Positions 1 to 64,000 of a DNA stretch of 64,000 nucleotides are shown here, one piece after another. This DNA comes from a virus. Taxonomy: Duplodnaviria; Heunggongvirae; Uroviricota; Caudoviricetes. The DNA lies in the IMG/VR virus record IMGVR_UViG_3300008262_000052; one strand, 5' to 3'. The translations under genes and the position numbers were made by a program. The notes under the pieces are model-generated. The model ran no database searches. It was not told the origin of the DNA and saw only the letters and a program-made list of their open reading frames with translations. The stretch's first letter is position 1. Each line of letters opens with the position of its first letter.

Positions 1-93
1 ATCTAGTCCCAGAAGTAAATGAAATAGAAGGTTTCGACGACCCATATAGCAATGTTGCTCCTTATATGATGAGCCCGTATTACGACGAAGACA

Positions 94-807
94 TTGCCGA
101 AGTCACTAACTGGGGATCTGATAGTGACACTAATAGTTAATAAGTTTGAATACACAAAGATTCCTAGAACAGAAGTAGAAGGCAAACGAAGATACTTGAC
201 TCCTGACGGTAGTGCTGTTGCCAGCGTTACTACTATCCTTGGCGAAACCAAAGATCAAACACACTTGATTGAATGGCGCAAACGGGTAGGTGAGACCAAA
301 GCAAAAGAAATTACCACAGAGGCTGCGGGCGTAGGAACTCGTATGCACAAGTATCTCGAAGACTATATTGCTACAGGTGAGTGGCCATCGGCAGGAACAA
401 ATCCGTATGCACAAAAAGCACACGCAATGGCTACTCGTATACGAGTTCATGCACTGGATGATGTAACTGAAATATGGGGCAGCGAAGTGCCTCTGTACAT
501 GCCAAGTTTGTATGCAGGAACAACTGACTTGGTTGGTGTATACAAAGGCAATGCCTGTATTATGGACTTTAAACAAAGCAACAAAGTTAAGAAGAAAGAG
601 TGGATTGAAGACTACTATCTTCAAATGACGGCATATGCACTTGCTCACAACGAAATACACGGGACTAATATACGTGAAGGTCATGTGTTCATGTGTACCA
701 GAGACGAGCAGTATTTGCAATTTGACTTGTGGCCGGACGAGTTTGACGAGTGGTCAAACCGATGGTGGGATCGAGTATACTCCTATTACGAAAAGTACGC
801 TAAATAA
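94..807 (+). CDS. PD-(D/E)XK-type nuclease-like protein
   Basis: N-terminal RYLTPDGSAVASVTTIL block typical of phage RecB/Cas4-like exonucleases. D...DFK (D-x-K) core around TDLVGVYKGNACIMDFKQS. No C-terminal Cys cluster. Confidence 0.5.
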   Translation: MPKSLTGDLIVTLIVNKFEYTKIPRTEVEGKRRYLTPDGSAVASVTTILGETKDQTHLIEWRKRVGETKAKEITTEAAGVGTRMHKYLEDYIATGEWPSAGTNPYAQKAHAMATRIRVHALDDVTEIWGSEVPLYMPSLYAGTTDLVGVYKGNACIMDFKQSNKVKKKEWIEDYYLQMTAYALAHNEIHGTNIREGHVFMCTRDEQYLQFDLWPDEFDEWSNRWWDRVYSYYEKYAK

Positions 808-830
808 TAAAAAGCGTAGGAGTAACGATC

Positions 831-2414
831 GTGGCAATTGTTCAAATCAGCCGAATTCAGCACCGTAGAGGTAGAGGTAACCCACCACAACTAGCATCTG
901 GTGAAATTGCATGGAGCATTGACAACCAACGTCTATACATTGGTAATGGTGCAGTCAGTGAAGGTGCTCCATATGTGGGCAATACCGAACTATTAACTGA
1001 ACACAGCAACATATTTGAACTAGCAGATCAGTACTCATACAAATCCGATAACAACATTTGGGGTATAAATGTTCCAGTATCAAGAAGTCTACAAGACAGA
1101 CTAGACGAAACTGTTAGTGTGTTTTCTTTTGGTGCAACTGGCAATGGATCAGATCAAACAGACGAAATACAATTGGCCATTGATACTCTATTTTTAAACA
1201 GCAGTACAGAGAATAGAGTTATACTTTGGTTTCCAGCAGGTGTATATGTGGTATCCAGTACTATTGAAGTACCTCCGTATGCTGTTATCAGAGGTGCAGG
1301 CAAAGAAAAAACAATATTTAGATCCAGCACCGCAGACGTATTTAAAACTGTACACTACAATCCTGCGGACCCAACTGAAACAATTGACGAAGTTAGTGAT
1401 GAGTATCTAGCCAAGTATGTAGAAATTTCTGATTGCTCAATCGAAGTAAACAGTTTAACTAAAAAAGGTATGATTGTAGACTCGTGCCAACGCAGCATTT
1501 TTAAGAATTTGAAAATCAAAGGTTTTTGGACATTTGGTGATGTAGCAGATATACATAGAGCAATTGATATTATTTCTTACTCTGATGTAAAACTATCAGA
1601 AAATAACGTATTTGATGGAATAGAGATTGACAATTTCAACTACGGCATTTATAGTGATTACTACATTAAAAATAATACATTTAGAAATTTACGTTTAGAA
1701 TCAATGCTCAAAGGAATCGCTTTCGGAACAGATACTTCAATTGGATTGTTGGGTATGTCAGACGGCCCATCCTACAATTTGATTGAAGGTTCTTTCTTTG
1801 ATAGAATTGACGAAGAAGCTATCTTCGTCAGAGAAGGCAACTACAATCTAAGTACTAATAATAAATTCTTTAACGTAGGTAATGATCAAGCCAACACTTC
1901 AAGATCGCCTGTGATTAGATTTACCACAGACACAAACTTGAGTAGTTCAGACTTCTTTGAACGCACACAAAATAAAACCGTAGCAGGTCCTGCTGATAGT
2001 GCTGCTACAAAGTTTTATACTCCTGAAGTACTAGGTAGAATAAACTACAGCAATCTCTACGGTAACAATACTACAATTGGTTTGCTAGCAACAAGCACGT
2101 CAATACTAAAGTTTCCTGTGGTAGACAATGGAACAATCTTTGTTGACTATGTGTATACAGAAGACTCAGAAGACATTGTTAGAGAAGGTACAATTGAGTT
2201 GGTAATTAATCTATCCAATAACAGCGTAGTTTTAAACGACAATTATAATTTCATGGGCGACAGCGGTTATGCATCATCGTTGGTGTTCTCTGCCGCTTTA
2301 GAAACTGTTACAGTACCTAGTGCAGCAACTACTACTATCGTTAACTTATCGGCAGTTAATAGTATTCCGGTAAGCAACGACAATCTTTATTACACAATAA
2401 GAGTCAAGTCATAA
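831..2414 (+). CDS. tail-fibre / beta-helix-like structural protein with Mtd_N-like N-terminus
   Basis: N-terminal ISRIQHRRG...LASGEIAWSIDNQRLYIGNG resembles the conserved N-terminal motif of phage fibre / tropism-determinant proteins. The long Asn/Ser/Thr-rich body suggests a beta-helix. Immediately upstream of nrdA. Confidence 0.35.
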   Translation: MAIVQISRIQHRRGRGNPPQLASGEIAWSIDNQRLYIGNGAVSEGAPYVGNTELLTEHSNIFELADQYSYKSDNNIWGINVPVSRSLQDRLDETVSVFSFGATGNGSDQTDEIQLAIDTLFLNSSTENRVILWFPAGVYVVSSTIEVPPYAVIRGAGKEKTIFRSSTADVFKTVHYNPADPTETIDEVSDEYLAKYVEISDCSIEVNSLTKKGMIVDSCQRSIFKNLKIKGFWTFGDVADIHRAIDIISYSDVKLSENNVFDGIEIDNFNYGIYSDYYIKNNTFRNLRLESMLKGIAFGTDTSIGLLGMSDGPSYNLIEGSFFDRIDEEAIFVREGNYNLSTNNKFFNVGNDQANTSRSPVIRFTTDTNLSSSDFFERTQNKTVAGPADSAATKFYTPEVLGRINYSNLYGNNTTIGLLATSTSILKFPVVDNGTIFVDYVYTEDSEDIVREGTIELVINLSNNSVVLNDNYNFMGDSGYASSLVFSAALETVTVPSAATTTIVNLSAVNSIPVSNDNLYYTIRVKS

Positions 2415-2417
2415 CAT

Positions 2418-2843
2418 ATGTTTGATAAAAAATACGAAGACAGGTTAAGAGCCTGGGTTGATCTTAGAAGTCAACTGGAAACTTCTCACACACCGTTGCA
2501 AGATGCTATTGATTTTTATAATCGAGCACCGTTGGTGACCATATCCGTTGATCCCTACGACGAAGAATCGTGGTTGGATCCTTGGACTCTAATCTATGAA
2601 AATACCTACTGCGAGTTTGCATGTTTATTAGGTATTGCCTATAGTTTGCAGTTAACTACACGCTTTTCCCAGTGTCAGTTTGAGATACATATCTGTACCA
2701 ATAAGGAAATGTCAGAAGTGAAATACCTGCTTTATATTGACAACGACGTAATTGGCTATCTTAGAGATAGAGCGGTAGATGCTGAATCTATACCCAAAAA
2801 TTTAAAGATCGAGAAAAAATATTGCTTGCCACCCTTGCAATAA
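2418..2843 (+). CDS. hypothetical protein
   Basis: ORF tightly packed after the previous gene. No recognisable motif. Confidence 0.4.
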   Translation: MFDKKYEDRLRAWVDLRSQLETSHTPLQDAIDFYNRAPLVTISVDPYDEESWLDPWTLIYENTYCEFACLLGIAYSLQLTTRFSQCQFEIHICTNKEMSEVKYLLYIDNDVIGYLRDRAVDAESIPKNLKIEKKYCLPPLQ

Positions 2844-2889
2844 ATATCTGTCCAAACCTAAACATTTGATAAAGAGGAAACAATAAAAA

Positions 2890-5196
2890 ATGATTCAAGT
2901 TACGAAACGCAATGGGAAAAAAGAACCCCTTGACATAGAAAAGTTACACAAAGTAGTATTTCATGCCTGCGAAGGCATCACAGGGGTTAGTCCAAGCGAA
3001 GTAGAAATCAAGAGTCAAATCCAATTCTATAACGGCATCAAGACCGACGACATTCAAGAAACATTAATCAAGGCAGCAGCAGATCTTATCTCAGAAGAAA
3101 CTCCAAATTATCAATATGTAGGTGGCAGACTAATCAACTATGGTTTACGCAAAGAAGTATACGGACAATACACACCTTGCACAGTTAAAGAACTAGTAAT
3201 TCGTAACATTGAAAACGGCTTTTATGATCCTGATCTAATCAACTACTACAACGAAGACGAATGGGAGAAAATCAACAGTTTCGTCAAACACGACAGAGAC
3301 GAGGACCTAACCTACGTTGCAATGGAACAACTAAGAGGCAAGTACCTAGTACAGAATCGTGTATCCGGCGAGATATTCGAAACTCCGCAGATGTGCTATA
3401 TTTTAATTGCTGCAACACTGTTCCAGAGTTATTCAAAAGAAACAAGACTACAATGGGTCAAAGATTATTATGATGCTATTAGTCTTCACGACATTAGCCT
3501 ACCTACTCCTGTTATGGCCGGTGTTCGTACTCCGCAAAGACAGTTTAGTAGTTGTGTCCTTATTGAGTCTGATGATAGCCTCGACAGTATCAATGCTACT
3601 ACCAGTGCCATTGTTAAATATGTAAGTCAAAAAGCAGGCATTGGCATCGGCGGCGGCAAGATACGTGCTATTGGTTCGCCAGTTCGCAGAGGCGATGCAT
3701 ATCACACAGGCATTATTCCTTTCTATAAAATGTTCCAAGCAGCCGTTAAAAGTTGCAGCCAAGGTGGCGTCAGAGGTGGTGCAGCAACTATCTACTATCC
3801 ACTGTGGCATCTCGAAGTAGAAGAACTGCTGGTTCTAAAGAATAACAAGGGCACAGAAGAAACTCGTGTACGCCACATGGACTACGGTGTACAGTTTAAT
3901 AAACTGATGTACGAACGCCTAATCACCGGCGGTAATATTACTCTGTTTTCTCCAAGCGATGTTCCTGGCTTGTATGATGCGTTCTTTGCAGATCAAGCAC
4001 GGTTTAGAGAACTGTATGAAGCAGCAGAACGCAATCCAAAGATACGTAAAAAAACTGTAACAGCACTTGAAATATTTGGCTCATTCATGGAAGAGCGCAA
4101 ATCAACAGGCCGTATCTATTTACAAAACGTGGACAATGCAAACGATCACGGCAGTTTCTTGCCTGAACTTGCACCTATTCGTCAAAGCAATCTCTGTGCA
4201 GAAATTGACTTGCCAACCAAGCCATTAAGTGATCTAAACGATGCGGAAGGTGAAATCAGCCTTTGCACCCTTTCCGCCATTAATTGGGGTAACATTCGTA
4301 CACCTGCAGACTTCAAGCGTGTCTGCACACTGGCAGTTAGAGGTCTTGATGCACTGCTATCCTATCAAGACTATCCAGTTCTTGCAGCAAGATTGTCAAC
4401 TGAAAAGCGCCGTCCGCTAGGTGTTGGCATTATCAACTTTGCATACTGGATGGCCAAGCATGGACTTAGTTATCAACATATAGATGCAGAAGGACTTGCA
4501 CTGATTGACGAGTGGGCAGAAGCCTGGAGTTACTATTTGATTAAAGCCAGTGCTGATCTAGCAACGGAACAGGGTGCCCCTAGCGGCAACTTAGAAACCA
4601 AGTACGGACACGGCATCACACCTAACCAAACCTACAAGAAGGATGTTGACGATCTTGTGCCACACGTTGAACGCATGGACTGGGCAGAACTTCGCAAACA
4701 GTTGAAAGAAACTGGCATTCGCAACAGTACACTGATGGCATTGATGCCCAGCGAAACTTCAGCACAGATTGCAAATGCTACAAACGGAATTGAGCCGCCA
4801 CGTGCATATATCAGTGTTAAGCAAAGCAAGCACGGCGTACTAAAGCAGGTTGTTCCTGAATACAAGCGTCTAAAGAACAAGTACGATCTACTATGGGATC
4901 AAAAGTCACCAGAAGGTTATCTAAAGATCATGTCAGTGTTGCAAAAATACATTGACCAAGGCATTAGTGTTAATACCAGTTACAATCCAATCTACTTTGA
5001 AGATGAAAAGATTCCTATGAGTGTGATGCTACAGCACATGGTAATGTTCTACAAATACGGCGGCAAGCAGTTGTATTACTTCAACACCAACGACGGCGCT
5101 GGCGAACTAGACGTAGCCAAGATGGTCAAAGAAGACGCATTTGAGCCCGAAATACAAATCAGTGACGAAGCCGCTTGTGAAAGTTGCACAATTTAA
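2890..5196 (+). CDS. nrdA: ribonucleoside-diphosphate reductase alpha subunit (class Ia)
   Basis: ATP-cone N-terminus (VTKRNGKKEPLDIEKLHKVV). Active-site SNLCAEI. C-terminal CESC redox pair. Length 768 aa. RBS AGGAAA upstream. Confidence 0.95.
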   Translation: MIQVTKRNGKKEPLDIEKLHKVVFHACEGITGVSPSEVEIKSQIQFYNGIKTDDIQETLIKAAADLISEETPNYQYVGGRLINYGLRKEVYGQYTPCTVKELVIRNIENGFYDPDLINYYNEDEWEKINSFVKHDRDEDLTYVAMEQLRGKYLVQNRVSGEIFETPQMCYILIAATLFQSYSKETRLQWVKDYYDAISLHDISLPTPVMAGVRTPQRQFSSCVLIESDDSLDSINATTSAIVKYVSQKAGIGIGGGKIRAIGSPVRRGDAYHTGIIPFYKMFQAAVKSCSQGGVRGGAATIYYPLWHLEVEELLVLKNNKGTEETRVRHMDYGVQFNKLMYERLITGGNITLFSPSDVPGLYDAFFADQARFRELYEAAERNPKIRKKTVTALEIFGSFMEERKSTGRIYLQNVDNANDHGSFLPELAPIRQSNLCAEIDLPTKPLSDLNDAEGEISLCTLSAINWGNIRTPADFKRVCTLAVRGLDALLSYQDYPVLAARLSTEKRRPLGVGIINFAYWMAKHGLSYQHIDAEGLALIDEWAEAWSYYLIKASADLATEQGAPSGNLETKYGHGITPNQTYKKDVDDLVPHVERMDWAELRKQLKETGIRNSTLMALMPSETSAQIANATNGIEPPRAYISVKQSKHGVLKQVVPEYKRLKNKYDLLWDQKSPEGYLKIMSVLQKYIDQGISVNTSYNPIYFEDEKIPMSVMLQHMVMFYKYGGKQLYYFNTNDGAGELDVAKMVKEDAFEPEIQISDEAACESCTI

Positions 5197-5251
5197 TTGA
5201 CAGAGCCCGAGGGCTCTGTTACACTCTTATAGCATTTAACAAAGGATAAAA

Positions 5252-6382
5252 ATGAGCAGCGTATTTGATTTAGAAAACCGTGCAGATCATACACAGGTAA
5301 TGGCATTTCTCGACCCAACAGGTGGTCCTACTATCCAGCGTTATGACACGCTGAAGTACAAACAGTTTGATCAACTCACTGATAAACAACTTGGTTTCTT
5401 TTGGCGTCCTGAAGAGATCGACGTTTACAAAGACGCAACAGACTTCAAGGCTCTAACAGCACATGAACAACATATTTTTACCAGCAATCTAAAGCGTCAA
5501 ATTCTACTTGATAGTGTACAAGGTCGTGCTCCTGTAGAAGCATTTAGTCCTATTGTAAGTTTGCCAGAACTTGAAAACTGGATCCTGACTTGGACATTTT
5601 CTGAATCAATTCACAGCCGCAGTTATACACACATCATTCGCAACGTCTATGCCAATCCGAGCAAGATCTTTGACGAGATGATGGACATTGAAGAAATTAT
5701 CGATTGTGCAGAAGATATCAGCAAAAATTATGACGAACTGATTGAACTTGCAACTTGGTATAATTTGCTTGGCGCAGGCACTCACACAGTTAACGGTAAA
5801 GAAGTTGCAGTTGAGTTGTACGAACTAAAGAAGAAACTATGGCTTGCACTGATGAGTGTTAACATTCTAGAAGGTGTTCGCTTCTATGTTAGTTTTGCTT
5901 GTTCGTGGGCATTTGCTGAACTGAAGAAGATGGAAGGCAATGCTAAAATCATCAAATTTATTGCACGTGATGAGAACCTGCATCTTGCATCAACGCAGAT
6001 GCTGCTAAAACTATTGCAAAAAGACGATCCTGATTACGCCAAGATTGCAAAAGAAACAGAAGCAGATTCTATCAAGATGTTTGTTGATGCAGTTGATCAA
6101 GAAAAAACTTGGGCAGACTATCTGTTCAAAGGTGGCAGTATGATTGGTCTCAACACTCAACTGCTAACTGAATACATCGAGTGGATTGCTACCAAGCGTA
6201 TGAACATGGTTGGTCTCAAGAGCCCTTACACTGTAAAGAACAATCCATTGCCGTGGACACAAAAATGGATTTCCGGTTCGGAAGTTCAAGTTGCGCCACA
6301 AGAAACTGAGATCAGTTCATACACTGTGGGCGCTATCAAACAGGATGTAGGCACAGATACATTTAAAGGATTATCATTATGA
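5252..6382 (+). CDS. nrdB: ribonucleoside-diphosphate reductase beta subunit
   Basis: FFWRPEEIDV and a ferritin-like di-iron fold signature. 376 aa, directly downstream of nrdA. Confidence 0.93.
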   Translation: MSSVFDLENRADHTQVMAFLDPTGGPTIQRYDTLKYKQFDQLTDKQLGFFWRPEEIDVYKDATDFKALTAHEQHIFTSNLKRQILLDSVQGRAPVEAFSPIVSLPELENWILTWTFSESIHSRSYTHIIRNVYANPSKIFDEMMDIEEIIDCAEDISKNYDELIELATWYNLLGAGTHTVNGKEVAVELYELKKKLWLALMSVNILEGVRFYVSFACSWAFAELKKMEGNAKIIKFIARDENLHLASTQMLLKLLQKDDPDYAKIAKETEADSIKMFVDAVDQEKTWADYLFKGGSMIGLNTQLLTEYIEWIATKRMNMVGLKSPYTVKNNPLPWTQKWISGSEVQVAPQETEISSYTVGAIKQDVGTDTFKGLSL

Positions 6383-6630
6383 GCGAAACTATTGTATGGA
6401 GCAAGGACAACTGCCCCTATTGCGTTAAAGCAAAGCGTATGCTTGATGGTAAAGGTATACGCTACGAAGAAAGAAATATTACTGCTGGGCCTTGGACCAA
6501 GGAACAGTTGTTAGAAGCAGCACCTAATGCTAGAACTGTTCCACAAATTTTCCTACATGGAAATTACATTGGCGGATCAGACGCACTGGAAAAATACTTT
6601 GAAGATCATGACATGTGGAGAAACGATTAA
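6379..6630 (+). CDS. grx: glutaredoxin (T4 NrdC-like)
   Basis: CPYC active-site motif (DNCPYCVKAKRML). 83 aa. ATGA overlap with nrdB. Confidence 0.85.
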   Translation: MSETIVWSKDNCPYCVKAKRMLDGKGIRYEERNITAGPWTKEQLLEAAPNARTVPQIFLHGNYIGGSDALEKYFEDHDMWRND

Positions 6631-6920
6631 TGCTTATTGAAGCACCAATGAAGGACGGCGATACCGTTACTATTAAAACATTCAACGGCGATGAACTGAT
6701 TGCTAGACTTGTTGAAACCAAAACAAATACCTATGTGGTGTCCAAGCCATTGGCAATTATGGCAACACAGCAAGGACTGGGTCTAGGTCCTTACACATTT
6801 ACAGTTAATCCAGATTCCAAGATCGAGATTAACAAAAATGCAGTGATCTTTATTGCTAAGACTGACAGCGAAATGGCCAAGCAGTATATCAGCAGTACCA
6901 GCGGCATTAAGATGATATAA
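6615..6920 (+). CDS. hypothetical protein
   Basis: ORF overlapping the glutaredoxin stop. No motif recognised. Confidence 0.4.
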   Translation: MEKRLMLIEAPMKDGDTVTIKTFNGDELIARLVETKTNTYVVSKPLAIMATQQGLGLGPYTFTVNPDSKIEINKNAVIFIAKTDSEMAKQYISSTSGIKMI

Positions 6921-6929
6921 GGAGTTATT

Positions 6930-7220
6930 ATGGCAGAGTTGTGGGCAGTCGAAGGAGATCAAAATTCACACGGCGGCGGCGAGTTAAATGCCGACGGAGA
7001 TTCTAGTCCGCAAACTGTTAAAATAAACGGTAAACCTATTATAGTACACGAAAGCACAGCAGAACCAGATGGCTTCTTACATCCTGTGCCACCAACTGAC
7101 ACTGCCGAAGGATCCGGAACTGTTTTTTGTTACGGTGCACCTGTACACCGAAATGGTGATTTACGTAAATGTGGAGCAACTACAGTTGTAACAGGTCAGT
7201 CTACGGTCAAGGTTGGTTGA
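6930..7220 (+). CDS. PAAR-like small beta-rich protein (possible baseplate spike tip)
   Basis: 96 aa, Gly/His rich (NSHGGGE...CYGAPVHRNGDLRKCGATTVV), reminiscent of T4 gp5.4/PAAR proteins. RBS GGAG upstream. Confidence 0.35.
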   Translation: MAELWAVEGDQNSHGGGELNADGDSSPQTVKINGKPIIVHESTAEPDGFLHPVPPTDTAEGSGTVFCYGAPVHRNGDLRKCGATTVVTGQSTVKVG

Positions 7221-7245
7221 CAAACCTTAAAGTTACTGCTATAGT
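7217..7245 (+). promoter_or_regulatory. sigma70-like promoter TTGACA-N17-TATAGT
   Basis: TTGACA at 7217-7222, 17 nt spacer, TATAGT at 7240-7245, about 25 nt upstream of the 7269 gene. Confidence 0.6.
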
Positions 7246-7268
7246 AAGTTGTGAAACAAAGGTGAAAC

Positions 7269-7838
7269 ATGAAAAAGATTCTAACGGACTGTGACGGCGT
7301 GTTGCTGGACTGGGAAGGTCCATTCCACGAGTGGATGATTAAAAAAGGCTATACCAAGATCAAGCACGGTATCTACAACCTTGCTGAAGCATACGGTATC
7401 CCCAAAGAAGACAAGCATGACGTTGTACGTGAATTCAACGAAAGTGCTTGGATGTGTTGCTTGCCAGTGCTGCGAGATGCAGACACAGGTGTTGCTCGAT
7501 TGTTTGCAGAGGGCTACCGCTTTGACGTAATTACCAGTTTGAGCCTCGATCCATATGCCAAAGAACTGCGTTGGATCAACCTTAACCGTACTATCGGCAG
7601 TGCTGCGTTTGACGATCTCATCTGCCTTGATACTGGTGCAGACAAAGATGACGCCTTAGACAAGTACGAGCAGGGACATTGGTGGATCGAAGACAAACCA
7701 GAAAACTGCGACACTGGTTTGAAATACGGTCACCGTCCAATCCTTATTGATCATCCACACAATCAATGGTATCAAAACCCAGCGGTTGTTCGCGTAAACA
7801 ACTGGCAAGAAGTATGTGAGGTAATTCTCGGTGAGTGA
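7269..7838 (+). CDS. HAD-family 5'(3')-deoxyribonucleotidase-like protein
   Basis: N-terminal DCDGVLLDW (HAD motif I DxDxV). Size and pattern like the NT5C family. Confidence 0.55.
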   Translation: MKKILTDCDGVLLDWEGPFHEWMIKKGYTKIKHGIYNLAEAYGIPKEDKHDVVREFNESAWMCCLPVLRDADTGVARLFAEGYRFDVITSLSLDPYAKELRWINLNRTIGSAAFDDLICLDTGADKDDALDKYEQGHWWIEDKPENCDTGLKYGHRPILIDHPHNQWYQNPAVVRVNNWQEVCEVILGE

Positions 7839-8010
7839 CACGCACGAACAGTTAAAACTTGCCTTTGCTATCTATTTGCAGGAAACTGAAAAGTTCGAGC
7901 AAAAAGGTGTAAAGGCGAGTGCTGTTCGAGCAAGACAAGCACTACACGAAATGAAGGATCTAATCATTCAACGTCGCAAAGAGATACAAGAAAAGAAAAC
8001 TGACCTATAA
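7831..8010 (+). CDS. small basic protein (59 aa, GTG start)
   Basis: GTG overlapping the upstream stop (GGTGAGTGA). Lys/Arg-rich C-terminus KDLIIQRRKEIQEKK. Below the ORF-track cutoff. Confidence 0.25.
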   Translation: MSDTHEQLKLAFAIYLQETEKFEQKGVKASAVRARQALHEMKDLIIQRRKEIQEKKTDL

Positions 8011-8030
8011 TAAATACACTATAGAGGTAA

Positions 8031-8306
8031 ATGACGATGGATACACTTAACGATTTAAAAAAATATATTCAAGTTGAATACGGAGTTGAGCCCACTCAAT
8101 TTGACGGCAAAGTGTTGCGTTATCGTGCAATTTCCTTTGAACGCAACCTACCCAGTATTATGGTGCAGAATCAAAAAGTCAGCGATATGTGGACCGTGAA
8201 ACGTACTGGACACAGCATTGACTATTTCCGCACTGAAGAATTAAAATTGGCAGTAAATCCTGGCGGTAGTTTGCTATACTTTTTTATGCCCAAATCGAGG
8301 ATTTAA
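8031..8306 (+). CDS. hypothetical protein
   Basis: ORF with AGAGG RBS. No motif. Confidence 0.45.
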   Translation: MTMDTLNDLKKYIQVEYGVEPTQFDGKVLRYRAISFERNLPSIMVQNQKVSDMWTVKRTGHSIDYFRTEELKLAVNPGGSLLYFFMPKSRI

Positions 8307-8638
8307 TGGACAAAGAAAACATTGATTACCTTTACGGAATTGCACGTAAGGTAACGTTTTATTATAATGTAAGAAAAAAAGCAATTTCATACTTGCTCAA
8401 TAATAAAATCAACAGTAAGGATCTATCAGTTAACGTACTGTTAATGTCTGCAATTTGGGCTGCACATCAATTAAACGATGATTTAACAGAAGAAAACCTG
8501 CTGGTAAATTTTGGTTTAATTGCCAAGGACGATGCTGAATTTAGCAATACAATAATGCGACTGCACCCGGAACAGCATCACTTGACTCTTGAAGAAATTC
8601 TAGACATCATGGTGGAACGTTCCAGAAAAAACACTTGA
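8306..8638 (+). CDS. hypothetical protein
   Basis: ATGA-coupled to the previous ORF. Confidence 0.45.
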   Translation: MDKENIDYLYGIARKVTFYYNVRKKAISYLLNNKINSKDLSVNVLLMSAIWAAHQLNDDLTEENLLVNFGLIAKDDAEFSNTIMRLHPEQHHLTLEEILDIMVERSRKNT

Positions 8639-8685
8639 CAGATATCTATTGTATGCTATAACTCAATAGCAACACGGAGCAAGCA

Positions 8686-8925
8686 ATGAAAAAGTTTTCT
8701 AAACGCTACTACAAGCCCGAAGGTTGGGGACCGTTTAAAAACTCTTTGCTGCTTGGTTTAGAATGGACTGCCAAAGGCAGCAAAAACAACACATATTCCA
8801 TTACAGTTACTGAAAACGGATTCGAGTGCAGTTGCACTGGATTTACTTTCTATGGAAAATGCAAACACGTCACAGAAATTTTAGAAAGGTTTGACAATGA
8901 ACACAATCGGTCGTATGCACCATAA
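8686..8925 (+). CDS. SWIM zinc-finger small protein
   Basis: CSCTGFTFYGKCKH matches the SWIM CxCx(n)CxH pattern. Confidence 0.45.
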   Translation: MKKFSKRYYKPEGWGPFKNSLLLGLEWTAKGSKNNTYSITVTENGFECSCTGFTFYGKCKHVTEILERFDNEHNRSYAP

Positions 8926-9109
8926 TACTCCAAAGGAACTAATTGAGGAGTTTCTCAACCGAGGCGGCAAAGTTAAAGTTTGTTCAACAGGTGAAAGAAC
9001 AGAAGAAATTGAATATACTTCTGGATTCTACGGCAGAAAGAAAAAAAAGGTCGTTGTTGAAGATGTTGAAATTGAAGTTGAAGTTGAAGTCAGCGATGAC
9101 GAAAGTTAA
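8891..9109 (+). CDS. hypothetical acidic-tail protein
   Basis: Overlaps the upstream gene. C-terminus VEDVEIEVEVEVSDDES is encoded by a GAAGTT tandem repeat. Confidence 0.35.
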   Translation: MTMNTIGRMHHNTPKELIEEFLNRGGKVKVCSTGERTEEIEYTSGFYGRKKKKVVVEDVEIEVEVEVSDDES

Positions 9110-9305
9110 AGCACATCTAGTAGATGTGGACTGGCCAATCAAAATTAGCAATCCTTGCAGAGAAATCGCCCTTCCTGTATTGATGCGACCCATTGACATT
9201 ACATACCTACGGTTAAAAGGCATTGGTGTTTATGATTACACCGAAAGCCTAGAAATGGAAGATGAGTGGGTGGATCTTGAATCCTGCTACTCTTTTGGGA
9301 ATTAA
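9096..9305 (+). CDS. hypothetical protein
   Basis: Internal ATG of ORF 8943-9305, placed so that it overlaps the previous stop (GATGACGAAAGTTAA). Confidence 0.3.
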   Translation: MTKVKAHLVDVDWPIKISNPCREIALPVLMRPIDITYLRLKGIGVYDYTESLEMEDEWVDLESCYSFGN

Positions 9306-9319
9306 AAAATAAATACTCT

Positions 9320-9511
9320 GTGACAGCATACGAACACAAAGAAGCCAATAGATATTATTGGATTGTCAAAGGACACCTGATTCCAGATGCATGGAGTGAA
9401 AAAGACATCATGAGTGTGTACAACGGTTACTTTGAACGTATCTGGGGTAATCATGAAAACGTTGTTCACGAAGACGGGTTCGAAGAAGCATGGAGCAAAA
9501 AAACATGGTAA
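9320..9511 (+). CDS. hypothetical protein
   Basis: Last AT-rich ORF before the GC-rich island. Confidence 0.35.
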   Translation: MTAYEHKEANRYYWIVKGHLIPDAWSEKDIMSVYNGYFERIWGNHENVVHEDGFEEAWSKKTW

Positions 9512-9542
9512 GCACTCAAATAGCCCAGATGGACGCCGCCGA

Positions 9543-12422
9543 ATGAAAGACTTCATTATTCCCTCGGACCGCGATTTTGGCACGCCCTATGTGCGTTCGA
9601 CCGCTACGGTGACCCTGAACATCGACGGGTTCGATGTGACCGTGCCCAAAGACACCAGCATAATGCGAGCCGCCGCCGAGATTGGCATCACAGTGCCAAA
9701 GCTGTGCGCGACCGACAACCTTGAGGCCTTTGGCTCCTGCCGCCTGTGCCTTGTGGAAATCGAAGGCCGCAATGGCACGCCCGCCTCTTGCACCACGCCC
9801 GTTGCCCCCGGCATCCGGGTGAAAACCCAAACCGGCAATCTGAAACAACTGCGTCGCGGCGTAATGGAGTTGTATATCTCGGACCACCCGCTGGACTGCC
9901 TGACCTGCTCGGCCAATGGCGATTGCGAGTTGCAGGACATGGCTGGTGCCGTCGGCCTGCGCGATGTGCGCTATGAGGCGATCGACACCCACTTCCGCGC
10001 CAAGAACAACTCTGGCGAGGCCAATCCGCAGTGGAAAGCCAAGGACGAGAGCAACCCCTACTTCACCTATGACCCGGCGAAATGCATCGTCTGCTCGCGC
10101 TGTGTGCGGGCTTGTGAAGAGGTGCAGGGCACCTTTGCGCTGACCATCGAAGGTCGAGGCTTTGACAGCCGTGTGTCGTTCGGTGCAAAAACCGATGATG
10201 CGCTGGCCTCGGATTGCGTGTCCTGCGGTGCCTGCGTACAAGCCTGCCCGACAGCGACCTTGCAGGAAAAGTCGATCATCGAAATCGGCACACCGGAACG
10301 CTCTGTCATCACCACCTGCGCCTATTGCGGTGTGGGTTGCCAGTTTAAAGCTGAACTGCGCGGCGACGAGCTGGTGCGGATGGTCCCTTACAAGCACGGC
10401 AAGGCCAACCGTGGCCATTCCTGCGTCAAGGGCCGCTTTGCCTATGGCTATGCCTCCCACCAAGACCGCATCCTGTCGCCGATGATCCGCGACAGCATCA
10501 ACGACCCGTGGAAAGAAGTCTCGTGGGCCGAGGCGATGGAATTCGCCGCGAACCGCATGAAGGGCATAATTTCCAAATACGGGCAAAAGTCCGTGGGTGT
10601 GATCACCTCGTCGCGCTGCACCAATGAAGAAACCTATCTGGTGCAGAAACTGACTCGAGCAGTGTTCCTGAACAACAACACTGACACCTGCGCCCGCGTC
10701 TGCCATTCGCCCACCGGTTATGGCTTGGGTCAGACTCTTGGTACCAGTGCTGGAACGCAAGACTTTGATTCGGTAGAATATACAGATGTGGCCATTGTGA
10801 TTGGAGCCAATCCTGCTGTAGGTCACCCGGTCTTTGCAAGCCGTCTAAAAAAACGCCTGCGTAAAGGAGCGAAACTGATAGTCATTGACCCTCGCCGCAC
10901 TGAAATTGTAGTAAGCCCGCATATCAAAGCAGTACATCACCTTGCACTTACACCAGGCACCAACGTGGCCATGGTCACCGCACTGGCGCATGTGATCGTG
11001 ACCGAAAAGCTCTACAACGAAGAGTTCATCCGCACCCGCTGCGACTGGGATGAATTCCAAGACTATGCCGAGTTTGTCAGCCGCCCGAACCATTCGCCCG
11101 AAGCGGTGGAAATCCTAACCGGCGTCAAGGCCGAGGATGTCCGCGCCGCGGCCCGCACCTATGCCACCGGCGGCAACGGCTCGATCTACTACGGTCTGGG
11201 CGTGACGGAACATTCGCAAGGCTCGACCACCGTGATCGGCATTGCAAACTTGGCGATGATGACCGGCAACATTGGCCGTCCGGGCGTGGGTGTGAACCCG
11301 CTGCGTGGCCAAAACAACGTGCAAGGCTCGTGCGACATGGGATCCTTCCCGCACGAACTGCCGGGTTACCGCCATGTGAAGAACGACGATGTACGGGCAA
11401 TCTATGAAAACCTCTGGGGCGTGAAGATCGATAATGAGCCGGGCCTGCGTATCCCCAACATGCTGGATGCCGCCGTGGAGGGCACCTTCAAGGGGTTGTA
11501 CTGCCAAGGCGAAGACATCCTGCAATCTGACCCGGACACCAAGCACGTTGCGGCAGGTCTGGCAGCGATGGAATGCGTGATCGTGCATGACCTGTTCCTG
11601 AACGAGACCGCAAACTACGCCCATGTGTTCTTCCCTGGATCGAGTTTCTTGGAAAAGGACGGCACCTTTACCAACACTGAGCGCCGCATCAACATGGTAC
11701 GCAAGGTAATGGCTCCGAAGCCGGGTTATGCCGATTGGGAAGTCACCCAGTTGTTCGCTAACGCAATGGGTGCCAACTGGAACTACACCCACCCGGTGCA
11801 GATCATGGAAGAGATTGCCATGACCACGCCGTCCTTCGCCGGTGTCAGCTATGACAAGATCGAAGAGATGGGCTCGGTCCAGTGGCCCTGCAACGAAAAA
11901 GCGCCTGAAGGCACGCCTTTGATGCACGTCGATGCCTTCGTGCGTGGCAAAGGTCGGTTCATCAACACCGAATATATTGCCACTGATGAACGCACTGGCC
12001 CGCGTTTCCCGCTGCTACTCACCACGGGCCGTATCCTGTCGCAGTACAACGTGGGCGCCCAAACACGCCGCACAGCGAACAGTATATGGCATACTGAAGA
12101 TTTGTTGGAAATCCATCCCCACGATGCTGAAGTGCGCGGTGTCAAAGAGGGTGATTGGGTGCGTCTGGCCTCACGTGCCGGGGAAACCACCCTGCGAGCA
12201 ACACTGACCGACAAAGTCAATCCGGGCGTGGTCTACACCACCTTCCACCACCCCGACACCCAAGCCAATGTTATCACCACCGATTTCAGCGATTGGGCTA
12301 CCAACTGTCCAGAATACAAGGTTACGGCAGTTCAGGTGTCGCCCTCCAACGGCCCGTCGAAATGGCAAGAGGAATACAACGCTCAAGCCACTCTCTCACG
12401 TCGTATTGCAGCAGCGAAATGA
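9543..12422 (+). CDS. fdsA: formate dehydrogenase alpha subunit (FdsA/FdhF-type with N-terminal 2Fe-2S, 4Fe-4S and molybdopterin domains)
   Basis: N-terminus TVTLNIDGFDVTVPKDTSIMRAAAEIGITVPKLCATDNLEAFGSCRLCLVEIEGR (2Fe-2S NuoG-like). CxxCxxC ferredoxin motifs (CIVCSRCVRACEE, CVSCGACVQACP). Molybdopterin oxidoreductase body about 960 aa. About 60% GC against about 37% for the flanks. The true start is the ATG at 9543, because the upstream part of ORF 9414 is AT-rich phage DNA in frame by chance. Confidence 0.9.
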   Translation: MKDFIIPSDRDFGTPYVRSTATVTLNIDGFDVTVPKDTSIMRAAAEIGITVPKLCATDNLEAFGSCRLCLVEIEGRNGTPASCTTPVAPGIRVKTQTGNLKQLRRGVMELYISDHPLDCLTCSANGDCELQDMAGAVGLRDVRYEAIDTHFRAKNNSGEANPQWKAKDESNPYFTYDPAKCIVCSRCVRACEEVQGTFALTIEGRGFDSRVSFGAKTDDALASDCVSCGACVQACPTATLQEKSIIEIGTPERSVITTCAYCGVGCQFKAELRGDELVRMVPYKHGKANRGHSCVKGRFAYGYASHQDRILSPMIRDSINDPWKEVSWAEAMEFAANRMKGIISKYGQKSVGVITSSRCTNEETYLVQKLTRAVFLNNNTDTCARVCHSPTGYGLGQTLGTSAGTQDFDSVEYTDVAIVIGANPAVGHPVFASRLKKRLRKGAKLIVIDPRRTEIVVSPHIKAVHHLALTPGTNVAMVTALAHVIVTEKLYNEEFIRTRCDWDEFQDYAEFVSRPNHSPEAVEILTGVKAEDVRAAARTYATGGNGSIYYGLGVTEHSQGSTTVIGIANLAMMTGNIGRPGVGVNPLRGQNNVQGSCDMGSFPHELPGYRHVKNDDVRAIYENLWGVKIDNEPGLRIPNMLDAAVEGTFKGLYCQGEDILQSDPDTKHVAAGLAAMECVIVHDLFLNETANYAHVFFPGSSFLEKDGTFTNTERRINMVRKVMAPKPGYADWEVTQLFANAMGANWNYTHPVQIMEEIAMTTPSFAGVSYDKIEEMGSVQWPCNEKAPEGTPLMHVDAFVRGKGRFINTEYIATDERTGPRFPLLLTTGRILSQYNVGAQTRRTANSIWHTEDLLEIHPHDAEVRGVKEGDWVRLASRAGETTLRATLTDKVNPGVVYTTFHHPDTQANVITTDFSDWATNCPEYKVTAVQVSPSNGPSKWQEEYNAQATLSRRIAAAK

Positions 12423-12554
12423 CGAACAAGCATACACAAAAAAGTTCTTGACTGGTTGACTGTTTTAGCATATAAATAACTTGTGATGTTGAAGTTCACT
12501 GAACACGGATGAGACCCGGGGGCGGCACCCGGCAGGTCCACCATAAGAAGACTG

Positions 12555-12716
12555 ATGATGTATGTATATTACGATGAGAGTAAAGACAGAAGCGAAGATC
12601 TTGATTGGAAAAAGTACTGTGATGAACAGGTACCGACTGAGCAAGAACAGATCTTTTGGGGTAATGTAAGTATTATATTTGTTTTAGTATTAGGATTAAT
12701 CGCAGTATTTTTATGA
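12555..12716 (+). CDS. small single-TM protein (53 aa)
   Basis: ATGATG start downstream of a TATAAATA box at 12469. Hydrophobic C-terminus IIFVLVLGLIAVFL. Confidence 0.3.
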   Translation: MMYVYYDESKDRSEDLDWKKYCDEQVPTEQEQIFWGNVSIIFVLVLGLIAVFL

Positions 12717-12900
12717 TGGGCCTGACATAGGATCGATCAACGAACTAGGCAGGATGGAGTCACCGGGATCTAAGCGCCGTTACCGCGAAGAAAATGACAA
12801 CTGCAAATGAAAATTTTGCACCTTCTGAGTTTGCTCTAGCAGCATAACTACAGGGCGCCCGGGGAGAGCGTAGCAACAGAATCTCCTCATAAATACTATT

Positions 12901-13056
12901 ATGCACACAGATTACTATGTTTACGAATACCTGCGAGAAGATGGCACTCCCTACTATGTAGGCAAAGGTCGTTGTGGAAGATATAAAGAACGTCACGTCA
13001 CTCTAAAGCCAACAGTGGAACAGCCAAAGAAAAACACTCGTCGTAAAACTAAATAG
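12901..13056 (+). pseudogene. GIY-YIG homing-endonuclease N-terminal fragment (51 aa)
   Basis: YYVYEYLREDGTPYYVGKG...R..Y matches the GIY-(10)-YIG plus conserved Arg half-motif. The ORF stops before the catalytic Glu/Asn region. Confidence 0.4.
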
Positions 13057-13060
13057 TTGT

Positions 13061-13264
13061 ATGGACGACAACGATAACCCAGCACCAGAAGAAAAATTTG
13101 AAATCAGCCTAAGACTGTTGGGCAATGAAATCATTGCTATGGCACTGCTGAGTCAAAGCAAAAAGAAAAATTGGGTTTTATTTGGTTTACTTGCATTCAT
13201 ACTGATTACTGTCATACTTGAAAGACTGGTACCAGTAATTGAAAAAATGCAAGGTGTTATGTAA
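13061..13264 (+). CDS. small membrane protein
   Basis: Hydrophobic helix WVLFGLLAFILITVIL. Confidence 0.35.
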   Translation: MDDNDNPAPEEKFEISLRLLGNEIIAMALLSQSKKKNWVLFGLLAFILITVILERLVPVIEKMQGVM

Positions 13265-13413
13265 CTGTTGCACATTGAACACACATTTAAAAAGCATTTT
13301 CAAAAAACCCTAGATATCTGTTCAAACTAGTTGTATTTTACAGAATATCTGTTATAACTAATATTACGAATGAGCAAGAAATTTGCCATTATAATAACAA
13401 AGGGAAAAACTTT

Positions 13414-14205
13414 ATGAAACTATTACTTACTACTGTTGCAGCCATTGCATTTGCTGGTGCTGCATTTGCTGCTGATTTTGGCGGCACTGTTGGCGCTGAA
13501 TTCACCAAAAACGTTGCTGGCAATTTTGTTGCAACTCCAACTGTTGAATTGTCATTTGGTCACAAAGCCGAAGGCGCAACTGCATTTGGCGCTGTTGGCG
13601 TAGAAGCAGACGGCAGCGATCTTGTTGTTGACTCGTGGCATGTTGGTGTAGCATTTGGCGGCACTAGTGTTAGTTTTGGCGATCAAGGCGACTTGTTTGG
13701 CTTTGGCGGCTTAGAAGTTGTTGGCGGCGATACTCTTGCTGATCCAGCAGACGATCACGAGAGTGTGATTGTTAGCCACGGTGCAGTTGAAGTTCTTGTT
13801 GGTTTAACTGACATCAGCACCAATGTAGGCGACATTGAAAACGTTCAGATTGCTTATAGCAACGACTACGGTAAGATTGATGTAGCCGGAGCACTTGACT
13901 ACAATCTTGACACCGAGGACACTACTGTTGCAGTAGCAACTGGTGTTGATGTTAGCGAAGCACTTTATGCTAACGTAACTGTTACTTATGCTGATGAATT
14001 TGCTTATGAAGCAATGGGTACTTACGGTGCAATGGACGCACTAGACGTTTCTGCTTTCATCAACGGTGACGAAACCGACATGGCACAGAACATCGGTGCT
14101 GGCGTTGTCTACACCAAGGATAGCCTAAGTGCATTTGCTGAAGTTGGTTACAATCTAGACACTGAAGAAACTACTCCTGCAATTGGCGTATCATTTAACT
14201 TCTAA
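13414..14205 (+). CDS. secreted beta-barrel / porin-like protein
   Basis: Signal peptide MKLLLTTVAAIAFAGAAFA|ADFGG. Gly/Ala/Val-rich alternating pattern. C-terminal ...GVSFNF with terminal Phe as in OM beta-barrels. Strong RBS AAAGGG. Followed by a strong terminator. Confidence 0.5.
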   Translation: MKLLLTTVAAIAFAGAAFAADFGGTVGAEFTKNVAGNFVATPTVELSFGHKAEGATAFGAVGVEADGSDLVVDSWHVGVAFGGTSVSFGDQGDLFGFGGLEVVGGDTLADPADDHESVIVSHGAVEVLVGLTDISTNVGDIENVQIAYSNDYGKIDVAGALDYNLDTEDTTVAVATGVDVSEALYANVTVTYADEFAYEAMGTYGAMDALDVSAFINGDETDMAQNIGAGVVYTKDSLSAFAEVGYNLDTEETTPAIGVSFNF

Positions 14206-14225
14206 TCTACGCTAAAATACAAAGT

Positions 14226-14262
14226 CAAAAAGGGTCCTATAAAATAGAACCCTTTTTTTTTT
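14226..14262 (+). terminator. rho-independent terminator
   Basis: AAAGGGTC-loop-GAACCCTTTTTTTTTT hairpin with a T10 run. Confidence 0.8.
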
Positions 14263-14298
14263 GTATTCAATAAATACCTACATAATGGAGGATCGGCA

Positions 14299-14556
14299 AT
14301 GGCCAAAAAAGGCGGAAAGAGTTCGGGTTTTACATCTCAAGGACTTCACAGCAATGTTTCAGCAAGAATTACAAATCAGTTAAGAAGCGAGTATCTTGCA
14401 TCTAGCGAGCGTGTAATAAATCAATTACAGGCCTGGAAAAAGAACAAGAATGTAGTTCTTACTATCGAAAATCCAAACAAGAACGAAACTAACAAGCGAT
14501 TTATCAAAGTCAAAGCATTTGACTATTGGGGTTCTCCAAAGAAGTTTCAATCTTAA
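14299..14556 (+). CDS. hypothetical protein
   Basis: RBS GGAGGA, basic 85 aa. Confidence 0.45.
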   Translation: MAKKGGKSSGFTSQGLHSNVSARITNQLRSEYLASSERVINQLQAWKKNKNVVLTIENPNKNETNKRFIKVKAFDYWGSPKKFQS

Positions 14557-14557
14557 G

Positions 14558-14586
14558 TTGACATCGGGCTCCATATGTGTTACAGT
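14558..14586 (+). promoter_or_regulatory. sigma70-like promoter TTGACA-N17-TACAGT embedded in a palindrome
   Basis: TTGACA at 14558, TACAGT at 14581. GGGCTCCATA (14565-74) and TATGGAGCC (14599-607) form a 9/10 inverted repeat spanning the -10 box to the SD. Confidence 0.45.
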
Positions 14587-14612
14587 ATTTGTATCAACTA
14601 TGGAGCCTTTCT

Positions 14613-14990
14613 ATGAGTATGCACCTTGTGGGACCATACCTTACTACTACAAAATACAATTCAAAGAAGAAGACTTCTAACAGTAAAAAGTTAGAAGCCG
14701 CAAAAGCAGATCATGAAACGTGGCTTAAGAAAATGGGTGTAGGCAAAGCAAAATTGCCTGTGGACAAAAAAGGTCAACGTGTAGGCATTTACGATATTCC
14801 TGATTATTCAACTGGTCCTAGAATGACCAGCGATCGTGTAGCAGGTCACGGGCCTGCTAAAGAACCTATGGTTTATAGCGGAGAACGTCAACTGCTTGGT
14901 GTCGCTACAATGCATAAAAGCAATATGGTTCCTATCTTTGCAGACAAGAAACAAGATGCAACAGATATTGCACAAATGCGTAGAAATTAA
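14613..14990 (+). CDS. hypothetical protein
   Basis: Start moved to the ATG 6 nt after the GGAG SD (internal Met of ORF 14577). Confidence 0.45.
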   Translation: MSMHLVGPYLTTTKYNSKKKTSNSKKLEAAKADHETWLKKMGVGKAKLPVDKKGQRVGIYDIPDYSTGPRMTSDRVAGHGPAKEPMVYSGERQLLGVATMHKSNMVPIFADKKQDATDIAQMRRN

Positions 14991-15030
14991 TCTACTGCTA
15001 TATTGCTAAAAATGGTAGGATAAATATTAC

Positions 15031-16800
15031 ATGGGTTTAGGAATTCTTACAATGCTAACAGCATTGAGTATCAGTGCTGTTGCAATATACTATTCTGTTG
15101 CAGGTCTCGTAGCAATATTTGCTGCGGCAGCAGTGCCTATCATCATAATGGGCAGTATACTTGAAATAGCAAAATTAGTTACCGTAGTGTGGTTACACTA
15201 TTATTGGGAACATGCAGTATGGTGGTTAAAAACTTATCTAACCATATCTGTTGCTGTTCTGATGTTGATCACATCGATGGGTATTTTTGGATTTTTGTCC
15301 AAAGCACACATCGATCAAACTGCCAGTGCCAAAGACGGTCTAGCAAGATTAGAACAGATAGACAGTCAAATACTTAGACAACAAGACGTCATTGCCAAGG
15401 CAGAGCAAGAAATCGAACAACTTGAAGTAGCCGGCACAGATCGCGACACAGAAATACAAGCACAGATTGACAAAGAACAAGAACGTATCGACAGTGCATA
15501 CACTCGTATTCAACCAGCAATTGATGAACAAAACGTTATTATCACCAAAGAAGAACAACGCCTTGGCGGTGGACTATCTTTGTATGAAGACCAACTAAAC
15601 ACAATCACTGGCAATCTACAAAGCATAGAACAATACATTGCAACTGACAACATCAAAGCATTACAAGCATTGGTAGGTGTTCGTGCAGATGGTCAATTAG
15701 GTCCTGCAACTACACAAGCAATTGACTCATACAGAACTGCACAGACTGCTGAAAAACAACGTCTAGCAGAATTAATTGCACAAGAAAGCAGTAAACTATC
15801 ATCACCTGTAATTGATACTGCTCGAGCAGAGATTCAAAGACTACGCAGTTTAGCCGAAACAGAGATTGCAAACTCCAACGAATTAATCAACAGACTTAGA
15901 CAGCAACTAGGTGTAACCGACGAAGCAAAAGTTGCTGCTCAAGTAGAAAAACAAAATAAGATTATTGTCGAGGCTGAAACTGTTGTATCTGCCTTAACAG
16001 AACAGAAATATGGACTTGAGTCTGAATATAGAAAACTAGAAGCAGAAGTAGGTCCTATCAAGTATCTTGCAGAATTTGTATACGGCAAATCTGAAGATAA
16101 AGATCTTTTAGAAGAAGCAGTCCGTTGGGTAATTATTTTAATTATTTTTGTGTTTGATCCATTGGCTGTGTTACTTCTAATTGCAAGTCAGCACACATTT
16201 AATTTTCAAAGAGAACTTCGCAAGGAGTCTCTTCGGCAAAACAGTGTTGATACAAACAAGGATGTAAACAATGATGTATCTGATAGACCTGATAATGAAC
16301 AATCAGATAGTAAAACACCCGCAGCCAGTACAACAAGCGATAGTACTGCCAGCACCACCTCAGAGAACGCCAGCACCGACGATAAAGGATCTGAGACGGA
16401 TGATACCATGTCTGGAACAAGATCTCAAAACGGAGGACTAATCGATGATGGACCTATACAGAAAATTAACGCTGATGCAGATGCAGGCCTGGGAGAACTT
16501 CGTGCAGAAGACCCTGCTACCACCGCAATTGAAGATGATGCAGGATTGGAATCGAGTGAAGTACCAATTGATGCAGATAGACAAAAGCGAATAGACGAAC
16601 TAGTTGCTATTGAAAATCAAGCAGACACTAAACTTGCCAAGATACAGTGGAAACAAGATCATCCAGACTTGACCATCAAAGAGTTTAAAGAAGCATATAT
16701 AAATGGTGAGATAGATAGTCTACCTTGGGAAGGGTATTCTCAAAACTCCGAGCAAAGTGAAAACAGCATCTGGCGTAAAATAAGAAACAAAGATGAATGA
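15031..16800 (+). CDS. membrane protein with coiled-coil and peptidoglycan-binding-like domain
   Basis: Four N-terminal TM helices. LVGVRADGQLGPATTQAIDSYR matches a PG_binding_1-type motif. Long coiled coil. A second TM segment (VIILIIFVFDPLAVLLLIAS). Acidic Ser/Thr-rich tail. Confidence 0.55.
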   Translation: MGLGILTMLTALSISAVAIYYSVAGLVAIFAAAAVPIIIMGSILEIAKLVTVVWLHYYWEHAVWWLKTYLTISVAVLMLITSMGIFGFLSKAHIDQTASAKDGLARLEQIDSQILRQQDVIAKAEQEIEQLEVAGTDRDTEIQAQIDKEQERIDSAYTRIQPAIDEQNVIITKEEQRLGGGLSLYEDQLNTITGNLQSIEQYIATDNIKALQALVGVRADGQLGPATTQAIDSYRTAQTAEKQRLAELIAQESSKLSSPVIDTARAEIQRLRSLAETEIANSNELINRLRQQLGVTDEAKVAAQVEKQNKIIVEAETVVSALTEQKYGLESEYRKLEAEVGPIKYLAEFVYGKSEDKDLLEEAVRWVIILIIFVFDPLAVLLLIASQHTFNFQRELRKESLRQNSVDTNKDVNNDVSDRPDNEQSDSKTPAASTTSDSTASTTSENASTDDKGSETDDTMSGTRSQNGGLIDDGPIQKINADADAGLGELRAEDPATTAIEDDAGLESSEVPIDADRQKRIDELVAIENQADTKLAKIQWKQDHPDLTIKEFKEAYINGEIDSLPWEGYSQNSEQSENSIWRKIRNKDE

Positions 16801-17182
16801 AATTACTGTAATTACACCTCCGGATGTGTTATACAATGATGTATTATCAATATTAGTAATACATCCTAGAGATGAACTTAAATCTATACTCAACAACATT
16901 TTAATAAACGCTGTAGAACCAGTTAATTTGTTTTTATACGAATTAAAAGCCGATCACGATATTGAATGGTTATTGGCACAGGTTAAAAGATGTGATGTAG
17001 TTGTTCTAGATTTAGATAGTACAGAACCATTTACATACGAATTCGCATCTTATATTATTGCACAGCCAAATACTTTTTACTTGACAAGTGACAATATTAC
17101 ACCATATAATTTATTAAGCAAGAACAGAATTTACGATTTGTCTTGGTTAGAAACAGTTTTAAACAGAGGAAATAATGAGTAA
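16793..17182 (+). CDS. hypothetical protein
   Basis: ATGA-coupled ORF. Confidence 0.45.
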   Translation: MNEITVITPPDVLYNDVLSILVIHPRDELKSILNNILINAVEPVNLFLYELKADHDIEWLLAQVKRCDVVVLDLDSTEPFTYEFASYIIAQPNTFYLTSDNITPYNLLSKNRIYDLSWLETVLNRGNNE

Positions 17183-17402
17183 ACATCAATCTACTGACAG
17201 TGCAAAAGGATTTCGAGTTGAGGTCTATGGCAATGATATTTCAAAAGCATTGCGTAAACTTAAAAAGAAATTAGCCGATGATGGCATTTTTCAAGAACTC
17301 CGTAATCGCGAAGCCTTTGAAAGCAAAGGCACCAAGCGTCGCAAAGCAAAAGAAGCCGCAAAGCGCCGCTATAAAAAAGCACAAGCAAACCGAGAGGTTT
17401 GA
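17175..17402 (+). CDS. rpsU: ribosomal protein S21 (bS21) homologue
   Basis: 75 aa. ALRKLKKKLADDGIFQELRNREAFESKGTKRRKAKEAAKRRYKK parallels bacterial S21 (ALRRFKR...GVLAE.RRREFYEKP...RKRAK..A.KR). Confidence 0.8.
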   Translation: MSKHQSTDSAKGFRVEVYGNDISKALRKLKKKLADDGIFQELRNREAFESKGTKRRKAKEAAKRRYKKAQANREV

Positions 17403-17411
17403 TATACAAAC

Positions 17412-18536
17412 ATGCGGTTAGAAACCGACGTTAAATTAGATTATAAGGACGTTCTTATTCGTCCTAAAAGAAGCACACTAGGCAGTCGTAGTGAAGTAGA
17501 CCTAGAACGTAGATTTAGTTTTAGAAATTACGTTCCGAGATTTCCAGATAACATCGAAGATTACCACTATCGTGGCGTTCCTATTATGGCCGCTAACATG
17601 GACGGTGTTGGCACATTTGACATGGCTGACACACTAGCAAAATCCGGTACATTTACTTGCCTTGTTAAAACATACAGTGCTCAAGAACTTATAGATTTCT
17701 TTAAAGGCAACAGCATTCGTACTGAACATGTTGCTATGAGCATTGGCGTTAGCAATGCAGACTACGACAAATTTTGCAAGGTTTATCTTAATGTTAGCGA
17801 ACAACTAAAGTATCTGTGTATTGACGTTGCAAATGGTTACACAGAAACATTTGTAAATCATGTACGAAATATTCGCGAACGTTATCCACATATTGTAATC
17901 ATTGCTGGTAATGTTGTTACTGGCGAAATGACAGAGGAATTAATTCTTGCTGGAGCAGATATTGTTAAAGTCGGCATTGGTCCTGGCAGTGTTTGTACTA
18001 CTCGTATACAAACTGGGGTCGGCTATCCCCAACTATCCGCCATCATCGAGTGTGCGGATGCTGCTCATGGTCTTGGTGGTCATGTTATTGCCGATGGCGG
18101 TTGTACTTGCCCTGGCGATGTTGCTAAAGCCTTTGCTGCTGGTGCTGACTTTGTGATGCTGGGCGGGATGCTGGCCGGACATGATGAAGGCGGTGGTGAA
18201 GTCATTGCCAAATACTACCGAACAAATCAACTACAGCACGATGGTGTAAATCTTGTTGTAGAAGAAAAACGGTTTGTCAAGTTCTATGGTATGAGCAGTA
18301 AAGCAGCAAACGACAAACATTTTGGCGGCTTGAAAGATTATCGAGCGTCAGAAGGCAGGGAGGTGTTAGTGCCTTACAGAGGTCCTGTGAACAACACAGT
18401 ACAGGAACTGCTTGGCGGTATTAGATCTACCTGCACATATGCAGGCGCTAAGACATTAAAACAACTTAGCAAATGCACAACCTTTGTTCGTGTAACACAA
18501 CAATTTAACGGTGTGTATGCGAACAATGGTAAATAA
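17412..18536 (+). CDS. guaC: GMP reductase
   Basis: Near-collinear with bacterial GuaC: [82 protein letters not shown]. Confidence 0.92.
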
Positions 18537-18589
18537 AAGTGGAACGCCACTTGGGTTCCAGAAGATCTTGCTTTAAAAGGAGATAAAAA

Positions 18590-19039
18590 ATGACAAGACT
18601 TACAACTCTAGACTTACCTTCATTTCACCGTGCCACAGTTGGCTTTGATAGAATCTTTCATGATTTAGAACGTCAATTTGCTAACTCACAAAGCACAAGT
18701 AACTATCCTCCATACAACGTTGCAGAAATCAATGAGAACGAATGGATGATCTCTATTGCAGTTGCGGGATTTGGTATGGACAACCTCGACATTGTTCTTG
18801 ATAAGAACACGTTGACTGTTGAGGGTACACCACCAAAGGGTGACGAGGAAGTAAAGTATCTACACAAAGGAATTGCTGGTCGCGTATTCCGTAGAGCCTT
18901 TACACTAGCCGAGCATGTCGAAGTTGCCAATGCAACACTCGAACTTGGTATGTTAAACATTCATCTAGTGCGAAATGTTCCAGAAGCATTGCAGCCTAAG
19001 AAGATTGCTATTGAAATACCAAATCTAATTCAAGGCTAA
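18590..19039 (+). CDS. small heat-shock protein (Hsp20/IbpA family)
   Basis: Alpha-crystallin domain pattern NYPPYNV.E..ENEW.ISIAVAGF...L.I.L....L.V.G.. Confidence 0.85.
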   Translation: MTRLTTLDLPSFHRATVGFDRIFHDLERQFANSQSTSNYPPYNVAEINENEWMISIAVAGFGMDNLDIVLDKNTLTVEGTPPKGDEEVKYLHKGIAGRVFRRAFTLAEHVEVANATLELGMLNIHLVRNVPEALQPKKIAIEIPNLIQG

Positions 19040-19046
19040 AAAGTCT

Positions 19047-19068
19047 AGGGGGAGTGATGAGCTCCCCC
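19047..19068 (+). other. GC hairpin between hsp20 and clpS
   Basis: GGGGGAG-TGATGAG-CTCCCCC, a 7-bp perfect stem with no T-run. Confidence 0.4.
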
Positions 19069-19087
19069 ATCAACAAAGGAAAGAAAT

Positions 19088-19396
19088 ATGAGCACCGCAG
19101 TTGACATAAAAATTGATGAAAAAATTAAAGTAGAAGTTAAAGAACCTAGTTTATACAAAGTTATTTTTCTAAACGATGACAAAACACCAATGGAGTTTGT
19201 TGTTAGTTTATTGATCGAACTATTTAAACATTCTGAAAACACTGCACAAACACTAACAATGAAAATTCACGAAGAAGGTAGTGGAGTAGTAGGTGTTTAT
19301 AGTTACGAAATTGCAGAACAAAAATCTCTCGAAGCAACTAGCCTATGCAGAGACAACGGATTTCCTCTACGCATTAGAGTTGAAGAGGAACTATGA
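19088..19396 (+). CDS. clpS: ATP-dependent Clp protease adaptor ClpS
   Basis: SLYKVIFLNDDKTPMEFVV.LL.ELF closely matches the ClpS core ([25 protein letters not shown]). Confidence 0.85.
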   Translation: MSTAVDIKIDEKIKVEVKEPSLYKVIFLNDDKTPMEFVVSLLIELFKHSENTAQTLTMKIHEEGSGVVGVYSYEIAEQKSLEATSLCRDNGFPLRIRVEEEL

Positions 19397-19920
19397 GCAA
19401 ACTAAAAGAACTCACTTGGGAAGTACATCAACGAGCAGAGCGTACTGAGTTCGCTTGCAAACTACTTAAAGGTCTAACCCCTGAAGAGTATCACAAATAT
19501 CTCTACAATCAATATATGATTTATTCAATACTGGAAGATGCTGCTAAATCATTAGTACCCGAACTCAAGAGTATAAACAGAGCAGAACGAATCTACGCCG
19601 ATCTTAGAGAAATTGAAAAAGAATATGCTATCGGCACAACATCTGCACTACTGATGCCGGTTGTACGTGAATATGAACGTCATGTTATAACTTTAGACAG
19701 GCAAGGAATACTTGCACACATATATGTTCGTCATTTTGGCGATATGTACGGCGGGCAAATGATTAGAAAACGCAATCCTGGTTCGGGCACCATGTACGAT
19801 TTTGATAACGTAGAAGAACTCAAAGCAACTGTTAGATCTATGTTAAACGACTCAATGGCAGAGGAAGCAAATCGTTGTTTTGAATTTGCAATGCAGTTGT
19901 TTGTTGAGTTAGATGAGTAA
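19393..19920 (+). CDS. hemO: heme oxygenase
   Basis: ILAHIYVRHFGDMYGGQMIRKR matches the HO signature ([21 protein letters not shown]). N-terminal helix with conserved His (EVHQRAERTEF). 175 aa, a short phage-type HO. Confidence 0.75.
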   Translation: MSKLKELTWEVHQRAERTEFACKLLKGLTPEEYHKYLYNQYMIYSILEDAAKSLVPELKSINRAERIYADLREIEKEYAIGTTSALLMPVVREYERHVITLDRQGILAHIYVRHFGDMYGGQMIRKRNPGSGTMYDFDNVEELKATVRSMLNDSMAEEANRCFEFAMQLFVELDE

Positions 19921-21085
19921 ACTTTTTGTTCATGTTAGATTACCGTACTTTAGTGATGTAATGGATGATGCACCACAATATGAAGAATGCTTTTCTGACA
20001 TGCAAATATTTTTAAAAAACATAAAGTCTCGTGGAATAAATGAACAAATTGTATTTGTTTTAAATCATATGTGGGAAATAACATTTGTTAAAGATTTAAA
20101 CTTTTTACACAACTTTTTTAAAAACAAACTCAAAAATTACAATGTAGATTTTTTTATTTTATATAGTGTATGTGCAGATGATCAAGATGATCTTCCAAAA
20201 AATATTATAAAATACAATTTTTTCCAAAGCAAGACAGTACATGCAACAACCATCAACAATCAACAAACAGCAAAAAAATGGGATAAATCCAAGTTTAGAG
20301 GATTGTTACTTACAGGAAAAGCGCATAAGCCTCAAAGACTAATACCATTAAAATTTTTATTAGATAATAACTTGTTAAATGAAATTGACATGGAATGGAG
20401 TTTCTTTTATTATAAAGAATATGCAGTAGATATTAAGAGATTTTTAAATATCAACAATGGCGAATTGCAACACTTTGTTTCTTCTGCTTCAAGAAATCCA
20501 GACAACATCAAAGTTTCACAGTACGGAAATCTTTTTAGTTATGATGGATTTCCCTACAGTCAGAATCTATATTCGGATACTTCATGGTCACTAATTTCCG
20601 AAACAGGAGCAAACAGATCTGTCTTATGGATTACTGAAAAAACATATAGAGCCATAATAAATAGACATCCGTTTATATTGTTTGGTCAACCCGGATCAGA
20701 AGAACACTTAAGATCTCAAGGATTTAAAACATTTGAATATTGTTTTCCAATAAATTATGACAACATAACTTCCAACGAACATCGATTCGAAGCAGCATTT
20801 AAAAACATTTGTCATATAAGAGAAAACTGGAAAAATTTAGATTTTGAGAGAATAAACGACGATGTAAATCACAATTACAATGTTTTATTTAATAGTGTTG
20901 TAAATGAGCAAAAACAACTAATTAAAAAATTAAAATTCAATGACGGGGATAAAATTTGTGACATTCTACTTTATGATCTTTTTCACTTCGGCCATGTCTT
21001 CGGGGCCGATGCTGAGGTATCTACTGTAGAAGACGTTGTAAACGGAAAAAAAAGTATAATTTATTATTATTGGGATATCAGATGA
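19913..21085 (+). CDS. hypothetical protein (very AT-rich, Asn/Phe/Lys-rich)
   Basis: 390 aa ORF overlapping the hemO stop. No recognisable motif. Confidence 0.5.
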   Translation: MSKLFVHVRLPYFSDVMDDAPQYEECFSDMQIFLKNIKSRGINEQIVFVLNHMWEITFVKDLNFLHNFFKNKLKNYNVDFFILYSVCADDQDDLPKNIIKYNFFQSKTVHATTINNQQTAKKWDKSKFRGLLLTGKAHKPQRLIPLKFLLDNNLLNEIDMEWSFFYYKEYAVDIKRFLNINNGELQHFVSSASRNPDNIKVSQYGNLFSYDGFPYSQNLYSDTSWSLISETGANRSVLWITEKTYRAIINRHPFILFGQPGSEEHLRSQGFKTFEYCFPINYDNITSNEHRFEAAFKNICHIRENWKNLDFERINDDVNHNYNVLFNSVVNEQKQLIKKLKFNDGDKICDILLYDLFHFGHVFGADAEVSTVEDVVNGKKSIIYYYWDIR

Positions 21086-21765
21086 CAGTATGGAATTACT
21101 TAATTGACTGGCAAGAAGAAGTTGTTGATAACTTAGACTCAGTCGCAGAACGTGTTAATGAACCTGGGATGGACAGATTCAATCAACCCGGCTGGATCAA
21201 TCTTGTTTGGGAAAGTGGCTGGGCAAGACGCATACATCTAGATGTAGTCGATGCCAGAGAAACAAAAGGTCTCTGGATGATGCACTTTTGTATTTTTCCA
21301 CACCTGGACAATTCTGGACCAATCTACGGGCTTGATGTAATTGCAGGCAAAAACAAAGTCACTGGATTCTTTCACGATCTATCTCCTACTGTCGACAACA
21401 ACCATGCTATGATTGAACAGTTTGGTGATGTTCTAAAAGATCACTCTTGGAAGAAAGAACGCGAGTTACCTGAATGGGCGCAGGCAATTTTTAGCAAACA
21501 CATGTTGGCAGTGGGCAATGTTAACACCGAAGAAGAACTGCTTAAACTTCTACAATTGTCGTGGGCTAATCTAGAAGATTACGGTACTGAAATACAAAAG
21601 TATGCAGGCACTTGCACAGCAGAATTGGGTAAGACTGCACAAAATCGCTATGCATATTATCAAAAACAAAATCCACATACACCACGTACTATGACAGCAT
21701 TAGGGCTCAACGAAGAAGATGTAAGAGCATTCGTACAAGAATGTTTGTTTCCAGACATTGAATAA
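21070..21765 (+). CDS. pcyX: ferredoxin-dependent bilin reductase, PcyA family (phage PcyX-like)
   Basis: [37 protein letters not shown] aligns with PcyA [63 protein letters not shown] aligns with [26 protein letters not shown]. Sits directly after the heme oxygenase. Confidence 0.85.
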   Translation: [231 protein letters not shown]

Positions 21766-21789
21766 ATATACTAAATAGGAAATAAATTT

Positions 21790-23259
21790 ATGCGTTATAG
21801 TGATTTTAAATTAGTTGAAGGCCTACTGGGAAAACCCACCGACGACAAATACCTTCCAGCGGTAAACCAATTACTCAAAGATCCAAATCACAAATTTCCA
21901 GTAGGAAAGTCGGGCGAAAAGGGCTCGTTGATGCCTTTGCCAGGACAGCAAGTGTCTTCTAGACAAGATAAAATAGTTGGTTATATGGTCCAAAATACGG
22001 ATCAAAAAATAAGTGATGCGTATCTTCAATCTCTAAAGGACCTAGCTCCTGAACAGGTTCAAGCAGAACTAAAAAAACAGGTTCCTATTACACTTATGCA
22101 GATCGCAGACGCAAACATTCCTAACGCAAGTCAACCTGCACAACAGGAACTTAAAGCTAGAAAAATTTCTGTTCTAGTTAGTACACTGTTTAAATCAGAT
22201 GAAATAAAACTAGCCGCTGGAAAAAGTGTATCCGATAAAGAAAAGTATCAAATTAAACCCAGTCAAATTTTTAATGACGAGAGATTTCCTGCGTCACAGG
22301 TTTTCAATGAAGTAACACAAAATAAAACTTTGTCACAATCTGATATCGGAAAGTATATTATCGAAATGGCAAAAGAAATTCAAGCAGGAAAGTTTCCAAG
22401 TCTAAACAACGTTCCTGATGAATTTCAAACTGCAATTAGAGATTATGCAGGAGAATATCTAGGTGTGTTAGCCTTAATTAAAGGTATTGCTAACTTTCCC
22501 ACAAGAGATCAATGGTTTGAGCATTTAGGTGTAAACAACTTAGAAGGAATTTATATAAACTTTCCACAGCAAAGCAACTTTGCTCTAGGTGATAGCATAG
22601 GTAGTTTTGAAAATGCCAACACCGGAAATATGATCTTAATCAGCAGCAAGGGCGGCAGCAAGGGCGCTCCACCTAGTTTAAACAATTTAAAAATTCCTGA
22701 AAATCTAGAAAAAAGCAACGAATATAGAGTAGAAGTTGATGTAATCAAAACTTTACAATCTTCGGATGCATTAAAGCAGCCGTTCCTAGGGTTGAATAAA
22801 ATTTTTGAATATAATCCAGATGCAATTGATCCATTGTTTAGACAAGCCTTACCGATTACAACCGAAGATCTAGCACTAATAAAACAATTTACTAACAGTC
22901 GCCTTTACAACAAGAGAGATGTAAGTGAATTATCTGATAAATTTAGAAAAATTGTTGGACGATCAAACTTTGAAAGAATTAAACTCGAAGCCACTCCGGG
23001 AGGTATAATTCATTATTTGTTTACTAAAGCAATAATTGAAGCAGTAAATAAAAATAATGCATTACCAAATTTTGAACCAATGGCAAGAGAAATATTGCAA
23101 AAAAACTTTATTCAAATTTTTGCTAGACCCAAAAACGGCAAACTTACATTTGATGTATTGTGGCCAAATAAAGAAATGGCCACAGGTAAAATAGAACTTT
23201 ATAGTAAAGCAAGTTCTACAGATCCTGGCAAAGCCAAATTAAGTTTCAGCGTAACTTAA
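21790..23259 (+). CDS. hypothetical protein
   Basis: 489 aa ORF. No motif recognised. Confidence 0.5.
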   Translation: MRYSDFKLVEGLLGKPTDDKYLPAVNQLLKDPNHKFPVGKSGEKGSLMPLPGQQVSSRQDKIVGYMVQNTDQKISDAYLQSLKDLAPEQVQAELKKQVPITLMQIADANIPNASQPAQQELKARKISVLVSTLFKSDEIKLAAGKSVSDKEKYQIKPSQIFNDERFPASQVFNEVTQNKTLSQSDIGKYIIEMAKEIQAGKFPSLNNVPDEFQTAIRDYAGEYLGVLALIKGIANFPTRDQWFEHLGVNNLEGIYINFPQQSNFALGDSIGSFENANTGNMILISSKGGSKGAPPSLNNLKIPENLEKSNEYRVEVDVIKTLQSSDALKQPFLGLNKIFEYNPDAIDPLFRQALPITTEDLALIKQFTNSRLYNKRDVSELSDKFRKIVGRSNFERIKLEATPGGIIHYLFTKAIIEAVNKNNALPNFEPMAREILQKNFIQIFARPKNGKLTFDVLWPNKEMATGKIELYSKASSTDPGKAKLSFSVT

Positions 23260-23480
23260 TTATTTTACTGCCTTCTCGTCGTGTTCGCACCTGTGGCAAA
23301 CATCGTTACGACAATGTTTGCAGTCTTCGTGACAGTGACATTCGTGTCCGCAATTTTTGCATTTAGGTTTAGGTGCTTTCACAACATTCTCCTCTATACG
23401 GTATTTATTACCCGATCTATAATACGACTACAAAATTTTTTTGCCTCTTACAGTAAATATATAGTGGAGGCGCTGTCTTA

Positions 23481-23945
23481 ATGAAAAAAATCTCGATAGT
23501 CATGTTGATGCTATTACCGACATTTGCAAATGCAGAATTAGTTCATACATTTAAAAATCCAAGTTTTAGCGGTGAAGGGTATAGTAATCATGTGTTGGGT
23601 ATTGAACAACTAGGGTTCAATAGACAAAAAGATATTGACGATGCTATTGCTGCTGAACAAGAACGCATAGAGCGAGAATTAGAAAACTCAACACTCAACA
23701 AATTTTTACGCAACATAGAAAGTAGAATATATGCTACACTATCCAAGCAGATGGTGGATGCTATGTTCGAGTCTTGTGCTGATGAAACAGGAGCAACTTG
23801 TCCGACCAGTGGTACAACTGAAATAGAAGGCAGTACTATTAGTTGGAGCAAAGACACTGTTACCGGTAGTATTACTTTGGAGGTTGTAAGCGATGAAGGA
23901 ACAACCACTATTACTATACCTGGCGCAGGGGAGTTTAACTTTTGA
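23481..23945 (+). CDS. csgF: curli assembly protein CsgF homologue
   Basis: Signal peptide. Mature N-terminus HTFKNPSFSGEGYSNHVLGIEQLGFN matches CsgF [26 protein letters not shown]. Confidence 0.7.
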   Translation: MKKISIVMLMLLPTFANAELVHTFKNPSFSGEGYSNHVLGIEQLGFNRQKDIDDAIAAEQERIERELENSTLNKFLRNIESRIYATLSKQMVDAMFESCADETGATCPTSGTTEIEGSTISWSKDTVTGSITLEVVSDEGTTTITIPGAGEFNF

Positions 23946-24721
23946 TTAAAGCAGCATTAGTAGGATTGTTATTTCTAACTGGATGTGTGTCGATAGAAGA
24001 ACAAGCCAGTGAAATCATAGAAGAACCGAGAATTCAAGATAATCCCTTGCGTGTAGAACTTGCAAATGTTCCTGCACTAAATGGACCTAAGATGACTATC
24101 GGTGTTTACAGTTTCACAGACAAAACCGGGCAACGAGAGCCAGCAGATAACTTTAGCAGTTTGAGTAGTGCAGTAACACAAGGTGCAGAAGTTTGGGTAA
24201 TAGATGCACTGATGCAGGTAGGCAACGGCAGTTGGTTTGAAGTTGTAGAACGTGTAGGCATGGACAATGTAATTGCAGAACGTCAACTTATACGTCAAAC
24301 AAGAGAAAATTATTTAGACAATCCTGATCCATTGAATCCTATGCAATTTGCAGGGTTGATACTAGAAGGCGGAATAGTGGGATATGACAGTAACGTAGCA
24401 ACAGGAGGAACCGGAGCACGTTACTTTGGAATAGGCGCAGGATCGGAGTACAGAGTAGATACTGTAACAGTTGCAATGCGTTTAGTAAGTGTTAGCACAG
24501 GAAGAGTGCTAATAAGTGTGGCTACTGAGAAAACTATAGCTAGTCACAAAACTGGTGCAGATGTATTTAAGTTCTTAGACATGAGCACCAAGGCACTGGA
24601 AATCGAGAGTGGATTTAGTGTCAACGAACCTACCAACTATGCTGTGAGGGCAGCAATAGAGGCAGGAATAATAGAACTAATATACGAAGGAGCTCGTAGA
24701 GAGCTGTGGAGTTTTAAATGA
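23942..24721 (+). CDS. csgG: curli secretion channel lipoprotein CsgG homologue
   Basis: Lipobox LTGC. IGVYSFTDKTGQ. GYDSNVATGGTGARYFGIGAGSEYRVDTVTVAMRLVSVSTGRVLISVATEKTI is near-identical in pattern to E. coli CsgG GYESNVKSGGVGARYFGIGADTQYQLDQIAVNLRVVNVSTGEILSSVNTSKTI. Confidence 0.9.
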   Translation: MIKAALVGLLFLTGCVSIEEQASEIIEEPRIQDNPLRVELANVPALNGPKMTIGVYSFTDKTGQREPADNFSSLSSAVTQGAEVWVIDALMQVGNGSWFEVVERVGMDNVIAERQLIRQTRENYLDNPDPLNPMQFAGLILEGGIVGYDSNVATGGTGARYFGIGAGSEYRVDTVTVAMRLVSVSTGRVLISVATEKTIASHKTGADVFKFLDMSTKALEIESGFSVNEPTNYAVRAAIEAGIIELIYEGARRELWSFK

Positions 24722-24733
24722 GGGCAATAAAAA

Positions 24734-25426
24734 ATGAAAAAAATAATAATAGGGGCCTTGTTTGTACTAGTTAGTTCTGCGGCCTTGGCTAACGAAATCT
24801 ACATACAACAAATAGGGGACAACCTTGCATTGACTGTTAGTCAAACCGGTTCTGGCAACAAGATCGGCGACCTGTCAACAACTGCACCTGCCTTGCTTTC
24901 AGGTGATGATATGACATTTGATATTACACAAAACGGCGATTATAACGTTATAGCAGCAACTATTAAGGGCAATACATATACAGGTGACTGGATATTCAAC
25001 GGGGACAGCAACACAGTTGATTTAACCTGCGATATAACAAACGGCGCAAACTGCGAAATTGTAACAGTTGACATTACAGTTAATGGAAACAGCAACGACT
25101 TTAGCGTATATATTGGTGAAAATAAAGTTACAGATAACCTTGTAGCAGAATTTACCATCGACGGCGACGGCAACGTTATTTTAGCCAACTTGGATGCAAC
25201 CAATGCTGATGTTACATTTACCATTGACAATAGTTTAGCAGCCAGCGGCAACACTGTTACCATAGATCAAGATGATGCAGGCGGTGTAAACGGACACAGT
25301 ATTACCTATGATTTAACAGGTGGCGGAAATAATATCAACATAACACAAAGCGGATTAACGGACAAGACCGTTAATGTAACATCAACGGCCAACGACGGGA
25401 CTGTAACAATTACACAGACTGATTAA
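24734..25426 (+). CDS. secreted curlin-repeat-like protein (candidate amyloid subunit)
   Basis: Signal peptide. First repeat IYIQQIGDNLALTVSQTGSGN fits the curlin repeat S-x5-Q-x-G-x2-N-x-A-x3-Q. Further degenerate Q/N/G repeats (DITQNGDYNVIAATIKGN). Confidence 0.55.
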   Translation: MKKIIIGALFVLVSSAALANEIYIQQIGDNLALTVSQTGSGNKIGDLSTTAPALLSGDDMTFDITQNGDYNVIAATIKGNTYTGDWIFNGDSNTVDLTCDITNGANCEIVTVDITVNGNSNDFSVYIGENKVTDNLVAEFTIDGDGNVILANLDATNADVTFTIDNSLAASGNTVTIDQDDAGGVNGHSITYDLTGGGNNINITQSGLTDKTVNVTSTANDGTVTITQTD

Positions 25427-26520
25427 TGCTGAAATATATTATACCATTGCTGTTGATAGCTAATACCGCATATGCCAATGTAGGCGAAATAGCAACCATC
25501 GATGGCAGTGGTATTGTTAAGCGTGAGTCCACAGAGATACTCGGAGAACAAGGTGTAGGACTCGAAATGCAAGATACAATTGCTACTGCCAACGGTCGTA
25601 TGCAATTACAGTTTGCGGACGATACTCGTGTTGATGTTACTGAACACAGCCGCATGGTCATTGATGAGTTTGTGTATGATCCTAACAGTGGTACTGGTGA
25701 ATTGAGTATGCGAGCAACGCTAGGTGCTGTTCGTTATGCCAGTGGCGCTATTGCTAAGAACAGCAGACAAAATGTTAATATCGAAACACCAAGTGCAACT
25801 ATCGGTGTACGTGGAACAGACTTTATGATGATTGTAGACGAAATCGGCGGCAGTATGGTTACACTGTTGCCAAGTTGCAACACTGCTGGCATGTGCGTGG
25901 TTGGCGAAATAACTGTTGAAACAGACGAAGGTATAGTTATAATGAATCAAGCCTTTCAGACCACAGTGGTTGCTCATAACGGTATGGTACCTAAACCACC
26001 TGTAATATTAGAACTGCCCGAAGACATGCTTCGTAGTATGCTGATTGTTAGACGAGTTGATCCTTATGACGAAGCAGCAGAAGATGCACAGCCAGCAGTT
26101 GATTTACTAGACATAGACTTTTTGGCTTTTGATGAATTAGACAAGGATCCGCTTGTGGAGGGTATTAAAAATATATGGGTAACAGACTTGGATACAAACA
26201 CATATCTCAACGAAGTGTTTGTAGATCAACTGACAGCAGTGATGAAAGAAGTGATGCAAAAGTTATTAAGCGAACTAGACACACAAAATACTGCGTTTTT
26301 TGAAGAAAAGTTTTTAGGATTGGATCCTGAAACAGGAATATTTTATGACGAGGTTCCGCCTAATAATATTTTTAGAAGAAGCGAAAATTCTCATATGATT
26401 GATTTAATGTTAAGTCAAGGATATGGGTATACACTGGGTGTGGTTCAAAATGGATTTAGTATATACGGATATAGGATAGGTGTAGGAAATAATACAATTA
26501 ATATCAATCAACAGGAGTAA
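25426..26520 (+). CDS. secreted FecR-domain protein
   Basis: Signal peptide. GEIATIDGSGIVKRE...TIATANGRMQLQFADDTRVDVTEHSRMVIDEF...ETPSATIGVRGTDFMM matches the FecR domain pattern (...GT.F). Confidence 0.5.
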   Translation: MLKYIIPLLLIANTAYANVGEIATIDGSGIVKRESTEILGEQGVGLEMQDTIATANGRMQLQFADDTRVDVTEHSRMVIDEFVYDPNSGTGELSMRATLGAVRYASGAIAKNSRQNVNIETPSATIGVRGTDFMMIVDEIGGSMVTLLPSCNTAGMCVVGEITVETDEGIVIMNQAFQTTVVAHNGMVPKPPVILELPEDMLRSMLIVRRVDPYDEAAEDAQPAVDLLDIDFLAFDELDKDPLVEGIKNIWVTDLDTNTYLNEVFVDQLTAVMKEVMQKLLSELDTQNTAFFEEKFLGLDPETGIFYDEVPPNNIFRRSENSHMIDLMLSQGYGYTLGVVQNGFSIYGYRIGVGNNTININQQE

Positions 26521-26523
26521 CAA

Positions 26524-26874
26524 ATGGATTTAATATGGGCAATGGCATTAAGCAGTCATTTAGGAATGGAGGGAGATTACAATAGTCTACATCCGCATTT
26601 AAGATTACAAGAAAATAATTTTATCGCAGGCGCATACTACAACAGCGAAGAAAGGATTAGTCTTTACGGAGGTTATAGACTAGAACCAACTGAAAAAACA
26701 GGTATCGAGTTTACTATAGCAACAGGCTATGAAGAACTTGGTGCAATTACTCCGTATGCTAGAGGCACTTACGATATGGGAAAGGCAAGATTTTTTGTTG
26801 CGCCAGGTTTTGAAAAAAACAACGACGAAACTAATATAGGCGTGGTTTTAGGAATAGAACTACAACTTAAATAA
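26524..26874 (+). CDS. hypothetical protein
   Basis: 116 aa, beta-rich, ending ...GIELQLK. Confidence 0.4.
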   Translation: MDLIWAMALSSHLGMEGDYNSLHPHLRLQENNFIAGAYYNSEERISLYGGYRLEPTEKTGIEFTIATGYEELGAITPYARGTYDMGKARFFVAPGFEKNNDETNIGVVLGIELQLK

Positions 26875-26902
26875 CATAACAAGATCTCATGGAGGGCAAA
26901 AA

Positions 26903-28912
26903 ATGAGACGAATAATAGGGGGCACTGTGCTGGCTCTTTTACTAAGCACAACAGCATTTGCTGATACCAGTAGCATTAATGGCACATCCAGCATGGGTGT
27001 ACTTGAAAATAATTGGGTTAAGGCTGGTGTAAACAAAAACTCCGGTACATTTGGAAGCGGTGGCGGAACCAGTCCTGGCCTACTATTCGATCCAACTGGA
27101 ACAGGAACATTCAACGCTGGCTTTGATTATCTAACACCAGGAGCACCGTTTGACGGATTCTCTCTTAAGGTTGACGGCGTCAATGCTGCAAACAACAATA
27201 CCGGTTCTACATCATTTGTTGATGCAGACGGATTAACTGACGGTACTAACACGTTAACATGGAGCGGCGATAGAGCATTTGGCAGTTCAACATGGAATGT
27301 TACAAATACATTTACATTGGGTACAACTGCATCATTTGTTGATGTGACAACAACAATTGTTGCTGGTAGTGCAGCATCAAGTGTTTGGTTTGGTAAATTT
27401 ATCGATCCGGATAGCCAAGGTATGGCCGGCGATAGCTCAAGCACAGACAACGTATTAGGTTACTCAGGTATCCCATCAACTAACGTTGCATTCAGCGAAG
27501 CAACTGTTTCACGTTATGCACTAGGTTTATATTCAACAGATACAAACGTAGCAGCAGGCATCAACAGTTGGAGCTCAGAAGCAGATTCATACATAAATGC
27601 AGATGCATCTTGCGGCGCAGGCGTACTATATTGTAATGCAGATGATACAATTGGTCTTTCGTGGAATTGGTTAAGTGTTAGCGCAGGCGATATTCTCACA
27701 GCAAGTTATGCTTATATATTTGGACCAAGTGCGTTTGATGCAGCAGATTCTGCAATTGACGGTGGTGCTGGCGGCGGAACACCCGGCGTGTTACCAACTG
27801 GATGGACACTAACCGACGTGGGAAGTGCAACTGATGCAGCAAGCGGTGGCGGCACACCTACTATTACTTCTACTACAACTGCTACAATAACTTCAACAAC
27901 CGAAGCACCGAGTACAACACTTCCTGTGCTAACAGCAAGTATTACAACACACGACAGCAGTGTAGCAGATGGCGTGCAAACAATTGCTCGTGAAACCACA
28001 ACAACTACAACAACACCAGTTGATGTAACTACCACATCATTTGTGCGTACTACAGATACTTACAGTGACAGCAGTGTTGTTGTAACAGATGGAACACCAA
28101 CAGTCACAACAGTATTACGCAATGACATCACTACAGCAATTACTTTCCCTCTACCATTTATAGGACGTATGGACCAAATAAATGCAATGTTAGACCTAAA
28201 TCTAGCACATAACATTGGATTCGGTTCTGGTGTTAACGCCGGACGCATCAGCAGTGAAACAGACACCGGATACACTGCTGATACACAGTACTTCTCACTA
28301 GGTGTAAATACCACAACTGACAGTGGTTTAATAATAGGCGGCGGCCTTGTTAGCATGTCATCGGAGTTGTCAGGTAACAATTCAACTGGTGCGTCAAGAA
28401 CAACTAAAATTGGTATAACAGTTGGCAAAGAAATGGAAAAATTTACAATCACCGGTACTGCTAACACTGCGTCAACTGATCTAGCGTACAGTAGAACTAT
28501 TGGTCCTTGCTGTGTACTTTTTAGTCCATACTTTTCTGCACACGGATTAACATCGGCAACTGATAATTGGGCAAGCATTGAACTACGTCCAAATACAAAT
28601 GTTGTACATCCAATATTAGGGTATACTGTTGGCAAAAAATCAACTGATGGGTATGGCGAAATAGGAAGCATACAAGCCAAACTGGTCAACACCGGTTCTG
28701 AAGAAACCTACGGCTATGCAACTATTGGTGCTGACGTAGATGTAGGATTGGTAAATTTGAGTGCAATTTATAACACTGATGGTAGCACAAAGCTAGGGAT
28801 TGGCGTTAACAAAGACATAGGAAAAGCAAATGTAAATGTTTCAGCAACACAGTTTGGAACAGAAACATCAAGCAGCACATCAATCAGTGCTGGTCTTTCA
28901 CTAAAGTTCTAA
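26903..28912 (+). CDS. large secreted Thr-rich protein with C-terminal beta-barrel-like domain (autotransporter/adhesin-like)
   Basis: Signal peptide MRRIIGGTVLALLLSTTAFA. Poly-Thr linker (TTTTTTTPVDVTTTS...). C-terminus ...SAGLSLKF with terminal Phe. RBS GGAGGG. Confidence 0.5.
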   Translation: MRRIIGGTVLALLLSTTAFADTSSINGTSSMGVLENNWVKAGVNKNSGTFGSGGGTSPGLLFDPTGTGTFNAGFDYLTPGAPFDGFSLKVDGVNAANNNTGSTSFVDADGLTDGTNTLTWSGDRAFGSSTWNVTNTFTLGTTASFVDVTTTIVAGSAASSVWFGKFIDPDSQGMAGDSSSTDNVLGYSGIPSTNVAFSEATVSRYALGLYSTDTNVAAGINSWSSEADSYINADASCGAGVLYCNADDTIGLSWNWLSVSAGDILTASYAYIFGPSAFDAADSAIDGGAGGGTPGVLPTGWTLTDVGSATDAASGGGTPTITSTTTATITSTTEAPSTTLPVLTASITTHDSSVADGVQTIARETTTTTTTPVDVTTTSFVRTTDTYSDSSVVVTDGTPTVTTVLRNDITTAITFPLPFIGRMDQINAMLDLNLAHNIGFGSGVNAGRISSETDTGYTADTQYFSLGVNTTTDSGLIIGGGLVSMSSELSGNNSTGASRTTKIGITVGKEMEKFTITGTANTASTDLAYSRTIGPCCVLFSPYFSAHGLTSATDNWASIELRPNTNVVHPILGYTVGKKSTDGYGEIGSIQAKLVNTGSEETYGYATIGADVDVGLVNLSAIYNTDGSTKLGIGVNKDIGKANVNVSATQFGTETSSSTSISAGLSLKF

Positions 28913-28914
28913 TG

Positions 28915-28941
28915 TAAAAACAAGATAGGCTCTTCGGAGCC
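28915..28941 (+). terminator. rho-independent terminator with UUCG tetraloop
   Basis: GATAGGCTC-TTCG-GAGCCTATC followed by TTTCT. Confidence 0.75.
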
Positions 28942-28998
28942 TATCTTTCTAACTAACTATAATTTAAAATTATAGAGTTTATAAAATAAATATACTAA

Positions 28999-29250
28999 AT
29001 GAACTGGTTTAGAAATCTATTCTTGAAAGAAGCAAATGAAAACCCCGGAGCATCAGAAATCTCTGTTAGAGTTGCTGAAATTCAGGCCCGCATCGCCGCT
29101 ATTAGAAGCCGCAATGGATGGGACCAAGAACCCTATAAAAATTCTAAAGCACAATCCCAGTATGTGGTGGCGGAAGAAAAACACCCGGTAAAAAATAAAT
29201 CTCAAGAAATGGATGCACTAAAAGCAAAACTGTTAGGAAAAAAATTGTGA
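28999..29250 (+). CDS. hypothetical protein
   Basis: 83 aa ORF coupled to the cyclase gene. Confidence 0.4.
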   Translation: MNWFRNLFLKEANENPGASEISVRVAEIQARIAAIRSRNGWDQEPYKNSKAQSQYVVAEEKHPVKNKSQEMDALKAKLLGKKL

Positions 29251-31289
29251 AAAAACTGTTATTATCACCTGTTTGGAGCATTGTAATTTTAGGGTTGTTG
29301 GGCTGGTTACAGTTCAGTAACCCTGATTTTTTGGAAAGTCTACGTTTACGATATTTTGATCAGTTGATAGTAAATCAAGCACCTGTAGAAAATAACATTT
29401 ATACAGTTAATATAGATGAAGCAAGTATTACTGCTCGCGGTCAGTGGCCTTGGCCAAGAGGCGATTATGCTAAACTAATAGAGGATCTATATGCACGTGG
29501 CGCAGGACTAGTTGTGTTTAACGTGTTGATGAGCGAAACAGACAGAGCAGGACAAGACAGGATACTATCAACTACTATGGGTAATTATCCTGTTGTAGTT
29601 ACAATGTTAGGAACTGAGGAAAATAAAAATGAACCAATCAACCCTGGTGCTAGTATCATTAATAGTGACTTTATTGATCTTATCCCTGCCGTGCCTGGCA
29701 TCACAGCAAACGTGCCTGCCATTGAAAATGCAGCAGTTGGGTCAGGAATTATCAATACCTTTCCAGAAATTGATGGAGTTGTCAGACGTGCTCCGCTAGT
29801 ACTAGAAAGTGGAGGAATACTATACCCTAACGTTACTATGGAAGTGCTTAGAGTTCTAGCAGGGGATCCTAGTTTCCAAATCAAATTATCACCGTTGGGA
29901 GTTGACAAATTACGAATTCCGCAATACGGTGTACTACAAACTGATGGACTTGGTAGAGTATGGTTAGACTGGAGTCAAGGCTTTAGCAGTCACAGTGCAG
30001 CAGAACTACCTGCAGACTTTGCCGGAGGTATAGTATTTGTAGGTCCTACTGCGGCTGGCATTACACAACCAATTGCAACAGCCAAAGGCGGCGTGTGGCC
30101 ACATGAACTACAGGCTATGATGTTAGGCACAGTGTTTAATGCAAGTAACATAGAACGCCCTGCATGGTCACCAGGTGCCGAATTATTAGCATTTGTACTT
30201 GCCGGATTAGCACTAATAGTTGCTGCACGTTGGACTTATGCGGGCATTGGCATTTTTGTAATACTTGTAGGTGGGTCAATCGGTGGTAGCATCTATGCCT
30301 TTGCTACCTACAACTTCTTGATTGATGGATTTTTACCTGCGGCGTTTCTATTGCTTGTAGGTATTATACGTTATGTAATCAAATTTGTAAGTGAGTTCTT
30401 ACAAAAGCAAGCAATCAAGAAACAGTTCGAAGGATATGCATCACCTGCCGTAGTTAAGTTATTGCAAACAAACCCAGATCTTGTCAAGAAAGGCATGAAG
30501 AAAGAAGTAAGCATACTGTTTAGCGATTTACGTGGCTTTACACCATTAGGTGAAAGTTTCGGCGACGATGTTGCAGGACTTACTAAAATAATGAATGGAT
30601 ACATGGATGCTATCACACAGCCTGTGCTAGATGCAAACGGTATGATTATTAAATATATCGGTGATGCAAGTATGCATATACACAATGCACCAGTAGACGA
30701 TCCTGAACATGCAAAGACAGCAGTTGCTACTGGTTTAAAAATGTTACGAGCAGTAGAGAATTTTAATGAAACAGTCATCATACCCCAAGGAAGACCACCA
30801 GTTGGCATGGGCGCCGGAATCAACACAGGTCTCGGATACATCGGAGAAATGGGGTCAACCAAACGTCACAGTTACGACGTACTTGGAGACGCAGTCAGCA
30901 CCGCCGCAAGAATCGAATCAAAATGTAAAGAATACGGCTGCTTATTACTCGTGGGTGGCGCTACAGTAGAACAGTGCAAAGACGAATTCTTCTTCCTCAA
31001 AGTAGATGACTTAGCAGTTAAAGGTAAAACTGTAGGTGTTGCTATCTATACTGTATTAGACGATGTTAAACCAACATGGAAAACCAGTAAAAAACATCAT
31101 GATCAAATGCACAAACTATATCGTATGAAACAGTTTGATGAAGCAATAGAACAGTGTAATTTAATTCGCAGAGCATTTGACGGCAAAATGGAAAAATACT
31201 ACGATATGTGGATTGAACGTTGTGAATACATGAAAACGCAAACATTGCCAGCAGATTGGAATGGCGTGTTTATTGCCCTGACAAAGTAG
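29247..31289 (+). CDS. membrane CHASE2-sensor class III adenylate/guanylate cyclase
   Basis: N-terminal TM, periplasmic CHASE2-like region, three TM helices. Catalytic domain VSILFSDLRGFTPLGESFGDD...IKYIGDASMH...GAGINTGLGYIGEMGSTKRHSYDVLGDAVSTAARIES matches the CYCc pattern (F.D..GFT, GD, RI.S). GTG start. Confidence 0.8.
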   Translation: MKKLLLSPVWSIVILGLLGWLQFSNPDFLESLRLRYFDQLIVNQAPVENNIYTVNIDEASITARGQWPWPRGDYAKLIEDLYARGAGLVVFNVLMSETDRAGQDRILSTTMGNYPVVVTMLGTEENKNEPINPGASIINSDFIDLIPAVPGITANVPAIENAAVGSGIINTFPEIDGVVRRAPLVLESGGILYPNVTMEVLRVLAGDPSFQIKLSPLGVDKLRIPQYGVLQTDGLGRVWLDWSQGFSSHSAAELPADFAGGIVFVGPTAAGITQPIATAKGGVWPHELQAMMLGTVFNASNIERPAWSPGAELLAFVLAGLALIVAARWTYAGIGIFVILVGGSIGGSIYAFATYNFLIDGFLPAAFLLLVGIIRYVIKFVSEFLQKQAIKKQFEGYASPAVVKLLQTNPDLVKKGMKKEVSILFSDLRGFTPLGESFGDDVAGLTKIMNGYMDAITQPVLDANGMIIKYIGDASMHIHNAPVDDPEHAKTAVATGLKMLRAVENFNETVIIPQGRPPVGMGAGINTGLGYIGEMGSTKRHSYDVLGDAVSTAARIESKCKEYGCLLLVGGATVEQCKDEFFFLKVDDLAVKGKTVGVAIYTVLDDVKPTWKTSKKHHDQMHKLYRMKQFDEAIEQCNLIRRAFDGKMEKYYDMWIERCEYMKTQTLPADWNGVFIALTK

Positions 31290-31509
31290 ATTTTTTACTC
31301 TCATATGTTAACATCAGTGATGTCAATTCTTCTTGTTTAACAAGCCACCCATCCTTGTTAACTATAAAAACATCACCGGGTTGATACAACGGACGTTTCT
31401 TGTTTCCGGGATTGCCCTGTCTGTCGAGCCCCATAACTTCTCCAGGCCATTCACCTTCGACTCTAAAATTGCCGCCGGCTTGAGTTATATTATAATCTAT
31501 CCAAATCAT
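31270..31509 (-). CDS. hypothetical protein (uncertain)
   Basis: Minus-strand ORF convergent with the cyclase gene. Lies beyond the bidirectional terminator and has a weak RBS. Confidence 0.25.
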   Translation of the reverse strand: MIWIDYNITQAGGNFRVEGEWPGEVMGLDRQGNPGNKKRPLYQPGDVFIVNKDGWLVKQEELTSLMLTYESKKSTLSGQ

Positions 31510-31566
31510 GCTAGTTTTGCCTTTTTGTTCTATGTCTTATACATATATATCAGATACAAAATAAAA

Positions 31567-31603
31567 AAGCAGACAAGGAGCCCACAGGCTCCTTGTTATT
31601 ATT
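31567..31603. terminator. bidirectional rho-independent terminator
   Basis: CAAGGAGCC-CACA-GGCTCCTTG flanked by A-runs on one side and T-rich sequence on the other. Sits between the convergent + and - gene blocks. Confidence 0.7.
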
Positions 31604-31618
31604 CAAATAAAACGTTCG

Positions 31619-31954
31619 TTATGAACGACTCATATAAGCACTGGATCCGAAGAATGATGCTACTACGCCTGCTTGTGCAATGTAGAACATGCTTAGGATA
31701 TTATCCAATGCTGCCAATCTTTCAATTCCAATAAAAGGTAAAAACAATAGTACTGTAAAGACAACCATACTTAACATGGCTACCCATGCCATTCTTCTAA
31801 GTTGGTCTTCTTTTTGATCCTTGTTTTCTAAGTCAACAATACGTTCTGCTTTTGCAAGTTCGTCGTCGGAAACAACTCCGTCGCCGTCTGTGTCAAACTT
31901 GTTGAACTGACTGTCTTCTTGTAGTGTTTTTGGTGTTCTTGGTGTTCTTGCCAT
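31619..31954 (-). CDS. membrane protein with EF-hand-like Ca-binding loop
   Basis: FDTDGDGVVSDDEL is a canonical DxDxDG EF-hand loop. C-terminal TM helix. Confidence 0.5.
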   Translation of the reverse strand: MARTPRTPKTLQEDSQFNKFDTDGDGVVSDDELAKAERIVDLENKDQKEDQLRRMAWVAMLSMVVFTVLLFLPFIGIERLAALDNILSMFYIAQAGVVASFFGSSAYMSRS

Positions 31955-31971
31955 TTCTGGTTCTCCCTCTA

Positions 31972-32316
31972 TTATTTTTTTTTATCTTCTCTGCCAGTGC
32001 TGTTGAACACTTGACTTCGACTTTGATACTTGTTGATTATTTCATCAAGATCATCTTTTTTATCCTGTGGTAACATATCTAGGTGCTGGCGATATTCTAA
32101 TACCATTGTTAGTTTGCTGTTTAGACGTATCATGTCGTTGTCTAACATGCGTACACGATCAACAAGTTTAATCAATGTACCCATTGTTTCGCCAACAACT
32201 GGATCAATTTCTTCGGTTACCCATTTCCATATAAAGAAAACAAAGTAGCCCATGCCCATTGCTGCAATGATAGGAAATCCAAAGTCTTTAATTGCACCTG
32301 CTATGTCAAATTCCAT
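31972..32316 (-). CDS. small membrane protein (paralogue A)
   Basis: MEFDIAGAIKDFGFPIIAAMGMGYFVFFIWKW..., paralogous to the next gene. ATGA overlap. Confidence 0.5.
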   Translation of the reverse strand: MEFDIAGAIKDFGFPIIAAMGMGYFVFFIWKWVTEEIDPVVGETMGTLIKLVDRVRMLDNDMIRLNSKLTMVLEYRQHLDMLPQDKKDDLDEIINKYQSRSQVFNSTGREDKKK

Positions 32317-32594
32317 TAGTCACGTCTCGCATCATTTTTACCTTCGTTTGCAGCAATACGATCTATGTTAGGCTTAACACTCAATGCATAACTCAATAAT
32401 GCATCAATTTTAACTAAATCATTATTCATAGTTTGCACACGGTTATCCAGTTGTGCAATAATATTCTTTAGAGTTGTAACACTTCCAGTTACTCCTGCTA
32501 GAATAAACTTTAGTGTTAAGAAAACAAATCCCCCGGCTGCTAATGCCCCGGCTATAGGAAAGCCTACTTCGCCAACAAGTGATAAAAAATCCAT
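32316..32594 (-). CDS. small membrane protein (paralogue B)
   Basis: MDFLSLVGEVGFPIAGALAAGGFVFLTLKF... shares the M-D/E-F...GFPI.A....G.FVF N-terminus and a coiled C-terminus with the downstream paralogue. Confidence 0.5.
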   Translation of the reverse strand: MDFLSLVGEVGFPIAGALAAGGFVFLTLKFILAGVTGSVTTLKNIIAQLDNRVQTMNNDLVKIDALLSYALSVKPNIDRIAANEGKNDARRD

Positions 32595-32847
32595 AAGTGC
32601 GCCCTCACGCCTTGCGTATTGTATTTAGCGCAGTCAACGACTTTTTAAAATAGCACTTGACAAGTGCTAAGATCTATCGTAGTCTAGTAACAGCAGTAGA
32701 GTGCCGCGCTTGGTCCGTCGCGGCCTACTGCCGAAACCATAAATCTTAACTAACGAAATCTATGACTACGAATCTCAAAGTTAGTTAAGGGTCACAAGCA
32801 CTCGTCCAACAGTGTGTGGCTAACGGATCGCCAAACAAGGAAGAACA

Positions 32848-33030
32848 ATGCGCTGGGAAATAGTAACAGAAAAAAATAGATATATAGTTAGTGCTACCAG
32901 CAGCGGCAATGCTGTTGCACATGTTAAAGAAAAAAAGAAAGACAACAGTACATTGAAAAGTGTTAAATTAATGCCAAAGAACTTGGTAGATACTCTACAA
33001 GGCAAATGGAGAGAACGTTTTGGTAAATAA
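32848..33030 (+). CDS. hypothetical protein
   Basis: 60 aa ORF after the divergent intergenic region. Confidence 0.35.
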   Translation: MRWEIVTEKNRYIVSATSSGNAVAHVKEKKKDNSTLKSVKLMPKNLVDTLQGKWRERFGK

Positions 33031-33202
33031 AACGTATTCAGTTGAAGAAGTGTTTCAAGACATCAACGGCGACCCTGAGAACGTGTTAATGAATATTCCT
33101 CAGGAAATTGCTGAACAGTTGGGCTGGAAACCAGGCGACGTCTTAAAGATTGAAGTGTTAGAAGAAGGTGGCGTCGCTATATCCAAGGTAGAGAATGGCT
33201 AA
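33020..33202 (+). CDS. AbrB/MazE-like swapped-hairpin small protein
   Basis: [26 protein letters not shown] resembles the SpoVT/AbrB domain. Confidence 0.45.
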
Positions 33203-33410
33203 AGAAGATATATTAGAATTAGAAGGCAGTATCATAGAGGTACTGCCCAATCAAACATTTCGTGTTGAATTAGAAAACGGGCATAGAGTAACCTGTTATA
33301 CTGGAGGCAAAATGCGCCAGTTCAAAATTCGCCTGGTACAAGGTGATCGTGTTAAAATTGAAATGACACCATACGATCTTGACAAAGGCAGAATTATGTT
33401 TAGAATTTAA
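33195..33410 (+). CDS. infA: translation initiation factor IF-1
   Basis: [70 protein letters not shown] is collinear with bacterial InfA ([70 protein letters not shown]). Confidence 0.9.
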
Positions 33411-33411
33411 C

Positions 33412-33440
33412 TTGACAACAGACTAATCATCGTTTATATT
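33412..33440 (+). promoter_or_regulatory. sigma70-like promoter TTGACA-N17-TATATT
   Basis: Upstream of the 33498 gene. Confidence 0.6.
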
Positions 33441-33497
33441 AACTAAAGCGAAGGGCATTGTGCTCCTAGCAGTTGAATTGTTCAATGGAGAAAATAA

Positions 33498-34556
33498 ATG
33501 AACAAACGTGCGACCCGTAAACTTACGGATATAATTGCCGACGTCAAAGTCGATCTTGCTGCCAATTTTGCTATCAAAGATGAAAATCTTGCGATCTTTC
33601 GTAATCGTGTAGATGTCAACGGACATAAATTTCCCGAAGGTGGAAAACTTGTTCCAATCAACGAACTTTGGATTGACTACGAAGTTCAACGTGATGTAAT
33701 CATCAAACACATCATTACCATTCTTAAAAAATATGATCCTCGTCTTTGCACACCTGCATCTGCTTGCCGTGTGAATGGTGCAAAACAAATTCTAACCTAT
33801 GACGGGCAACACCGTACTATTGCAACTGCATTGCTTGGCTACGAACATGTTCCTTGCACTGTTGTAAACACCGACGACCCTGCATTTCCTAGTTATGCAT
33901 TTGAAGAACTCAACGAGTCTGGTGTTAAGAAACTGAGCCCCGGCGATCTGCATCGTAACGCTCTTACTCGTTACAAACTTGGCAGTACCGAAGAAAAGAA
34001 CTTCAAGGCTCGTACTATGCAGGATCAATTTGATGAGAACGGAATTGATCTTGAAGACAAAGGCACTCGTCGTAGTGTTAAATTGCGCGGATCCAACGAT
34101 TACTTCTTTTCACACTTTGCATATGCCTACAAAGGCATCGACGTTGACAAGAGCGGCAAAACCCTTGACAGTATTCTCAATGCAATTGTAACTGTGTACA
34201 AACACGACGAAGAAGTTAACCAAGACTTGTACATCGGGCTATATGAACTGAGCCGTCTTGATAGTCGTCAGGAACTGCCTGATGGTTGGATGCTAGAAGT
34301 TCTGCAAACCATTGCACAAACATTCAATCGCAGTACTTCGGTTAATGGTTCTTTGTTCAAAGAAAAAGCAAAACTGCAAGTGAGTTATGTTTCGCCGGGT
34401 CGCGGTTGGGATGCACCAAACATTATGTCTAACTTCATTCGTGAACTGTACATAATCAACGGCGGCAAACTCAACCTTCCTTACCACGGCGACGGTGCAA
34501 AACTTCAACTTGCTGAAAATCCTGCTCCTGGACTGTTTCCTAAAAAGGCTGCTTAA
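33498..34556 (+). CDS. DGQHR-domain protein (DndB/DpdB-like, ParB-type nuclease fold)
   Basis: ILTYDGQHRTIA contains the literal DGQHR signature of the DndB/DpdB DNA-modification accessory family. Confidence 0.6.
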   Translation: MNKRATRKLTDIIADVKVDLAANFAIKDENLAIFRNRVDVNGHKFPEGGKLVPINELWIDYEVQRDVIIKHIITILKKYDPRLCTPASACRVNGAKQILTYDGQHRTIATALLGYEHVPCTVVNTDDPAFPSYAFEELNESGVKKLSPGDLHRNALTRYKLGSTEEKNFKARTMQDQFDENGIDLEDKGTRRSVKLRGSNDYFFSHFAYAYKGIDVDKSGKTLDSILNAIVTVYKHDEEVNQDLYIGLYELSRLDSRQELPDGWMLEVLQTIAQTFNRSTSVNGSLFKEKAKLQVSYVSPGRGWDAPNIMSNFIRELYIINGGKLNLPYHGDGAKLQLAENPAPGLFPKKAA

Positions 34557-35102
34557 ATGCTCAAAGAAGCAATTGAACGTTTTCGCGAACCTGTATATGT
34601 TCGCACTAAACGTAACCTAGAATCGTATGCTGCTACGGCAGCATACGTTACTAACAATCTTACTCGTCTTGTTTACCTGTATCATAATACCAAAAACGAT
34701 GAACAGACTTATCGTTTGATTCGTGATGATATCGACAATGCACTGCGGCGTTATCATGGCTACTGCATCAAAGAAAACTTTGGCGCACACTACGTTGAAG
34801 TAGGGCTCGAAGGCAACGGAATTTTTGAACACATGGTTCCTAACAGCACCGTTCGAGATCTATTGTTGGCTGGTGTAATTACTCCTACACAGGCTTGCAA
34901 TATGCCCACAGCACGTATCAGCGTAGAAAAAGACACACTGCTACGTGAAAAGGGTTGGGCTAGCCGCACACCAGATATCTATAACTTTTGGTGCCGCTAT
35001 CAGTATTGCTTTGATACAGCAAATCTGTTTGTAACTCACGACGGTGTATCAGTAGACACAACTATGACCCTAGCAGATCACTTTAGGTTGTTTTTGTCTT
35101 GA
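34557..35102 (+). CDS. hypothetical protein
   Basis: Directly abuts the DGQHR gene stop. Confidence 0.45.
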   Translation: MLKEAIERFREPVYVRTKRNLESYAATAAYVTNNLTRLVYLYHNTKNDEQTYRLIRDDIDNALRRYHGYCIKENFGAHYVEVGLEGNGIFEHMVPNSTVRDLLLAGVITPTQACNMPTARISVEKDTLLREKGWASRTPDIYNFWCRYQYCFDTANLFVTHDGVSVDTTMTLADHFRLFLS

Positions 35103-35127
35103 CACCATGATAAATTGATGTTATACT
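35099..35127 (+). promoter_or_regulatory. sigma70-like promoter TTGACA-N17-TATACT
   Basis: Upstream of the 35152 gene. Confidence 0.55.
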
Positions 35128-35151
35128 TATTAAAATTTAAAGGAACATACA

Positions 35152-35712
35152 ATGCTAAACACAGAAATCCTAACAGATCTAAAGGCGTTTAATTGGCAAG
35201 GAATTGTTGAATATGGAAACTCTCTTGAAGACTTTAATGATGCACAATGGAGATTTCTCAAAGGTCTGATTGCAGAACTAACAGTAGAAACACACTCAAA
35301 CAATAATCTAAAATATGTCGGTGAAGATCACAGAGATTACGTTTGGCCAAAACACAACATCGACGTTGAATTAAAAAGTCAACTCAGCGATAATATGTAC
35401 AAAAAAGATGGTAGTCTACGTAAAAACTACGAAGTAAAACTAAGCAACACAAATGGCACCAACAAGAACAAAACCTTGCCCGAATCACATGTAGCAGATT
35501 GTGTGATTGTAGTACGCAACGACGGTGCTTTTGTTCTCGACAAAAAGACAGTGTTGAAACATGCCAAAGTTCAAGGCGACGGTGTTGTTGTTAAAGTACC
35601 CAAAGCAGCAATTACGGAAGTTTCTGGTCGTATCCTTTGTGAAAACACGTATAATAATAATCTAAAGCAACTAATTATGGATGCAATTCGCAATGACATT
35701 CCAGGTCTATAA
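35152..35712 (+). CDS. hypothetical protein, possible PD-(D/E)XK nuclease
   Basis: GEDHRDY...IDVELK could be a D...(D/E)xK core. Overlaps the methyltransferase start. Confidence 0.4.
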   Translation: MLNTEILTDLKAFNWQGIVEYGNSLEDFNDAQWRFLKGLIAELTVETHSNNNLKYVGEDHRDYVWPKHNIDVELKSQLSDNMYKKDGSLRKNYEVKLSNTNGTNKNKTLPESHVADCVIVVRNDGAFVLDKKTVLKHAKVQGDGVVVKVPKAAITEVSGRILCENTYNNNLKQLIMDAIRNDIPGL

Positions 35713-36565
35713 TCAAGACTGCATTACAGGAATCAAAGACCACGTTGCCGATGGCAACGTGGATCTTATTTTTACAGATCCGCCTTACGGTATTGACGGC
35801 GACAAACTGGACGCTCACTATCATCGTGACGAAAGTTTTGTTGTACCTGGGTATGTGGACGTTCCTTTAGAAACCTATGCACAGTTTAGCAAAGACTGGA
35901 TCGGCGAATGTGCTAGAGTACTACGTCCGGGCGGCAGTATCTATATTGTAAGTGGTTATACAAACCTTCATCATATTCTAAATGCATTGCACAGCACTGA
36001 CTTGAAAGAAGTCAATCATATCATTGCAAAATACAGTTTTGGTGTGAGTACAAAAAACAAGTGGGTCAGCAGTCACTATCACATTCTGTTTTGGCAAAAG
36101 CCCGATAAGGGCAAGCAAACAAGAACATTCAACAGTAATGTTTATTTCACAGATCAAAAAGACAGTTATCACGACCGTCTTACAGTGCAGGACATGCCTC
36201 GGGCTCATAATCCTGGACAATTGAAAAACAAGAATCAACTCAACGAATCGTTTATTGAAAAATTTGTTCTTTACAGCAGCAACAGAGGCGATGTTGTGAT
36301 GGATCCGTTCTGCGGAGGATTTACCACAGCCAGAACCGCACTACGCTATGGAAGAAAATTTGTTGGGTTTGAGATGAATAAAAATGCCTATGATGCATTT
36401 GTTCCTACACTGGACTCAGTCAAGGCTTTGCCAGATCCTACTCCAAAGAGTCCAGAAGCAGAAGAACTTGCCAAGAGAGAAAAAATGCGCGAAGGCTGGC
36501 GCAAAGACAGAAAAAAGAAAAAAGAACTAGATCCTAAATTGTTCGAAGTTAACAAAAAAAAATAA
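35681..36565 (+). CDS. DNA methyltransferase, beta-class (N6-adenine or N4-cytosine)
   Basis: Motif IV LIFTDPPYGI precedes motif I VMDPFCGGFTT (circular permutation of the beta class, PF01555-like). Lys-rich tail. Confidence 0.85.
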   Translation: MQFAMTFQVYNQDCITGIKDHVADGNVDLIFTDPPYGIDGDKLDAHYHRDESFVVPGYVDVPLETYAQFSKDWIGECARVLRPGGSIYIVSGYTNLHHILNALHSTDLKEVNHIIAKYSFGVSTKNKWVSSHYHILFWQKPDKGKQTRTFNSNVYFTDQKDSYHDRLTVQDMPRAHNPGQLKNKNQLNESFIEKFVLYSSNRGDVVMDPFCGGFTTARTALRYGRKFVGFEMNKNAYDAFVPTLDSVKALPDPTPKSPEAEELAKREKMREGWRKDRKKKKELDPKLFEVNKKK

Positions 36566-36568
36566 AGA

Positions 36569-36597
36569 TTGACAACCCGTGCGTCTTGTTGTATGTT
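36569..36597 (+). promoter_or_regulatory. sigma70-like promoter TTGACA-N17-TATGTT
   Basis: Upstream of the 36626 gene. Confidence 0.6.
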
Positions 36598-36625
36598 GAA
36601 CATGTAGGCACACAACGAGGCGGCT

Positions 36626-37330
36626 ATGGATACGTTTTCAACTGATGAAGCACTTAAACTATCATTTGCTATCTATCGTATCAACAAAAACTACTACAAA
36701 GAAACTGTATACGATAAGGATGGCAATGTTTCCTTTTGGGGCAACAAGGATGCTATCAAGTTTATGTTTGCTCTCAAGGCCATCAGCGAAGGCAGCAAGA
36801 ATCACTGGGTTCCTGAACAGTTCGAGCCTGTTGAAGTTACGAATGAAGATGTTGCTGCTCTAGAATCTGCCCGCAGTCATTTCAAGCGTTACACGTTTCT
36901 TATGATTGGCAACGATCTCAGTCAGTTTCAGCGTGATACGTTTGCTGCGTTTAGCAGCGAAGAATGTACACCTAAGAATGTAGGCTTTGTTGCTTATGTT
37001 CCTGCAATGATTCAACGAGAACTGCACGATCTTGCTTACCGTCGTCGTCTCAAAACTGATTTTGTTGATTCTGTGCATTATAACGTTGACAGTTCAATCT
37101 CAGGCGAACTGGAAATCCTTCGTTCGTTTTATCTCAAAGACTACAATCTTTACAGTTATATTGCTGGTGTTGGCGGCAATCTTGTGCATTTTAACAAAGA
37201 CAAAAAATACGAAATCGGCAGTAAATATAGTATAAGGGCAAAAGCCAAAAAGCATGAGATCGAGTATGACACTCGGTTGCCGATGACTAAATTGAATTAC
37301 GTTAAACTTTCATATATTGAGGAAAAATAA
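36626..37330 (+). CDS. hypothetical protein
   Basis: 234 aa, RBS GAGG. Confidence 0.5.
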   Translation: MDTFSTDEALKLSFAIYRINKNYYKETVYDKDGNVSFWGNKDAIKFMFALKAISEGSKNHWVPEQFEPVEVTNEDVAALESARSHFKRYTFLMIGNDLSQFQRDTFAAFSSEECTPKNVGFVAYVPAMIQRELHDLAYRRRLKTDFVDSVHYNVDSSISGELEILRSFYLKDYNLYSYIAGVGGNLVHFNKDKKYEIGSKYSIRAKAKKHEIEYDTRLPMTKLNYVKLSYIEEK

Positions 37331-37542
37331 TGGTTGTTGAATCTTTCATCTTCGGTACCGCAGTTGTGTTTACACTGTTTGGATATTCAGTGGGTCGTAC
37401 AAAAGCAAACTACGATCTGGTTGAACAGTCTGTTTCTACTACCATTGATAGCCTTGCTAAAGATGGCTATCTTAAAACAGTTGGCAGCGGTGACAATATG
37501 ATTATTCTTAAACACGATGACAAAGATGACCAAGCCACTTGA
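37330..37542 (+). CDS. small membrane protein
   Basis: TM helix IFGTAVVFTLFGY. Confidence 0.35.
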   Translation: MVVESFIFGTAVVFTLFGYSVGRTKANYDLVEQSVSTTIDSLAKDGYLKTVGSGDNMIILKHDDKDDQAT

Positions 37543-37679
37543 GTTAGAGCCGTTTTAGCGACTAAAGTCAGACGGTACAGTATCATTTACTAAACATAGG
37601 GAAACAGGCACAATGACTCCAGTGGATATGAAATAGTTTTTTCTTGTCCAATTGCGGTCTATGCCTTATAATAAAAAAT

Positions 37680-38279
37680 ATGATTAAGATCCAAGGCAAA
37701 CTCCCCCGCAAAGTATATCTTGCCTGCTCCGGCGGCATTGATAGTATGGCAATTTTAAATTTTCTACAAAACAATCATGATGTAACTGTATTACATTTTG
37801 ATCATAGAACCAGCAATTCTATGTACACTCTAGACTTTGTTGATGACTACTGTATTAAAAACGATATCAAATTTATCGGCGGTAAGATTCGTGAAGACAA
37901 GCCAAAAGATATGAGTCATGAAGAATTTTGGCGAGAAAAACGCTACGAGTTCTTGGACCTATTTACAGACGCACCTGTGATTACAGGACATCACTTGGAT
38001 GACTGCGTGGAAACTTGGATCTTTAGTTCGCTGCACGGTACTGGTAAAATTGTACCGTATCGTAGAAAGAACGTTATCCGTCCGTTTAGATTAAATATGA
38101 AACGTGATATTGCCTTGTGGTCTAATATGCACACGGTACCGTATGTTGAAGATCCTAGCAATGCGGATATCAAGTACACAAGAAACTATATTAGACATGA
38201 ACTAATGCCACACGCATTAAAAGTAAACCCAGGATTATACAAAACCATCAAAAAGAAGGTAATTGAAAATGGCTGTTAA
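37680..38279 (+). CDS. tilS: tRNA(Ile)-lysidine synthetase-like PP-loop ATPase (TilS N-terminal catalytic domain)
   Basis: PP-loop SGGIDS. HHLDDCVETWIF matches TilS hHLdDqaET. RPFRL..R.DIALW....H.VPYVEDPSN.D..YTRNYIRHELMP matches TilS RPLL..tR.el..wa......wieDeSN.d..y.RNflR..vvP. Start set at the internal ATG (ORF from 37644). Confidence 0.75.
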   Translation: MIKIQGKLPRKVYLACSGGIDSMAILNFLQNNHDVTVLHFDHRTSNSMYTLDFVDDYCIKNDIKFIGGKIREDKPKDMSHEEFWREKRYEFLDLFTDAPVITGHHLDDCVETWIFSSLHGTGKIVPYRRKNVIRPFRLNMKRDIALWSNMHTVPYVEDPSNADIKYTRNYIRHELMPHALKVNPGLYKTIKKKVIENGC

Positions 38280-38517
38280 AACAATTGAAACATATGTAGA
38301 CGTTGACGTAGATCTCGATGAGTTCGACGACAACGAAATAGTGGAAGAATTAAAAAACCGAGGTTATACTGTGTTAGCAGAATCCGCAGTTGATGTGGCG
38401 TTAAGCGACGAAGATCTTGAATATCTACTTACACTGCTTGACAAGCAAGACCGTAATTGGTATAATAATCGTGTAAGAGATAAAATTTTTGATCTACGTT
38501 ATCAGGGTAAACGATGA
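38263..38517 (+). CDS. hypothetical acidic protein
   Basis: 84 aa ORF. Confidence 0.4.
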   Translation: MKMAVKTIETYVDVDVDLDEFDDNEIVEELKNRGYTVLAESAVDVALSDEDLEYLLTLLDKQDRNWYNNRVRDKIFDLRYQGKR

Positions 38518-39008
38518 ACTTTATTGCACGACTTTTTGCTCCGCGGCACGAGCATGATTGGGAACTAGTAGCAGTCAACGACAAGTATCATACAACTTAT
38601 ACTGATACCAAAAAAACCAAGCATTGGCAGATACGGTTTTACAAATGCAACTGTGGCGAACGCAAGTTTAGTGACGACAGACCCTATATACACGTCGATC
38701 ACGAAGGCATAGAAAAGGCCCGAGCCAACTGGATTGATGCCGGCGTTGTTCCTAAGGATAGTTATCATCCTAGTCAAAGCCAACACTATGTTAAGATCGA
38801 TGACATTGAGCGTGAAAAACTAGATCCTATTCTTCAGTATCAAAAATCTCTTGACGAAATAAGCAAGAGTCTAAAAGTTGTAATCAACAGAGACTTTGAT
38901 CTAGAAACCAAATATCCTAAACTAAAATCTGCGGCAGACGAGTATCATTGTCAACTGGACAAATACCGTATGTTAGAGACTCTAAAAGGCGAGAGCAATG
39001 AGGCATGA
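38514..39008 (+). CDS. hypothetical protein
   Basis: ATGA-coupled. CNCGE Cys pair. Confidence 0.45.
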   Translation: MNFIARLFAPRHEHDWELVAVNDKYHTTYTDTKKTKHWQIRFYKCNCGERKFSDDRPYIHVDHEGIEKARANWIDAGVVPKDSYHPSQSQHYVKIDDIEREKLDPILQYQKSLDEISKSLKVVINRDFDLETKYPKLKSAADEYHCQLDKYRMLETLKGESNEA

Positions 39009-39204
39009 TTATTTAGAACTGAGCGAAACACTAGAAGACGATGACTATGGGTTGGTTGTTGGCAAAGACGGCAGTCTCAAAGGTATATGGGTTCCACGCG
39101 GCGAAGAACATTTAAAAGAAGTACCAAACACTATTGCAAGAATGTGTATTGAGTATTTTGGACTTGACCCTAACGACGAATCCAACTATAATACAATTCA
39201 TTGA
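38998..39204 (+). CDS. hypothetical protein
   Basis: 68 aa ORF. Confidence 0.35.
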   Translation: MRHDYLELSETLEDDDYGLVVGKDGSLKGIWVPRGEEHLKEVPNTIARMCIEYFGLDPNDESNYNTIH

Positions 39205-39214
39205 GGAGAAGATT

Positions 39215-39568
39215 ATGAACGCACAACAACCTGCACAGGGTATTTTAAAAACCAGCGAGTGGGGTGATAGCAAATGGTATCATATTCGTTGCAGTTGCGG
39301 CAATGATGATTGCTCACATGAACTGAATGTAGAAGCAGACGAAGTTGATGTTAGTGTTCATATCTATGCAAAGAACCATACTAAATGGTGGAAAATGAAC
39401 CGCTGGCAGCAAATTTGGCAAATTCTCATCAAAGGCTATGCCGAAATGGATACTACTATTGTGCTGGATGAGCAGACTGCAATTAACTATGCAGCCGCAC
39501 TTACCAGTGCAGTCACTGACGTAAAACAGTTCAAAGCCGACTATCGTGCTAAAAAGGAAGCAAAATGA
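39215..39568 (+). CDS. hypothetical protein (Cys/His-rich)
   Basis: Start at the ATG after the GAGGAG SD. CSCGNDDCSHE motif. Confidence 0.4.
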   Translation: MNAQQPAQGILKTSEWGDSKWYHIRCSCGNDDCSHELNVEADEVDVSVHIYAKNHTKWWKMNRWQQIWQILIKGYAEMDTTIVLDEQTAINYAAALTSAVTDVKQFKADYRAKKEAK

Positions 39569-39801
39569 AAAAGCATCTCTGGGATTTGGGATTCTACGCT
39601 ATTATATTCGGTCTAGCGTATTATAATACTGCACACGAAGTTGACTTGATTATGACTGCACTTATTGCTGTTCTGATCATTGGAGCAGTTCAAATTTTTT
39701 CAACTTTCCTTGCTATTGCGTGTCATGGATTGATCGGGTTCTGGAACGCAACTGTAAACTATAGCAAAAATCGAAAAGAGTACAAAGAAGATGAGATCTA
39801 A
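39565..39801 (+). CDS. small membrane protein
   Basis: Two hydrophobic helices. Confidence 0.4.
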   Translation: MKKHLWDLGFYAIIFGLAYYNTAHEVDLIMTALIAVLIIGAVQIFSTFLAIACHGLIGFWNATVNYSKNRKEYKEDEI

Positions 39802-40600
39802 TTACTGGAGTTGCAGCCGTTTTGCCGATTGGCTTCGCGGCACTGCTAAACCCAACTTCGAAACCAGCCCGGGTTGGAAGCAGTGGAAAAATCTTGCTCG
39901 TGCATCACATCCTATCCGTTATTGGATTGCCGAAGAAGGTCTGGATAAACTGCAAAACTTTGTTTGCTGGCCTACCGCTCGTTTATACAGTGTAAAGTAT
40001 TACATTGTAAATCGTTGGATTGATCAAACTCACGCACTTGTTGCTCATCCTAAGCACATTAAGCCTGGTGAGTATCGTGATATGGATACACGTATACTTT
40101 ACTGCCTGTTTGATGAACTTGTAGACTTTGTTGAAATCGAAAAAGCATATAGCGGCTATCGCTGGAGTGAAGAAAAATCCAAAGATATGCGTTGGTGGCA
40201 AGTAGGTCGTTGGCGCACTAGAACTTGGCGCAGTGCCGAAGCAGGACTTGCTCATCTTGCGTGGGAAATGACTCTTACTGACGAAGAATGGATTGACGAT
40301 AAAAGCCAAGCAAAACCCACTTACCAAGCAGAAACTGCACAAGAGATTGTTGCACTTTACCGTTGGTGGACTGAAGTATATCCTAATCGTCCCGAACCTA
40401 TGGATGCAAGCGGTTGGAGCAACTACTGTGACAATCAGCGTGAACGTGGCATCGACCTACTCGACGAAGATCCCGAAGCAGACAAGTGGGATACTGCAAA
40501 AATGCACGACACGATGCGTGAAATGGAAAAGGCTTACGAGGACGAAGATACCGAAATGCTGATCCGTCTTATTAAAATTAGAGCGAGTCTTTGGACATGA
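39791..40600 (+). CDS. hypothetical Trp-rich protein
   Basis: 269 aa ORF. Confidence 0.5.
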   Translation: MRSNYWSCSRFADWLRGTAKPNFETSPGWKQWKNLARASHPIRYWIAEEGLDKLQNFVCWPTARLYSVKYYIVNRWIDQTHALVAHPKHIKPGEYRDMDTRILYCLFDELVDFVEIEKAYSGYRWSEEKSKDMRWWQVGRWRTRTWRSAEAGLAHLAWEMTLTDEEWIDDKSQAKPTYQAETAQEIVALYRWWTEVYPNRPEPMDASGWSNYCDNQRERGIDLLDEDPEADKWDTAKMHDTMREMEKAYEDEDTEMLIRLIKIRASLWT

Positions 40601-41313
40601 ATATAGCACAACCCTTTAACGTGGTATTTTCCGTTGACGACTTTGAGACTGTCAAAAAAATTGAAACAGACCCTGTGGATACTCCGTACGATACTCTTGC
40701 GGCTGTTGTTCAACTTTCAAAAACCACATACGGCACTGAAATTTACACAAACATCTTGAGTGGAAATTACCCAGCAAATTTTGAAATTTCTTCAGAATCA
40801 TATGAACGTGCTGATCAAGTTCGTAAACACTTTCAAAACAATTTCATGTTACGTAGACTTAAAAATCAACACATGAGCGAGTGGATGAAAACTGTTGATC
40901 AAGCACTGTACTCGCCACGTAAGATCAAAAAAGAATGGCTGGCTCCGCTGATCACACTTCCTGGCTTTCATGACGAGAGTGTTGCTACTGTTGAGATTTT
41001 TAAAAATGTACAATCAATCAATCCGCATAGTATCCCTGGTTACTTTGCCGGCGAAATTGAGTTTGTAGGTAAAGTACACAGAACTGCAAAGCGTGAAAAC
41101 ATGTGGCGTTACTACTTTAAAGATCGTCACAATCACCTTATGGTACTAAACTTGGAGTCTTATAGTCCAGCAATTCCTGTGTGGGACTACTTGATTGCTG
41201 CTGGACGTAGTATCGAGATCGAAGCCACTGTTGCGTATAACAAGCATCCTGCTCACGACGCATTACATTATAGATTAACACCGGATTATAAAATTGTCAA
41301 AATTAACAGTTGA
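40591..41313 (+). CDS. hypothetical protein
   Basis: 240 aa ORF. Confidence 0.5.
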   Translation: MDMNIAQPFNVVFSVDDFETVKKIETDPVDTPYDTLAAVVQLSKTTYGTEIYTNILSGNYPANFEISSESYERADQVRKHFQNNFMLRRLKNQHMSEWMKTVDQALYSPRKIKKEWLAPLITLPGFHDESVATVEIFKNVQSINPHSIPGYFAGEIEFVGKVHRTAKRENMWRYYFKDRHNHLMVLNLESYSPAIPVWDYLIAAGRSIEIEATVAYNKHPAHDALHYRLTPDYKIVKINS

Positions 41314-41536
41314 ACAACTTGCAGATCTAGCACAAGAAGCAGAATTCAAAGACCCTATTGATTGGGGTATGTTGCCAATTGAAGAGTCTGCGGCTTATCG
41401 CTTGATGGCTAACAGTGTTGTAGAGCAGTTTAACGACATCAACGACAGCGACATGCTGACTGTTGCTATGGCAACTATTACAAAACTACTTGTAGAAAAC
41501 TTTGTCCTTAACTATCAATTGGAGAAACGTAAATGA
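41294..41536 (+). CDS. hypothetical protein
   Basis: 80 aa ORF. Confidence 0.4.
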   Translation: MSKLTVEQLADLAQEAEFKDPIDWGMLPIEESAAYRLMANSVVEQFNDINDSDMLTVAMATITKLLVENFVLNYQLEKRK

Positions 41537-41943
41537 AAATCGGAACCAGTCTTAGCCGTTGCGTAAAGGATATTTACGAAGACACTGTACACATTGATGA
41601 AGTATTAGTAGTCATCGCCCGTACAGATTTTGATCCAGAAGACGACAAACAATGGACTGGTATTTGGGAAGGTTATGCTGGCGGTAATGGTCTTGGAAGT
41701 ATGTACAGTCAGCCCGAATGGAGCAACATTCCTGCAGAGGATGAACAGGCTGTTCGTGATATTTGTATTAGTTTGAAAAACGAAGGGAAGATGCATCAAC
41801 CGCGACAGTATGGTGCTCATCCGCCTCGTATGAATCACTACTGGTATGATGTAATGTTAACACCTGAGAATCTAGAAACAAACCTAGCTGCTAAAAAAGC
41901 ATGGGAAAATTACAAACTCCTAGCGGAATTAACTTATAAATAA
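41533..41943 (+). CDS. hypothetical protein
   Basis: 136 aa ORF. Confidence 0.45.
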   Translation: MKIGTSLSRCVKDIYEDTVHIDEVLVVIARTDFDPEDDKQWTGIWEGYAGGNGLGSMYSQPEWSNIPAEDEQAVRDICISLKNEGKMHQPRQYGAHPPRMNHYWYDVMLTPENLETNLAAKKAWENYKLLAELTYK

Positions 41944-41959
41944 ACCGAAGGAGATTGAA

Positions 41960-42466
41960 ATGCTTAACACCGGACATATCGAACCAAATTGGAATATTGA
42001 GGACTTTAAAACTCTCAATTACAAGTTCGATACACACAAGGACGACAGATTACTCAATGAGTATGCCAGCCACGGGCATAGCAAAATGTATATGACTCTG
42101 TGGAACTATTTCCAACCAAATCCTATGCCCGAGTCTGTTGACAATTATATCATTCCTGCATTTGATCATTTGGATCATATTGCAATAGCAATTAACTTGT
42201 TCAAGCCCGGACAGTATCTTCCTATGCACGTTGATTTGTTTGGCAGATACAAGCAAGTCAACAAACTCAACAACGAAGAAGTTACTCGTATTATCATCAT
42301 GCTTGAAGACAGCCAGCCGGGACAGGTATCGCAGGCCTGCGGAAAAACATTTGGCGAGTGGTGTGCAGGTGATTGGATACAGTGGGACAGCGATGATCCA
42401 CATGCTGTTTACAATCTAAGTATGCACGATAGATACGCTATTCAACTTACTGGAACCAAGAGATAA
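41960..42466 (+). CDS. cupin / 2OG-Fe(II)-oxygenase-like protein
   Basis: PMHVDLF (HxD) with a distal His (DDPHAVYNLSMHD), compatible with the HxD...H facial triad. Confidence 0.35.
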   Translation: MLNTGHIEPNWNIEDFKTLNYKFDTHKDDRLLNEYASHGHSKMYMTLWNYFQPNPMPESVDNYIIPAFDHLDHIAIAINLFKPGQYLPMHVDLFGRYKQVNKLNNEEVTRIIIMLEDSQPGQVSQACGKTFGEWCAGDWIQWDSDDPHAVYNLSMHDRYAIQLTGTKR

Positions 42467-42472
42467 TTTCTC

Positions 42473-42503
42473 TTGACAATGCTTTAGACTTGCTGTATAA
42501 ATA
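42473..42503 (+). promoter_or_regulatory. sigma70-like promoter overlapping a T4-late-like TATAAATA box
   Basis: TTGACA at 42473, N17, then TATAAATA at 42496-42503. ATG of the downstream gene at 42523. Confidence 0.55.
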
Positions 42504-42522
42504 TATCGAAAGCGAGGCTATC

Positions 42523-43011
42523 ATGAAAACACTACTTCTTTCTGCTGCTCTTATTGCCACTGCATCTTCAGCAACTGCTGAAACAGTTAATGCTCGTGTT
42601 ACCGAAGTCATTACAAACTATACCTATATTTCGCATCCTGTCGAAGTAGAATACTGCTACGATGTGGAAGTGCCGGTATATGGTCGTGTACAAGGTGGAA
42701 GCACTGGTGACGTTCTTGCTGGTGCGCTAATTGGCGGTGCAATTGGTAATCAATTTGGCGGCGGTTCTGGTAAAGATGCTATGACTGTACTTGGCGCTAT
42801 TGTTGGTGCTGATGTAGCAGGTCGCCAAGGCAATCGTCAAGCAGTGGTAGGATATCGTACCGAAGTTCAGTGCAAGTATCATACCGAGTATCAGGATGAA
42901 CAGGTAGTAGATGGCTACATTGTTTATTATCGCTACGGCGATCATGTTGGCTCTGTAATGACAGATCGTCGTTACAAAGTTGGTCAACGTATTCAAATTA
43001 CTTTCCGCTAA
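42523..43011 (+). CDS. secreted glycine-zipper (Rick_17kDa-like) outer-membrane protein
   Basis: Signal peptide MKTLLLSAALIATASSATA. GALIGGAIGNQFGGGSGKDAMTVLGAIVGADVAG glycine zipper. Confidence 0.5.
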   Translation: MKTLLLSAALIATASSATAETVNARVTEVITNYTYISHPVEVEYCYDVEVPVYGRVQGGSTGDVLAGALIGGAIGNQFGGGSGKDAMTVLGAIVGADVAGRQGNRQAVVGYRTEVQCKYHTEYQDEQVVDGYIVYYRYGDHVGSVMTDRRYKVGQRIQITFR

Positions 43012-43026
43012 CAAGGTCTCAAAATT

Positions 43027-43221
43027 ATGAGTTACAAAGTCGATACACTGATCGCCATGATGGACGAAGTTTTAATGCGCCTCGATCGTATAGAACGTAA
43101 ACTGTCGGGAGAAGATGTAAAGTTTTTTTCCGGCGTTGAACCGATCAAGCAGGTAGAAAAACCAGCACTTTCTATTGTAAAAACCAAAGACGAAAACGTA
43201 GTAGATTTTAGGAGAGATTAG
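43027..43221 (+). CDS. hypothetical protein
   Basis: 64 aa ORF. Confidence 0.35.
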   Translation: MSYKVDTLIAMMDEVLMRLDRIERKLSGEDVKFFSGVEPIKQVEKPALSIVKTKDENVVDFRRD

Positions 43222-44348
43222 TGGACGCAATTTATCAGTACATTCGCAACAATACATTCGAACGTCCGACACTGATTCTTGACATTGATCTTGTAGAAGA
43301 AAATTATCTAAACCTAAAAGCAGGTATGCCAGATGCTCATGTGCATTATGCAGTAAAGAGCAATCCGCATCCTGCTATTCTACAACGTCTTGTCGAACTA
43401 GGTTGTAGATTTGATGCTGCTAGTATGGGTGAGATTGAAATGTGTCTTGCTGCCGGTGCAGAACCAGAACACATTAGTTTTGGTAATACTGTAAAACGTT
43501 GGCAAGATATCGAATACGCATACAGAAACGATATTACATTGTTTTCTGCAGATGCTGAAGAAGAACTGGAAAAAATTGCACGTCATGCACCCAACTCACG
43601 TGTGTTTATTCGTGTGCTGATTGGGCAAACCGAAGCAGAATGGCCACTGTCACGCAAGTTCGGTTGTGATCCTGCTATGGCATTAGGCCTTATGGGCTAT
43701 GCAAAAGAACTAGGACTTGAACCAGTTGGTATCAGTTGGCACATTGGTTCGCAAACCAAACATCCTGAGATGTGGTATGACACACTAGAGTTGATGGGTA
43801 ATCTTTGGGACGAAATCTCTCAGTGCGGTTACGAACTTACACTGGTAAACATCGGCGGAGGCTTTCCTGCCTACTACGGTGTAGAAATTACACCTCCTGA
43901 AGAATACGGCAAAAAACTAATGGATCGTGTTCGTAAGCAGTTTCCAGGAGCCAACTACATTATGGTAGAACCTGGTCGCGGCTTAGTAGGCAGCGCAGGT
44001 TGCATTGCCTCAGAAGTATTGTTGGCAAGTAAGAAGTCATCAATGGATGTGGTTCGTTGGGTATACCTAAACGTAGGTAGATTTAGTGGTCTTGCAGAAA
44101 CAGAAGGCGAAGCAATCAAGTATCAATTTACTGTGCTAGGCAAAGAAAATTCTCCAACAGGTCCTTGTATACTTGCTGGTCCAACCTGTGATAGTGCCGA
44201 TGTAATGTATGAAAGAAACAAAGTACAATTACCAATTGACATTGAGAGTGGAGATGTGTTAGTAATTAACAGTTGCGGTGCTTACACAAGCACATACAGC
44301 ACTATAGCATTTAACGGCTTTCCGCCTCTAGAAGTAAAGGTAGTATAA
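43221..44348 (+). CDS. PLP-dependent fold-III decarboxylase (carboxynorspermidine/ornithine/DAP decarboxylase family)
   Basis: HYAVKSNPH (PLP Lys in the AVKSN motif). GGGFPAYY. 375 aa fits carboxynorspermidine decarboxylase size. Confidence 0.75.
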   Translation: MDAIYQYIRNNTFERPTLILDIDLVEENYLNLKAGMPDAHVHYAVKSNPHPAILQRLVELGCRFDAASMGEIEMCLAAGAEPEHISFGNTVKRWQDIEYAYRNDITLFSADAEEELEKIARHAPNSRVFIRVLIGQTEAEWPLSRKFGCDPAMALGLMGYAKELGLEPVGISWHIGSQTKHPEMWYDTLELMGNLWDEISQCGYELTLVNIGGGFPAYYGVEITPPEEYGKKLMDRVRKQFPGANYIMVEPGRGLVGSAGCIASEVLLASKKSSMDVVRWVYLNVGRFSGLAETEGEAIKYQFTVLGKENSPTGPCILAGPTCDSADVMYERNKVQLPIDIESGDVLVINSCGAYTSTYSTIAFNGFPPLEVKVV

Positions 44349-44573
44349 ATGGAAGTTTTAATTTGGTTGTGGGCACTTACGGGTGTAGGACATTTTGTGT
44401 ATGATTGGTTCAAAGGCGAAGACAGTTTGCGAGAAGCAAAAGATGTTCTTTCAACTGGTAACTTTATTATCGAATTTGTACTAAATTTTGTTGTTTTTGT
44501 ACTCGGCGGCCCGGTGTGGTTTGCTTACTCACTTTACAAAAAGTGGAAAGACAATCAACCGTTTACACCCTAA
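44349..44573 (+). CDS. small membrane protein
   Basis: Two TM helices. Confidence 0.4.
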   Translation: MEVLIWLWALTGVGHFVYDWFKGEDSLREAKDVLSTGNFIIEFVLNFVVFVLGGPVWFAYSLYKKWKDNQPFTP

Positions 44574-44624
44574 GTTGTTGAAACAAAAAGATAAATAAAA
44601 TTGTTCAAAACTGAAAAAAAGTTG

Positions 44625-44653
44625 TTGACAAGAGATAAATAAACTAGTATAAC
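44625..44653 (+). promoter_or_regulatory. sigma70-like promoter TTGACA-N17-TATAAC
   Basis: Drives a roughly 190-nt unit that ends at the terminator at 44813. Confidence 0.5.
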
Positions 44654-44812
44654 TACAATATAAGTTAAACAAACAAGAAAGACACTGAACTATGAAACTC
44701 GTTATTAAACATATGTTTGAGATTAGAAGCATTGAAAAATGCCGCGAGTATCGCTTTGGCGTCTCGGAGGGTTTGCGAAACTAACGTGTAGTATATACAC
44801 AAGTTTCCGAAA

Positions 44813-44844
44813 CACCCTCCACCCAAAAGGTAGGAGGGTTTTTT
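44813..44844 (+). terminator. rho-independent terminator
   Basis: CCCTCC-ACCCAAAAGGTA-GGAGGG followed by TTTTTT. Confidence 0.75.
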
Positions 44845-45067
44845 AATGATCAAAGTGGAAATGCGGAACGAGACTGCGAGTAACCACTATAAACAAACTC
44901 AAATGGGCGTGCTTGAGGATGAAACGACTGGTGGTAACGGCGGAGTAAAAATCTAGCGTAGCAAATTCTATTTTCACATGCACAAGCAGAATTGGTGTAA
45001 ATCCGGCTCGGATCTCACTTACGTGGTGGGTCTCCTAACTTGGGGTTGTGGAGTTGAAAATAGAATT

Positions 45068-45151
45068 GGTCGGTGGCCCGGATGGTAAGGGGATGGACTG
45101 CAACTCCATAGCACTGCAAAGTAATGTGTTCGATTCACATACCGACCTCCA
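45068..45151 (+). tRNA. tRNA-Cys(GCA)-like, atypical
   Basis: Acceptor GGTCGGT/ACCGACC. Anticodon arm ATGGA-CTGCAAC-TCCAT. T-arm ATGTG-TTCGATT-CACAT. Encoded CCA. The 14-nt variable region is unusual for Cys. Confidence 0.35.
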
Positions 45152-45206
45152 AACAATGATGTGGTAGCACAACGGTATTCGAATCCAGCCTACATCACCA
45201 AACTAT

Positions 45207-45283
45207 GGGACATTGGACTTCTTGGCGAAGGTCGCCGCCCTTTCAAGGCGGAGAAACGGGTTCGAAACCCGTATGTCCTACCA
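45207..45283 (+). tRNA. tRNA-Glu(TTC)
   Basis: Anticodon arm CCGCC-CTTTCAA-GGCGG as in alphaproteobacterial tRNA-Glu. T-arm ACGGG-TTCGAAA-CCCGT. Encoded CCA. Confidence 0.7.
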
Positions 45284-45289
45284 AAATAA

Positions 45290-45374
45290 GGGAGAGACGC
45301 CTCAAGGTGAGGCAGTGGACTGTAACTCCATCGCGGCAACGCACGGACGGGTTCGATTCCCTCCTCTCCCACCA
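45290..45374 (+). tRNA. tRNA-Tyr(GTA)
   Basis: Anticodon loop CTGTAAC. Long variable arm (GCG-GCAA-CGC). Acceptor GGGAGAG/CTCTCCC. T-stem with 2 mismatches. CCA encoded. Confidence 0.65.
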
Positions 45375-45380
45375 AAATAT

Positions 45381-45456
<76 letters not shown>

Positions 45457-45501
45457 TAATTGTTTTTTTGTTATAAATATTCTAGTATTTAGGAGAACAT
45501 A

Positions 45502-45945
45502 ATGAAAAAAATACTTTTAACTGTAGCACTGATTGTTGCTGCATCCACTGCATTTGCTGAAGTAAAAAAGCCAACTGGTGTAGCACACGACTTAAAAATT
45601 CTACGTGTAGTAGATGGTGATACAGTTGAATTTGAAGCAAAGTTCTTGCTAGATCCACTTCCGAAGAAACTATCACTTCGTGTATGGGGCGTAGATACAC
45701 CTGAAAAAGGTGGCAGAGCAGAATGTAAAAAAGAAGGCGACATGGGTGATGCTGCAAGTAAATTTACAAAAGATTTAGTTGCAAAAGCCAAGACTACTCA
45801 AATTGTATTTTATGAGTGGGACAAGTTCGGCGGCAGAGTGCTAGGTGATGTTCTTATCGACGGTAAGAGCCTAACACAGATGCTTATTGAACAAGGTTAT
45901 GCTAGAGAATACTACGGCGACAAAAAGCAGTCGTGGTGTAACTAA
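45502..45945 (+). CDS. secreted staphylococcal-nuclease (SNase/thermonuclease) homologue
   Basis: Signal peptide. VVDGDTV. RVWGVDTPEKGG matches the SNase catalytic block (RLxGIDAPE). TATAAATA box at 45472 upstream. Confidence 0.75.
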   Translation: MKKILLTVALIVAASTAFAEVKKPTGVAHDLKILRVVDGDTVEFEAKFLLDPLPKKLSLRVWGVDTPEKGGRAECKKEGDMGDAASKFTKDLVAKAKTTQIVFYEWDKFGGRVLGDVLIDGKSLTQMLIEQGYAREYYGDKKQSWCN

Positions 45946-45964
45946 CAAACATACAACTATTAAT

Positions 45965-46042
45965 GCACCGGTAGCTCAGCCAGGTTAGAGCCGCGGACTC
46001 TTAATCCGAAGGTCGTGGGTTCAACTCCCACCCGGTACACCA
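45965..46042 (+). tRNA. tRNA-Lys(CTT)
   Basis: Anticodon loop CTCTTAA. T-arm GTGGG-TTCAACT-CCCAC. One acceptor mismatch and a 27:43 mismatch. CCA encoded. Confidence 0.7.
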
Positions 46043-46101
46043 ATTCAAGGAACAAAAATGAAACGAAAACGTAACAAAGAAGAAAGCGACAAACGAAACG
46101 T

Positions 46102-46177
46102 GGACCGGTAGCTGAGGTGGTTTTAGCACCCGACTTTTAATCGGAGTACGTGGGTTCGAATCCCACCCGGTTCACCA
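46102..46177 (+). tRNA. tRNA-Lys(TTT)
   Basis: Anticodon loop CTTTTAA. T-arm GTGGG-TTCGAAT-CCCAC. 27:43 C:A mismatch. CCA encoded. Confidence 0.75.
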
Positions 46178-46278
46178 TTGGTTTGATGATACACTGAGTG
46201 GCATTTAGGCCGCCACATAAAATAAACCTATCGGACCAGAAATGGTATTGGTCAGTGTATCTTCTAAACAATGAATAT

Positions 46279-46353
46279 TGCCTCTTAGCTCAGTGGTAGA
46301 GCAATCCCCTGATAAGGGATAGGTCACTAGTTCAAATCTAGTAGGGGCAACCA
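46279..46353 (+). tRNA. tRNA-Ile(GAT)
   Basis: Anticodon arm ATCCC-CTGATAA-GGGAT. T-arm ACTAG-TTCAAAT-CTAGT. CCA encoded. Confidence 0.75.
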
Positions 46354-46360
46354 GAATAAT

Positions 46361-46435
46361 GCCGTGCTTGGTGTAAGGGTAGCATACCGCACTGTGACTG
46401 CGTCGGAATAGGTTCAAATCCTATACACGGTACCA
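46361..46435 (+). tRNA. tRNA-His(GTG), irregular acceptor/D region
   Basis: Anticodon loop CTGTGAC. T-arm ATAGG-TTCAAAT-CCTAT. Discriminator A and no G-1, as in many alphaproteobacteria. Confidence 0.55.
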
Positions 46436-46441
46436 AACGAT

Positions 46442-46517
46442 ACTTCCGTAGCTCAACTGGAAGAGCGCCACCCTACGAAGGTGATTGTTGCAGGTTCGAG
46501 TCCTGCCGGGAGTGCCA
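46442..46517 (+). tRNA. tRNA-Arg(ACG)
   Basis: Anticodon arm CCACC-CTACGAA-GGTGA. T-arm GCAGG-TTCGAGT-CCTGC. CCA encoded. Confidence 0.8.
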
Positions 46518-46565
46518 AAGTTAAACTGTACTATTTCTATCTAGACCTATTCTATAAATATTTTT

Positions 46566-47084
46566 ATGATGAGGGCTATGTTACTAACAGTACTGTTACT
46601 ATCAGTATCTGCTTGTGCAAAAATTCAATTGTTTACTACTTCACCGACACCGCCAGAACCATTGGTTGCTGCAACAGAAAAACTAGGGTGGAGTGAAAAG
46701 AGTCATAGAGCAGAAATAAAAGATTTTATCGGTGTTGATCCAGTTGCCACTGAATGGTGTGCTGCATTTGTAAATGCAGTGCTTGCAGAAACTGGATTAC
46801 CTGGGTCTGATGAATATGCAGAACATCCTCTACTGGCAAGAAGTTTTCTTGATTGGGGCGTAGAAGTAGACGAACCAGAATCAGGTGATGTTGTTGTGTT
46901 TAAGCGTGGCAATGCCAATTGGAAAGGTCATGTTGGATTCTTTGTAACTTCAACCTATCACAATGGTCAAGAATACTATTTGGTGCTTGGTGGAAATCAA
47001 GATAACAGTGTTAACTTTAGTGCATATCCTGTTAGAAAATTGCTAGCAGTGAGAAGATACCCATTCGAAGACGAATTAGAATAG
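46566..47084 (+). CDS. lipoprotein CHAP/NlpC-P60-like peptidoglycan hydrolase (TIGR02594-like)
   Basis: Lipobox LSVSAC. Candidate catalytic Cys in EWCAAFVNAVL and His in GHVGFFV. GDVVVFKRG. Confidence 0.55.
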   Translation: MMRAMLLTVLLLSVSACAKIQLFTTSPTPPEPLVAATEKLGWSEKSHRAEIKDFIGVDPVATEWCAAFVNAVLAETGLPGSDEYAEHPLLARSFLDWGVEVDEPESGDVVVFKRGNANWKGHVGFFVTSTYHNGQEYYLVLGGNQDNSVNFSAYPVRKLLAVRRYPFEDELE

Positions 47085-47360
47085 GCTGAGTTCAGTGTTT
47101 CTCGAGATAAACTGTTCCAGCAGATCATCGGCCCGCCCCACCGCGCCGCCTCGGCAAACGTCAACATGCGTGGCAAGAAAACTAAACATATAAGCTGCTG
47201 GTGCTGTATATGCGTTGACATGCGTGAAAAGATCATGTATAGTATACACAAGAAATAAATAAGAGATAAAGAATAGGTGGCGGCAACCACCGTGGCAACT
47301 GACCTTTTGTTGCAGTAACTTCGATGTCGTTGTCGAGATATAGAAAAGTGCTGCAATGAT

Positions 47361-47430
47361 CGTGTGTATCGTCTAGAGGATAGGACGCCGGCGTGGAGTC
47401 GGAGACAAGGGTTCGAGTCCCTTTGCACTT
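47361..47430 (+). pseudogene. degenerate tRNA-like element (tRNA-Glu-type scaffold)
   Basis: ATCGTCTAGAGGATAGGAC...AAGGG-TTCGAGT-CCCTT mirrors the D and T arms of alphaproteobacterial tRNA-Glu. The anticodon and acceptor stems do not pair properly. Confidence 0.3.
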
Positions 47431-47451
47431 TGTCAGTTGTCAGAAATTTAG

Positions 47452-47527
47452 CCTTCGTAGCTCAACTGGAAGAGCAAGGGATTTCTACTCCCTAGGTTGT
47501 GGGTTCGACTCCTGCCGGGGGCACCAA
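47452..47527 (+). tRNA. tRNA-Arg(TCT)
   Basis: Anticodon arm AGGGA-TTTCTAC-TCCCT. D-arm GCTC-AACTGGAA-GAGC. CCA encoded. Confidence 0.8.
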
Positions 47528-47539
47528 ATAAATACTACG

Positions 47540-47615
47540 CTTCCGTAACTCAGCGGTCAGAGTGCCACGCTTCGAACGTGGTGGTCGAGGGTTCGAATCC
47601 TTCCGGGAGCTCCAT
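47540..47615 (+). tRNA. tRNA-Arg(TCG)
   Basis: Anticodon arm CCACG-CTTCGAA-CGTGG. T-arm GAGGG-TTCGAAT-CCTTC. CCA encoded. Confidence 0.75.
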
Positions 47616-47629
47616 ACAAGAGGAAAGAA

Positions 47630-47848
47630 ATGAAAAAGTCAGAGTATCTAAAACCTATTCCTACTCGAATTCTAGTTTCGTGGCGCGAAAAGGCCGAAAC
47701 TGGTGGTGGAGGAACATATACTGCATTTGATTATAAAACTGCAAGAGCAATGATTTTTTCATTGCCTGAACTTGATGCAGAACTAATCACACGAGACGAT
47801 TTTGTAAAAAAAGAAACAAAATCAAAAAAAATACGCAAAGCCGCATAA
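47630..47848 (+). CDS. hypothetical protein
   Basis: 72 aa ORF with GGGG stretch. Confidence 0.4.
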   Translation: MKKSEYLKPIPTRILVSWREKAETGGGGTYTAFDYKTARAMIFSLPELDAELITRDDFVKKETKSKKIRKAA

Positions 47849-47858
47849 GGGCATAAAA

Positions 47859-48509
47859 ATGACACTGACAAGACTAATTGGCGACATTCATGGACTGGTT
47901 AACGATTATAAAACCTATGCCATCGACCGGTTCGAAGGTCCTACAATCCAAATCGGCGACTTCGGTGTAGGTTTTGGTCAAAGTGACTACTGGCACGAAA
48001 GCATCAACGACTATCACACTGCTGGCAATCATCGCTTTATCCGTGGCAACCACGACAATCCTTCTAAGTGTAAGGAGATGAGCGGTTGGATCAAAGACGG
48101 TACTGTTGAAAACGATGTAATGTTCATCGGTGGTGCTTGGAGCATTGATAACCCCGATGCACCTCCTGGTTGGTACAAGCGTACTGCTGGTTATGATTGG
48201 TGGCCTGAGGAAGAACTCAGCCAAGAAGAACTAGAGCGTATGATTGACATTTACAGCACTGTTCGGCCACGTGTGATGATCACACACGATTGTCCAAACA
48301 CTGTCAGTCGAGAAATGTTCTTCAACAGTGGTTTGCTCAAAGGACCCGAATATCCTAACCGTACCAGTGCTGCATTTACACGTATGTTGGCTATTCATCA
48401 GCCTGAAGAATGGTACTTTGGACATTGGCACAAAACCATGCAGTACAAGTACGGACGTACCCATTTCCATTGTATTGGCATTCTTGACTATGTGGATGTA
48501 GAACTTTAA
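47859..48509 (+). CDS. metallophosphoesterase (calcineurin-like Ser/Thr phosphatase family)
   Basis: GDIHG ... GDFGVG ... GNHRFIRGNHD motif series. Confidence 0.7.
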   Translation: MTLTRLIGDIHGLVNDYKTYAIDRFEGPTIQIGDFGVGFGQSDYWHESINDYHTAGNHRFIRGNHDNPSKCKEMSGWIKDGTVENDVMFIGGAWSIDNPDAPPGWYKRTAGYDWWPEEELSQEELERMIDIYSTVRPRVMITHDCPNTVSREMFFNSGLLKGPEYPNRTSAAFTRMLAIHQPEEWYFGHWHKTMQYKYGRTHFHCIGILDYVDVEL

Positions 48510-48510
48510 C

Positions 48511-48539
48511 TTGACAAACACCTACACTAGCAGTATATT
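48511..48539 (+). promoter_or_regulatory. sigma70-like promoter TTGACA-N17-TATATT
   Basis: Upstream of the 48569 gene. Confidence 0.55.
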
Positions 48540-48568
48540 GTTAGTGTAGGTTTTTTATTGAGGACAAA

Positions 48569-48943
48569 ATGGAACCAAGATTTTACATCGTTATGCGTCG
48601 CGACCTGTGGGATATGAACCCAGGTAAGGCTATGGCACAGGCTGCCCATGCTCAGGCAGACTTCGACTCACAGATTCCCGACGTTTTTGAATTTCGTGAT
48701 GCTGTAATAGCATGGCGTGAAGATCGCAACTTCGGTACTACACTAGTTTTGCACGAGCCCATGGATGTCATGAGCAAGATCTCAATGAATGTTGCACACT
48801 GGGGATTTACTACAGATCCTACATATCCATACCGCAACTACTACGGTGATGTGTTTACTCGTAGTGAAGTTACCTGCATGTGGGTGTTTGTTTATAAAGA
48901 AGAAGAACTGGAATACATGCGTCAATTTGCACTGCACAAATAG
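48569..48943 (+). CDS. peptidyl-tRNA hydrolase, PTH2-family-like
   Basis: FYIVMRRDLWDMNPGKAMAQAAHA matches the PTH2 signature V.R.DL.M..GK.AAQ..HA. Confidence 0.55.
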   Translation: MEPRFYIVMRRDLWDMNPGKAMAQAAHAQADFDSQIPDVFEFRDAVIAWREDRNFGTTLVLHEPMDVMSKISMNVAHWGFTTDPTYPYRNYYGDVFTRSEVTCMWVFVYKEEELEYMRQFALHK

Positions 48944-48946
48944 AAG

Positions 48947-48974
48947 TTGACAAAATCCTAAACTGTCGTATATT
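48947..48974 (+). promoter_or_regulatory. sigma70-like promoter TTGACA-N16-TATATT
   Basis: Upstream of the 49003 gene. Confidence 0.5.
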
Positions 48975-49002
48975 AATACATAGGCAATAGAAAGGCACTA
49001 AC

Positions 49003-49317
49003 ATGAAACTGAAAACCAAACTTCACCGTGTTGCTGTTACGCTGGCACTGATTCTAATGTATTCGGGTGTTTCAGCAGAAACCATTTATTACCCAGCGAA
49101 GCCCTGCAAAGAGATTGTGTCTTGGGAATTTAGTTCGGGCAATGGTGACTCTACTATCAATCAGGTAGATTTGCTTTGCCGCGATGAATCAGGCAAGTAC
49201 ACTGGCTTTGTAGGCCAATGGGGTAGCGTTGCAGGCCTGTTTGGTATGGGTCGTTGGAGTTCTCCGGAAACTTTTGACTTTGTTCCTACCAACGAAAACA
49301 AGGTTCGTGTAGAATAA
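49003..49317 (+). CDS. secreted hypothetical protein
   Basis: Signal peptide MKLKTKLHRVAVTLALILMYSGVSA. Confidence 0.45.
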   Translation: MKLKTKLHRVAVTLALILMYSGVSAETIYYPAKPCKEIVSWEFSSGNGDSTINQVDLLCRDESGKYTGFVGQWGSVAGLFGMGRWSSPETFDFVPTNENKVRVE

Positions 49318-49417
49318 TGGCACTCGGTATTGCCATGATAGTTGCTTACATTCCACTGTTTTGGTGGATAGTTAAAGAAATAATCCACCAAAACAAAGAT
49401 AAGAATCGGCATTGAGG

Positions 49418-49446
49418 TTGACACACTGTTTACCTTATGCTATAAA
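49418..49446 (+). promoter_or_regulatory. sigma70-like promoter TTGACA-N17-TATAAA
   Basis: Upstream of the 49465 gene. Confidence 0.55.
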
Positions 49447-49464
49447 CACACATAGGGTAATAAA

Positions 49465-49926
49465 ATGAGGGATAAAATGCTAGTTGTTTTTGATATCGAC
49501 GGCACACTGGCTAACATCGAACACCGGCTGGACTACGTTCGTAGCAAGCCAAAGAACTGGAAGGCATTTGATGCTGGTATTCCAAACGATGCTGTGAATC
49601 CATATGTTGCAGAAGCATTTCACTCGCTGAAGGCTGCTGGTAACGAAATCATCTTTGCAAGCGGACGCAACGAGCGTAGTCGTGATGCTACTATGAAGTG
49701 GTTGCAGGACAACCGCTTTTGGAACTACACTGCCAAACTGTACATGCGTAAGGCAGACGACTTCCGTGGTGACGATATTGTCAAGCGTGAAATCCTTGAC
49801 GAGATCATTGCTGACTACGGCCGTAAGCCTGACATGGTGTTTGACGATCGTCCGCGAGTTGTTCGTATGTGGCGTGAAGAAGGTATCTTTGTTTTCAACG
49901 TATACCAAGGTGATGAGGACTTCTAA
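49465..49926 (+). CDS. HAD-family phosphatase (polynucleotide 3'-phosphatase-like)
   Basis: VVFDIDGTL (HAD motif I DxDGT). 153 aa. Confidence 0.6.
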   Translation: MRDKMLVVFDIDGTLANIEHRLDYVRSKPKNWKAFDAGIPNDAVNPYVAEAFHSLKAAGNEIIFASGRNERSRDATMKWLQDNRFWNYTAKLYMRKADDFRGDDIVKREILDEIIADYGRKPDMVFDDRPRVVRMWREEGIFVFNVYQGDEDF

Positions 49927-49997
49927 ACAACTTTTCTATTTACATTCGTTTAGAATCAGTGTATTCTATATCTGTAGGAAACAAAAGGAACACGACA

Positions 49998-50189
49998 ATG
50001 ACTACCTTTAATAGCCTCGAAGAAGTCAAAACTGCAATCTGCGGTATGACTAATGAAGAACTCGCTCAGCTGATTAAACTCGCAGAGTCACAGTACGACT
50101 CGAATAACATTACCAAGGCGCAGGCGATGGAGGCGATCGAATACGCTCTTGCTACGCTCCTTGGCCGCGTTCATCTCGTTCGTCACTGA
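49998..50189 (+). CDS. hypothetical protein
   Basis: Start at the ATG after the AAAGGA SD (internal Met of ORF 49959). Confidence 0.4.
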   Translation: MTTFNSLEEVKTAICGMTNEELAQLIKLAESQYDSNNITKAQAMEAIEYALATLLGRVHLVRH

Positions 50190-50215
50190 TACATAAATAG
50201 AAAAGGAATAACCTA

Positions 50216-50425
50216 ATGTCTCAATCTAACGATAGACGTCATGGTGGACCCTACGATCGCGGTGGTGCTGATAGTTACTACCGTCGTCCATGTGTTCCTC
50301 ACTACTACGTTGGTGGCACTGGAACCAGCGAATTAGTTCCTGAAGATCGCATGACATCCGATGAAATCGAAGCATATATGGCTGGTTTCAAAGATAACGA
50401 AGCGATGGGAAACTTTAAGTATTGA
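50216..50425 (+). CDS. hypothetical Gly/Arg/Tyr-rich protein
   Basis: 69 aa ORF. Confidence 0.4.
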   Translation: MSQSNDRRHGGPYDRGGADSYYRRPCVPHYYVGGTGTSELVPEDRMTSDEIEAYMAGFKDNEAMGNFKY

Positions 50426-50436
50426 TTGGAGAAAAC

Positions 50437-50940
50437 ATGCCTACTTGTACTGTGATGGTCGGTCTACCCGCTACCGGTAAGAGCACTCTCATTCAGAGAA
50501 TGATCTCTGAAGACACTTGGATCTACAGCACCGATATGTATATCGATACGGTTGCTGAAGACAACGGCATCACTTATAACGAGGCGTTTTCTTTAAACAT
50601 TAAGGCTGCGACGGAGTTCAACGAACGGAAGTTGAACTCGATAGTTACTCTTCGTAAGGATGTCATCTGGGATCAGACCAACCTTGGTGTTGGCAAGCGT
50701 CGTAAGATCATTAATCGTATGCGTAACGCTGGCTATCGTGTTGAGTGCGAGTGCATCCTCTTGCCAGCGGGTGATAGCCAGTGGGAAGATTGGCAGCACC
50801 GTATGGCTAGCCGTCCAGGCAAAACTATTCCTGATCATGTAATTGAATCAATGATGGATAGTTTTGTTCGCCCTACTGTTGACGAAGGATTCGATGCTGT
50901 TCGCTGCTACGACATGTATGGCAACAGAATCAGTGATTGA
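50437..50940 (+). CDS. P-loop kinase (polynucleotide kinase-like)
   Basis: Walker A GLPATGKST. Start at the ATG after the GGAG SD. Located between the HAD phosphatase and the RNA ligase. Confidence 0.6.
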   Translation: MPTCTVMVGLPATGKSTLIQRMISEDTWIYSTDMYIDTVAEDNGITYNEAFSLNIKAATEFNERKLNSIVTLRKDVIWDQTNLGVGKRRKIINRMRNAGYRVECECILLPAGDSQWEDWQHRMASRPGKTIPDHVIESMMDSFVRPTVDEGFDAVRCYDMYGNRISD

Positions 50941-50965
50941 CAACTGCCTATCCTTGTGCTATAAC
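50937..50965 (+). promoter_or_regulatory. sigma70-like promoter TTGACA-N17-TATAAC
   Basis: Upstream of rnlA. Confidence 0.55.
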
Positions 50966-50996
50966 ACTAGGGTAGGTGATACACAAGGATAAAATC

Positions 50997-52130
50997 ATGA
51001 ACTACCGTTTTCCTCTGATCCGTCACATCAGTGATGTGCTGCCGCACGTAGAAGGCCGTGACGAATTTGTCGTAGCCGAACGTGAAGGCTATACTGTGGT
51101 CAACTATGTGGTGGCTATGGCCGATACCTTTGACATGACTGGCCCAGACGACTTGGGCGGTGCGATTCGTCGTGAATGCCGTGGTCTTATCTTTGGTCCT
51201 GATGGTGCTCTTATGAGCCGTCCGTTCCACAAGTTCTTCAACGTGAACGAGCGTGAAGAGACTCAAACTCATACTGTGGACATGTCGCAGCCTCATGTAA
51301 TCATGGAAAAGATGGATGGTAGTATGATCCGTCCGATCTTGGTTGATGGGCACCTGCGACTGGCTACCAAAATGGGAGTGACGTCGGTTGCTATGGATGC
51401 CGAGGCGTGGCTTGCTGCTCAGGACCGCAGATTGAAGGAATGGCTTCGCACTATGGTTGATCTTGGATTAACTCCGCTGTTTGAGTGGGTAAGCCCATTT
51501 AACCAGATTGTGCTGGCTTATGAGGCAGCAGACCTTGTGTATCTTGGTACTCGTGACAACTTGACTGGCGAATATGCAATGGATATCTCTTGTCCGTTCA
51601 ACACTGTTACGCAGTATGGTAGTGTAGCAGGCAATCTTGTTGACTACATTGCTCGTCAGCGTGGTGCAGAAGGTCGTGAAGGCGACATCATCCGCTTTGC
51701 AGATGGTCACATGTGCAAAATCAAGAACGACTGGTACGTGCGTATTCACAAGACTGTGGATCGTATTGTGTTTGATCGTAACATTGTGAACTTGATCCTC
51801 AACGAAGAAGTTGATGATGTTGTTCCTATGTTGCCTAAAGTGCAGGCAGATCGTGTGCGTGACTTTGAACGCAGATTTGCAGAACGTTTGCACAACACTG
51901 TGGAAAAGTATGATCGTTACTGGAACACTGTTGTTGCGTCAGGACTTGATCGCAAGCGTTATGCACAGGAGTGGATGCCTACGATCAAGAACCGCGATCC
52001 GTTTGCGGCTGTGTATGTGTTTGGTCGTTTTGGTGATCGTGACGGTCGTGCTATGATATTGGATCACATTGAAAAGTCAATCACTACCAACGTTCGTTGG
52101 GATGAATGTGCTGCTTGGATGGGAATGTAA
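50997..52130 (+). CDS. rnlA: RNA ligase 1 (T4 RnlA family)
   Basis: ECRGLIFGPDGALMSRPFHKFFNVNE matches T4 Rnl1 [36 protein letters not shown] is the ligase KxDG motif. REGDIIRFADGHMCKIKNDWYVRIH matches [25 protein letters not shown]. Confidence 0.9.
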   Translation: MNYRFPLIRHISDVLPHVEGRDEFVVAEREGYTVVNYVVAMADTFDMTGPDDLGGAIRRECRGLIFGPDGALMSRPFHKFFNVNEREETQTHTVDMSQPHVIMEKMDGSMIRPILVDGHLRLATKMGVTSVAMDAEAWLAAQDRRLKEWLRTMVDLGLTPLFEWVSPFNQIVLAYEAADLVYLGTRDNLTGEYAMDISCPFNTVTQYGSVAGNLVDYIARQRGAEGREGDIIRFADGHMCKIKNDWYVRIHKTVDRIVFDRNIVNLILNEEVDDVVPMLPKVQADRVRDFERRFAERLHNTVEKYDRYWNTVVASGLDRKRYAQEWMPTIKNRDPFAAVYVFGRFGDRDGRAMILDHIEKSITTNVRWDECAAWMGM

Positions 52131-52131
52131 A

Positions 52132-52491
52132 ATGACCTGGACACTGTTTTTAGATGACATTCGCTTCCCCGGTGATGTGCGTTACAACTACGGACCTTAC
52201 AAAAACGTAGTGATCTGCCGCAGCATGGATGATGCTGTTTGGTGTGTGGAAAAGTATGGCTTGCCCACTATGATCAGTTTTGACCATGACTTGGCAGACG
52301 AACATTACGAAAAAGACACAGGCGAGAAAACTGGCTACACCTTTGCCAAATGGTTTTGTGACCATGTGATGGATAACAAACTACGGTTGCCTGTGGGATT
52401 TGGATATCATGTTCATAGTATGAATCCCGTAGGAGCAGAGAACATTCGCAAGTATATGGAAAACTTTTTGAAGGCTTATGACCATGATTAA
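52132..52491 (+). CDS. hypothetical protein
   Basis: Start at the ATG immediately after the rnlA stop. Confidence 0.4.
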   Translation: MTWTLFLDDIRFPGDVRYNYGPYKNVVICRSMDDAVWCVEKYGLPTMISFDHDLADEHYEKDTGEKTGYTFAKWFCDHVMDNKLRLPVGFGYHVHSMNPVGAENIRKYMENFLKAYDHD

Positions 52492-52617
52492 AAAAATTAT
52501 TGAGTTTCCTTACTTTGTTTTCTATGCTGCTGGTATGATTTTAGGTCCAGCATTTTGGTATGTGATCAGTGCTATAGGTCTTGTGTTTGCTTTTGGAATC
52601 GTATTAGGAGTAATGCT

Positions 52618-52902
52618 ATGACTGACTGGGAAACACTGTTGAAGCCTTGTGCTTGTGAACCGCAATACACCATCGAACTGCATGGCGACGGGTATGCTCT
52701 CTACTATGGTCGTTGCGTTCACCGGCACGGCTGGAACTTGGCTTACTTGAAGGAACCCTCTGCCAACTGTGATCTTGCTCACGTTGAATACTTGATCAAC
52801 CTTGGTGCAGAGCAATACAAGAAAACGTTTGATGACCGAGAATATCATGAACGATTTAAGACGGTCAAAGAGTCTAATTTAATTGGAGATAACAATGATT
52901 GA
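52618..52902 (+). CDS. hypothetical Cys/His-rich protein
   Basis: Start after the AGGAG SD. CACEP...CVHRH motifs. Confidence 0.35.
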   Translation: MTDWETLLKPCACEPQYTIELHGDGYALYYGRCVHRHGWNLAYLKEPSANCDLAHVEYLINLGAEQYKKTFDDREYHERFKTVKESNLIGDNND

Positions 52903-53291
52903 ATGTTTGATTTTAGGCGATAGTATTGCAGTTGGCATCGGCCAGATGCGGCCAGAATGTGTTGTGCAGGCTAAATCGGGTATCAATTCCTTATGCCAAC
53001 GGCTTGTATAGACATTTTGTGTTAACTGAATCCAAAAAGACCATTATTAGTCTAGGTTCCAATGATGGCTACGTAGAGTCCTATGGGCCAATGCTGGCCT
53101 TGCGTGAACTTATCTCGGGTGACGTTATTTGGATTCTCAGTGCAAACAACGAAGAATCTAGGTATGCTGCACTTGTCATTGCTAAACAGTTTGGTGACAG
53201 TGTCGTAGATACTAGGGCATATCCAATGAGCAAGGACGGTGTACATCCAACAGGAAACGGATACAAAATGATTGCCAAGGAAACAAAGTAG
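52895..53291 (+). pseudogene. frameshifted SGNH/GDSL hydrolase
   Basis: Frame 2 encodes MIECLILGDSIAVGIG (GDSL block I) and stops at 53011. Frame 0 continues with SLGSNDG (block III) and DGVHPTGNGYKMIA (block V DGxHP). The two halves together make one SGNH hydrolase split by a frameshift near 53000. Confidence 0.5.
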
Positions 53292-53302
53292 TAGGAGTTA
53301 AA

Positions 53303-53665
53303 ATGATCAAATTTAACACTTTAAAGTTTGGCGATAAAGTTTATATTGCCGACGAAAAAAACAATGCATTTACAAAAAATAAAATCAAAACTGTAATTGA
53401 TGGTGTTGAATGGTTTCGGTATGATCGAGATCATTGGGAATATAACATCATCGTTATCGAATATTGCGGCAAGGTAACACACATCGAAGAAGGCGATGTT
53501 CGTTTTGATGAAGATCGTATCACCGAATACCATTTCCGCTATCCAGATGGACAGATCTATGATGAGTGGGCGGGCGAGGACGAACATCATCTAGAACATT
53601 GGTTCTATACAAAAGATGAAGCAGAAGAATACATCAACCGTTGTAAGGCAAAAAGAAACGACTAA
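53303..53665 (+). CDS. hypothetical protein
   Basis: 120 aa ORF, RBS GGAG. Confidence 0.45.
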   Translation: MIKFNTLKFGDKVYIADEKNNAFTKNKIKTVIDGVEWFRYDRDHWEYNIIVIEYCGKVTHIEEGDVRFDEDRITEYHFRYPDGQIYDEWAGEDEHHLEHWFYTKDEAEEYINRCKAKRND

Positions 53666-54173
53666 GATTGTCCGGTCTTAGTATTAGGCACAACTAGGCA
53701 AGCAAAGGCTATATACAGCACAGTTTAGCCGTAAGGTCACCTTGAGCCCGCAGATGCGGTTGGATCTGGTGGTGTTCCTGGCGTGGTTCTCGCACGCCTT
53801 GTAAGTCCGTAATTCGTGTCTCCGTGACTGGAGAAAATGAGTAGGCTCTCCTGACGTTTGGAACCTACAGACAGCAAAACAATTGCTCATATTATTGTTT
53901 TGCGAATCCGCGTTGTAATTAAGCACAAAGTAAAAAGGTACAGCACAACCGCCTTTTCCTTACACAGTAGGTTTTTGAATATGAGTGTGATGAAAGAACT
54001 CAGATAGAGTCTTACTTGCCTTAGCCTGTAAGAAGGCTAAGTGTGAATCCAAATCTAGATAGAATCTCTCTAAAAGAATAATATGTTAAGGATTGAGCCT
54101 GCGAAAGACTTAACTGATCAACTACGTTGATCACACTATAATAATTCAAAATGGATTTAAGGCAAGTTCTGAC

Positions 54174-54202
54174 TTGACAGAACTGTGATTGAGTTGTATG
54201 TT
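54174..54202 (+). promoter_or_regulatory. sigma70-like promoter TTGACA-N17-TATGTT
   Basis: Upstream of the small ORF at 54224. Confidence 0.55.
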
Positions 54203-54223
54203 GAATCATAGAGAGGTATACTT

Positions 54224-54352
54224 ATGGGAATTAACATTCACGTTTACAGTTATTGGGGTGATAATCATGCAGTAGCCGCAGCAATGTTAGAAATTGCAGA
54301 TGTATTAGACGAATGGAGTCGAGAAGGAAAGTACAAAGATGTTGACATTTAA
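54224..54352 (+). CDS. small protein (42 aa)
   Basis: SD AGAGAGG then ATG. Overlaps the next gene start. Confidence 0.3.
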   Translation: MGINIHVYSYWGDNHAVAAAMLEIADVLDEWSREGKYKDVDI

Positions 54353-54827
54353 AGATATCGAAAGTATGCTAGAAGAAGAATACGAGAAACTAGAAGCAGA
54401 TTTTATTAGAAAGGAGTTTGCTATGTTAACCTATCAACAGCAACAGACTCATAAGAGTGATCTCAAAAGCCGTGCCAAAGGCAAACTCAAGAAGCACTAT
54501 ATCATTCGTGAGAGTGCTATTAAAAAGTTGCCTGCTGACATTCGCAAAGATTACGAGATCTCATTCAAGCCTCTTACCAAAGATTACTTTGAGCGTAGAA
54601 AAACTTTCTTTTATCTTAAGAACAAAAAGTATCTGGGTGATCAATATGCAATGCATGACTATCCTAAGGATATGTTGCAGCGTATTACCAACATTCCTCT
54701 GTGGAGCACTGACTACTTGAACTGGTTGATTCGCTACAACGAAAACAACGAAATGGTAGTTCGTGCTGGTATTCGTCAACCGGAAAGCAGACTGGTACTT
54801 GGTGTGTTCAAACTAAAAGGAGATTAA
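54339..54827 (+). CDS. hypothetical protein
   Basis: 162 aa ORF. Confidence 0.5.
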   Translation: MLTFKDIESMLEEEYEKLEADFIRKEFAMLTYQQQQTHKSDLKSRAKGKLKKHYIIRESAIKKLPADIRKDYEISFKPLTKDYFERRKTFFYLKNKKYLGDQYAMHDYPKDMLQRITNIPLWSTDYLNWLIRYNENNEMVVRAGIRQPESRLVLGVFKLKGD

Positions 54828-54828
54828 C

Positions 54829-55377
54829 ATGAGTGATATTTGGGTAATCAGTGATACACACTTCAATCACGCAAATATTCTAACGTTTACAGACAGCACC
54901 ACTGGCAAACTCGTCCGTGGTGCTAGATTCTCCTCTGTAAAGGAAATGGATGACTACATGGTTGAACAGTGGAACAGCCGTGTGAAACCCGGTGACAAAG
55001 TATATCACTTGGGTGACGTGATGTTTGGCGACCGTGAATACTTTCAAAAGTTGTGGCCTAAACTGCATGGCCAAAAGCGGCTGATTGTGGGCAATCACGA
55101 TGACATCAAGTATTTGAGCAGCGGCGGATTCTTCTCCAAAGTTCACATGTGGCGTATGTTCTCTGAATTTGGCTTGCTACTAACACACGTTCCTGTTCAT
55201 CCTAGCAACTTACGGGTTTTTGTTGCAGAAGGTGATGTAGGAACAGTTCAAAAGACATTCCTTAATGTCCACGGACATATCCATCAAAACCCTAGTCCAG
55301 AAGGACCATATCGCAATATGAGTGTAGAAGCCGTTGACTACACGCCCGTTAACATTGAAGAATTGAGGATTAAGTAA
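54829..55377 (+). CDS. metallophosphoesterase
   Basis: ISDTHFNH ... GDVMFGD ... GNHDD motif series. Second phosphoesterase in the window. Confidence 0.7.
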   Translation: MSDIWVISDTHFNHANILTFTDSTTGKLVRGARFSSVKEMDDYMVEQWNSRVKPGDKVYHLGDVMFGDREYFQKLWPKLHGQKRLIVGNHDDIKYLSSGGFFSKVHMWRMFSEFGLLLTHVPVHPSNLRVFVAEGDVGTVQKTFLNVHGHIHQNPSPEGPYRNMSVEAVDYTPVNIEELRIK

Positions 55378-55542
55378 ATGCTGGAAATCGTTCTATGGTA
55401 TGTGTTGCCTAACATTGCACTGTTTGGTGGCATCTATGTTGTTTGCCGAGTTGTTGAAAATGCTGTTCAAGATCATATCGACAACTATGACAAATATCAA
55501 CAAAAACTTCTTGACTTCAAGAAGAAACTAAAGTATACATAA
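55378..55542 (+). CDS. small membrane protein (54 aa)
   Basis: ATG fused to the upstream stop (TAAATG). TM helix IVLWYVLPNIALFGGIYVV. Confidence 0.35.
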   Translation: MLEIVLWYVLPNIALFGGIYVVCRVVENAVQDHIDNYDKYQQKLLDFKKKLKYT

Positions 55543-55578
55543 AACACTTAAACGACACCGTAACAAAAGGAGATATAC

Positions 55579-56991
55579 ATGTTCGGTATTTTTGTTGGAG
55601 TTCTGTTCTTGCTTGGTGCTTTTGCAGTTCTGTTTGTTCCAGTCGATCCTATGCTACGCAAAGTAAAAACGCTTGGATCTGTTGTAATGTTTGCTTTGGC
55701 TGGTGTGTTTAGCCTTGGCGGATCTGTTGGTTATAACGACGCTGGTTTTTGCCAGCACACTCGAACTATTTTTGGTAACGAAACTTCAACTTGCGAAACC
55801 GGTTGGTATTTTGCAGGATGGGGTACTAGCACTGCGTGGCCGCATTACATTACTGTAGCACATACTCTTGATGCAACTGGTGAAAATGCAGGCACTGTGT
55901 TCCAAGGTTCGATTGCAGAGCCCTACCGTGTTCGTCTAGCAGACAACTGGACCGGTGATGTAACTCAAACTACTCGCTTTGGTATTCCGCAAGACTCTGC
56001 ACAGTTTCTTGAAATGGCACGTACCTTCCGTACACCCGAGCGTCTGATTAACACTACTCTAAAGCCTGCTGTTACTGCAAGTCTTGACAGTGTGTCTAAC
56101 ATGTTTACCATGGAAGAATACTACAGCGGCGGTAAGCGTGACCAGTTTAAGAGCGAATTCAAAGATGCAATTGAAAAAGGTCGTGCCCAAGTTCGTCAAA
56201 TCAGTCTTAACCAAGCAGGTGGTGTGATTCGTAGTCGTGCTGCTGCTAGTGACAGTGATGTAGCACAGGATACCAGCGACGTAGGCGATACTGAAGTTCG
56301 TAAAGTGTTGATGGAAAAAATTACAGACACTGCTGGTAATGATGTTCGCACACCGCACGACTTTACTGAAATTGGTGTTACTGTAGCAAGTGCTATTCTT
56401 GAAAACATTGATCCTGATGACGAATATGAACGTCAAATTGGCGAGCGTAAGAAGGCAGCAAGTCGTCGAGTTGTAGCACGTGAACAGCGTCTTGAACAGG
56501 AAGAACAGCGTTTGCTTGCTATCCAACAAGGTGAAACTGATATTGCCAAGCGTCAAGCAGAAGCAAAAGTTGAGCAAATTGAAAAGACCACTAATGCCGA
56601 AACTACCAAGAAATTGGCACTGATTGAAGCAGAACGTGTTCGTGAAGAAGCAGAAATTGCCAAGCAAACGGCTGCAATCAATCTAGACCGAGCGCGAATC
56701 GATGCCGAAGCCGTAACTGTTGCTGCCGATGCTGAAGCCTACGCCAAAGAAGCAATTCTACTTGCTGACGGTGCTCTTGCACAAAAACTGGCTGCATGGA
56801 CAGAAGCACAAAAAGTTTGGGCAGACGCTGCCAGCAAGATCAATGTTCCTGCCACTGTGATTGGCGGCGAAGGTGGAACGGCAGGTAATGCACTGGGCAC
56901 TGTAGATACTTTTATGCAGATGTTGATGATCAAGACTGCCAAAGATCTGCAAGTGGATCCAACTGTTGCTGCTACTCCTGTAAAGCAATAA
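55579..56991 (+). CDS. membrane protein, SPFH/band-7 (flotillin-like) candidate with EA-rich coiled coil
   Basis: N-terminal TM helices. C-terminal ...EQRLEQEEQRLLAIQQGE...AEAKVEQIEK...EAERVREEAEIAKQTAAINLDRARIDAEA... resembles flotillin/YqiK EA repeats. Confidence 0.45.
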   Translation: MFGIFVGVLFLLGAFAVLFVPVDPMLRKVKTLGSVVMFALAGVFSLGGSVGYNDAGFCQHTRTIFGNETSTCETGWYFAGWGTSTAWPHYITVAHTLDATGENAGTVFQGSIAEPYRVRLADNWTGDVTQTTRFGIPQDSAQFLEMARTFRTPERLINTTLKPAVTASLDSVSNMFTMEEYYSGGKRDQFKSEFKDAIEKGRAQVRQISLNQAGGVIRSRAAASDSDVAQDTSDVGDTEVRKVLMEKITDTAGNDVRTPHDFTEIGVTVASAILENIDPDDEYERQIGERKKAASRRVVAREQRLEQEEQRLLAIQQGETDIAKRQAEAKVEQIEKTTNAETTKKLALIEAERVREEAEIAKQTAAINLDRARIDAEAVTVAADAEAYAKEAILLADGALAQKLAAWTEAQKVWADAASKINVPATVIGGEGGTAGNALGTVDTFMQMLMIKTAKDLQVDPTVAATPVKQ

Positions 56992-56998
56992 AAAGATC

Positions 56999-57021
56999 AG
57001 GGCCTTAGGGCCCTTTTCTCT
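56999..57021 (+). terminator. rho-independent terminator
   Basis: GGGCC-TTAG-GGCCC followed by TTTTCTCTT. Confidence 0.7.
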
Positions 57022-57075
57022 TGACCGGTTGTAGAACAAAATTGCAAATGTTTGTTCTTACACGTTTTAATCTAA

Positions 57076-57103
57076 TTGACAACTAACACAAATACTGTAT
57101 ATT
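57076..57103 (+). promoter_or_regulatory. sigma70-like promoter TTGACA-N16-TATATT
   Basis: Upstream of the 57122 gene. Confidence 0.5.
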
Positions 57104-57121
57104 AAACACATACAAGGAGCA

Positions 57122-57451
57122 ATGCTGATGAAACTGCTTGATACTTTGAAATGGATGTGGGATCCTCGTACTGAGGATCAGAAACGTTACGAAACTGATC
57201 CACTGCGTCGTTATACACAAAACTTCCGTATTTACATCAAAGGCGTGGACACGCCGTTTAATCGCGTTATCGAATTTGATGATGCGAGTTTTGGCAATTT
57301 TATGATGCGAGTTCATCTCGAAGATGACGTTCGAGAGTGGCTTGACAAACGTGCTACTAAAGGCATTACAATTGATAAAACTTGGTATGCACCTGATCAG
57401 ATTGTGCGTATTGAAATTGGAGAACACACTGTGGAGAATATCAATGAGTGA
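57122..57451 (+). CDS. hypothetical protein
   Basis: 109 aa ORF. RBS AAGGAG. Confidence 0.45.
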   Translation: MLMKLLDTLKWMWDPRTEDQKRYETDPLRRYTQNFRIYIKGVDTPFNRVIEFDDASFGNFMMRVHLEDDVREWLDKRATKGITIDKTWYAPDQIVRIEIGEHTVENINE

Positions 57452-57650
57452 TTTTGAAAACGTACACCGTCTTGCAGTTTGGATTATCAGCACTATTGGT
57501 AAAAATCAAGCACATTACATGAAAGATGGTGCTGTAGTATGGGACTGGGTTGCTGCTGAGATTTGGAACAACTATCACGGCATCTTTAACGAGTTTGTAA
57601 TCAACGATGCAATTGACTTTATTATGGAAGCCGCAGAGAATTCACAATGA
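57444..57650 (+). CDS. hypothetical protein
   Basis: Internal ATG of ORF 57324 that gives an ATGAGTGA overlap with the upstream stop. Confidence 0.4.
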   Translation: MSDFENVHRLAVWIISTIGKNQAHYMKDGAVVWDWVAAEIWNNYHGIFNEFVINDAIDFIMEAAENSQ

Positions 57651-57913
57651 CACACAACATTGAATGGGAAAGTGAACACCCTGAGTTCACAGAAAATCAG
57701 CGTAAAAAGATCGCTCAAGAACTTGCTCATCTAACAGAAGAATTGGATCAGCCCAGTGACCTAATCTTCCATCACATCTGGCTTACTGAAGATACAGATG
57801 GCCCTGCGATTATGGTTTACGGAAAACCTGATCACAACGATACTTTCTTTATGTCTTACTATGAAGAAACCAAATGGGTTACATTGGATGAAGATGATGC
57901 GTTGGAAAACTGA
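57647..57913 (+). CDS. hypothetical protein
   Basis: 88 aa ORF. Confidence 0.45.
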   Translation: MTHNIEWESEHPEFTENQRKKIAQELAHLTEELDQPSDLIFHHIWLTEDTDGPAIMVYGKPDHNDTFFMSYYEETKWVTLDEDDALEN

Positions 57914-58127
57914 CAAACAAAAAACAGGCGACAGACGTGTAGTAAAGTACTTTGCATTTTGTCCTACTGAACTAAACGACGGACACACTGTTTGGCTAGA
58001 ACACTACTATGCCCTAGAAACCTGGGACGATGGCACAACCGGCACAGGCTTTGGCTATTGGAAAACCAAACTAACCAGCGTACAACACTTCGACAATCCA
58101 AGCACAGGATCATCTACTGGAGGATAA
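57894..58127 (+). CDS. hypothetical protein
   Basis: Internal ATGATG of ORF 57798 overlapping the upstream stop. Confidence 0.4.
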   Translation: MMRWKTDKQKTGDRRVVKYFAFCPTELNDGHTVWLEHYYALETWDDGTTGTGFGYWKTKLTSVQHFDNPSTGSSTGG

Positions 58128-58128
58128 C

Positions 58129-58509
58129 ATGCAAGAAAAAACAGATCCAAACGTATACGTACTCTGTGATTATGGTGCTACTGGTGAAGGTCGCACTGTA
58201 ATGACAATGGTGACTCGTGCTAGCCCGCGTCAGGACGACTATGTAAACAAGAGTTATATTGACGAAAACGGGCGTTGGCAATTTGACAAAACTACTAAAA
58301 ACACACCGGAGGAACGTGCCCTTAACGAGTTCAAAGAACACTTTGGAGACTATTATGCTATGGGCGCAGAGGTACTAGATCGTGTAGAGTTTTTTGACCG
58401 TGCTGGAAAATTTGTACCAGAAGTACTTTACAAACTCACTGATCCAGAAGGCAATGATAATCCTCCAGGATTTCATTGGACTGGTTCTTTCCACTACAAC
58501 TATAGTTGA
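58129..58509 (+). CDS. hypothetical protein
   Basis: 126 aa ORF. Confidence 0.5.
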   Translation: MQEKTDPNVYVLCDYGATGEGRTVMTMVTRASPRQDDYVNKSYIDENGRWQFDKTTKNTPEERALNEFKEHFGDYYAMGAEVLDRVEFFDRAGKFVPEVLYKLTDPEGNDNPPGFHWTGSFHYNYS

Positions 58510-58564
58510 TCAAATTTATTAATATTGTTGACTTACTTGGATAAGTAGTTTAAAGGGGAACACT

Positions 58565-58948
58565 ATGCCTGCAAATATTAAACTTTACGCTTTTACATAC
58601 GACCACAACACAGTTGAGTCAGAAAATCTGCACAACGTAAGTGTTGCAATTGGTGTCTTAGGAAGAAAGAAAAAAATAACAGGATCAGCAACTGGTGATA
58701 TTGCTATAGCATATGACATCAGTAAAGACGGCATTTATGCTTCTGCACATGTCCTGTTGAACGAAGCAGATAAACACAGTTACTGGGGCGAAGATTCTGA
58801 TAAAAGTTTTCCGTACCAATATACAACACATATCTTAGCAGAACGCCAATTAGTTGATTATCAAAACAAAGATGAAATCAAAGACAACAGTGATGTGTTA
58901 CATGCTATCTATCAACAACTGGTACAAAAGTCTCTAGACAAGCGTTAA
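58565..58948 (+). CDS. hypothetical protein
   Basis: 127 aa ORF. RBS AAAGGGGAA. Confidence 0.5.
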   Translation: MPANIKLYAFTYDHNTVESENLHNVSVAIGVLGRKKKITGSATGDIAIAYDISKDGIYASAHVLLNEADKHSYWGEDSDKSFPYQYTTHILAERQLVDYQNKDEIKDNSDVLHAIYQQLVQKSLDKR

Positions 58949-59126
58949 CCAAATTTGAGTTTTTGTCTCAAAGAGATAAATATAATACAACAAAGGACAA
59001 AGAAGTTCAATGAAACTCTCGACCACAACAGTGCAGTTATGGACAGCCGGATCAAGTAATCCAGGCGTTGACCTATGCTCTGGAGGGGTACGAGACTAAG
59101 AACAAACCGAGTTCGCAAAGTTTCAA

Positions 59127-59158
59127 AACCCTCCTAGCAAAACTGGGAGGGTTTTTTC
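59127..59158 (+). terminator. rho-independent terminator (same family as 44813)
   Basis: CCCTCC-TAGCAAAACTG-GGAGGG followed by TTTTTT. Confidence 0.75.
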
Positions 59159-59179
59159 ATTAGTAGTTCAAAAAGACGG

Positions 59180-59208
59180 TTGACAAGTACAGGCACACAC
59201 TATATAAC
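59180..59208 (+). promoter_or_regulatory. sigma70-like promoter TTGACA-N17-TATAAC
   Basis: Start of the tRNA/ncRNA transcription unit. Confidence 0.5.
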
Positions 59209-59270
59209 ACATACATAGGACGCAAAGAACAACAGTTTAGATGCTCCGAAAATAAAAAAGAAAAAAACAG

Positions 59271-59299
59271 TTGACACAGTAAAAAATATACGCTATGTT
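59271..59299 (+). promoter_or_regulatory. sigma70-like promoter TTGACA-N17-TATGTT with conserved leader
   Basis: Followed at 59323 by ACGCAAGTTACACGCTCTTTGAAAATTTAG, a leader motif repeated at 62069. Confidence 0.5.
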
Positions 59300-59679
59300 A
59301 ACTAAACAAACAGTAACGCAAGTTACACGCTCTTTGAAAATTTAGATCAGTTGTTTTGTTTCGTTTAGAAACTTCAAACAACACCTACATAGACGAAAGT
59401 CGATAATTGTGGGGTAAGTAGAGAATGACTCTACTTACACATGCTAATGAATAGAAGTAAACACGGTTCGAGTCCGTGGTCCGTTGGGTTGCGGTGTGCT
59501 GTTCGAGTCAGCTTAACTACGCGGTGTAGCAAATAGGACGGCGGTCCGCTTGTAGGTGCAAATCCTACACGTTAGCAGTTGTAAGTAGAGTTTATTTACA
59601 CATACACAGATATACTCGCAGAGGGCCGTCCGGAGGTCGTTATGCTAAGTTTCTGTGTAGCTGTAAGTAGAGTTAGTGT

Positions 59680-59755
59680 TCCTCGTTAGCTCAGTTGGTA
59701 GAGTATTTGACTGTTAATCAAAGTGTCGCTGGTTCGAGCCCAGCACGAGGAGCCA
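59680..59755 (+). tRNA. tRNA-Asn(GTT)
   Basis: Acceptor TCCTCGT/ACGAGGA. Anticodon arm TTTGA-CTGTTAA-TCAAA. T-arm GCTGG-TTCGAGC-CCAGC. CCA encoded. Confidence 0.85.
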
Positions 59756-59774
59756 AATATACGGAGCGTGGGCC

Positions 59775-59851
59775 GGACGGTAAGGCACAGTTGGGAGAGC
59801 GTATGCTTTGCAAGCATAATGTCGCCGGTTCGATCCCGGCAGGGTCCACCA
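59775..59851 (+). tRNA. tRNA-Ala(TGC), irregular acceptor
   Basis: D-arm AGTTGGGAGAGC. Anticodon arm TATGC-TTTGCAA-GCATA. T-arm GCCGG-TTCGATC-CCGGC. The acceptor pairs only 5 of 7. Confidence 0.5.
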
Positions 59852-60074
59852 TTAATATAATCACTGTTTTCCGAGGGGCTAGAAAAGCCGCGTTGAACAT
59901 TGTGTAAGTTGTTTAACTTGAACAGTACTGCACAATCAGTAAACACGGTATCAAAGTTGCAGTCCGAGACCAGTTAAGAACTTGAAGATTAACGGGGAAG
60001 CCCAGAGATTAACAAGCAATTAACAAATCCCGCTTTGATGGCAAGTTTTCTAGTCACGCGGTAAACAGTGATAT

Positions 60075-60149
60075 GCGGAATTAGCTCAGTGGTAGAGCCC
60101 CTCGTTTACACCGAGGTTGTCGGGAGTTCGACCCTCTCATTCCGCACCA
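60075..60149 (+). tRNA. tRNA-Val(TAC)
   Basis: Anticodon arm CCTCG-TTTACAC-CGAGG. Acceptor GCGGAAT/ATTCCGC. CCA encoded. Confidence 0.85.
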
Positions 60150-60155
60150 ATATAT

Positions 60156-60231
60156 GCAGGTGTAGCTCAGTTGGTAGAGCGTCGGTCTCCAAAACCGAAT
60201 GTCCAGGGTTCAAGTCCTTGCTCCTGTGCCA
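60156..60231 (+). tRNA. tRNA-Trp(CCA)
   Basis: Anticodon arm TCGGT-CTCCAAA-ACCGA. T-arm CAGGG-TTCAAGT-CCTTG. CCA encoded. Confidence 0.8.
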
Positions 60232-60238
60232 AAAATAC

Positions 60239-60326
60239 GGAAGTGTGGCCGAGTGGTTGATGGCTCTAGTCTTGAAAACTAGCGTACCGCAAGGTACCGT
60301 GAGTTCGAATCTCACCGCTTCCGCCA
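60239..60326 (+). tRNA. tRNA-Ser(TGA)
   Basis: Anticodon arm CTAGT-CTTGAAA-ACTAG. Long variable arm GTACC-GCAA-GGTAC. T-arm GTGAG-TTCGAAT-CTCAC. CCA encoded. Confidence 0.85.
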
Positions 60327-60516
60327 TAATAAACACACTGTGAACCTCCTAGTAGCGTAAGCATAGCATCGTGAGTAACTGTTTGAAATAGCAGTGCGTG
60401 GCTTTAAATAGCATATCAACACTAGATGTTGGTTTGGAACGGCGTAGTATACAGTGTTGCATCACACCTTTCACATAGTGGTGGGACGGAACTTGTAAGC
60501 CGTGTGTGATGCTTTT

Positions 60517-60592
60517 GGCCTGTTGGTAAAGTGGTTAATACGTCTGCCTGTCACGCAGAAGAACACCGGTTCGATCCCGGTACAGGTCGCCA
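60517..60592 (+). tRNA. tRNA-Asp(GTC)
   Basis: Anticodon arm TCTGC-CTGTCAC-GCAGA. T-arm ACCGG-TTCGATC-CCGGT. CCA encoded. Confidence 0.75.
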
Positions 60593-60599
60593 ATATAAT

Positions 60600-60673
60600 G
60601 CGGGTATGGTGTAGCGGTAACATGCGAGCCTTCCAAGCTCTTGTCACGAGTTCGAATCTCGTTACCCGCTCCA
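60600..60673 (+). tRNA. tRNA-Gly(TCC)
   Basis: Anticodon loop CTTCCAA. Acceptor GCGGGTA/TACCCGC. Discriminator T. CCA encoded. Confidence 0.8.
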
Positions 60674-60683
60674 AAAAGTTTTT

Positions 60684-60759
60684 GCCCTTATAGCTCAGCT
60701 GGTAGAGCACCTGATTTGTAATCAGGGGGTCGCGGGTTCAAGTCCTGCTGGGGGCACCA
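60684..60759 (+). tRNA. tRNA-Thr(TGT)
   Basis: Anticodon arm CCTGA-TTTGTAA-TCAGG. T-arm GCGGG-TTCAAGT-CCTGC. CCA encoded. Confidence 0.85.
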
Positions 60760-60764
60760 TTAAT

Positions 60765-60846
60765 GCGGATATGGTGTAATGGTAGCCACGCTAGTCTTAG
60801 GAACTAGTGCGTAAGCGTGGGGGTTCGAGTCCCTCTATCCGCACCA
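60765..60846 (+). tRNA. tRNA-Leu(TAG)
   Basis: Anticodon arm CTAGT-CTTAGGA-ACTAG. Long variable arm. Acceptor GCGGATA/TATCCGC. CCA encoded. Confidence 0.8.
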
Positions 60847-60852
60847 AAATGT

Positions 60853-60928
60853 TGGGAAGTAGCTCAATTGGTAGAGTACCGGACTTTGAATCCGTTGGTT
60901 GGTGGTTCGAATCCACCCTTCCCAGCCA
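60853..60928 (+). tRNA. tRNA-Gln(TTG)
   Basis: Anticodon loop CTTTGAA. U1:A72 acceptor TGGGAAG/CTTCCCA. T-arm GGTGG-TTCGAAT-CCACC. CCA encoded. Confidence 0.8.
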
Positions 60929-60934
60929 GTATAT

Positions 60935-61011
60935 CGGAGTGTAGCTCAGTTTGGTAGAGCGCTTGGTTTGGGACCAAGATGTCGTGGGTTCAAATCCTGT
61001 CACTCCGACCA
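60935..61011 (+). tRNA. tRNA-Pro(TGG)
   Basis: C1:G72 acceptor CGGAGTG/CACTCCG. Anticodon arm CTTGG-TTTGGGA-CCAAG. CCA encoded. Confidence 0.8.
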
Positions 61012-61103
61012 TTAAACTGTTGATCAAACTTCGTCCGATACCGATTGGTTAGAAGACGATGACGATATTGATTACGAAGATCTATATGAGGGATAAATAA
61101 AAT

Positions 61104-61817
61104 ATGCACTTTGTATCAAGCGGATGCTCATTTACATACGACAATCATACTTGGCCCTTTCATTTTGCAAAAAAAATGAAATATGCCCATTACCCAATGG
61201 GATTGGGCAGTAATGGAAATGAGCATATCGCTAGACGTGCAATTTATCAAGTTAATGATTTATTCAAAAACAATGTAGAATCGAAAGATATAGTAGTTGG
61301 GGTTATGTGGAGTGCTGCCAACAGAGCATCATTTTATGTAGAAAACTCATTTGTATTAAATCAATTATCAAAGCCAAACATATCCGAAGCCAGTCACCTA
61401 GCGTGGCCAAAAAATGATCCTGCAGGCAAATGGGTATTGATTAATGCAAGTTTTCCTAGTCGATTTTCAACGAATCATTATAAGATTTATACAAACAACA
61501 CATTTGATTTAATCAGAACCTATGAAAATATTCTAAGATTGCAAAATTACTTGAAAGTAAATAATATAAAATACTTTTTTAGTAATATGAATCAAAGCAC
61601 ATTTGATGAGAGTAATGTCAATACTATGCAAACAGAATATTTAAAAGAAATGGTAGACTGGACAAGATTTGTACCAGTTAAGGGTTGCTACGAATGGTCT
61701 AGAGATAACATGCCCAACGACTTTCCTACACCGGGAGATGATCATCCTTCAGGAAAACAACACGAAGCATTTGCTGAAAATGTGGTTATTCCATTTTATA
61801 ATAATTTGCCGGTATAG
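61104..61817 (+). CDS. SGNH/GDSL-family hydrolase
   Basis: N-terminal HFVSSGCSFTYD (block I-like). C-terminal GDDHPSGKQHEAFAE (block V DxxHP). 237 aa. Confidence 0.6.
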   Translation: MHFVSSGCSFTYDNHTWPFHFAKKMKYAHYPMGLGSNGNEHIARRAIYQVNDLFKNNVESKDIVVGVMWSAANRASFYVENSFVLNQLSKPNISEASHLAWPKNDPAGKWVLINASFPSRFSTNHYKIYTNNTFDLIRTYENILRLQNYLKVNNIKYFFSNMNQSTFDESNVNTMQTEYLKEMVDWTRFVPVKGCYEWSRDNMPNDFPTPGDDHPSGKQHEAFAENVVIPFYNNLPV

Positions 61818-61883
61818 CTCATTTGGTAGAGCAGTTGATTAGTAATCATCAGGTGGGGAGTTCGAATCTCTCTACCGGCACCA
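61808..61883 (+). tRNA. tRNA with anticodon-loop TTAGTAA (apparent anticodon AGT, Thr-decoding)
   Basis: Acceptor GCCGGTA/TACCGGC. D-arm GCTC-ATTTGGTA-GAGC. T-arm GGGAG-TTCGAAT-CTCTC. CCA encoded. Starts 9 nt before the upstream CDS stop. Confidence 0.5.
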
Positions 61884-61930
61884 TTAAATTGTCTACATAG
61901 TGAATTTAATAATCACTACAAACTTAAAAT

Positions 61931-62005
61931 GCGGGTGTAGCTCAGGGGTAGAGCGGCTGCTTGCCAAGCACCAGGTCACGGGTTCGAATCCCGTTACCCG
62001 CTCCA
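61931..62005 (+). tRNA. tRNA-Gly(GCC)
   Basis: Anticodon loop TTGCCAA. Acceptor GCGGGTG/TACCCGC. T-arm ACGGG-TTCGAAT-CCCGT. Discriminator T. CCA encoded. Confidence 0.8.
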
Positions 62006-62034
62006 AAAAAAAATAAAAAAAGATAAAAAAGTGG

Positions 62035-62063
62035 TTGACCTTTGGTGCAACATGCACTATATT
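62035..62063 (+). promoter_or_regulatory. sigma70-like promoter TTGACC-N17-TATATT with conserved leader
   Basis: Followed at 62069 by GTAAGCAAGAAGTTGTTTACACGCTCTTTGATAATTTGG, the same TTACACGCTCTTTGAWAATTT leader as at 59323. Confidence 0.5.
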
Positions 62064-62734
62064 AAACAAGTAAGCAAGAAGTTGTTTACACGCTCTTTGA
62101 TAATTTGGTAAACACTGTGTTTACACAGGTATATTGGGTAGTAGCACTGTCAAGTAACTAGGGTGGTTCCTAGCGAAACAACAGGGCCACACGCTACTGA
62201 CAATAAGTTGAAATGGCAATGCTAACCACTATGTCTATCGACTGACGATAAGATAAACAATATATCGTTGTAAACACAGTAAGATGGGCGGCTTAGCGTC
62301 CACGTAAGGGTAAGTGCAGTAATGCACCCAAAGCAAGGTTTCCTATAAACTTGCGCCAGCAATGGTCCATCTAAGCAAGCCTGAACTAGAGTTGACTCGG
62401 GTACCGAAAGCAACTCCCGTCCGTAGAAAGGCGGTAGGCAGTAAGTTAGGAATAGTGTCCGAAAGGATAGTCGCAGAGCCGGTCGGTGAGCGATAAGAGG
62501 GTTGGCGCCCAAACACTGTTCAGCCAAACTAACGAATGCTGAAAGTTAACAGGTAGTTAACTAGTCTGAGCCCGCAAGCAAAGGCAAGTTAGCATCTTGA
62601 GAGTGGAAGGGTTAGGCCCCGGATACTTAAAAAGACGTTGAGTAGCCCGCAAGGCAAAAGACAGTCGGTGTGTTGTATTTTGCGTCTAACAAGACGTGAA
62701 GCAACTGGGACAGCACATCGAAGTAGGTTCGCAA

Positions 62735-62810
62735 ATAGCTCAGCGGTAGAGCAATTCCATTGAACGGAATCGGCGAAGGTTCAATCCCTTCTTTGATAAA
62801 CAAAAGCGAA
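62735..62810 (+). pseudogene. tRNA-like element with TGA anticodon and no long variable arm
   Basis: D-arm TAGCTCAGCGGTAGAGC. Anticodon arm ATTCC-ATTGAAC-GGAAT. T-arm GAAGG-TTCAATC-CCTTC. The acceptor pairs only 5 of 7 and there is no CCA. Confidence 0.3.
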
Positions 62811-63325
62811 AGACTGTCCCGGTACGTTGTGAAAGGTGGTTAATGCCACACTCGCAAGAGAATGTGGTCTACGGATGCTCGCAAGGCTGATGTAGTTGTT
62901 CGGAAAGATAGCGTAACGGTTTAGCGACTGTGAACTGCTCGCAAGGCAGACGAAAGATAGAAGGACGAGTAGCAACGTGCGACGAGAGAAACGCCACTCT
63001 CCAAAAAAGGCACCACTGGGAGATACAAGATGACCGTAAAAGGCTCTTGTGGATAACGACAGAACGTGGCTCGCAAGGCTAACGGTAATGGTCAAAGGCT
63101 CCTACAGCAAGGCATAATCTCAGCCTATGCAAAAATTAAGTTTTTTTAACTTAACTTGTTGAACAGTTTTCGAGTTCCGACCCACTTGGCTGTAGGCGAC
63201 TACTCCATTTCCGAGACTGTTCAACTAGTTAAGTCTGTTTACACATACATCCCGTAGATGAGGGTCGGCCACCCAAACTTTACTGAAACACGCAATGCGC
63301 TGGGGTGTATGTGTAAACAGAATAT

Positions 63326-63401
63326 TGCGGGGTAGAGAAGCGGCATCTCGACTGGCTCATAACCAGTAAATCGCAGGTTCGAGTCCTGCCCACCGCAACC
63401 A
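63326..63401 (+). tRNA. tRNA with CAT anticodon (elongator Met or Ile2/lysidine type)
   Basis: D-arm GAGA-AGCGGCA-TCTC. Anticodon arm ACTGG-CTCATAA-CCAGT. T-arm GCAGG-TTCGAGT-CCTGC. One extra nucleotide at the T/acceptor junction. CCA encoded. Confidence 0.6.
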
Positions 63402-63626
63402 ATTTTAGCCTGCACCTTGGGGGTGTAAGGGAAGTGAGTCGACCGCGACCCGGCGATATGCTATAGGTTATTGCTAGGCTAATTACTATATTGTTTAAAG
63501 GAGTAAGGATAAAAAACATTCTAGTCCTTACGTAGGTGTAAAAACAGACACATAGTTGTTTGAACGCAGCTGGGCCCGATAAATTTGTACTAGACAAGTG
63601 CTGATGCCACCTTTAAACAACACTTT

Positions 63627-63710
63627 GCCCTAGTGGTGTAATGGTAGCCACGGAAGATTCAAAATCTTTTGCCGCAAGGCGTGGGGGTTCAAGTCCCTCC
63701 TGGGGCACCA
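63627..63710 (+). tRNA. tRNA-Leu(CAA)
   Basis: Anticodon arm GAAGA-TTCAAAA-TCTTT. Variable arm GCC-GCAA-GGC. T-arm GGGGG-TTCAAGT-CCCTC. Acceptor GCCCTAG/CTGGGGC. CCA encoded. Confidence 0.8.
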
Positions 63711-63725
63711 AATAATAAATACTAT

Positions 63726-64000
63726 ATGAAAATATTTGAAGTAGTAGCAAAAATAACCAAAGACGTTGATCCTGAAACTGGTGACAGTACTGTCGGTGCC
63801 AATGTAACTGATTTTAAAAACGAATACAACCGAGTTGTTGTAATGCCTATGAATCAGATCCGATCTAGATTCGAAGGAGACGGTAAAGGTGATACTAAAG
63901 ATGTTGATGCTAGAGCAAATATAAACAGTATTAAAAAACAGATAAAACGAGATATCAGCAAGATACCTCCAATACTAGTAAGAAGAATTCCACGAGAAAA
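63726..64000 (+). CDS. hypothetical protein (5' partial, runs off the window)
   Basis: ATG at 63726 with an open frame to the window end. Confidence 0.4.
   Translation, partial: MKIFEVVAKITKDVDPETGDSTVGANVTDFKNEYNRVVVMPMNQIRSRFEGDGKGDTKDVDARANINSIKKQIKRDISKIPPILVRRIPRE

Follow-up and report, generated by a model that had tools for sequence, protein, structure and literature searches.

What a curli-type secretion module is doing in a phage genome is the question raised by positions 23481-28941 of the window (the whole stretch of 64,000 nucleotides analysed here). This segment encodes CsgF, CsgG, a curlin-repeat protein, a FecR-domain protein and proteins of 116 and 669 aa, followed by a UUCG hairpin, and it lies inside a T4-like phage. 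All six open reading frames of 23481-28912 are present on the + strand at the coordinates in the ORF list of the window (Table 1). The locus probably represents the type VIII secretion (curli) cluster of pelagiphages, in a copy borne by a marine T4-like myophage akin to HTVC008M and Melnitz. We compared it with 81 viral loci (80 from IMG/VR plus HTVC008M), in which the gene order is kept. In order, the conserved unit comprises csgF, csgG and genes for a curlin-repeat protein and a secreted FecR-domain protein, then a variable slot and the gene of a CHASE2 adenylate cyclase; it occupies 23481-31289 in the window. The peptides that the preliminary description of this DNA cites do occur in the sequence. 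That description had closed the block at the hairpin; the unit instead extends to the cyclase, which lies outside 23481-28941 and yet forms the conserved end of the module.

Table 1. Features of the curli-type module in the window
Feature	Coordinates	Strand	Evidence
CsgF, 154 aa, secreted	23481..23945	+	Pfam PF10614, 44.2 bits vs cutoff 25.8
CsgG, 259 aa, outer-membrane lipoprotein channel	23942..24721	+	Pfam PF03783, 172 bits vs cutoff 20.8
Curlin-repeat protein, 230 aa, CsgA/B-like	24734..25426	+	Family-level Curlin_rpt matches; window copy sub-threshold
Secreted FecR-domain protein, 364 aa	25426..26520	+	Pfam PF04773, 41.4 bits vs cutoff 24
Small beta-rich accessory protein, 116 aa	26524..26874	+	Weak OMP_b-brl match only, E=0.038
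Type Va (classical) autotransporter, 669 aa, ends ...LSLKF	26903..28912	+	AlphaFold + Foldseek
Stable 11-bp hairpin, UUCG loop	28922..28947	+	Fold -17.5 kcal/mol, z=-5.7
Small accessory protein, 83 aa	28999..29250	+	ORF list
CHASE2 adenylate cyclase, 680 aa	29247..31289	+	Pfam CHASE2 129.9 bits, Guanylate_cyc 64.6 bits

The export channel had been described as a lipoprotein collinear with CsgG, and the PF03783 score and an end-to-end alignment with the E. coli protein (PDB 3x2r/4uv3, E=1.4e-50, residues 6-258 aligned) bear this out. Among NCBIfam models, CsgG scores 180 bits against 44 bits for HfaB. The lipobox Cys is conserved in 59/59 sequences and the D-K-T-G-Q-R-K-P loop is near invariant in the alignment of phage homologues, while the constriction N-F (N70/F71) varies among phages. 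csgF and csgG share 4 nt, at the stop of the former and the start of the latter. Across 57 phage CsgF sequences (the window plus 56 homologues), F24, P27, F29, G31, G33, H37 and L39 do not vary, and 56 sequences keep the C-terminal Phe; the N-terminal motif F-K-N-P-x-F-x-G-x-G-Y-S-x-H-V-L should be the part that inserts into the CsgG barrel. E. coli CsgF in the PDB was not matched by the window protein using phmmer. The earlier identification of CsgF stands with PF10614, but its mature N-terminus of HTFKNP... does not: the likely signal-peptide cleavage, judged by eye, falls between ...FANA and ELVH, so that mature CsgF starts ELVHTFKNP...

Directly after its signal peptide, the curlin-repeat protein consists of about 17 strand units of 11-12 residues each (x-I-x-Q-x-G-x-x-N). 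In the profile searches proposed earlier, CsgG and CsgF exceed their cutoffs and the window curlin-repeat protein does not (PF07012, Curlin_rpt, 17.2 bits, cutoff 20.7). The assignment holds at the family level, as 9/15 orthologues match Curlin_rpt (best E=7.9e-7) and PF07012 matches are precomputed for many database homologues. Among its PDB profile matches the curlin structure 8c50 ranks first (E=0.05), and the AlphaFold model is all-beta (pLDDT 83.9, pTM 0.81), for which Foldseek returned weak beta-helix matches only and no solved curlin. We consider the protein a probable secreted fibre subunit. Its gene is found in all related loci reaching past csgG, with one exception (L089). Most relatives also have a second curlin-repeat gene in the variable slot; these second genes score strongly on Pfam (up to 80.6 bits), and some are fused to PA14 sugar-binding domains, both of which fit an extracellular adhesive fibre. 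CsgE, CsgD and CsgC had no profile matches among the module proteins in the Pfam search, in agreement with the absence of CsgE and CsgD reported at first reading.

The FecR domain recognised earlier in the 364-aa protein is upheld by PF04773, with weak NCBIfam matches to the Leptospira FecR-domain lipoproteins LipL45 and Lsa33. Behind the signal peptide lie a FecR domain (about 20-200), which is highly conserved, and a C-terminal half that varies, and most of the 47 invariant columns in the family alignment (A3) fall in the N-terminal half. The cyclase has, by eye, an N-terminal membrane helix, a periplasmic CHASE2 domain, three membrane helices and a cytoplasmic class III cyclase domain; its PDB matches are adenylate cyclases, among them P. 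aeruginosa CyaB (3r5g). The metal-binding, Lys and Arg residues D427, K469, D473 and R555 are kept in 37/37 homologues. Position 544 is D, S or T, and position 551 is Ser in 24/37 and Asn in 13/37; Ser in place of the usual Asn could lower cyclase activity. The cyclase lies downstream of the FecR gene in every related locus with enough sequence, and in compact relatives the two genes overlap by 4 nt (L074: FecR 11366-12397, cyclase start 12394). Because 2.7 kb and a hairpin separate them in the window, the two may be on separate transcripts here.

Pairing of a FecR-domain protein with CHASE2 recurs in bacteria, and therefore points to a periplasmic sensor rather than to iron regulation, with the FecR-domain protein as the probable periplasmic partner of the cyclase. 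A CHASE2 gene lies within 2.7 kb of the FecR gene in 28/72 bacterial loci, with a cyclase or other output, and L090, L130 and L144 have FecR followed by a CHASE2-cyclase; curli genes (CsgG, CsgF, curlin) are present in 0/72. As in the phage module, the two are neighbouring genes in Burkholderia and Pseudomonas, where operons join LysM-FecR to a CHASE2 histidine kinase (P. aeruginosa among them; PMC5192318). In S. meliloti, the cAMP regulator Clr, which acts downstream of the CHASE2 cyclases CyaD1/CyaD2/CyaK, has the FecR-domain gene SMc02177 among its targets (PMC5498481). Unlike the bacterial LysM-FecR proteins, the phage FecR protein is without a LysM domain and has a conserved C-terminal half of its own, and the window pair is split by inserted genes where bacterial pairs adjoin. 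SAR11 hosts also have a FecR and CHASE2 pair, but with a PP2C phosphatase output (Pelagibacter HIMB4) and an 874-aa FecR protein, in contrast to the cyclase and 364 aa of the phage.

Between this pair, the variable slot of the window phage holds the 116-aa protein, the autotransporter, the hairpin and the 83-aa protein. The 116-aa gene begins one codon past the FecR stop in the same frame; its product is encoded in about 11 related loci, some with the autotransporter and some lacking it, and has a conserved N-terminus (M-D/E-x-I-W-A-L-A-L-S-S-H-L-G). A typical signal peptide is not detectable, which qualifies the "secreted partners" of the preliminary description. The 669-aa protein was rightly called autotransporter-like: a signal peptide, a beta-sandwich passenger (about 23-275), a Thr-rich beta-hairpin stalk (321-415), a helix (425-437) and an approximately 12-stranded barrel with a final Phe make up the AlphaFold model (pLDDT 80.3), and Foldseek places the NalP translocator first (1uyo, E=1.8e-7, TM 0.67 on target), with further matches to EstA, BrkA, AaaA, Hbp and EspP. 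It shares with NalP, EstA, BrkA, Hbp and EspP the order of signal peptide, passenger, short helix, barrel and aromatic end, but is phage-encoded, and its passenger, a beta-sandwich plus Thr-rich hairpin stalk without a Pfam match, contrasts with the long beta-helix or esterase of classical members. PF03797 is matched by 1/24 of its homologues (E=1.5e-7). Type Va autotransporters export themselves, so the protein is not the CsgG cargo for which it had been taken. Since it is self-exporting, present in only 5/81 viral loci and also found outside curli clusters (a 52%-identical homologue in the phage region L164), it is an accessory inserted passenger gene of the cluster. The hairpin 3′ of its gene, AAGATAGGCTC-TTCG-GAGCCTATCTT, is stable (0/200 shuffles equal it), but "strong terminator" was an overstatement, because UUUCUAAC, which follows on the + strand, makes a poor U-tract; in a pattern scan only the - strand is flagged at this site, and the element is possibly a terminator or RNA-stabilising. 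The 83-aa stop overlaps the GTG start of the cyclase by 4 nt. No family match was found for this protein among Pfam and NCBIfam profiles, and its C-terminal motif EMDALKAKLxGKK recurs in small proteins 5′ of the cyclase in related loci.

Is the block phage DNA at all? Contamination, chimeric assembly or a host region flanking a prophage might be suspected from homologous modules on contigs binned to MAGs of several phyla (L082-L089), from homologues on contigs of 200-330 kb and from a GC-rich, foreign-looking gene at 9414-12422. However, block GC (0.40-0.42) equals that of the flanks, the large ORFs are all on one strand, and the neighbours include an exonuclease, RNR, a gp63-like RNA ligase and a DNA methyltransferase. 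The module is carried on 96 IMG/VR stretches, and the cultured phage HTVC008M has the same order. Two of the MAG contigs, L082 and L085, have more genes in common with the window and are thus mis-binned phage, a 334-kb contig runs on to encode a 1,914-aa protein that faintly matches Peptidase_S74 (a phage tail-fibre-type domain), and true bacterial FecR relatives lack curli genes. Phage neighbours, matching GC and the HTVC008M cluster effectively refute a bacterial origin, to which we give next to no probability; the module is contiguous with phage genes, as originally read.

The core cluster is not new, having been described for SAR11 phages in PMC7029224 (2020), PMC9004378 (2022) and especially PMC9599517 (2022); the feature is real but largely published. 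PMC9599517 gives the cluster as CsgF-CsgG-CsgA/B-FecR-(second CsgA/B)-adenylate cyclase in podo- and myo-pelagiphages, expressed in metatranscriptomes and detected at all 65 GOV2.0 stations. The pelagimyophage CsgGF literature mentioned in the preliminary description thus exists (PMC7029224), while the curlin-like and FecR-like genes it took for an undescribed extension are published core parts (PMC9599517); surface remodelling, superinfection exclusion and aggregation, its suggested purposes, are hypotheses already in print. HTVC008M is annotated with the cluster core (GenBank KC465899, genes AGE60348-AGE60353), and HTVC008M-type myophages and HTVC023P-type podophages share the window order of CsgF, CsgG, CsgA/B, FecR and adenylate cyclase. 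Neither the pelagiphage cluster nor its counterpart here has CsgC, CsgD or CsgE, and both lie where the genome of a marine T4-like phage is variable. Window identity to HTVC008M is 52% for CsgF, 52% for CsgG, 34% for curlin, 45% for FecR and 35% for the cyclase; HTVC008M has a second curlin-repeat gene (PA14 + curlin fusion) after FecR, where the window has its four inserted elements. Podophage clusters have an upstream histidine kinase, which the window lacks, and are frequently without the cyclase (PMC9599517), so the signalling half is not obligatory. The related myophage Melnitz, from Methylophilales, shares CsgG, CsgF and a two-piece alphaproteobacterial-type tmRNA (12444-12891 in the window), but its paper reports no CsgA/B (PMC9004378), whereas the window unit has the curlin-repeat gene, FecR and cyclase. 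A glutamine riboswitch was not detected in the window at Rfam gathering thresholds.

With E. coli/Salmonella curli (csgBAC-csgDEFG) the window shares a collinear CsgG, a CsgF family member and a secreted curlin-repeat protein, and an alphaproteobacterial variant likewise lacks CsgC/D/E (PMC9599517). Bacterial curli are cellular, whereas these are phage-borne, in a host clade without curli genes (PMC9599517). Unlike bacterial curli, the window curlin protein shows no Gly-rich segment like the N22 targeting segment of CsgA, and the module is joined to a FecR-CHASE2 cyclase pair foreign to bacterial curli operons. The window variation on the published cluster is the additional autotransporter gene; the FecR-domain/CHASE2 sensor as a recurrent bacterial pair and the conservation of the cyclase catalytic residues are possibly new.

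We favour a reading in which curlin fibres are secreted alongside a separate envelope sensor. Pfam and PDB matches for CsgG, FecR, CHASE2 and the cyclase (Pfam alone for CsgF) argue for it, and the invariant CsgF motif, the CsgG lipobox and the 37/37 cyclase residues indicate selection on function. Several observations count against it: the sub-threshold curlin-like protein, whose model lacks a significant solved-curlin match; the missing CsgE-like gate and N22-like segment; the variable constriction and Ser 551; the FecR-cyclase gap and the cyclase-free podophages; and Melnitz-infected cells, which Buchholz et al. saw without clumping (PMC9004378). The last point would suit CsgG-CsgF acting as an open outer-membrane pore, admitting macromolecules or cofactors or timing lysis by envelope depolarisation or permeabilisation, with the curlin-like protein as plug or accessory. 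Buchholz et al. proposed such a lysis-timing pore with a secretin- or pinholin-like role (PMC9004378), cofactor or siderophore import was put forward in PMC9599517, and the absent CsgE gate (profile search; PMC9599517) and variable N70/F71 agree. We nevertheless hold the open pore unlikely, as CsgF is retained with its invariant motif though not required for CsgG pore assembly (PMC7029224). The near-constant curlin-repeat gene after csgG also speaks against it, and the common second curlin copies, with their strong scores and PA14 fusions, would be hard to explain. CsgG is moreover an outer-membrane protein and so cannot alone depolarise the inner membrane.

Still less likely, in our judgement, is that the whole cassette is one signalling device, with curlin fibres and the CsgGF channel as antenna and FecR-CHASE2 cyclase cAMP as the real product. 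In its favour, nearly every myophage locus keeps the five core genes together, with curlin genes interspersed among FecR and cyclase; the latter two show translational coupling in compact loci, and the catalytic core is conserved. In S. meliloti, moreover, the CHASE2 cyclases depend for perception of their signal on NsrA, an outer-membrane beta-barrel protein acting upstream of them. But the 0/72 bacterial FecR loci with curli genes mean that the two halves work independently in cells, the cyclase is often missing from podophage clusters, and no curlin-like segment emerged in the FecR protein when profiles were compared (hhalign probability 2.9%).

Under the fibre and sensor reading, the host Sec system would export the module products during infection. 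CsgG would form the outer-membrane channel, with the CsgF N-terminus inside its barrel, and the curlin-repeat protein would be threaded outward and stack as beta-solenoid fibres on the infected cell; the autotransporter would insert via its own barrel and show its beta-sandwich domain on the Thr-rich stalk. Apart from this, the FecR-domain protein in the periplasm may pair with the CHASE2 domain as a two-part envelope sensor driving cytoplasmic cAMP synthesis. If this is true, the phage would alter the surface of its host and couple that change to a second-messenger signal of its own.

The six open reading frames that the preliminary description assigned to a curli-type secretion module are present on the + strand at 23481-28912, together with the peptides quoted for them, and its identification of the two export components stands. 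The 259-aa protein matches the CsgG profile (PF03783) at 172 bits against a cutoff of 20.8, and the 154-aa protein matches the CsgF profile (PF10614) at 44.2 bits against a cutoff of 25.8. E. coli CsgG structures in the PDB align to residues 6-258 of the window CsgG, i.e. over its full length (E=1.4e-50), and the lipobox cysteine is kept in 59 of 59 aligned sequences, consistent with a predicted outer-membrane lipoprotein channel of the CsgG family. The CsgF N-terminal motif F-K-N-P-x-F-x-G-x-G is invariant (n=57 sequences) and resembles F-R-N-P-N-F-G-G of E. coli; a phmmer comparison with the E. coli CsgF chains in the PDB returned no direct match to the window CsgF. By sequence, the 154-aa protein is a CsgF accessory protein whose N-terminal segment would bind inside the CsgG barrel.

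The conserved gene order reaches further than these six genes. When each window protein was used as a tblastn query against 81 viral loci, the order was CsgF, CsgG, curlin-like protein, FecR, a gap of 0-4 kb and a CHASE2 adenylate cyclase, and it is common to the window, 80 IMG/VR loci and the cultured Pelagibacter myophage HTVC008M. Wherever a locus has a complete FecR gene followed by more than about 2.2 kb of sequence, the cyclase comes after FecR; the one exception (L022) has it upstream of FecR on the opposite strand. In the most compact loci the FecR stop and the cyclase start overlap by 4 nt, for example at 11366-12397 and 12394-14445 in L074. The block had been described as ending in a strong UUCG-capped terminator. 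The hairpin is indeed strong, but the sequence that follows it on the + strand, UUUCUAAC, makes a poor U-tract, and 'strong hairpin' describes it better than 'strong terminator'. Since the cyclase is conserved downstream, at 29247-31289 and outside the span first proposed, the hairpin does not end the block, and the conserved end of the curli cluster lies beyond it. The window follows the order reported for the pelagiphage T8SS cluster (CsgF, CsgG, CsgA/B, FecR, adenylate cyclase; PMC9599517) and differs in lacking the optional second CsgA/B. The locus is a real phage curli cluster, correctly recognised as such, with a lineage-specific insert; its function we infer.

Coordinates of features in the window that accompany the curli-type genes
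Feature	Coordinates	Strand	Details
527-aa protein	831-2414	+	pectate-lyase-like beta-helix domain, 45.1 bits
Formate-dehydrogenase-alpha-type molybdopterin oxidoreductase, 1,002 aa	9414-12422	+	2Fe-2S, 4Fe-4S, Molybdopterin 224.5 bits, Molydop_binding
tmRNA, two-piece (permuted), alphaproteobacterial-type	12444-12891	+	RF01849 95.6 bits; RF04321 89.2 bits
Bilin reductase, ferredoxin-dependent	21070-21765	+	PF05996, 56 bits
Hairpin	28922-28947		11-bp stem, UUCG loop; -17.5 kcal/mol, z=-5.7
83-aa protein	28999-29250	+	stop overlaps cyclase GTG start by 4 nt
CHASE2 cyclase, 680 aa	29247-31289		CHASE2 129.9 bits, Guanylate_cyc 64.6 bits (Pfam)
tRNA arrays, 26 genes in three	45068-47614, 59680-61011, 61808-63710	+	
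GOLLD RNA, full-length	62665-63126	+	RF02032, 191.7 bits vs gathering 150, model 1-416

Other identities for the locus fare less well. No Pfam match to the CsgE gate, the CsgC chaperone or the CsgD regulator was found among the module's proteins, so the locus is not an E. coli-type (gammaproteobacterial) operon; all three are likewise absent from the published phage cluster, an absence that matches alphaproteobacterial operons (PMC9599517). A Caulobacter holdfast anchor (HfaA/HfaB/HfaD) draws on a 44-bit match to the HfaB model, but the CsgG model gives 180 bits, CsgF is present and no match to HfaA or HfaD was found at the locus; we reject this identity. Bacterial contamination is rejected as well. 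The neighbours of the module include an exonuclease, RNR subunits, a gp63-like RNA ligase and a DNA methyltransferase, and the large ORFs of the window all lie on one strand. A blastn search finds HTVC008M, whose genes AGE60348-AGE60353 stand in the same order as in the window and are annotated as CsgF, CsgG, a curlin-associated protein, two hypothetical proteins and an adenylate/guanylyl cyclase. In a scan of IMG/VR, 96 stretches proved to encode a relative of the window CsgG. Module contigs were also found in bins assigned to Polynucleobacter, Rhodobacteraceae, Legionellales, Pirellulales, Flavobacteriaceae and an actinobacterium (L082-L089, with L088 holding a FecR fragment only). Because L082 and L085 have further window phage genes, the set appears to consist of phage contigs mis-binned into bacterial MAGs, which is demonstrated for these two.

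The module is also carried by L162 (ENA ERZ4248742 NODE_11), a contig of 334,726 bp at ~139x coverage that encodes a 1,914-aa protein faintly matching Peptidase_S74, a phage tail-fibre-type domain. HTVC008M, at 147 kb, is far smaller, so L162 is a concatenated assembly or else a relative of much greater size. The bilin reductase gene, which lies immediately before the curli cluster, is conserved at this position in many related phage loci (46-65% identity), and in L163 (1785-3018) a heme oxygenase gene precedes it.

For the 230-aa protein, the claim of curlin-type repeats holds for the family, while the window copy itself reaches 17.2 bits with PF07012 (Curlin_rpt), under the cutoff of 20.7. 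The profile is matched by 9 of 15 orthologues (best E=7.9e-7), and many database homologues carry precomputed matches to it. Read by eye, the mature protein consists of ~17 units of 11-12 residues each, of the form x-I-x-Q-x-G-x-x-N. It opens with NEIYIQQIGDN, exactly as does the second-curlin family, a paralogue with a common N-terminal motif in which Curlin_rpt reaches up to 80.6 bits over three repeat stretches. The top PDB profile match is the curlin structure 8c50, and it is weak (E=0.05). The AlphaFold model is all-beta and confident (pLDDT 83.9, pTM 0.81); a Foldseek search of the PDB with this model gave nothing at E<=0.001, the weak matches being generic parallel beta-helices and no curlins. 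Sequence thus supports curlin repeats in the 230-aa protein, and a role as a secreted curlin-repeat subunit (CsgA/CsgB) would apply at the level of the family only.

The interval between FecR and the cyclase is where the loci vary. A second curlin-repeat gene stands directly after FecR in 26 loci. In HTVC008M this position is held by AGE60352 (8857-10182 in L001, 441 aa, annotated as hypothetical), which joins a PA14 domain (27.7 bits) to curlin repeats (33.1 bits), and the second-curlin proteins of other phages likewise place varied N-terminal domains on a common curlin-repeat C-terminus that always ends in C-x-N-x-N-G-C-x-V-T-V-T-Q-N. The window slot is without a second curlin and holds a 116-aa gene, a 669-aa gene, the hairpin and an 83-aa gene. 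The 116-aa gene, found in ~11 related loci, starts one codon past the FecR stop with the FecR frame kept (junction at 26518-26526). Its product has a conserved N-terminus with no recognisable signal peptide, and searches of Pfam, NCBIfam and PADLOC gave no family beyond a weak OMP_b-brl match (E=0.038). The C-terminal motif of the 83-aa protein, EMDALKAKLxGKK, recurs in small proteins before the cyclase in related loci.

The 669-aa protein had been credited with an OM-barrel-like C-terminus ending in Phe, and structure prediction agrees. No Pfam match was obtained, and the autotransporter model PF03797 is matched by one of 24 homologues and not reached by the window copy. The predicted structure (pLDDT 80.3) has a beta-sandwich at ~23-275, long Thr-rich hairpins at 321-415, a helix at 425-437 and ~12 strands at 443-667, running up to the C-terminal Phe (...SLKF). 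Its top Foldseek match is the NalP translocator 1uyo (E=1.8e-7, TM 0.67 on target), followed by translocator domains of EstA, BrkA, AaaA, Hbp and EspP. As modelled, the protein is a type Va autotransporter, with signal peptide, passenger, linker helix, 12-stranded barrel and terminal aromatic residue. A protein of this type would export its own passenger and would not be CsgG cargo, and the proposal that it is a cargo of the module is withdrawn. The gene is present in five of the 81 viral loci, and marine metagenomes are rich in its family (1,546 matches). The idea that the autotransporter replaces the second curlin was rejected, since L163 carries both in its cluster. In another phage locus (L164), a 606-aa homologue with 52% identity (8001-9821) is surrounded by T4-type phage genes, and no curli gene lies within 8 kb of it; its neighbours encode a spanin, a lipase, UvdE and a PstS-like protein. 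Autotransporters of this family therefore move among marine phages whether or not a curli cluster goes with them, and the 669-aa gene is an independent, mobile surface-protein gene that landed in the slot. The slot between FecR and the cyclase serves as a landing site for further surface proteins, in the window one predicted to export itself.

The FecR domain noted in the secreted 364-aa protein was recovered at 41.4 bits with PF04773, against a cutoff of 24. A genome scan with the FecR alignment yielded 72 true bacterial relatives of its N-terminal domain, mostly from Alphaproteobacteria and with many Pelagibacter genomes among them. A CHASE2 gene lies within 2.7 kb of FecR in 28 of these 72 loci, with a cyclase output in 11 and another output in 17, and 16 of the latter 17 are from Pelagibacter/SAR11. 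In Candidatus Pelagibacter ubique HIMB4 (L102, 6013-13277), the genes encode an IalB-like protein, a 666-aa CHASE2-SpoIIE PP2C phosphatase, a 465-aa unknown protein, an 874-aa FecR-domain protein and a 233-aa unknown protein. The CHASE2-FecR arrangement recurs in the other Pelagibacter genomes with spacing equal to that of HIMB4, and a deltaproteobacterial MAG has TPR, FecR and CHASE2-cyclase genes in that order. Related pairings have been described: a LysM-FecR and CHASE2 kinase operon in Burkholderia and P. aeruginosa (PMC5192318), and, in S. meliloti, control of the FecR-domain gene smc02177 by the CHASE2 cyclases CyaD1, CyaD2 and CyaK with the cAMP regulator Clr (PMC5498481). The phage FecR and cyclase genes are adjacent or overlapping in compact loci and 2.7 kb apart in the window; a secreted FecR-domain protein encoded beside a CHASE2 membrane protein is consistent with a sensor pair of this kind.

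The catalytic core of the cyclase is conserved. The metal-binding D427 and D473, the adenine-specifying K469 and the transition-state R555 are kept in 37 of 37 homologues, with roles that we presume to follow those in Rv1625c, CyaC and Cya2. The second specificity position (544) is D, S or T, and the position usually occupied by the transition-state Asn is Ser in the window clade (24 Ser, 13 Asn), a partial departure from the class III pattern. By these residues the 680-aa protein is a predicted class III adenylate cyclase, and we infer a probably active enzyme with a periplasmic two-part (FecR and CHASE2) sensor.

Several other readings of this pair were weighed. The FecR product has been taken as an iron regulator (PMC9599517); with FecIRA-type (iron citrate) regulators, it has only the FecR domain in common. 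By eye, the 364-aa protein begins with a cleavable signal peptide, and the FecR domain (Pfam stretch 50-143) comes next, with neither an anti-sigma domain nor a membrane segment in front of it; the scanned neighbours of the gene contain no sigma factor and no TonB receptor domain. We reject the FecIRA-type reading, and a periplasmic partner of the CHASE2 sensor is the better interpretation of the 'FecR' gene. A PDB sequence search with the FecR protein gave no meaningful match. Its C-terminus ends in N-x-I-x-I-x-Q, which could be a curlin-like strand pair for fibre docking, but an hhalign comparison of the FecR and curlin alignments (A3 and A1) returned a probability of 2.9% and the idea was dropped. 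A Pycsar-like cyclase for defence or counter-defence draws on PADLOC PycC scores of up to 55.9 bits; these are lower than the 64.6 bits of the Pfam cyclase model, and the Lys/Asp pair suggests ATP as substrate. The PycC resemblance is treated as shared class III ancestry only. A bacterial ancestor operon with both the curli and the FecR/CHASE2 genes was not found either, as tblastn detected CsgG, CsgF or curlin near none of the 72 bacterial FecR genes.

Elsewhere in the window, the oxidoreductase has a GC content of 0.53-0.63 compared with ~0.40 around it, an anomaly that falls almost wholly inside the ORF (~9600-12300). IMG/VR yielded no close relative, and its phage-collection matches are unannotated gut and Firmicutes records; the gene may have been acquired recently from a foreign source, or the assembly may be chimeric here. 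The 527-aa protein, which falls just short of the tropism-determinant N-terminal domain Mtd_N (23.9 versus 26.3 bits), is probably a tail fibre or spike. The two-piece tmRNA resembles the ssrA reported for phage Melnitz. A tRNA-Ser(tga) at 62728-62801 is embedded in the GOLLD RNA, within a tRNA array, and no glutamine riboswitch was found in the window at Rfam gathering thresholds.

Much of the cluster has been described. CsgF and CsgG were reported in pelagimyophages in 2020, with 'sibling capture' proposed (PMC7029224), and a lysis-timing pore was proposed in 2022 for Melnitz, where clumping was not seen (PMC9004378). The fullest account (PMC9599517, 2022) covers CsgF, CsgG, CsgA/B, FecR, often a second CsgA/B and adenylate cyclase in podo- and myo-pelagiphages, and reports an alphaproteobacterial origin, myo-to-podo transfer and cluster expression in metatranscriptomes. 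It detects phage curli genes at each of the 65 GOV2.0 stations, where they make up ~0.1% of assembled viral proteins. Conservation of the second curlin, FecR and the cyclase is part of that account, so our synteny and curlin results are independent confirmation and not discovery. Its text does not mention CHASE, autotransporters, PA14 or signal peptides. According to the same paper, components related to the phage cluster are not encoded by Pelagibacter, a statement that SAR11's own CHASE2-FecR operon qualifies. As far as the literature could be searched, the FecR-CHASE2 pairing, the host's own version of it and the autotransporter insert seem not to have been described before.

Phage curli genes are widespread in the ocean, and the window brings no new principle. 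What it offers is a sharpened picture, in which the conserved unit closes with a CHASE2 adenylate cyclase that keeps its catalytic core. One speculative reading, which we regard as unlikely, is that the phage FecR and CHASE2 cyclase act together as a periplasmic sensor taken over from a bacterial pathway, which the SAR11 host also has in FecR and CHASE2-phosphatase form. Such a sensor would read the state of the envelope or surroundings of the infected cell, perhaps with the phage's own curli and autotransporter coat among its inputs, and its cAMP output would steer infection. If this were true, the cluster would be a sense-and-remodel device, beyond a fibre factory or an iron regulator.

Follow-up and report, generated by a model that had tools for sequence, protein, structure and literature searches.

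Four adjacent genes in a 64,000-nucleotide stretch of DNA from an uncultured tailed phage (IMG/VR record IMGVR_UViG_3300008262_000052; the whole stretch is hereafter the window) raise the question of whether a protein with the DGQHR signature of the DndB and DpdB families, two small proteins encoded after it, and a DNA methyltransferase (MTase) form one DNA-modification or anti-restriction cassette, as a sequence-only reading of the region had proposed. All four open reading frames (ORFs) described there were present with the same coordinates and lengths, and are called genes A, B, and C and the MTase gene here (Table 1). The source phage is large, uncultured, and aquatic, and of the virulent type.

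Table 1. Genes and promoter candidates of the locus, in window coordinates.
Feature	Position	Strand	Description
Gene A	33498-34556	+	352 aa ORF
Gene B	34557-35102	+	181 aa ORF
Gene C	35152-35712	+	186 aa ORF
MTase gene	35681-36565	+	294 aa ORF, beta-class N6A/N4C DNA methyltransferase
Sigma-70-like promoter candidate, A-B unit	33412-33440	+	TTGACA, 17 nt, TATATT; score 11/12
Sigma-70-like promoter candidate, C-MTase unit	35099-35127	+	TTGACA, 17 nt, TG-TATACT; score 11/12
Sigma-70-like promoter candidate closing the C-MTase unit	36569-36597	+	score 10/12
Next gene after the MTase gene	36626-37330		234-aa ORF; preceded by the promoter candidate at 36569-36597

Two candidate transcription units

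The stop codon of gene A directly abuts the ATG of gene B with zero gap, and the ATG of the MTase gene sits 32 nt inside gene C with overlapping frames, an overlap of the same length being present in the relative L088. The cluster had been credited with promoters of its own. Each of the three intergenic gaps does contain one site in which an exact TTGACA is followed by a 17-nt spacer (consensus matches only): the first sits in the 87 nt that separate gene A from the IF-1 gene, the second, whose -10 element is extended by a TG, in the 49 nt between genes B and C, and the third ahead of the next gene. These sites, however, do not frame a single cluster but would set A-B, C-MTase, and the next gene apart from one another.

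Gene A was followed by gene B in 87 of 87 related phage loci, on contigs of up to 357 kb, and in 81 of these loci neither C nor the MTase gene lay within 6 kb. Because the neighbourhood of A-B is conserved mostly without C and the MTase, because promoter-like sites fall in all three gaps, and because genes A and B abut, we read the region as two independent, separately promoted two-gene units of a cyanophage-like jumbo phage.

Gene C and the methyltransferase

A possible D…ExK nuclease core had been noted in C, and the comparison with relatives bore this out: E42…D62…E73-x-K75 was invariant in 37 homologues that were 40-82% identical. C is predicted from these residues to be a PD-(D/E)xK nuclease of an orphan family. 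It had no match in Pfam, PDB, or PADLOC, no known restriction-endonuclease model fitted it, and searching every C-family member against Pfam at E values up to 10 returned only noise. The ORF at the position of C in locus L001 proved on comparison to be unrelated to it.

The MTase exceeded the PF01555 cut-off by a wide margin (110.7 bits, 1.3e-31; cut-off 26.7) and matched the PADLOC model MTase_II PDLC03296 (4.5e-81) and CcrM (6pbd; 1.4e-19). The sequence-only reading had described a permuted MTase with DPPY before FxGxG and a start overlapping the previous gene. The overlap and the order stood, DPPY (residues 33-36) preceding motif I (DPFCGGFTT, residues 208-216) as in the beta class, but motif I, which aligns to DPFFGVGTT of CcrM, reads FxGxF. 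C would be a PD-(D/E)xK nuclease translationally coupled to a DPPY-type MTase, probably an N6-adenine one. A hairpin at 35740-35762 was considered as a conserved C/MTase attenuator and rejected, being absent from 28 relatives.

As far as the sequences go, C and the MTase could be a pair resembling type II restriction-modification systems, or else C could be a repair nuclease that happens to adjoin an orphan MTase. With type II pairs that have beta-class MTases (such as PvuII-type systems) and with chlorovirus-type viral restriction-modification systems the unit shares a small, here predicted, PD-(D/E)xK-type nuclease gene overlapping a PF01555 MTase gene behind one promoter, here a candidate, and an MTase far better conserved than the nuclease. 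The latter was the pattern across loci here, where the MTase was 70-83% identical and C 36-59% identical or detectable only with a profile, as is usual for methylase/endonuclease pairs. A C-family gene lay within about 2.7 kb in 44 of the 54 assessable MTase loci and directly abutted the MTase gene in 32. The unit differs from such pairs in that C fits no endonuclease family, that C often occurs without this MTase, and that its carrier is a virulent-type jumbo phage.

The first two of these differences leave room for C as a repair or recombination nuclease of the PD-(D/E)xK class (junction or flap processing), with the adjacent MTase as an orphan anti-restriction methylase. An MTase of this type was found in 12 of 39 C-family loci, and the other 27 had none within 5 kb, at least three of these ending right after C; the MTase-less loci instead had UvdE, a 5'-3' exonuclease, AAA ATPases, and a NUMOD3 homing endonuclease as neighbours. 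This second role would have to accommodate the conserved frame overlap, the frequent proximity of C to the MTase, and the pair-like difference in identity, and we regard it as a genuine possibility, if a somewhat doubtful one. The C-MTase pair matters mainly if a virulent phage is proven to carry a working restriction-modification system.

Gene A and the DGQHR/DGQQR branch of the ParB/Srx superfamily

The DGQHR domain is defined by three motifs, QR, DGQHR, and FxxxN, which are also present in GmrS (PMC4619093). Gene A encodes all three (residues 64-65, 102-106, and 135-139, respectively). The literal DGQHR on which the earlier family assignment rested is conserved: in the 121 members of the family, D, G, and Q did not vary, the fourth position was H in 68 and Q in 53, and the fifth was R in 115. 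Since the motif is conserved throughout these 121 members, it can be taken as no chance pentapeptide. Q64, R65, F135, and N139 were in turn invariant across 49 members, and in keeping QR, DGQ[HQ]R, and FxxxN the protein is more than a generic ParB-fold hit. A has the ParB/Srx fold (ParB N-terminal/sulfiredoxin) with a GxxR phosphate loop, followed by a helical, family-specific C-terminal half of about 190 residues. By its motifs A falls in the DGQHR/DGQQR branch of the superfamily, and it is predicted to bind nucleoside triphosphates.

The assignment to DndB or DpdB held for the branch motifs but not at the level of curated models. A of the window matched neither the PF14072 (DndB) nor the TIGR03187 (DGQHR) HMM, PADLOC returned nothing, and a PDB sequence search with the A profile found nothing. 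TIGR03187 was the family most often touched, by seven of 49 A-family members (best E 0.0025, all below threshold); PF14072 was touched by one (E 0.0059, below threshold), and PF03235 (GmrSD_N) was matched by only one (E 0.13). A thus has no curated-level membership in DndB, DGQHR, DpdB, GmrSD_N, ParB_N, or DUF6551, and filing it as DndB or DpdB was rejected for lack of a curated HMM match.

Two other comparisons bear on the placement of A. Aligned with the published GmrS alignment using hhalign, A gave a probability of 60% (P 8.7e-5) over 39 columns covering FExxN…L..DLxxN, and the GmrS HMM matched the full-length A-family members P0307 and P0308 in both motif segments. The second is with DUF6551 (PF20188), a family of phage and bacterial ParB-fold proteins of unknown function, whose consensus (L..D..YQR…H…FD…P…DGQHR…G…VPC…F…N) resembles A over residues ~50-157 only; A has in addition its own C-terminal half and an obligate partner, B. 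The DUF6551 HMM matched none of 49 A-family members, whereas of 73 remote relatives retrieved by searching with the A profile it matched 44, and on that account A is a neighbour, not a member, of DUF6551. In the remote A-like protein P0413, whose match to the profile spans positions 47-287, an HNH domain (DHIIP…CEPCN) is present at the C terminus.

A nuclease-type motif in gene B

B is built of a long helical hairpin and a small alpha/beta domain. F90, E91, H92, P95, N115, and D126 were invariant in 48 members, and the segment I89-F-E-H-M-V-P95 contains an EHxxP motif. EHxxP is needed for nicking by SspE (PMC10164549), and the first motif of GmrD is (I/L/V)(E/D)H(I/L/V)xPQ (PMC4619093). When B was compared with the GmrD alignment using hhalign, the best local match fell on the EHxxP motif; this match was weak (P 0.012 and 0.0027, probability 4-11%), and it aligns H92 with the His and N115 with the last Asn, the first Asn being replaced. 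The order of secondary-structure elements is compatible with a His-Me finger (beta-beta-alpha-metal) fold. B members did not match HNH or DUF1524 Pfam models even at E values up to 10, B has neither the zinc-binding Cys pairs typical of HNH domains nor their canonical structural Asn, and neither a fold match nor a hit in a PDB sequence search with the B profile was obtained. We regard B as a candidate His-Me finger (HNH-type) nuclease subunit.

A possible split nuclease

We propose that A and B form a split, two-subunit, NTP-regulated nuclease of the GmrSD/SspE kind, a proposal with somewhat less than an even chance of being right. The GxxR-containing DGQ[HQ]R loop of A would bind, and probably hydrolyse, a nucleoside triphosphate during loading on DNA, while B, translated from the abutting frame and in complex with A, would supply a His-Me finger (HNH-type) site that nicks or cuts DNA, in which E91-H92 would act as general base pair and N115 would bind the metal. 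The target would most plausibly be DNA of the host or of a competing phage. Phage ParB folds of the DUF6551 type bind CTP or ATP in vitro (bioRxiv 10.1101/2025.10.10.680097), and the HNH fusion in P0413 points, by analogy, to nuclease coupling of A-like proteins.

GmrS and GmrD, into which the type IV restriction enzyme GmrSD is split in some cases, are, like A and B, encoded by two adjacent genes, one for a ParB/Srx-fold protein with QR, DGQ(Q/H)R, and FxxxN…DLxxN and one for a protein with (I/L/V)(E/D)H(I/L/V)xP…Asn (PMC4619093), and the EHxxP motif of B is the nicking motif of SspE (PMC10164549). There are also differences. Both A and B fall short of the Pfam models for GmrSD (GmrSD_N/DUF262 and DUF1524); the spacer from DGQxR to FxxxN is ~70 residues in the GmrS alignment and ~28 in A; and B, at 181 aa, has a long helical hairpin and is without the GNL Asn. 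A-B occurs only in large phages, not in bacterial defence islands, and is far more conserved than usual defence genes. Such strong core-gene conservation is unusual for a defence-type nuclease and counts against the proposal, as do the scores of A below curated thresholds, the missing HNH/DUF1524 matches of B, and its weak GmrD profile match.

A-B nonetheless has the hallmarks of the ParB-NTPase plus HNH architecture behind the defence enzymes GmrSD, SspE, and BrxU. If the pair is an active nuclease, the same architecture serves phages too, in the form of a conserved gene pair, and is not confined to host defence, and A-B would offer a naturally split, small model for the control of a nuclease by a ParB-type NTP switch.

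Alternative roles for A and B

One alternative is that A is a DpdB/DndB-like NTPase that loads or regulates a DNA-modifying enzyme, either B as a new base or backbone modifier or the nearby MTase. DndB, the DGQHR domain, and DpdB share with A the QR, DGQHR, and FxxxN motifs and a ParB/Srx fold with a helical C-terminal domain, seven A-family members touch TIGR03187, and the action of DpdA requires the ATPase activity of DpdB (PMC10164549). In phages, ParB folds are commonly fused to PF01555 MTases (bioRxiv 10.1101/2025.10.10.680097). Some tie between ParB-like proteins and this MTase is plausible because several relatives carry divergent ParB-like paralogues next to C and the MTase. Yet A-B stands without the MTase in 81 of 87 loci, and B carries the nuclease-type EHxxP that DpdB specifically lacks (PMC10164549).

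The genes that such a helper would serve were not seen either, in agreement with the earlier observation that no DndACDE or DpdA/QueC-type partner was visible. Pfam families for dndACDE, tgt/dpdA, and queCDE were not found among the called genes (~3,400-52,000 of the window), Dnd families were not found in the 6-10 kb flanks of the 87 related loci, and dpdA (tgt-like), dpdC, and preQ0 synthesis genes were not recorded in the window. The sole PP-loop protein (37644-38279) was considered as a hidden QueC/DndC-type partner and rejected, as it passes the cut-off for the TilS N-domain (114 bits; cut-off 93.6) and is surrounded by translation genes and 26 tRNA genes. The phage sequence strongly avoids AGCT and other palindromes; this avoidance would be unnecessary under broad hypermodification and so argues, at the level of sequence composition, against general protective hypermodification of the phage DNA. 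The region is not a Dnd or Dpd DNA-modification system, and we consider a modification helper unlikely.

Similarly improbable is a role of A as an NTP-gated DNA clamp of the KorB/ParB kind, organising or silencing phage or host DNA, with B as its small non-catalytic partner in the way KorA is to KorB. The conserved GxxR phosphate loop, the strict pairing with a small partner, the early-type promoter candidate, and the core-gene-like conservation would all suit a clamp. Neither a helix-turn-helix nor a ParB C-terminal dimerisation domain was detected in A, however, the invariant His, Glu, Asn, and Asp of B in their EHxxP context look catalytic rather than structural, and the P0413 fusion suggests coupling to a nuclease.

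Within the split-nuclease proposal, a more specific version can be envisaged, in which A-B is a core, phage-borne, type IV-like, modification-sensing nuclease used offensively: A would act as an NTP-driven, ParB-like sensor and B as a minimal His-Me nuclease, and together they would recognise and destroy either the chromosome of the host, which is heavily methylated, or modified DNA from rival phages, but leave the DNA of their own phage intact. We think this version quite unlikely; if true, a bacterial defence architecture would have become an essential takeover tool of an uncultured jumbo-phage clade.

Distribution of the A-B pair

Gene A is represented by >1,000 protein clusters (90% identity), with about 55-65% identity, from freshwater and marine metagenomes. 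Neither the region (megablast) nor A (tblastn) had a match in 50,697 records of cultured phages, the pair is missing from every cultured phage in INPHARED, and no relative of the A-B family was found in 185,579 bacterial and archaeal genomes with family-specific peptide patterns, which distant relatives would escape. Pfam, PHROG functional annotation, PADLOC, and PDB do not cover the pair. The >1,000 clusters of A, together with the variety of ORF families that have inserted at the A/B junction, are evidence for a core gene pair, one seen in large phages only.

These neighbourhoods largely refute the idea, which we rate as very improbable, that all four genes act and move together as a single anti-restriction/DNA-modification cassette: the genes are contiguous in the window, C or the MTase otherwise accompanies A only in near-identical contigs, in L089 (A, B, an 88-aa ORF, C, MTase), and in L048 (C alone, upstream of A), and L113 has the order C-A-B, but against this stand the 81 A-B loci without C and MTase, the absence of A-B from most C or MTase loci, and the promoter-like site between B and C.

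The insertions between A and B occurred in 57 of the 87 loci and comprised ORFs of at least eight unrelated families, some with HNH homing-endonuclease motifs. The homing-endonuclease label rests mostly on motifs read by eye, two inserted ORFs giving merely a weak HNH match in a phmmer search of the PDB (E 0.075). The A/B junction is a natural landing site for putative mobile endonuclease genes, and A-B serves well to mark a large jumbo-phage clade without cultured members.

Gene layout and phage setting

The sequence-only reading had tentatively placed a DGQHR (DndB/DpdB-like) protein, a possible nuclease and a beta-class methyltransferase in a single DNA-modification or anti-restriction cassette. 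All four of the ORFs that it named are present in the window sequence and are called A, B, C and MTase here (see table). Its claim that they have their own promoters held in part. Promoter-like sites, each pairing an exact TTGACA with a good -10 element across a 17-nt spacer, occur at 33412, 35099 and 36569, one per intergenic gap, but, judged from consensus matches alone, they would separate the genes into the transcription units A-B, C-MTase and the next gene.

The window as a whole derives from a phage. Its genes lie on one strand, with the exception of three small ORFs that follow 29247-31289, and they encode a ribonucleotide reductase and a T4-type RNA ligase. Heme oxygenase, bilin reductase, ribosomal protein S21, HSP20 and ClpS are also encoded, as is typical of the auxiliary genes of cyanophages. 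Near-identical contigs came from JGI metagenomes and NCBI metagenome assemblies, and a protein identical to B is present on contigs of up to 297 kb. No cultured phage was found to have this DNA or protein A in common.

Coordinates of the four window genes and of related features on homologue-bearing contig loci
Feature	Sequence	Coordinates	Strand	Description
A	window	33498-34556	+	ORF, 352 aa
B	window	34557-35102	+	ORF, 181 aa; ATG directly after the stop codon of A
C	window	35152-35712	+	ORF, 186 aa
MTase	window	35681-36565	+	ORF, 294 aa; ATG 32 nt inside C
Intervening ORF	L001	11055-11486		between A and B homologues
Intervening ORF	L022	7048-8037		between A and B homologues
ParB-like paralogue	L088	6736-7905
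ParB-like paralogue	L096	6455-7588
ParB-like paralogue	L097	5616-6758
ParB-like paralogue	L160	4937-6136
ParB-like paralogue	L168	1747-2952
ParB-like paralogue	L170	4908-6053
ParB-like paralogue	L171	4976-6154
ParB-like paralogue	L090	7469-8662

A and B are a conserved gene pair

We evaluated linkage by searching the window proteins with tblastn against 87 loci with an A homologue (IMG/VR, ENA, JGI and NCBI contigs of up to 357 kb). B was downstream of A in every one of them, at identities of 42-100% for B and 52-100% for A. C and the MTase were limited to four near-identical contigs, L089 (both) and L048 (C alone). The idea of one four-gene cassette is thus not upheld, since C and the MTase are absent from most A-B loci and the two units are separable; the real partner of A is B. 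A pattern-limited scan of one genome per species from 185,579 bacterial and archaeal species found no relative of A, and the A-B pair therefore appears to be confined to phages.

The two genes are at most 60 nt apart in 30 of the 87 loci, and a variable ORF sits between them in the other 57. These intervening ORFs belong to at least eight mutually unrelated families. HNH-type motifs are directly readable in two, one of which matched an HNH domain in the PDB weakly (E 0.075). By eye, HNH-like or GIY-YIG-like motifs could be seen in several of the intervening ORFs. Mobile endonuclease genes appear to use the junction of A and B as an insertion site. Since homing endonuclease genes of the free-standing kind usually lodge between strongly conserved neighbours, we infer that A and B belong to the core genes of this phage clade.

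Protein A belongs to the DGQHR branch of ParB-fold proteins

By definition, a DGQHR domain combines three motifs, a QR pair, FxxxN and the DGQHR pentapeptide, all of which are shared by GmrS (DUF262), the partner of GmrD in the split type IV restriction enzyme GmrSD (PMC4619093). Protein A carries the literal pentapeptide at positions 102-106. Its first three residues, D, G and Q, never vary in 121 homologues; the fourth is H in 68 of them and Q in the other 53, and R is kept in 115, which makes DGQ[HQ]R the family motif. Q64-R65 and F135…N139 are likewise invariant. The sequence-only reading had allowed that its DGQHR match might be a generic ParB-fold hit. Because all three motifs are kept, family-specific conservation is present, and the placement of A in the DGQHR branch is borne out.

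Curated models gave a different answer for the narrower assignment. Window A had no match in Pfam, NCBIfam or PADLOC other than a stray SerK hit (E 0.013), and it matched a PHROG "ParB-like" entry at 6e-5. Of 49 family members, seven reached TIGR03187 (DGQHR; best E 0.0025), one reached PF14072 (DndB; E 0.006), one reached GmrSD_N (E 0.13) and none matched the DUF6551 model. No curated criterion therefore makes A a DndB or DpdB. The AlphaFold model of A is good (pLDDT 89) and its fold match spans residues ~50-160; the helical C-terminal half had no convincing match.

Searching 1.84 billion representative proteins with the A profile returned just 265 matches, about 20 of them full-length family representatives, with the others matching only positions ~50-157. 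Of 73 such remote matches, 44 are DUF6551 proteins, and 13 also matched GmrSD_N, four ParB_N, one DndB and one HNH; their consensus reads L..D..YQR…H…FD…P…DGQHR…G…VPC…F…N. Aligning the A profile by hhalign to the GmrS alignment from the supplement to PMC4619093 gave a probability of 60% (P 8.7e-5), with AFEELNESGVKKLSPGDLHRNAL placed over IFEtlNdrG..Lt..DLiKN, and the GmrS HMM matched full-length A-family members at both the DGQxR and the FxxxN segments. We place A within the DGQHR/DGQQR branch of ParB/Srx proteins as a new and deeply diverged member whose nearest family is DUF6551.

Protein B is a candidate His-Me finger nuclease

None of 48 B members matched Pfam, even at E values up to 10, and a PDB sequence search with B gave no match. 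The predicted model is very confident (pLDDT 95) and consists, in order, of a long helical hairpin (21-73), strands 79-81 and 89-92, helices 96-104 and 110-114, strand 118-121 and helix 123-131. Invariant residues include H67, Y69, H78, Y79, F90-E91-H92, P95, A113, N115, P117, D126 and W134.

The segment I89-F-E-H-M-V-P95 agrees with two published motifs, namely the first motif of GmrD, (I/L/V)(E/D)H(I/L/V)xPQ (PMC4619093), and the EHxxP of SspE, which is SspE-specific, is needed for nicking and is missing from DpdB (PMC10164549). In hhalign comparisons with the published GmrD alignment, the best local match of the B profile was exactly at EHxxP (P 0.012), and the trimmed core (P 0.0027) placed G106…N115 on the G…N of L(G/A)NLxLLxxxN with identical spacing. 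P0413, a remote A-like protein of 475 aa from the profile search, matches A profile positions 47-287 and has a C-terminal Pfam HNH domain (DHIIP…NL…CEPCN; DHIIP…CEPCNMNKSNSTEKD). A greedy, non-significant alignment set EHMVP…ACNMPT…VEKD of B in the same register as this domain. These motif-level agreements come from independent sources and none is statistically strong; the His-Me finger nuclease subunit is therefore the best-supported but unproven reading of B, and the key catalytic assignment rests on motifs. P0413 itself is a naturally occurring fusion in which an A-like ParB-fold domain, with part of its helical extension, is linked to a canonical HNH domain.

A-B is best read as a new, uncharacterised form of the theme that joins a ParB-NTPase to an HNH nuclease, and it is widespread among uncultured jumbo phages. 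Its family is abundant, and finding the architecture of a defence enzyme in a pair of phage core genes is unusual.

Proposed mechanism of A-B

We propose a mechanism by analogy with GmrS/GmrD, SspE and DpdB (PMC4619093; PMC10164549) and with phage DUF6551-type ParB folds, which bind CTP or ATP (bioRxiv 10.1101/2025.10.10.680097). A would bind a nucleoside triphosphate through its DGQ[HQ]R (GxxR) loop and engage DNA, and B, produced together with A from the adjoining frame, would nick or cut through an E-H…N metal site. The fold of A, the motifs, the linkage and the restriction to phages are observed; complex formation, the NTPase and nuclease activities and the target belong to the proposal. 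We hold this scheme tentatively, giving it as a whole not quite an even chance. An early-type promoter and core-gene status would fit degradation of host or rival DNA, and would also suit a part in the DNA metabolism of the phage itself.

C and the methyltransferase

C belongs to an orphan family of 66 clusters. In an alignment of 37 homologues, E42, D62 and E73-x-K75 are invariant, along with W15, R34, K37, G38, N99, G102, N104 and G142-D-G144. The possible D…ExK nuclease core noticed earlier is thereby supported, and by its residue pattern C is a putative nuclease with the classical E…D…ExK signature. The MTase was correctly described as a permuted beta-class enzyme that overlaps the preceding gene: it scores 1.3e-31 with PF01555 and 4.5e-81 with PADLOC MTase_II, DPPY precedes motif I, and its best solved relative is CcrM. 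The DPPY motif suggests N6-adenine as the target base. A hairpin at 35740-35762, with a perfect 10-bp inverted repeat (CCACGTTGCC GAT GGCAACGTGG; dG ~-21 kcal/mol) followed by a T-rich tract, lies inside the MTase frame 28 nt past the C stop codon; it was not conserved in 28 related MTase genes.

Two readings of this unit have roughly equal weight. Fifty-nine loci have an MTase at 70-83% identity to that of the window, and 44 of the 54 that could be assessed have a C-family gene, directly abutting in 32, one gene away in 10 and downstream in two; the 32-nt overlap recurs in L088. From the C side, by contrast, an MTase of the same type was found in just 12 of 39 loci, and elsewhere C sits beside UvdE, a 5'-3' exonuclease, AAA ATPases or a NUMOD3 protein. 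In some members of the C family, C and the MTase may therefore form a type II restriction-modification-like pair; alternatively, C may be a repair or recombination nuclease adjoining an orphan methylase.

Although A-B and C-MTase are separable units, a loose association between them recurs. ParB-like proteins of 365-399 aa, divergent paralogues of A in which the motif has degenerated to DAQHT, DGQQS, DGQHT or DGHHT, adjoin the C-MTase pair in L088, L096/L173, L160, L164, L168, L170 and L171, and C alone in L097. Their usual 3' neighbour is not B but a different small ORF of ~100-114 aa; in L090 a B homologue comes next. The 331-kb genome of L088 seems to have a canonical A-B elsewhere too (L039), as the two contigs are almost the same length. 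These recurrent paralogues, the L090 arrangement and the fusions of ParB folds to PF01555 methyltransferases that are common in phages (bioRxiv 10.1101/2025.10.10.680097) leave some room for the earlier idea that a ParB-like protein assists the methylase, to which we assign a low probability.

Evidence against modification of the Dnd or Dpd type

Among the genes called over ~3.4-52 kb of the window, and in the neighbourhood of A in related loci, no dnd, dpd, tgt or que family is on record, in agreement with the earlier remark that no DndACDE or DpdA/QueC-type partner is visible in the window. The sole PP-loop enzyme (37644-38279) passes the TilS N-domain cut-off and sits amid translation genes and tRNAs, one with a CAT anticodon. 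Across 1-64000, AGCT is strongly avoided (40 observed, 182 expected under a maximal-order Markov model; z -10.5), as are the 6-bp palindromes CTGCAG (5/25, observed/expected), GTGCAC (1/16), GCATGC (0/6.6) and TGCGCA (0/6.2). Such a pattern resembles the classical avoidance of sites cut by host restriction enzymes, and it argues that the phage DNA is not broadly hypermodified.

Neighbouring features of the window

Just upstream of A, a 60-aa MazE/AbrB-type protein (SpoVT-AbrB fold; 33020-33202) overlaps the start of an IF-1 homologue (33195-33410). Just downstream of the MTase, a 234-aa ORF (36626-37330) has its own promoter-like site and no family match. The PP-loop protein at 37644-38279 is a stand-alone TilS N-terminal domain without the tRNA-binding C-terminal part of full TilS. 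Together with IF-1, S21 and 26 tRNA genes (45068-47614 and 59680-63710; the CAT-anticodon tRNA at 63326-63401), it makes up an unusually rich translation module for a phage.

The ORF at 29247-31289 encodes a 680-aa fusion of a CHASE2 sensor domain to an adenylate/guanylate cyclase, and one of the three small opposite-strand ORFs after it has a faint EF-hand match. The heme oxygenase and ferredoxin-dependent bilin reductase genes, of cyanophage type, lie in ~19393-25426 with genes for HSP20, ClpS, CsgF- and CsgG-like curli secretion proteins and a FecR-domain protein. At 9414-12422, a molybdopterin oxidoreductase ORF of ~1,000 aa, with formate-dehydrogenase/NADH-G-like iron-sulfur and molybdopterin domains, is located in a local GC island (0.57, ~0.41 elsewhere), which suggests recent acquisition.

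Follow-up and report, generated by a model that had tools for sequence, protein, structure and literature searches.

The 64 kb window analysed here comes from the genome of a jumbo phage, which is at least 297 kb long. The G+C content of the window is about 41%, and the + strand carries nearly all of its genes. A megablast of the TilS-N locus described below against deposited phages gave no match, and an exact 42-mer of the gene was absent from IMG/VR. At 37680..38279 (+) it carries a gene for a 199 aa protein, here called TilS-N, that is a stand-alone homolog of the N-terminal PP-loop (catalytic) domain (NTD) of tRNA(Ile)-lysidine synthetase (TilS) and lacks the C-terminal domains CTD1 and CTD2. 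The ATG at 37680 was taken as the start, rather than an in-frame TTG upstream at 37644 (ORF 37644..38279), because M1-I2-K3 are invariant in relatives. TilS-N is flanked by two conserved genes with no assigned function, one just upstream for a 234 aa protein (36626..37330, +) and one downstream for a 68 aa protein (38998..39204, +). ARAGORN predicted 26 tRNAs in the window, to which Rfam added a tRNA-Tyr and a chimeric tRNA; a two-piece tmRNA and a GOLLD RNA are also present. Three of the tRNA loci are discussed below: a tRNA-Ile(GAU) at 46279..46353 (+), which reads AUU and AUC; the remnant of a tRNA(CAU) gene at 45158..45200 (+), here CAT-A; and an intact tRNA(CAU) gene at 63326..63401 (+), here CAT-B.

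The preliminary description of this DNA had recognized a TilS catalytic domain from the motifs SGGIDS, HHLDDCVET and RNYIRHELMP. These were found at aa 17–22, 104–112 and 168–177, respectively, and the family matches go far beyond chance. The only Pfam match was PF01171 (E=3e-31), and the NCBIfam equivalog-domain model for this domain, TIGR02432 (lysidine_TilS_N), scored 114.4 bits against a cut-off of 93.6 (E=6e-33), in an alignment that spans profile positions 2–189 of 189. The full-length equivalog NF007942, which represents type I TilS with CTD2, gave only 52.3 bits against a cut-off of 606, and scores for the NCBIfam LarE and argininosuccinate synthase models were far below their cut-offs. 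When the family profile of TilS-N was used to search PDB sequences, three distinct sequences were returned, all of them TilS (1WY5, 3A2K and 1NI5). TilS-N aligns to residues 25–228 of 317 in the Aquifex aeolicus enzyme, 21–221 of 464 in that of Geobacillus kaustophilus and 13–198 of 433 in that of Escherichia coli, in each case the NTD alone, which bears out the earlier statement that only the catalytic domain is present. Among the seven ORFs scanned around TilS-N (35681..39568), none matched a TilS C-terminal domain in Pfam.

An AF2 model of TilS-N (pLDDT 71.5) is good for residues 10–100 and poor beyond, in the C-terminal half. Searched with Foldseek, it matched TilS best, followed by TtuA and NcsA, with MnmA and QueC far lower. 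Clustering with QueC or MnmA, which the preliminary description had allowed for, is therefore not what the PDB and Foldseek searches returned. Marginal PHROGs matches to QueC-like and PAPS-reductase proteins (E about 2e-3 to 5e-3) cover the PP-loop only, and this identity was rejected as the NCBIfam, PDB and fold comparisons favour TilS. The PP-loop tRNA thiolases TtuA, TtcA and NcsA are the next-best structural neighbours and also belong to PF01171, but they differ in that the TtcA model reached just 24 bits (cut-off 272) and none of them was matched in the PDB sequence search. An Fe-S thiolase was considered as well and rejected, both for the low TtcA score and because C16 and C109, conserved in close relatives, are V and N in phage MIJ3, which makes an Fe-S site in TilS-N unlikely.

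According to PMC11947777, every TilS has one or more appended domains: type II consists of the NTD and CTD1, and type I adds CTD2. TilS-N has no appended C-terminal tRNA-recognition domain, not even the CTD1 shared by both types, and thus lies outside the described architectures; we found no paper that discusses a TilS made up of the NTD alone. The best solved relative is the type II enzyme of A. aeolicus (PDB 1WY5, 2E21 and 2E89; sequence E=5e-29, fold E=6e-11), with which the SGGxDS, HHLxD..ET, RP, EDxSN and RNxIRH motifs align. However, that enzyme has 317 aa and a CTD1 that reaches the anticodon stem and elbow of the tRNA, whereas TilS-N ends after the NTD. The catalytic NTD of the type I enzymes (E. 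coli MesJ/TilS, 1NI5; G. kaustophilus TilS–tRNA complex, 3A2K) is likewise homologous to TilS-N, but these have both CTD1 and CTD2 and read either the acceptor pairs 4:69 and 5:68 or the pair 3:70 (PMC11947777). The same source states that activity drops sharply and 3:70 discrimination is relaxed when only CTD2 is deleted, and it treats the rejection of tRNA-Met by enzymes without CTD2 as an open question.

TilS-N is not an isolated case. A search of 5.8 billion proteins returned 2540 clusters of homologs at E≤1e-10; the best 120 of these are all 167–221 aa long and 58–98% identical to TilS-N, and several are on contigs of 250–374 kb. Across 24 members that are 57–88% identical to TilS-N, the PP-loop residues (S17, G18, G19, D21 and S22) and those of the HHLDD..ET, RPF, EDxSN and RNxIRH motifs are invariant. 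The ORF at 37680..38279 thus encodes a TilS NTD homolog with all conserved NTD motifs that is under strong purifying selection. The deposited phages with relatives are the Pseudomonas jumbo phages PA5oct and MIJ3 (46–48% identity, 203 aa) and two uncultured phages of 634–642 kb. Among 185,579 bacterial and archaeal genomes, one per species, a close relative was found on one 3.5 kb MAG contig only, and the other matches (≤38% identical) are ordinary cellular TilS. Hence TilS-N belongs to a conserved, virus-specific clade and is not a pseudogene, since its homologs of the same length number in the thousands and their motifs are invariant. The possibility that it is a decaying, functionless fragment of a captured bacterial tilS, which its truncation relative to all characterised TilS might suggest, can be discounted almost entirely given those homologs (57–88% identity, with invariant catalytic motifs and MIK start) and the recurrence of the identical protein sequence in many metagenomes (35 index blocks).

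At least 103 TilS-N loci were found in IMG/VR, and 80 of these were fetched for neighbourhood counts. tRNA genes lie within 10 kb of TilS-N in 60 of the 80, and on jumbo-phage contigs the relatives are typically 5–7 kb from tRNA arrays. A tRNA with a CAT anticodon was found within 10 kb in only 24 of the 80. In many relatives tRNA-Cys is the last tRNA that ARAGORN detects in the sequence examined, with no CAT gene after it, and in two huge phages TilS-N occurs alongside a tRNA-Ile(UAU). A strict module of enzyme plus tRNA is weakened by these three observations. Upstream of TilS-N a homolog of the 234 aa protein was found in 54 of 81 loci, often abutting it, and downstream a homolog of the 68 aa protein in 53. 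The 68 aa protein has no family match in Pfam or PHROG, and the 234 aa protein no Pfam, PHROG or PDB sequence match; ECH_2 matches to the latter (E≥3e-4, in 7 of 17 members) are below any meaningful threshold. Its AF2 model is of low confidence (pLDDT 68.8), with a beta-rich C-terminal half, and the best structural matches are OB folds, including the anticodon-binding domains of aminoacyl-tRNA synthetases, at E values that are not significant (0.03–0.2). The model is thus a weak lead towards an OB-like, nucleic-acid-binding protein that might act in trans as a recognition subunit, and plain synteny is at least as likely. An Orn/Arg decarboxylase gene 5 kb downstream of TilS-N was considered as the supplier of another amine and was rejected, as it is present in only 2 of 81 loci and is not a conserved neighbour.

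The flagged partner of TilS-N, CAT-B, had been described as having a non-initiator anticodon stem and as a possible tRNA-Ile2, and both it, at the position given in the preliminary description, and the tRNA-Ile(GAU) exist. CAT-B has an encoded CCA and reads TGCGGGG TA GAGA AGCGGCA TCTC G ACTGG CTCATAA CCAGT AAATC GCAGG TTCGAGT CCTGC C CACCGCA ACCA. Its D stem (GAGA/TCTC) forms A11:U24 and G12:C23, two pairs that, according to Silva et al. (PMC1635315), discriminate fMet tRNAs completely. In the acceptor stem it has, like E. coli tRNAfMet, the formylase determinants G2:C71 and C3:G70. Position 1 is a weak pair, U1:A72, rather than a mismatch; the same pair occurs in an Acinetobacter initiator that TFAM classed as X. 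In the anticodon stem G30:C40 and G31:C39 are present and only 29:41 departs, being U:A, such that the stem is not the non-initiator stem that had been claimed, even though it does not have the strict three G:C pairs. The 30:40 pair of initiators is essential and 29:41 and 31:39 are naturally variable, G30:C40 is sufficient in E. coli, and the first anticodon-stem pair (29:41) is A:U in all alpha-proteobacterial initiators (PMC5389676). The natural variants are R:Y, whereas U29:A41 of CAT-B is Y:R.

Comparison of CAT-B with reference tRNAs points the same way. Its identity is 78% to E. coli metY but 57% and 63% to metT and ileY, respectively, and over 60 core positions it differs on average at 16.0 from three initiator references, 28.2 from Ile2 and 29.5 from Met references. 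This Silva-type count used 12 non-redundant tRNA(CAU) references from two phyla and separates initiators cleanly but does not separate Ile2 from Met; the labelled set from which such references come (PMC5143459) is, in the parts used, highly redundant and covers two phyla. The features of tRNA-Ile2(CAU), namely a Y11:R24 D stem and a 3:70 pair other than C3:G70 and/or C4:G69 with C5:G68, are absent from CAT-B. At 4:69 and 5:68, where the preliminary description had proposed to look for the TilS identity elements C4:G69 and C5:G68, it has G4:C69 and G5:C68. The same type of tRNA was found in four relatives, L036 (U1:A72, U29:A41), LR745206 (C1 opposite U72, A29:U41), MIJ3 (C1xA72, A29:U41) and L072 (A1xA72), each time alongside a distinct non-initiator CAT tRNA, and the two kinds also co-occur in L096. 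CAT-B is, from its sequence, an initiator-class tRNA, with the caveat that its acceptor stem is irregular: in place of a regular 7 bp stem, G6 and A67 are mismatched and the 3' strand is one nucleotide longer (CCACCGCA, versus CCCCGCA in L036). Because of this irregularity a function in initiation is probable rather than assured. An initiator-type CAT-B fits with the IF-1 homolog encoded at 33195..33410 in the same window.

CAT-A lies between tRNA-Cys and tRNA-Glu. In the window only 43 nt of it remain, as a clean 32 nt deletion at 45177/45178 has removed the anticodon arm, and ARAGORN finds no tRNA at 45158..45200. The gene is intact (75 nt) in three relatives, two of which (L001 and L002) encode a TilS-N protein identical to that of the window while the third (L095) is more divergent, and it reads GATGTGG TA GCAC AACGGTA GTGC A ACGGT CTCATAC GCCGT AGGTT GCTGG TTCGAAT CCAGC CTACATC ACCA. 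Apart from the deletion, L002 differs from the window at a single position in 17.5 kb. A scan of metagenomes for the CAT-A locus turned up one more intact copy, and the deletion was not seen a second time. In the divergent relative CAT-A is 100% conserved, while the flanking DNA is 81–96% identical. The Cys-CAT-Glu order is also kept in L017, L027, L050/53 and L057/58, where the orthologous CAT tRNAs have U3:A70 in common but differ strongly in their anticodon stems.

Assigning CAT-A to a class is harder. It has U3:A70 and is without the GGCU and C3:G70 acceptor features that all the Met references examined have. The Ile/Met difference ratio of CAT-A is 0.97, compared with 1.56–1.80 for Met and 0.66–1.14 for Ile2 references, and on average it lies 25.5 differences from the Met references, compared with 15–17 among the Met references themselves, both in the same small set of 12 references from two phyla. 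On the other side, it is without C4:G69, U12:A23, C29:G41 and A38, all of which are present in the phage's own tRNA-Ile(GAU), whose IleRS elements are of the E. coli type (C4:G69, U12:A23, C29:G41, A38 and A73). Were CAT-A a tRNA-Ile2, elongator Met would be the sole amino-acid class absent from the tRNA set. LR745206 has three types of CAT tRNA, and one with U3:A70, C4:G69, C5:G68 and the GCAC/GTGC D stem of CAT-A is distinct from its GGC-type tRNA. When annotated phages were searched with CAT-A by BLAST, every match had either the default label 'tRNA-Met' or an unrelated one. From these features, Ile2 and elongator Met appear about equally probable as the class of CAT-A. Within the 64 kb window there is no intact phage-encoded partner for TilS-N in this copy of the genome, because CAT-A is internally deleted, and CAT-B is the only intact CAT tRNA. 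The preliminary claim that the virus brings a tRNA-Ile2 together with the enzyme that modifies it does not hold here, as the tRNA flagged is of the initiator class and the window has no intact candidate tRNA-Ile2.

Nor is the idea of virus-supplied AUA decoding new. The tilS gene of MIJ3 and PA5oct was annotated and published in 2019 (PMC6892783), and in the part of that paper available there is no mention of the absent C-terminal domains. The MIJ3/PA5oct protein (gp263, 203 aa) is 46–48% identical to TilS-N over its whole length, also consists of the NTD only, and is encoded 7–10 kb from a tRNA cluster with two tRNA(CAU) genes. The closer copy departs from E. coli ileY at only 10 core positions, and one of the two has G3:C70; an initiator-like tRNA is also present and an elongator tRNA-Met is not. 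MIJ3 belongs to another phage lineage with another host, and it has two clearly Ile2-like tRNAs where the window has none intact. In the MIJ3 locus no homolog of the 234 aa neighbour was detected. In the chloroviruses a putative lysidine synthase has been proposed to serve the decoding of AUA-rich genes (PMC7589089), on the same logic that an AT-richer virus supplies TilS for AUA decoding. However, these are eukaryotic viruses, the function of the protein is predicted there too, and the likeness is one of proposed role. Phage RsoM2USA encodes a longer TilS, of 349 aa. Other phages encode AUA decoders that need lysidine, namely T4 tRNA-Ile(CAU) and a vibriophage tRNA(CAU). T4 is not known to encode a TilS, and host TilS must therefore modify its tRNA, in which the E. 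coli TilS determinants C4:G69 and C5:G68 are retained (L159); CAT-A and CAT-B lack them. For the vibriophage tRNA(CAU), k2C34 has been reported (PMC13191261).

AUA codons had been expected to be frequent, and they are moderately so: in a crude gene set AUA makes up 18–20% of Ile codons, or 11.6–12.5 per 1000 codons, with AUG at 26.6 per 1000. The tRNA search found no tRNA with a UAU anticodon in the window. We consider it probable, if only just, that TilS-N is a phage-specific minimal TilS, consisting of the PP-loop domain only, that makes lysidine on a CAU-anticodon elongator tRNA, either host tRNA-Ile2 or CAT-A, and not on CAT-B. TilS-N would adenylate C2 of C34 in this tRNA and lysine would then be added, giving lysidine at C34. 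The lysidine-bearing tRNA would be charged by IleRS and would read AUA, a codon found at about 12 per 1000 in the phage; the window offers no UAU-anticodon tRNA for it. As the window has no intact phage substrate, host tRNA-Ile2 would be the substrate here, unless the deletion in CAT-A is an artefact. That CAT-A has been destroyed while TilS-N is intact counts against this explanation. Taken together, the comparisons above confirm the enzyme identified in the preliminary description, a call that is both right and robust, and refute its pairing with CAT-B; TilS clustering, the NTD-only form, the moderate frequency of AUA and the proximity of relatives to tRNA arrays stand, and the tRNA pairing does not.

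A narrower form of this explanation, in which TilS-N acts on host tRNA-Ile2 only and CAT-A is an elongator tRNA-Met, is rather unlikely but has much that is consistent with it. The enzyme would then raise the modified fraction when phage demand for AUA decoding rises or host TilS is limiting. With CAT-A counted as Met, the intact tRNA set would cover all 20 amino acids, and the frequency of AUG, the absence of IleRS elements from CAT-A, the persistence of TilS-N where CAT-A is deleted and the many relatives with no CAT tRNA nearby all agree with it. However, an extra enzyme would probably bring little gain if host TilS already modifies the small tRNA-Ile2 pool. CAT-A and its orthologs do not have the GGCU and C3:G70 of every Met reference examined, and the TilS of MIJ3 is paired with Ile2-like tRNAs in a phage that has no elongator tRNA-Met.

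It is a good deal more speculative that the phage proteins of about 200 aa represent a third, minimal lysidine synthetase architecture with no covalently attached tRNA-recognition domain. Such an enzyme might tell tRNA-Ile2 from tRNA-Met and the initiator via the anticodon loop alone, via phage tRNAs that have co-evolved with it (the Cys-CAT-Glu tRNA with U3:A70 being an example), or via a separate subunit, for which the 234 aa neighbour, with its possibly OB-like C-terminal half, would be a candidate. If this were true, jumbo phages would have a portable and self-contained module for AUA decoding, one that gets around the TilS identity rules of the host.

Slightly less probable again is that loss of the CTDs has freed the specificity of TilS-N for some other activity, using another amine donor, acting on a cytidine or nucleic acid of another kind, or converting host tRNA-Met or tRNA-fMet. 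Removal of CTD2 relaxes specificity in Burkholderia cenocepacia TilS (PMC11947777), the family is no more than 38% identical to cellular TilS, and the candidate partner tRNAs differ greatly in their anticodon stems. Against this, all conserved TilS NTD motifs are kept and invariant, the score for the lysidine synthetase equivalog-domain model exceeds its cut-off, the genomic setting is one of tRNA arrays, and the Orn/Arg decarboxylase gene, 5 kb downstream here, is a neighbour of TilS-N in 2 of 81 loci only.

We regard it as very improbable that TilS-N lysidinylates CAT-B and that CAT-B then acts as the phage tRNA-Ile2. CAT-B is the one intact CAT tRNA in the window, its anticodon loop, CUCAUAA, is the same as that of tRNA-Ile2, and an NTD-only enzyme might read little beyond this loop. 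However, the complete fMet discriminators in its D stem, the C3:G70, G4:C69 and G5:C68 pairs, its likeness to metY and to initiators generally, the recurrence of this tRNA type with a separate non-initiator CAT tRNA in L036, L096 and MIJ3, and the co-encoded IF-1 homolog all argue against it. A CAT-anticodon tRNA beside a phage TilS should thus not be assumed to be a tRNA-Ile2 in annotation.

Nearly all bacteria depend on TilS for viability, and the enzyme must never act on tRNA-Met, whose anticodon is the same. Its fidelity is currently attributed to the C-terminal domains (PMC11947777). Although the concept of a virus-encoded lysidine synthetase has been published, the architecture without these domains and its abundance in jumbo phages make up an under-appreciated variant that bears on the question of TilS specificity. 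An abundant and strongly conserved family that has the catalytic domain only is a natural test of recognition by that domain alone. If TilS-N is active, large phages would carry their own step of AUA decoding, and not tRNAs only.

Compared with near-identical sister contigs, the window has cleanly lost three segments, of 32, 78 and 62 nt; these deletions may reflect strain variation or be an assembly artefact. The 32 nt deletion, at 45177/45178, has destroyed CAT-A, the tRNA(CAU) gene that lies between tRNA-Cys and tRNA-Glu. The 78 nt deletion, at about position 59788, has destroyed both tRNA-Ser(GCT) and tRNA-Ala(TGC), leaving a chimeric tRNA at about 59762..59852 in which the 26 nt from the 5' end of the former run into the D-loop of the latter. 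The 62 nt deletion, at 63143/63144, is located 17 nt 3' of the match to a full-length GOLLD RNA (62665..63126, plus strand; RF02032, 191.7 bits, where the gathering score is 150). Within the GOLLD RNA is a tRNA-like element (62728..62801), named tRNA-Ser(tga) by ARAGORN, that has neither a CCA end nor a good acceptor stem. At 45290..45374 (plus strand) a tRNA-Tyr(GTA), whose variable arm is long, is legible in the sequence; it is matched by Rfam (33.8 bits) but was not detected in the window by ARAGORN.

A 71 aa homologue of translation initiation factor IF-1 (33195..33410, plus strand; PF01176, 81 bits) is encoded in the window, as is the initiator-type tRNA. The T4 Rnl1-like RNA ligase at 50976..52130 (plus strand; PF09511, 91.6 bits, plus a T4_Rnl1_C domain) is an enzyme of the tRNA-repair type. 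Sister contig L007 encodes a homologue of ribosomal protein L7/L12 (PF00542) a short way upstream of the region shared with the window. Genes for a CHASE2-adenylate/guanylate cyclase protein (29529..31289), an N6/N4 DNA methyltransferase (35681..36565) and a PLP-dependent Orn/DAP/Arg decarboxylase (43326..44348), all on the plus strand, lie near that for TilS-N, the NTD-only TilS homologue, and none of the three is conserved as its neighbour among the relatives.

A two-piece (permuted) tmRNA of the alpha-proteobacterial type is present at 12444..12891 (plus strand; RF01849, 95.6 bits; RF04321, 89.2 bits). A short way upstream of it is a G+C island (10001..12000; 0.57 versus about 0.41 elsewhere). 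This tmRNA and the initiator-like tRNA, in which the first pair of the anticodon stem is not G:C, jointly hint at an alpha-proteobacterial host.

The CAT tRNAs of several relatives (L078, L079 and L084, and L083, L087, L089 and L090) are just 72 nt long, and their D arms are either aberrant or truncated, as in GGTGACACGTTGCGGTAACGACTTGGGTCTCATAAGCCCG.... Some phages that encode TilS-N also carry suppressor-type tRNAs with CTA and TTA anticodons, labelled 'Pyl(cta)' and 'Stop(tta)' by ARAGORN (L036, 20130; L086, 11314; L068, 18525), and their presence suggests stop-codon recoding in these relatives. In two uncultured phages of 634–642 kb, LR745206 and LR756502, NTD-only TilS is found within large tRNA arrays, and both also encode a tRNA-Ile with a UAU anticodon (sites cited for these phages: 12233..12307 and 35433..35504 in LR745206, and 13523..13596 in LR756502). 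With both NTD-only TilS and tRNA-Ile(UAU), these phages would therefore have two alternative routes for decoding AUA.
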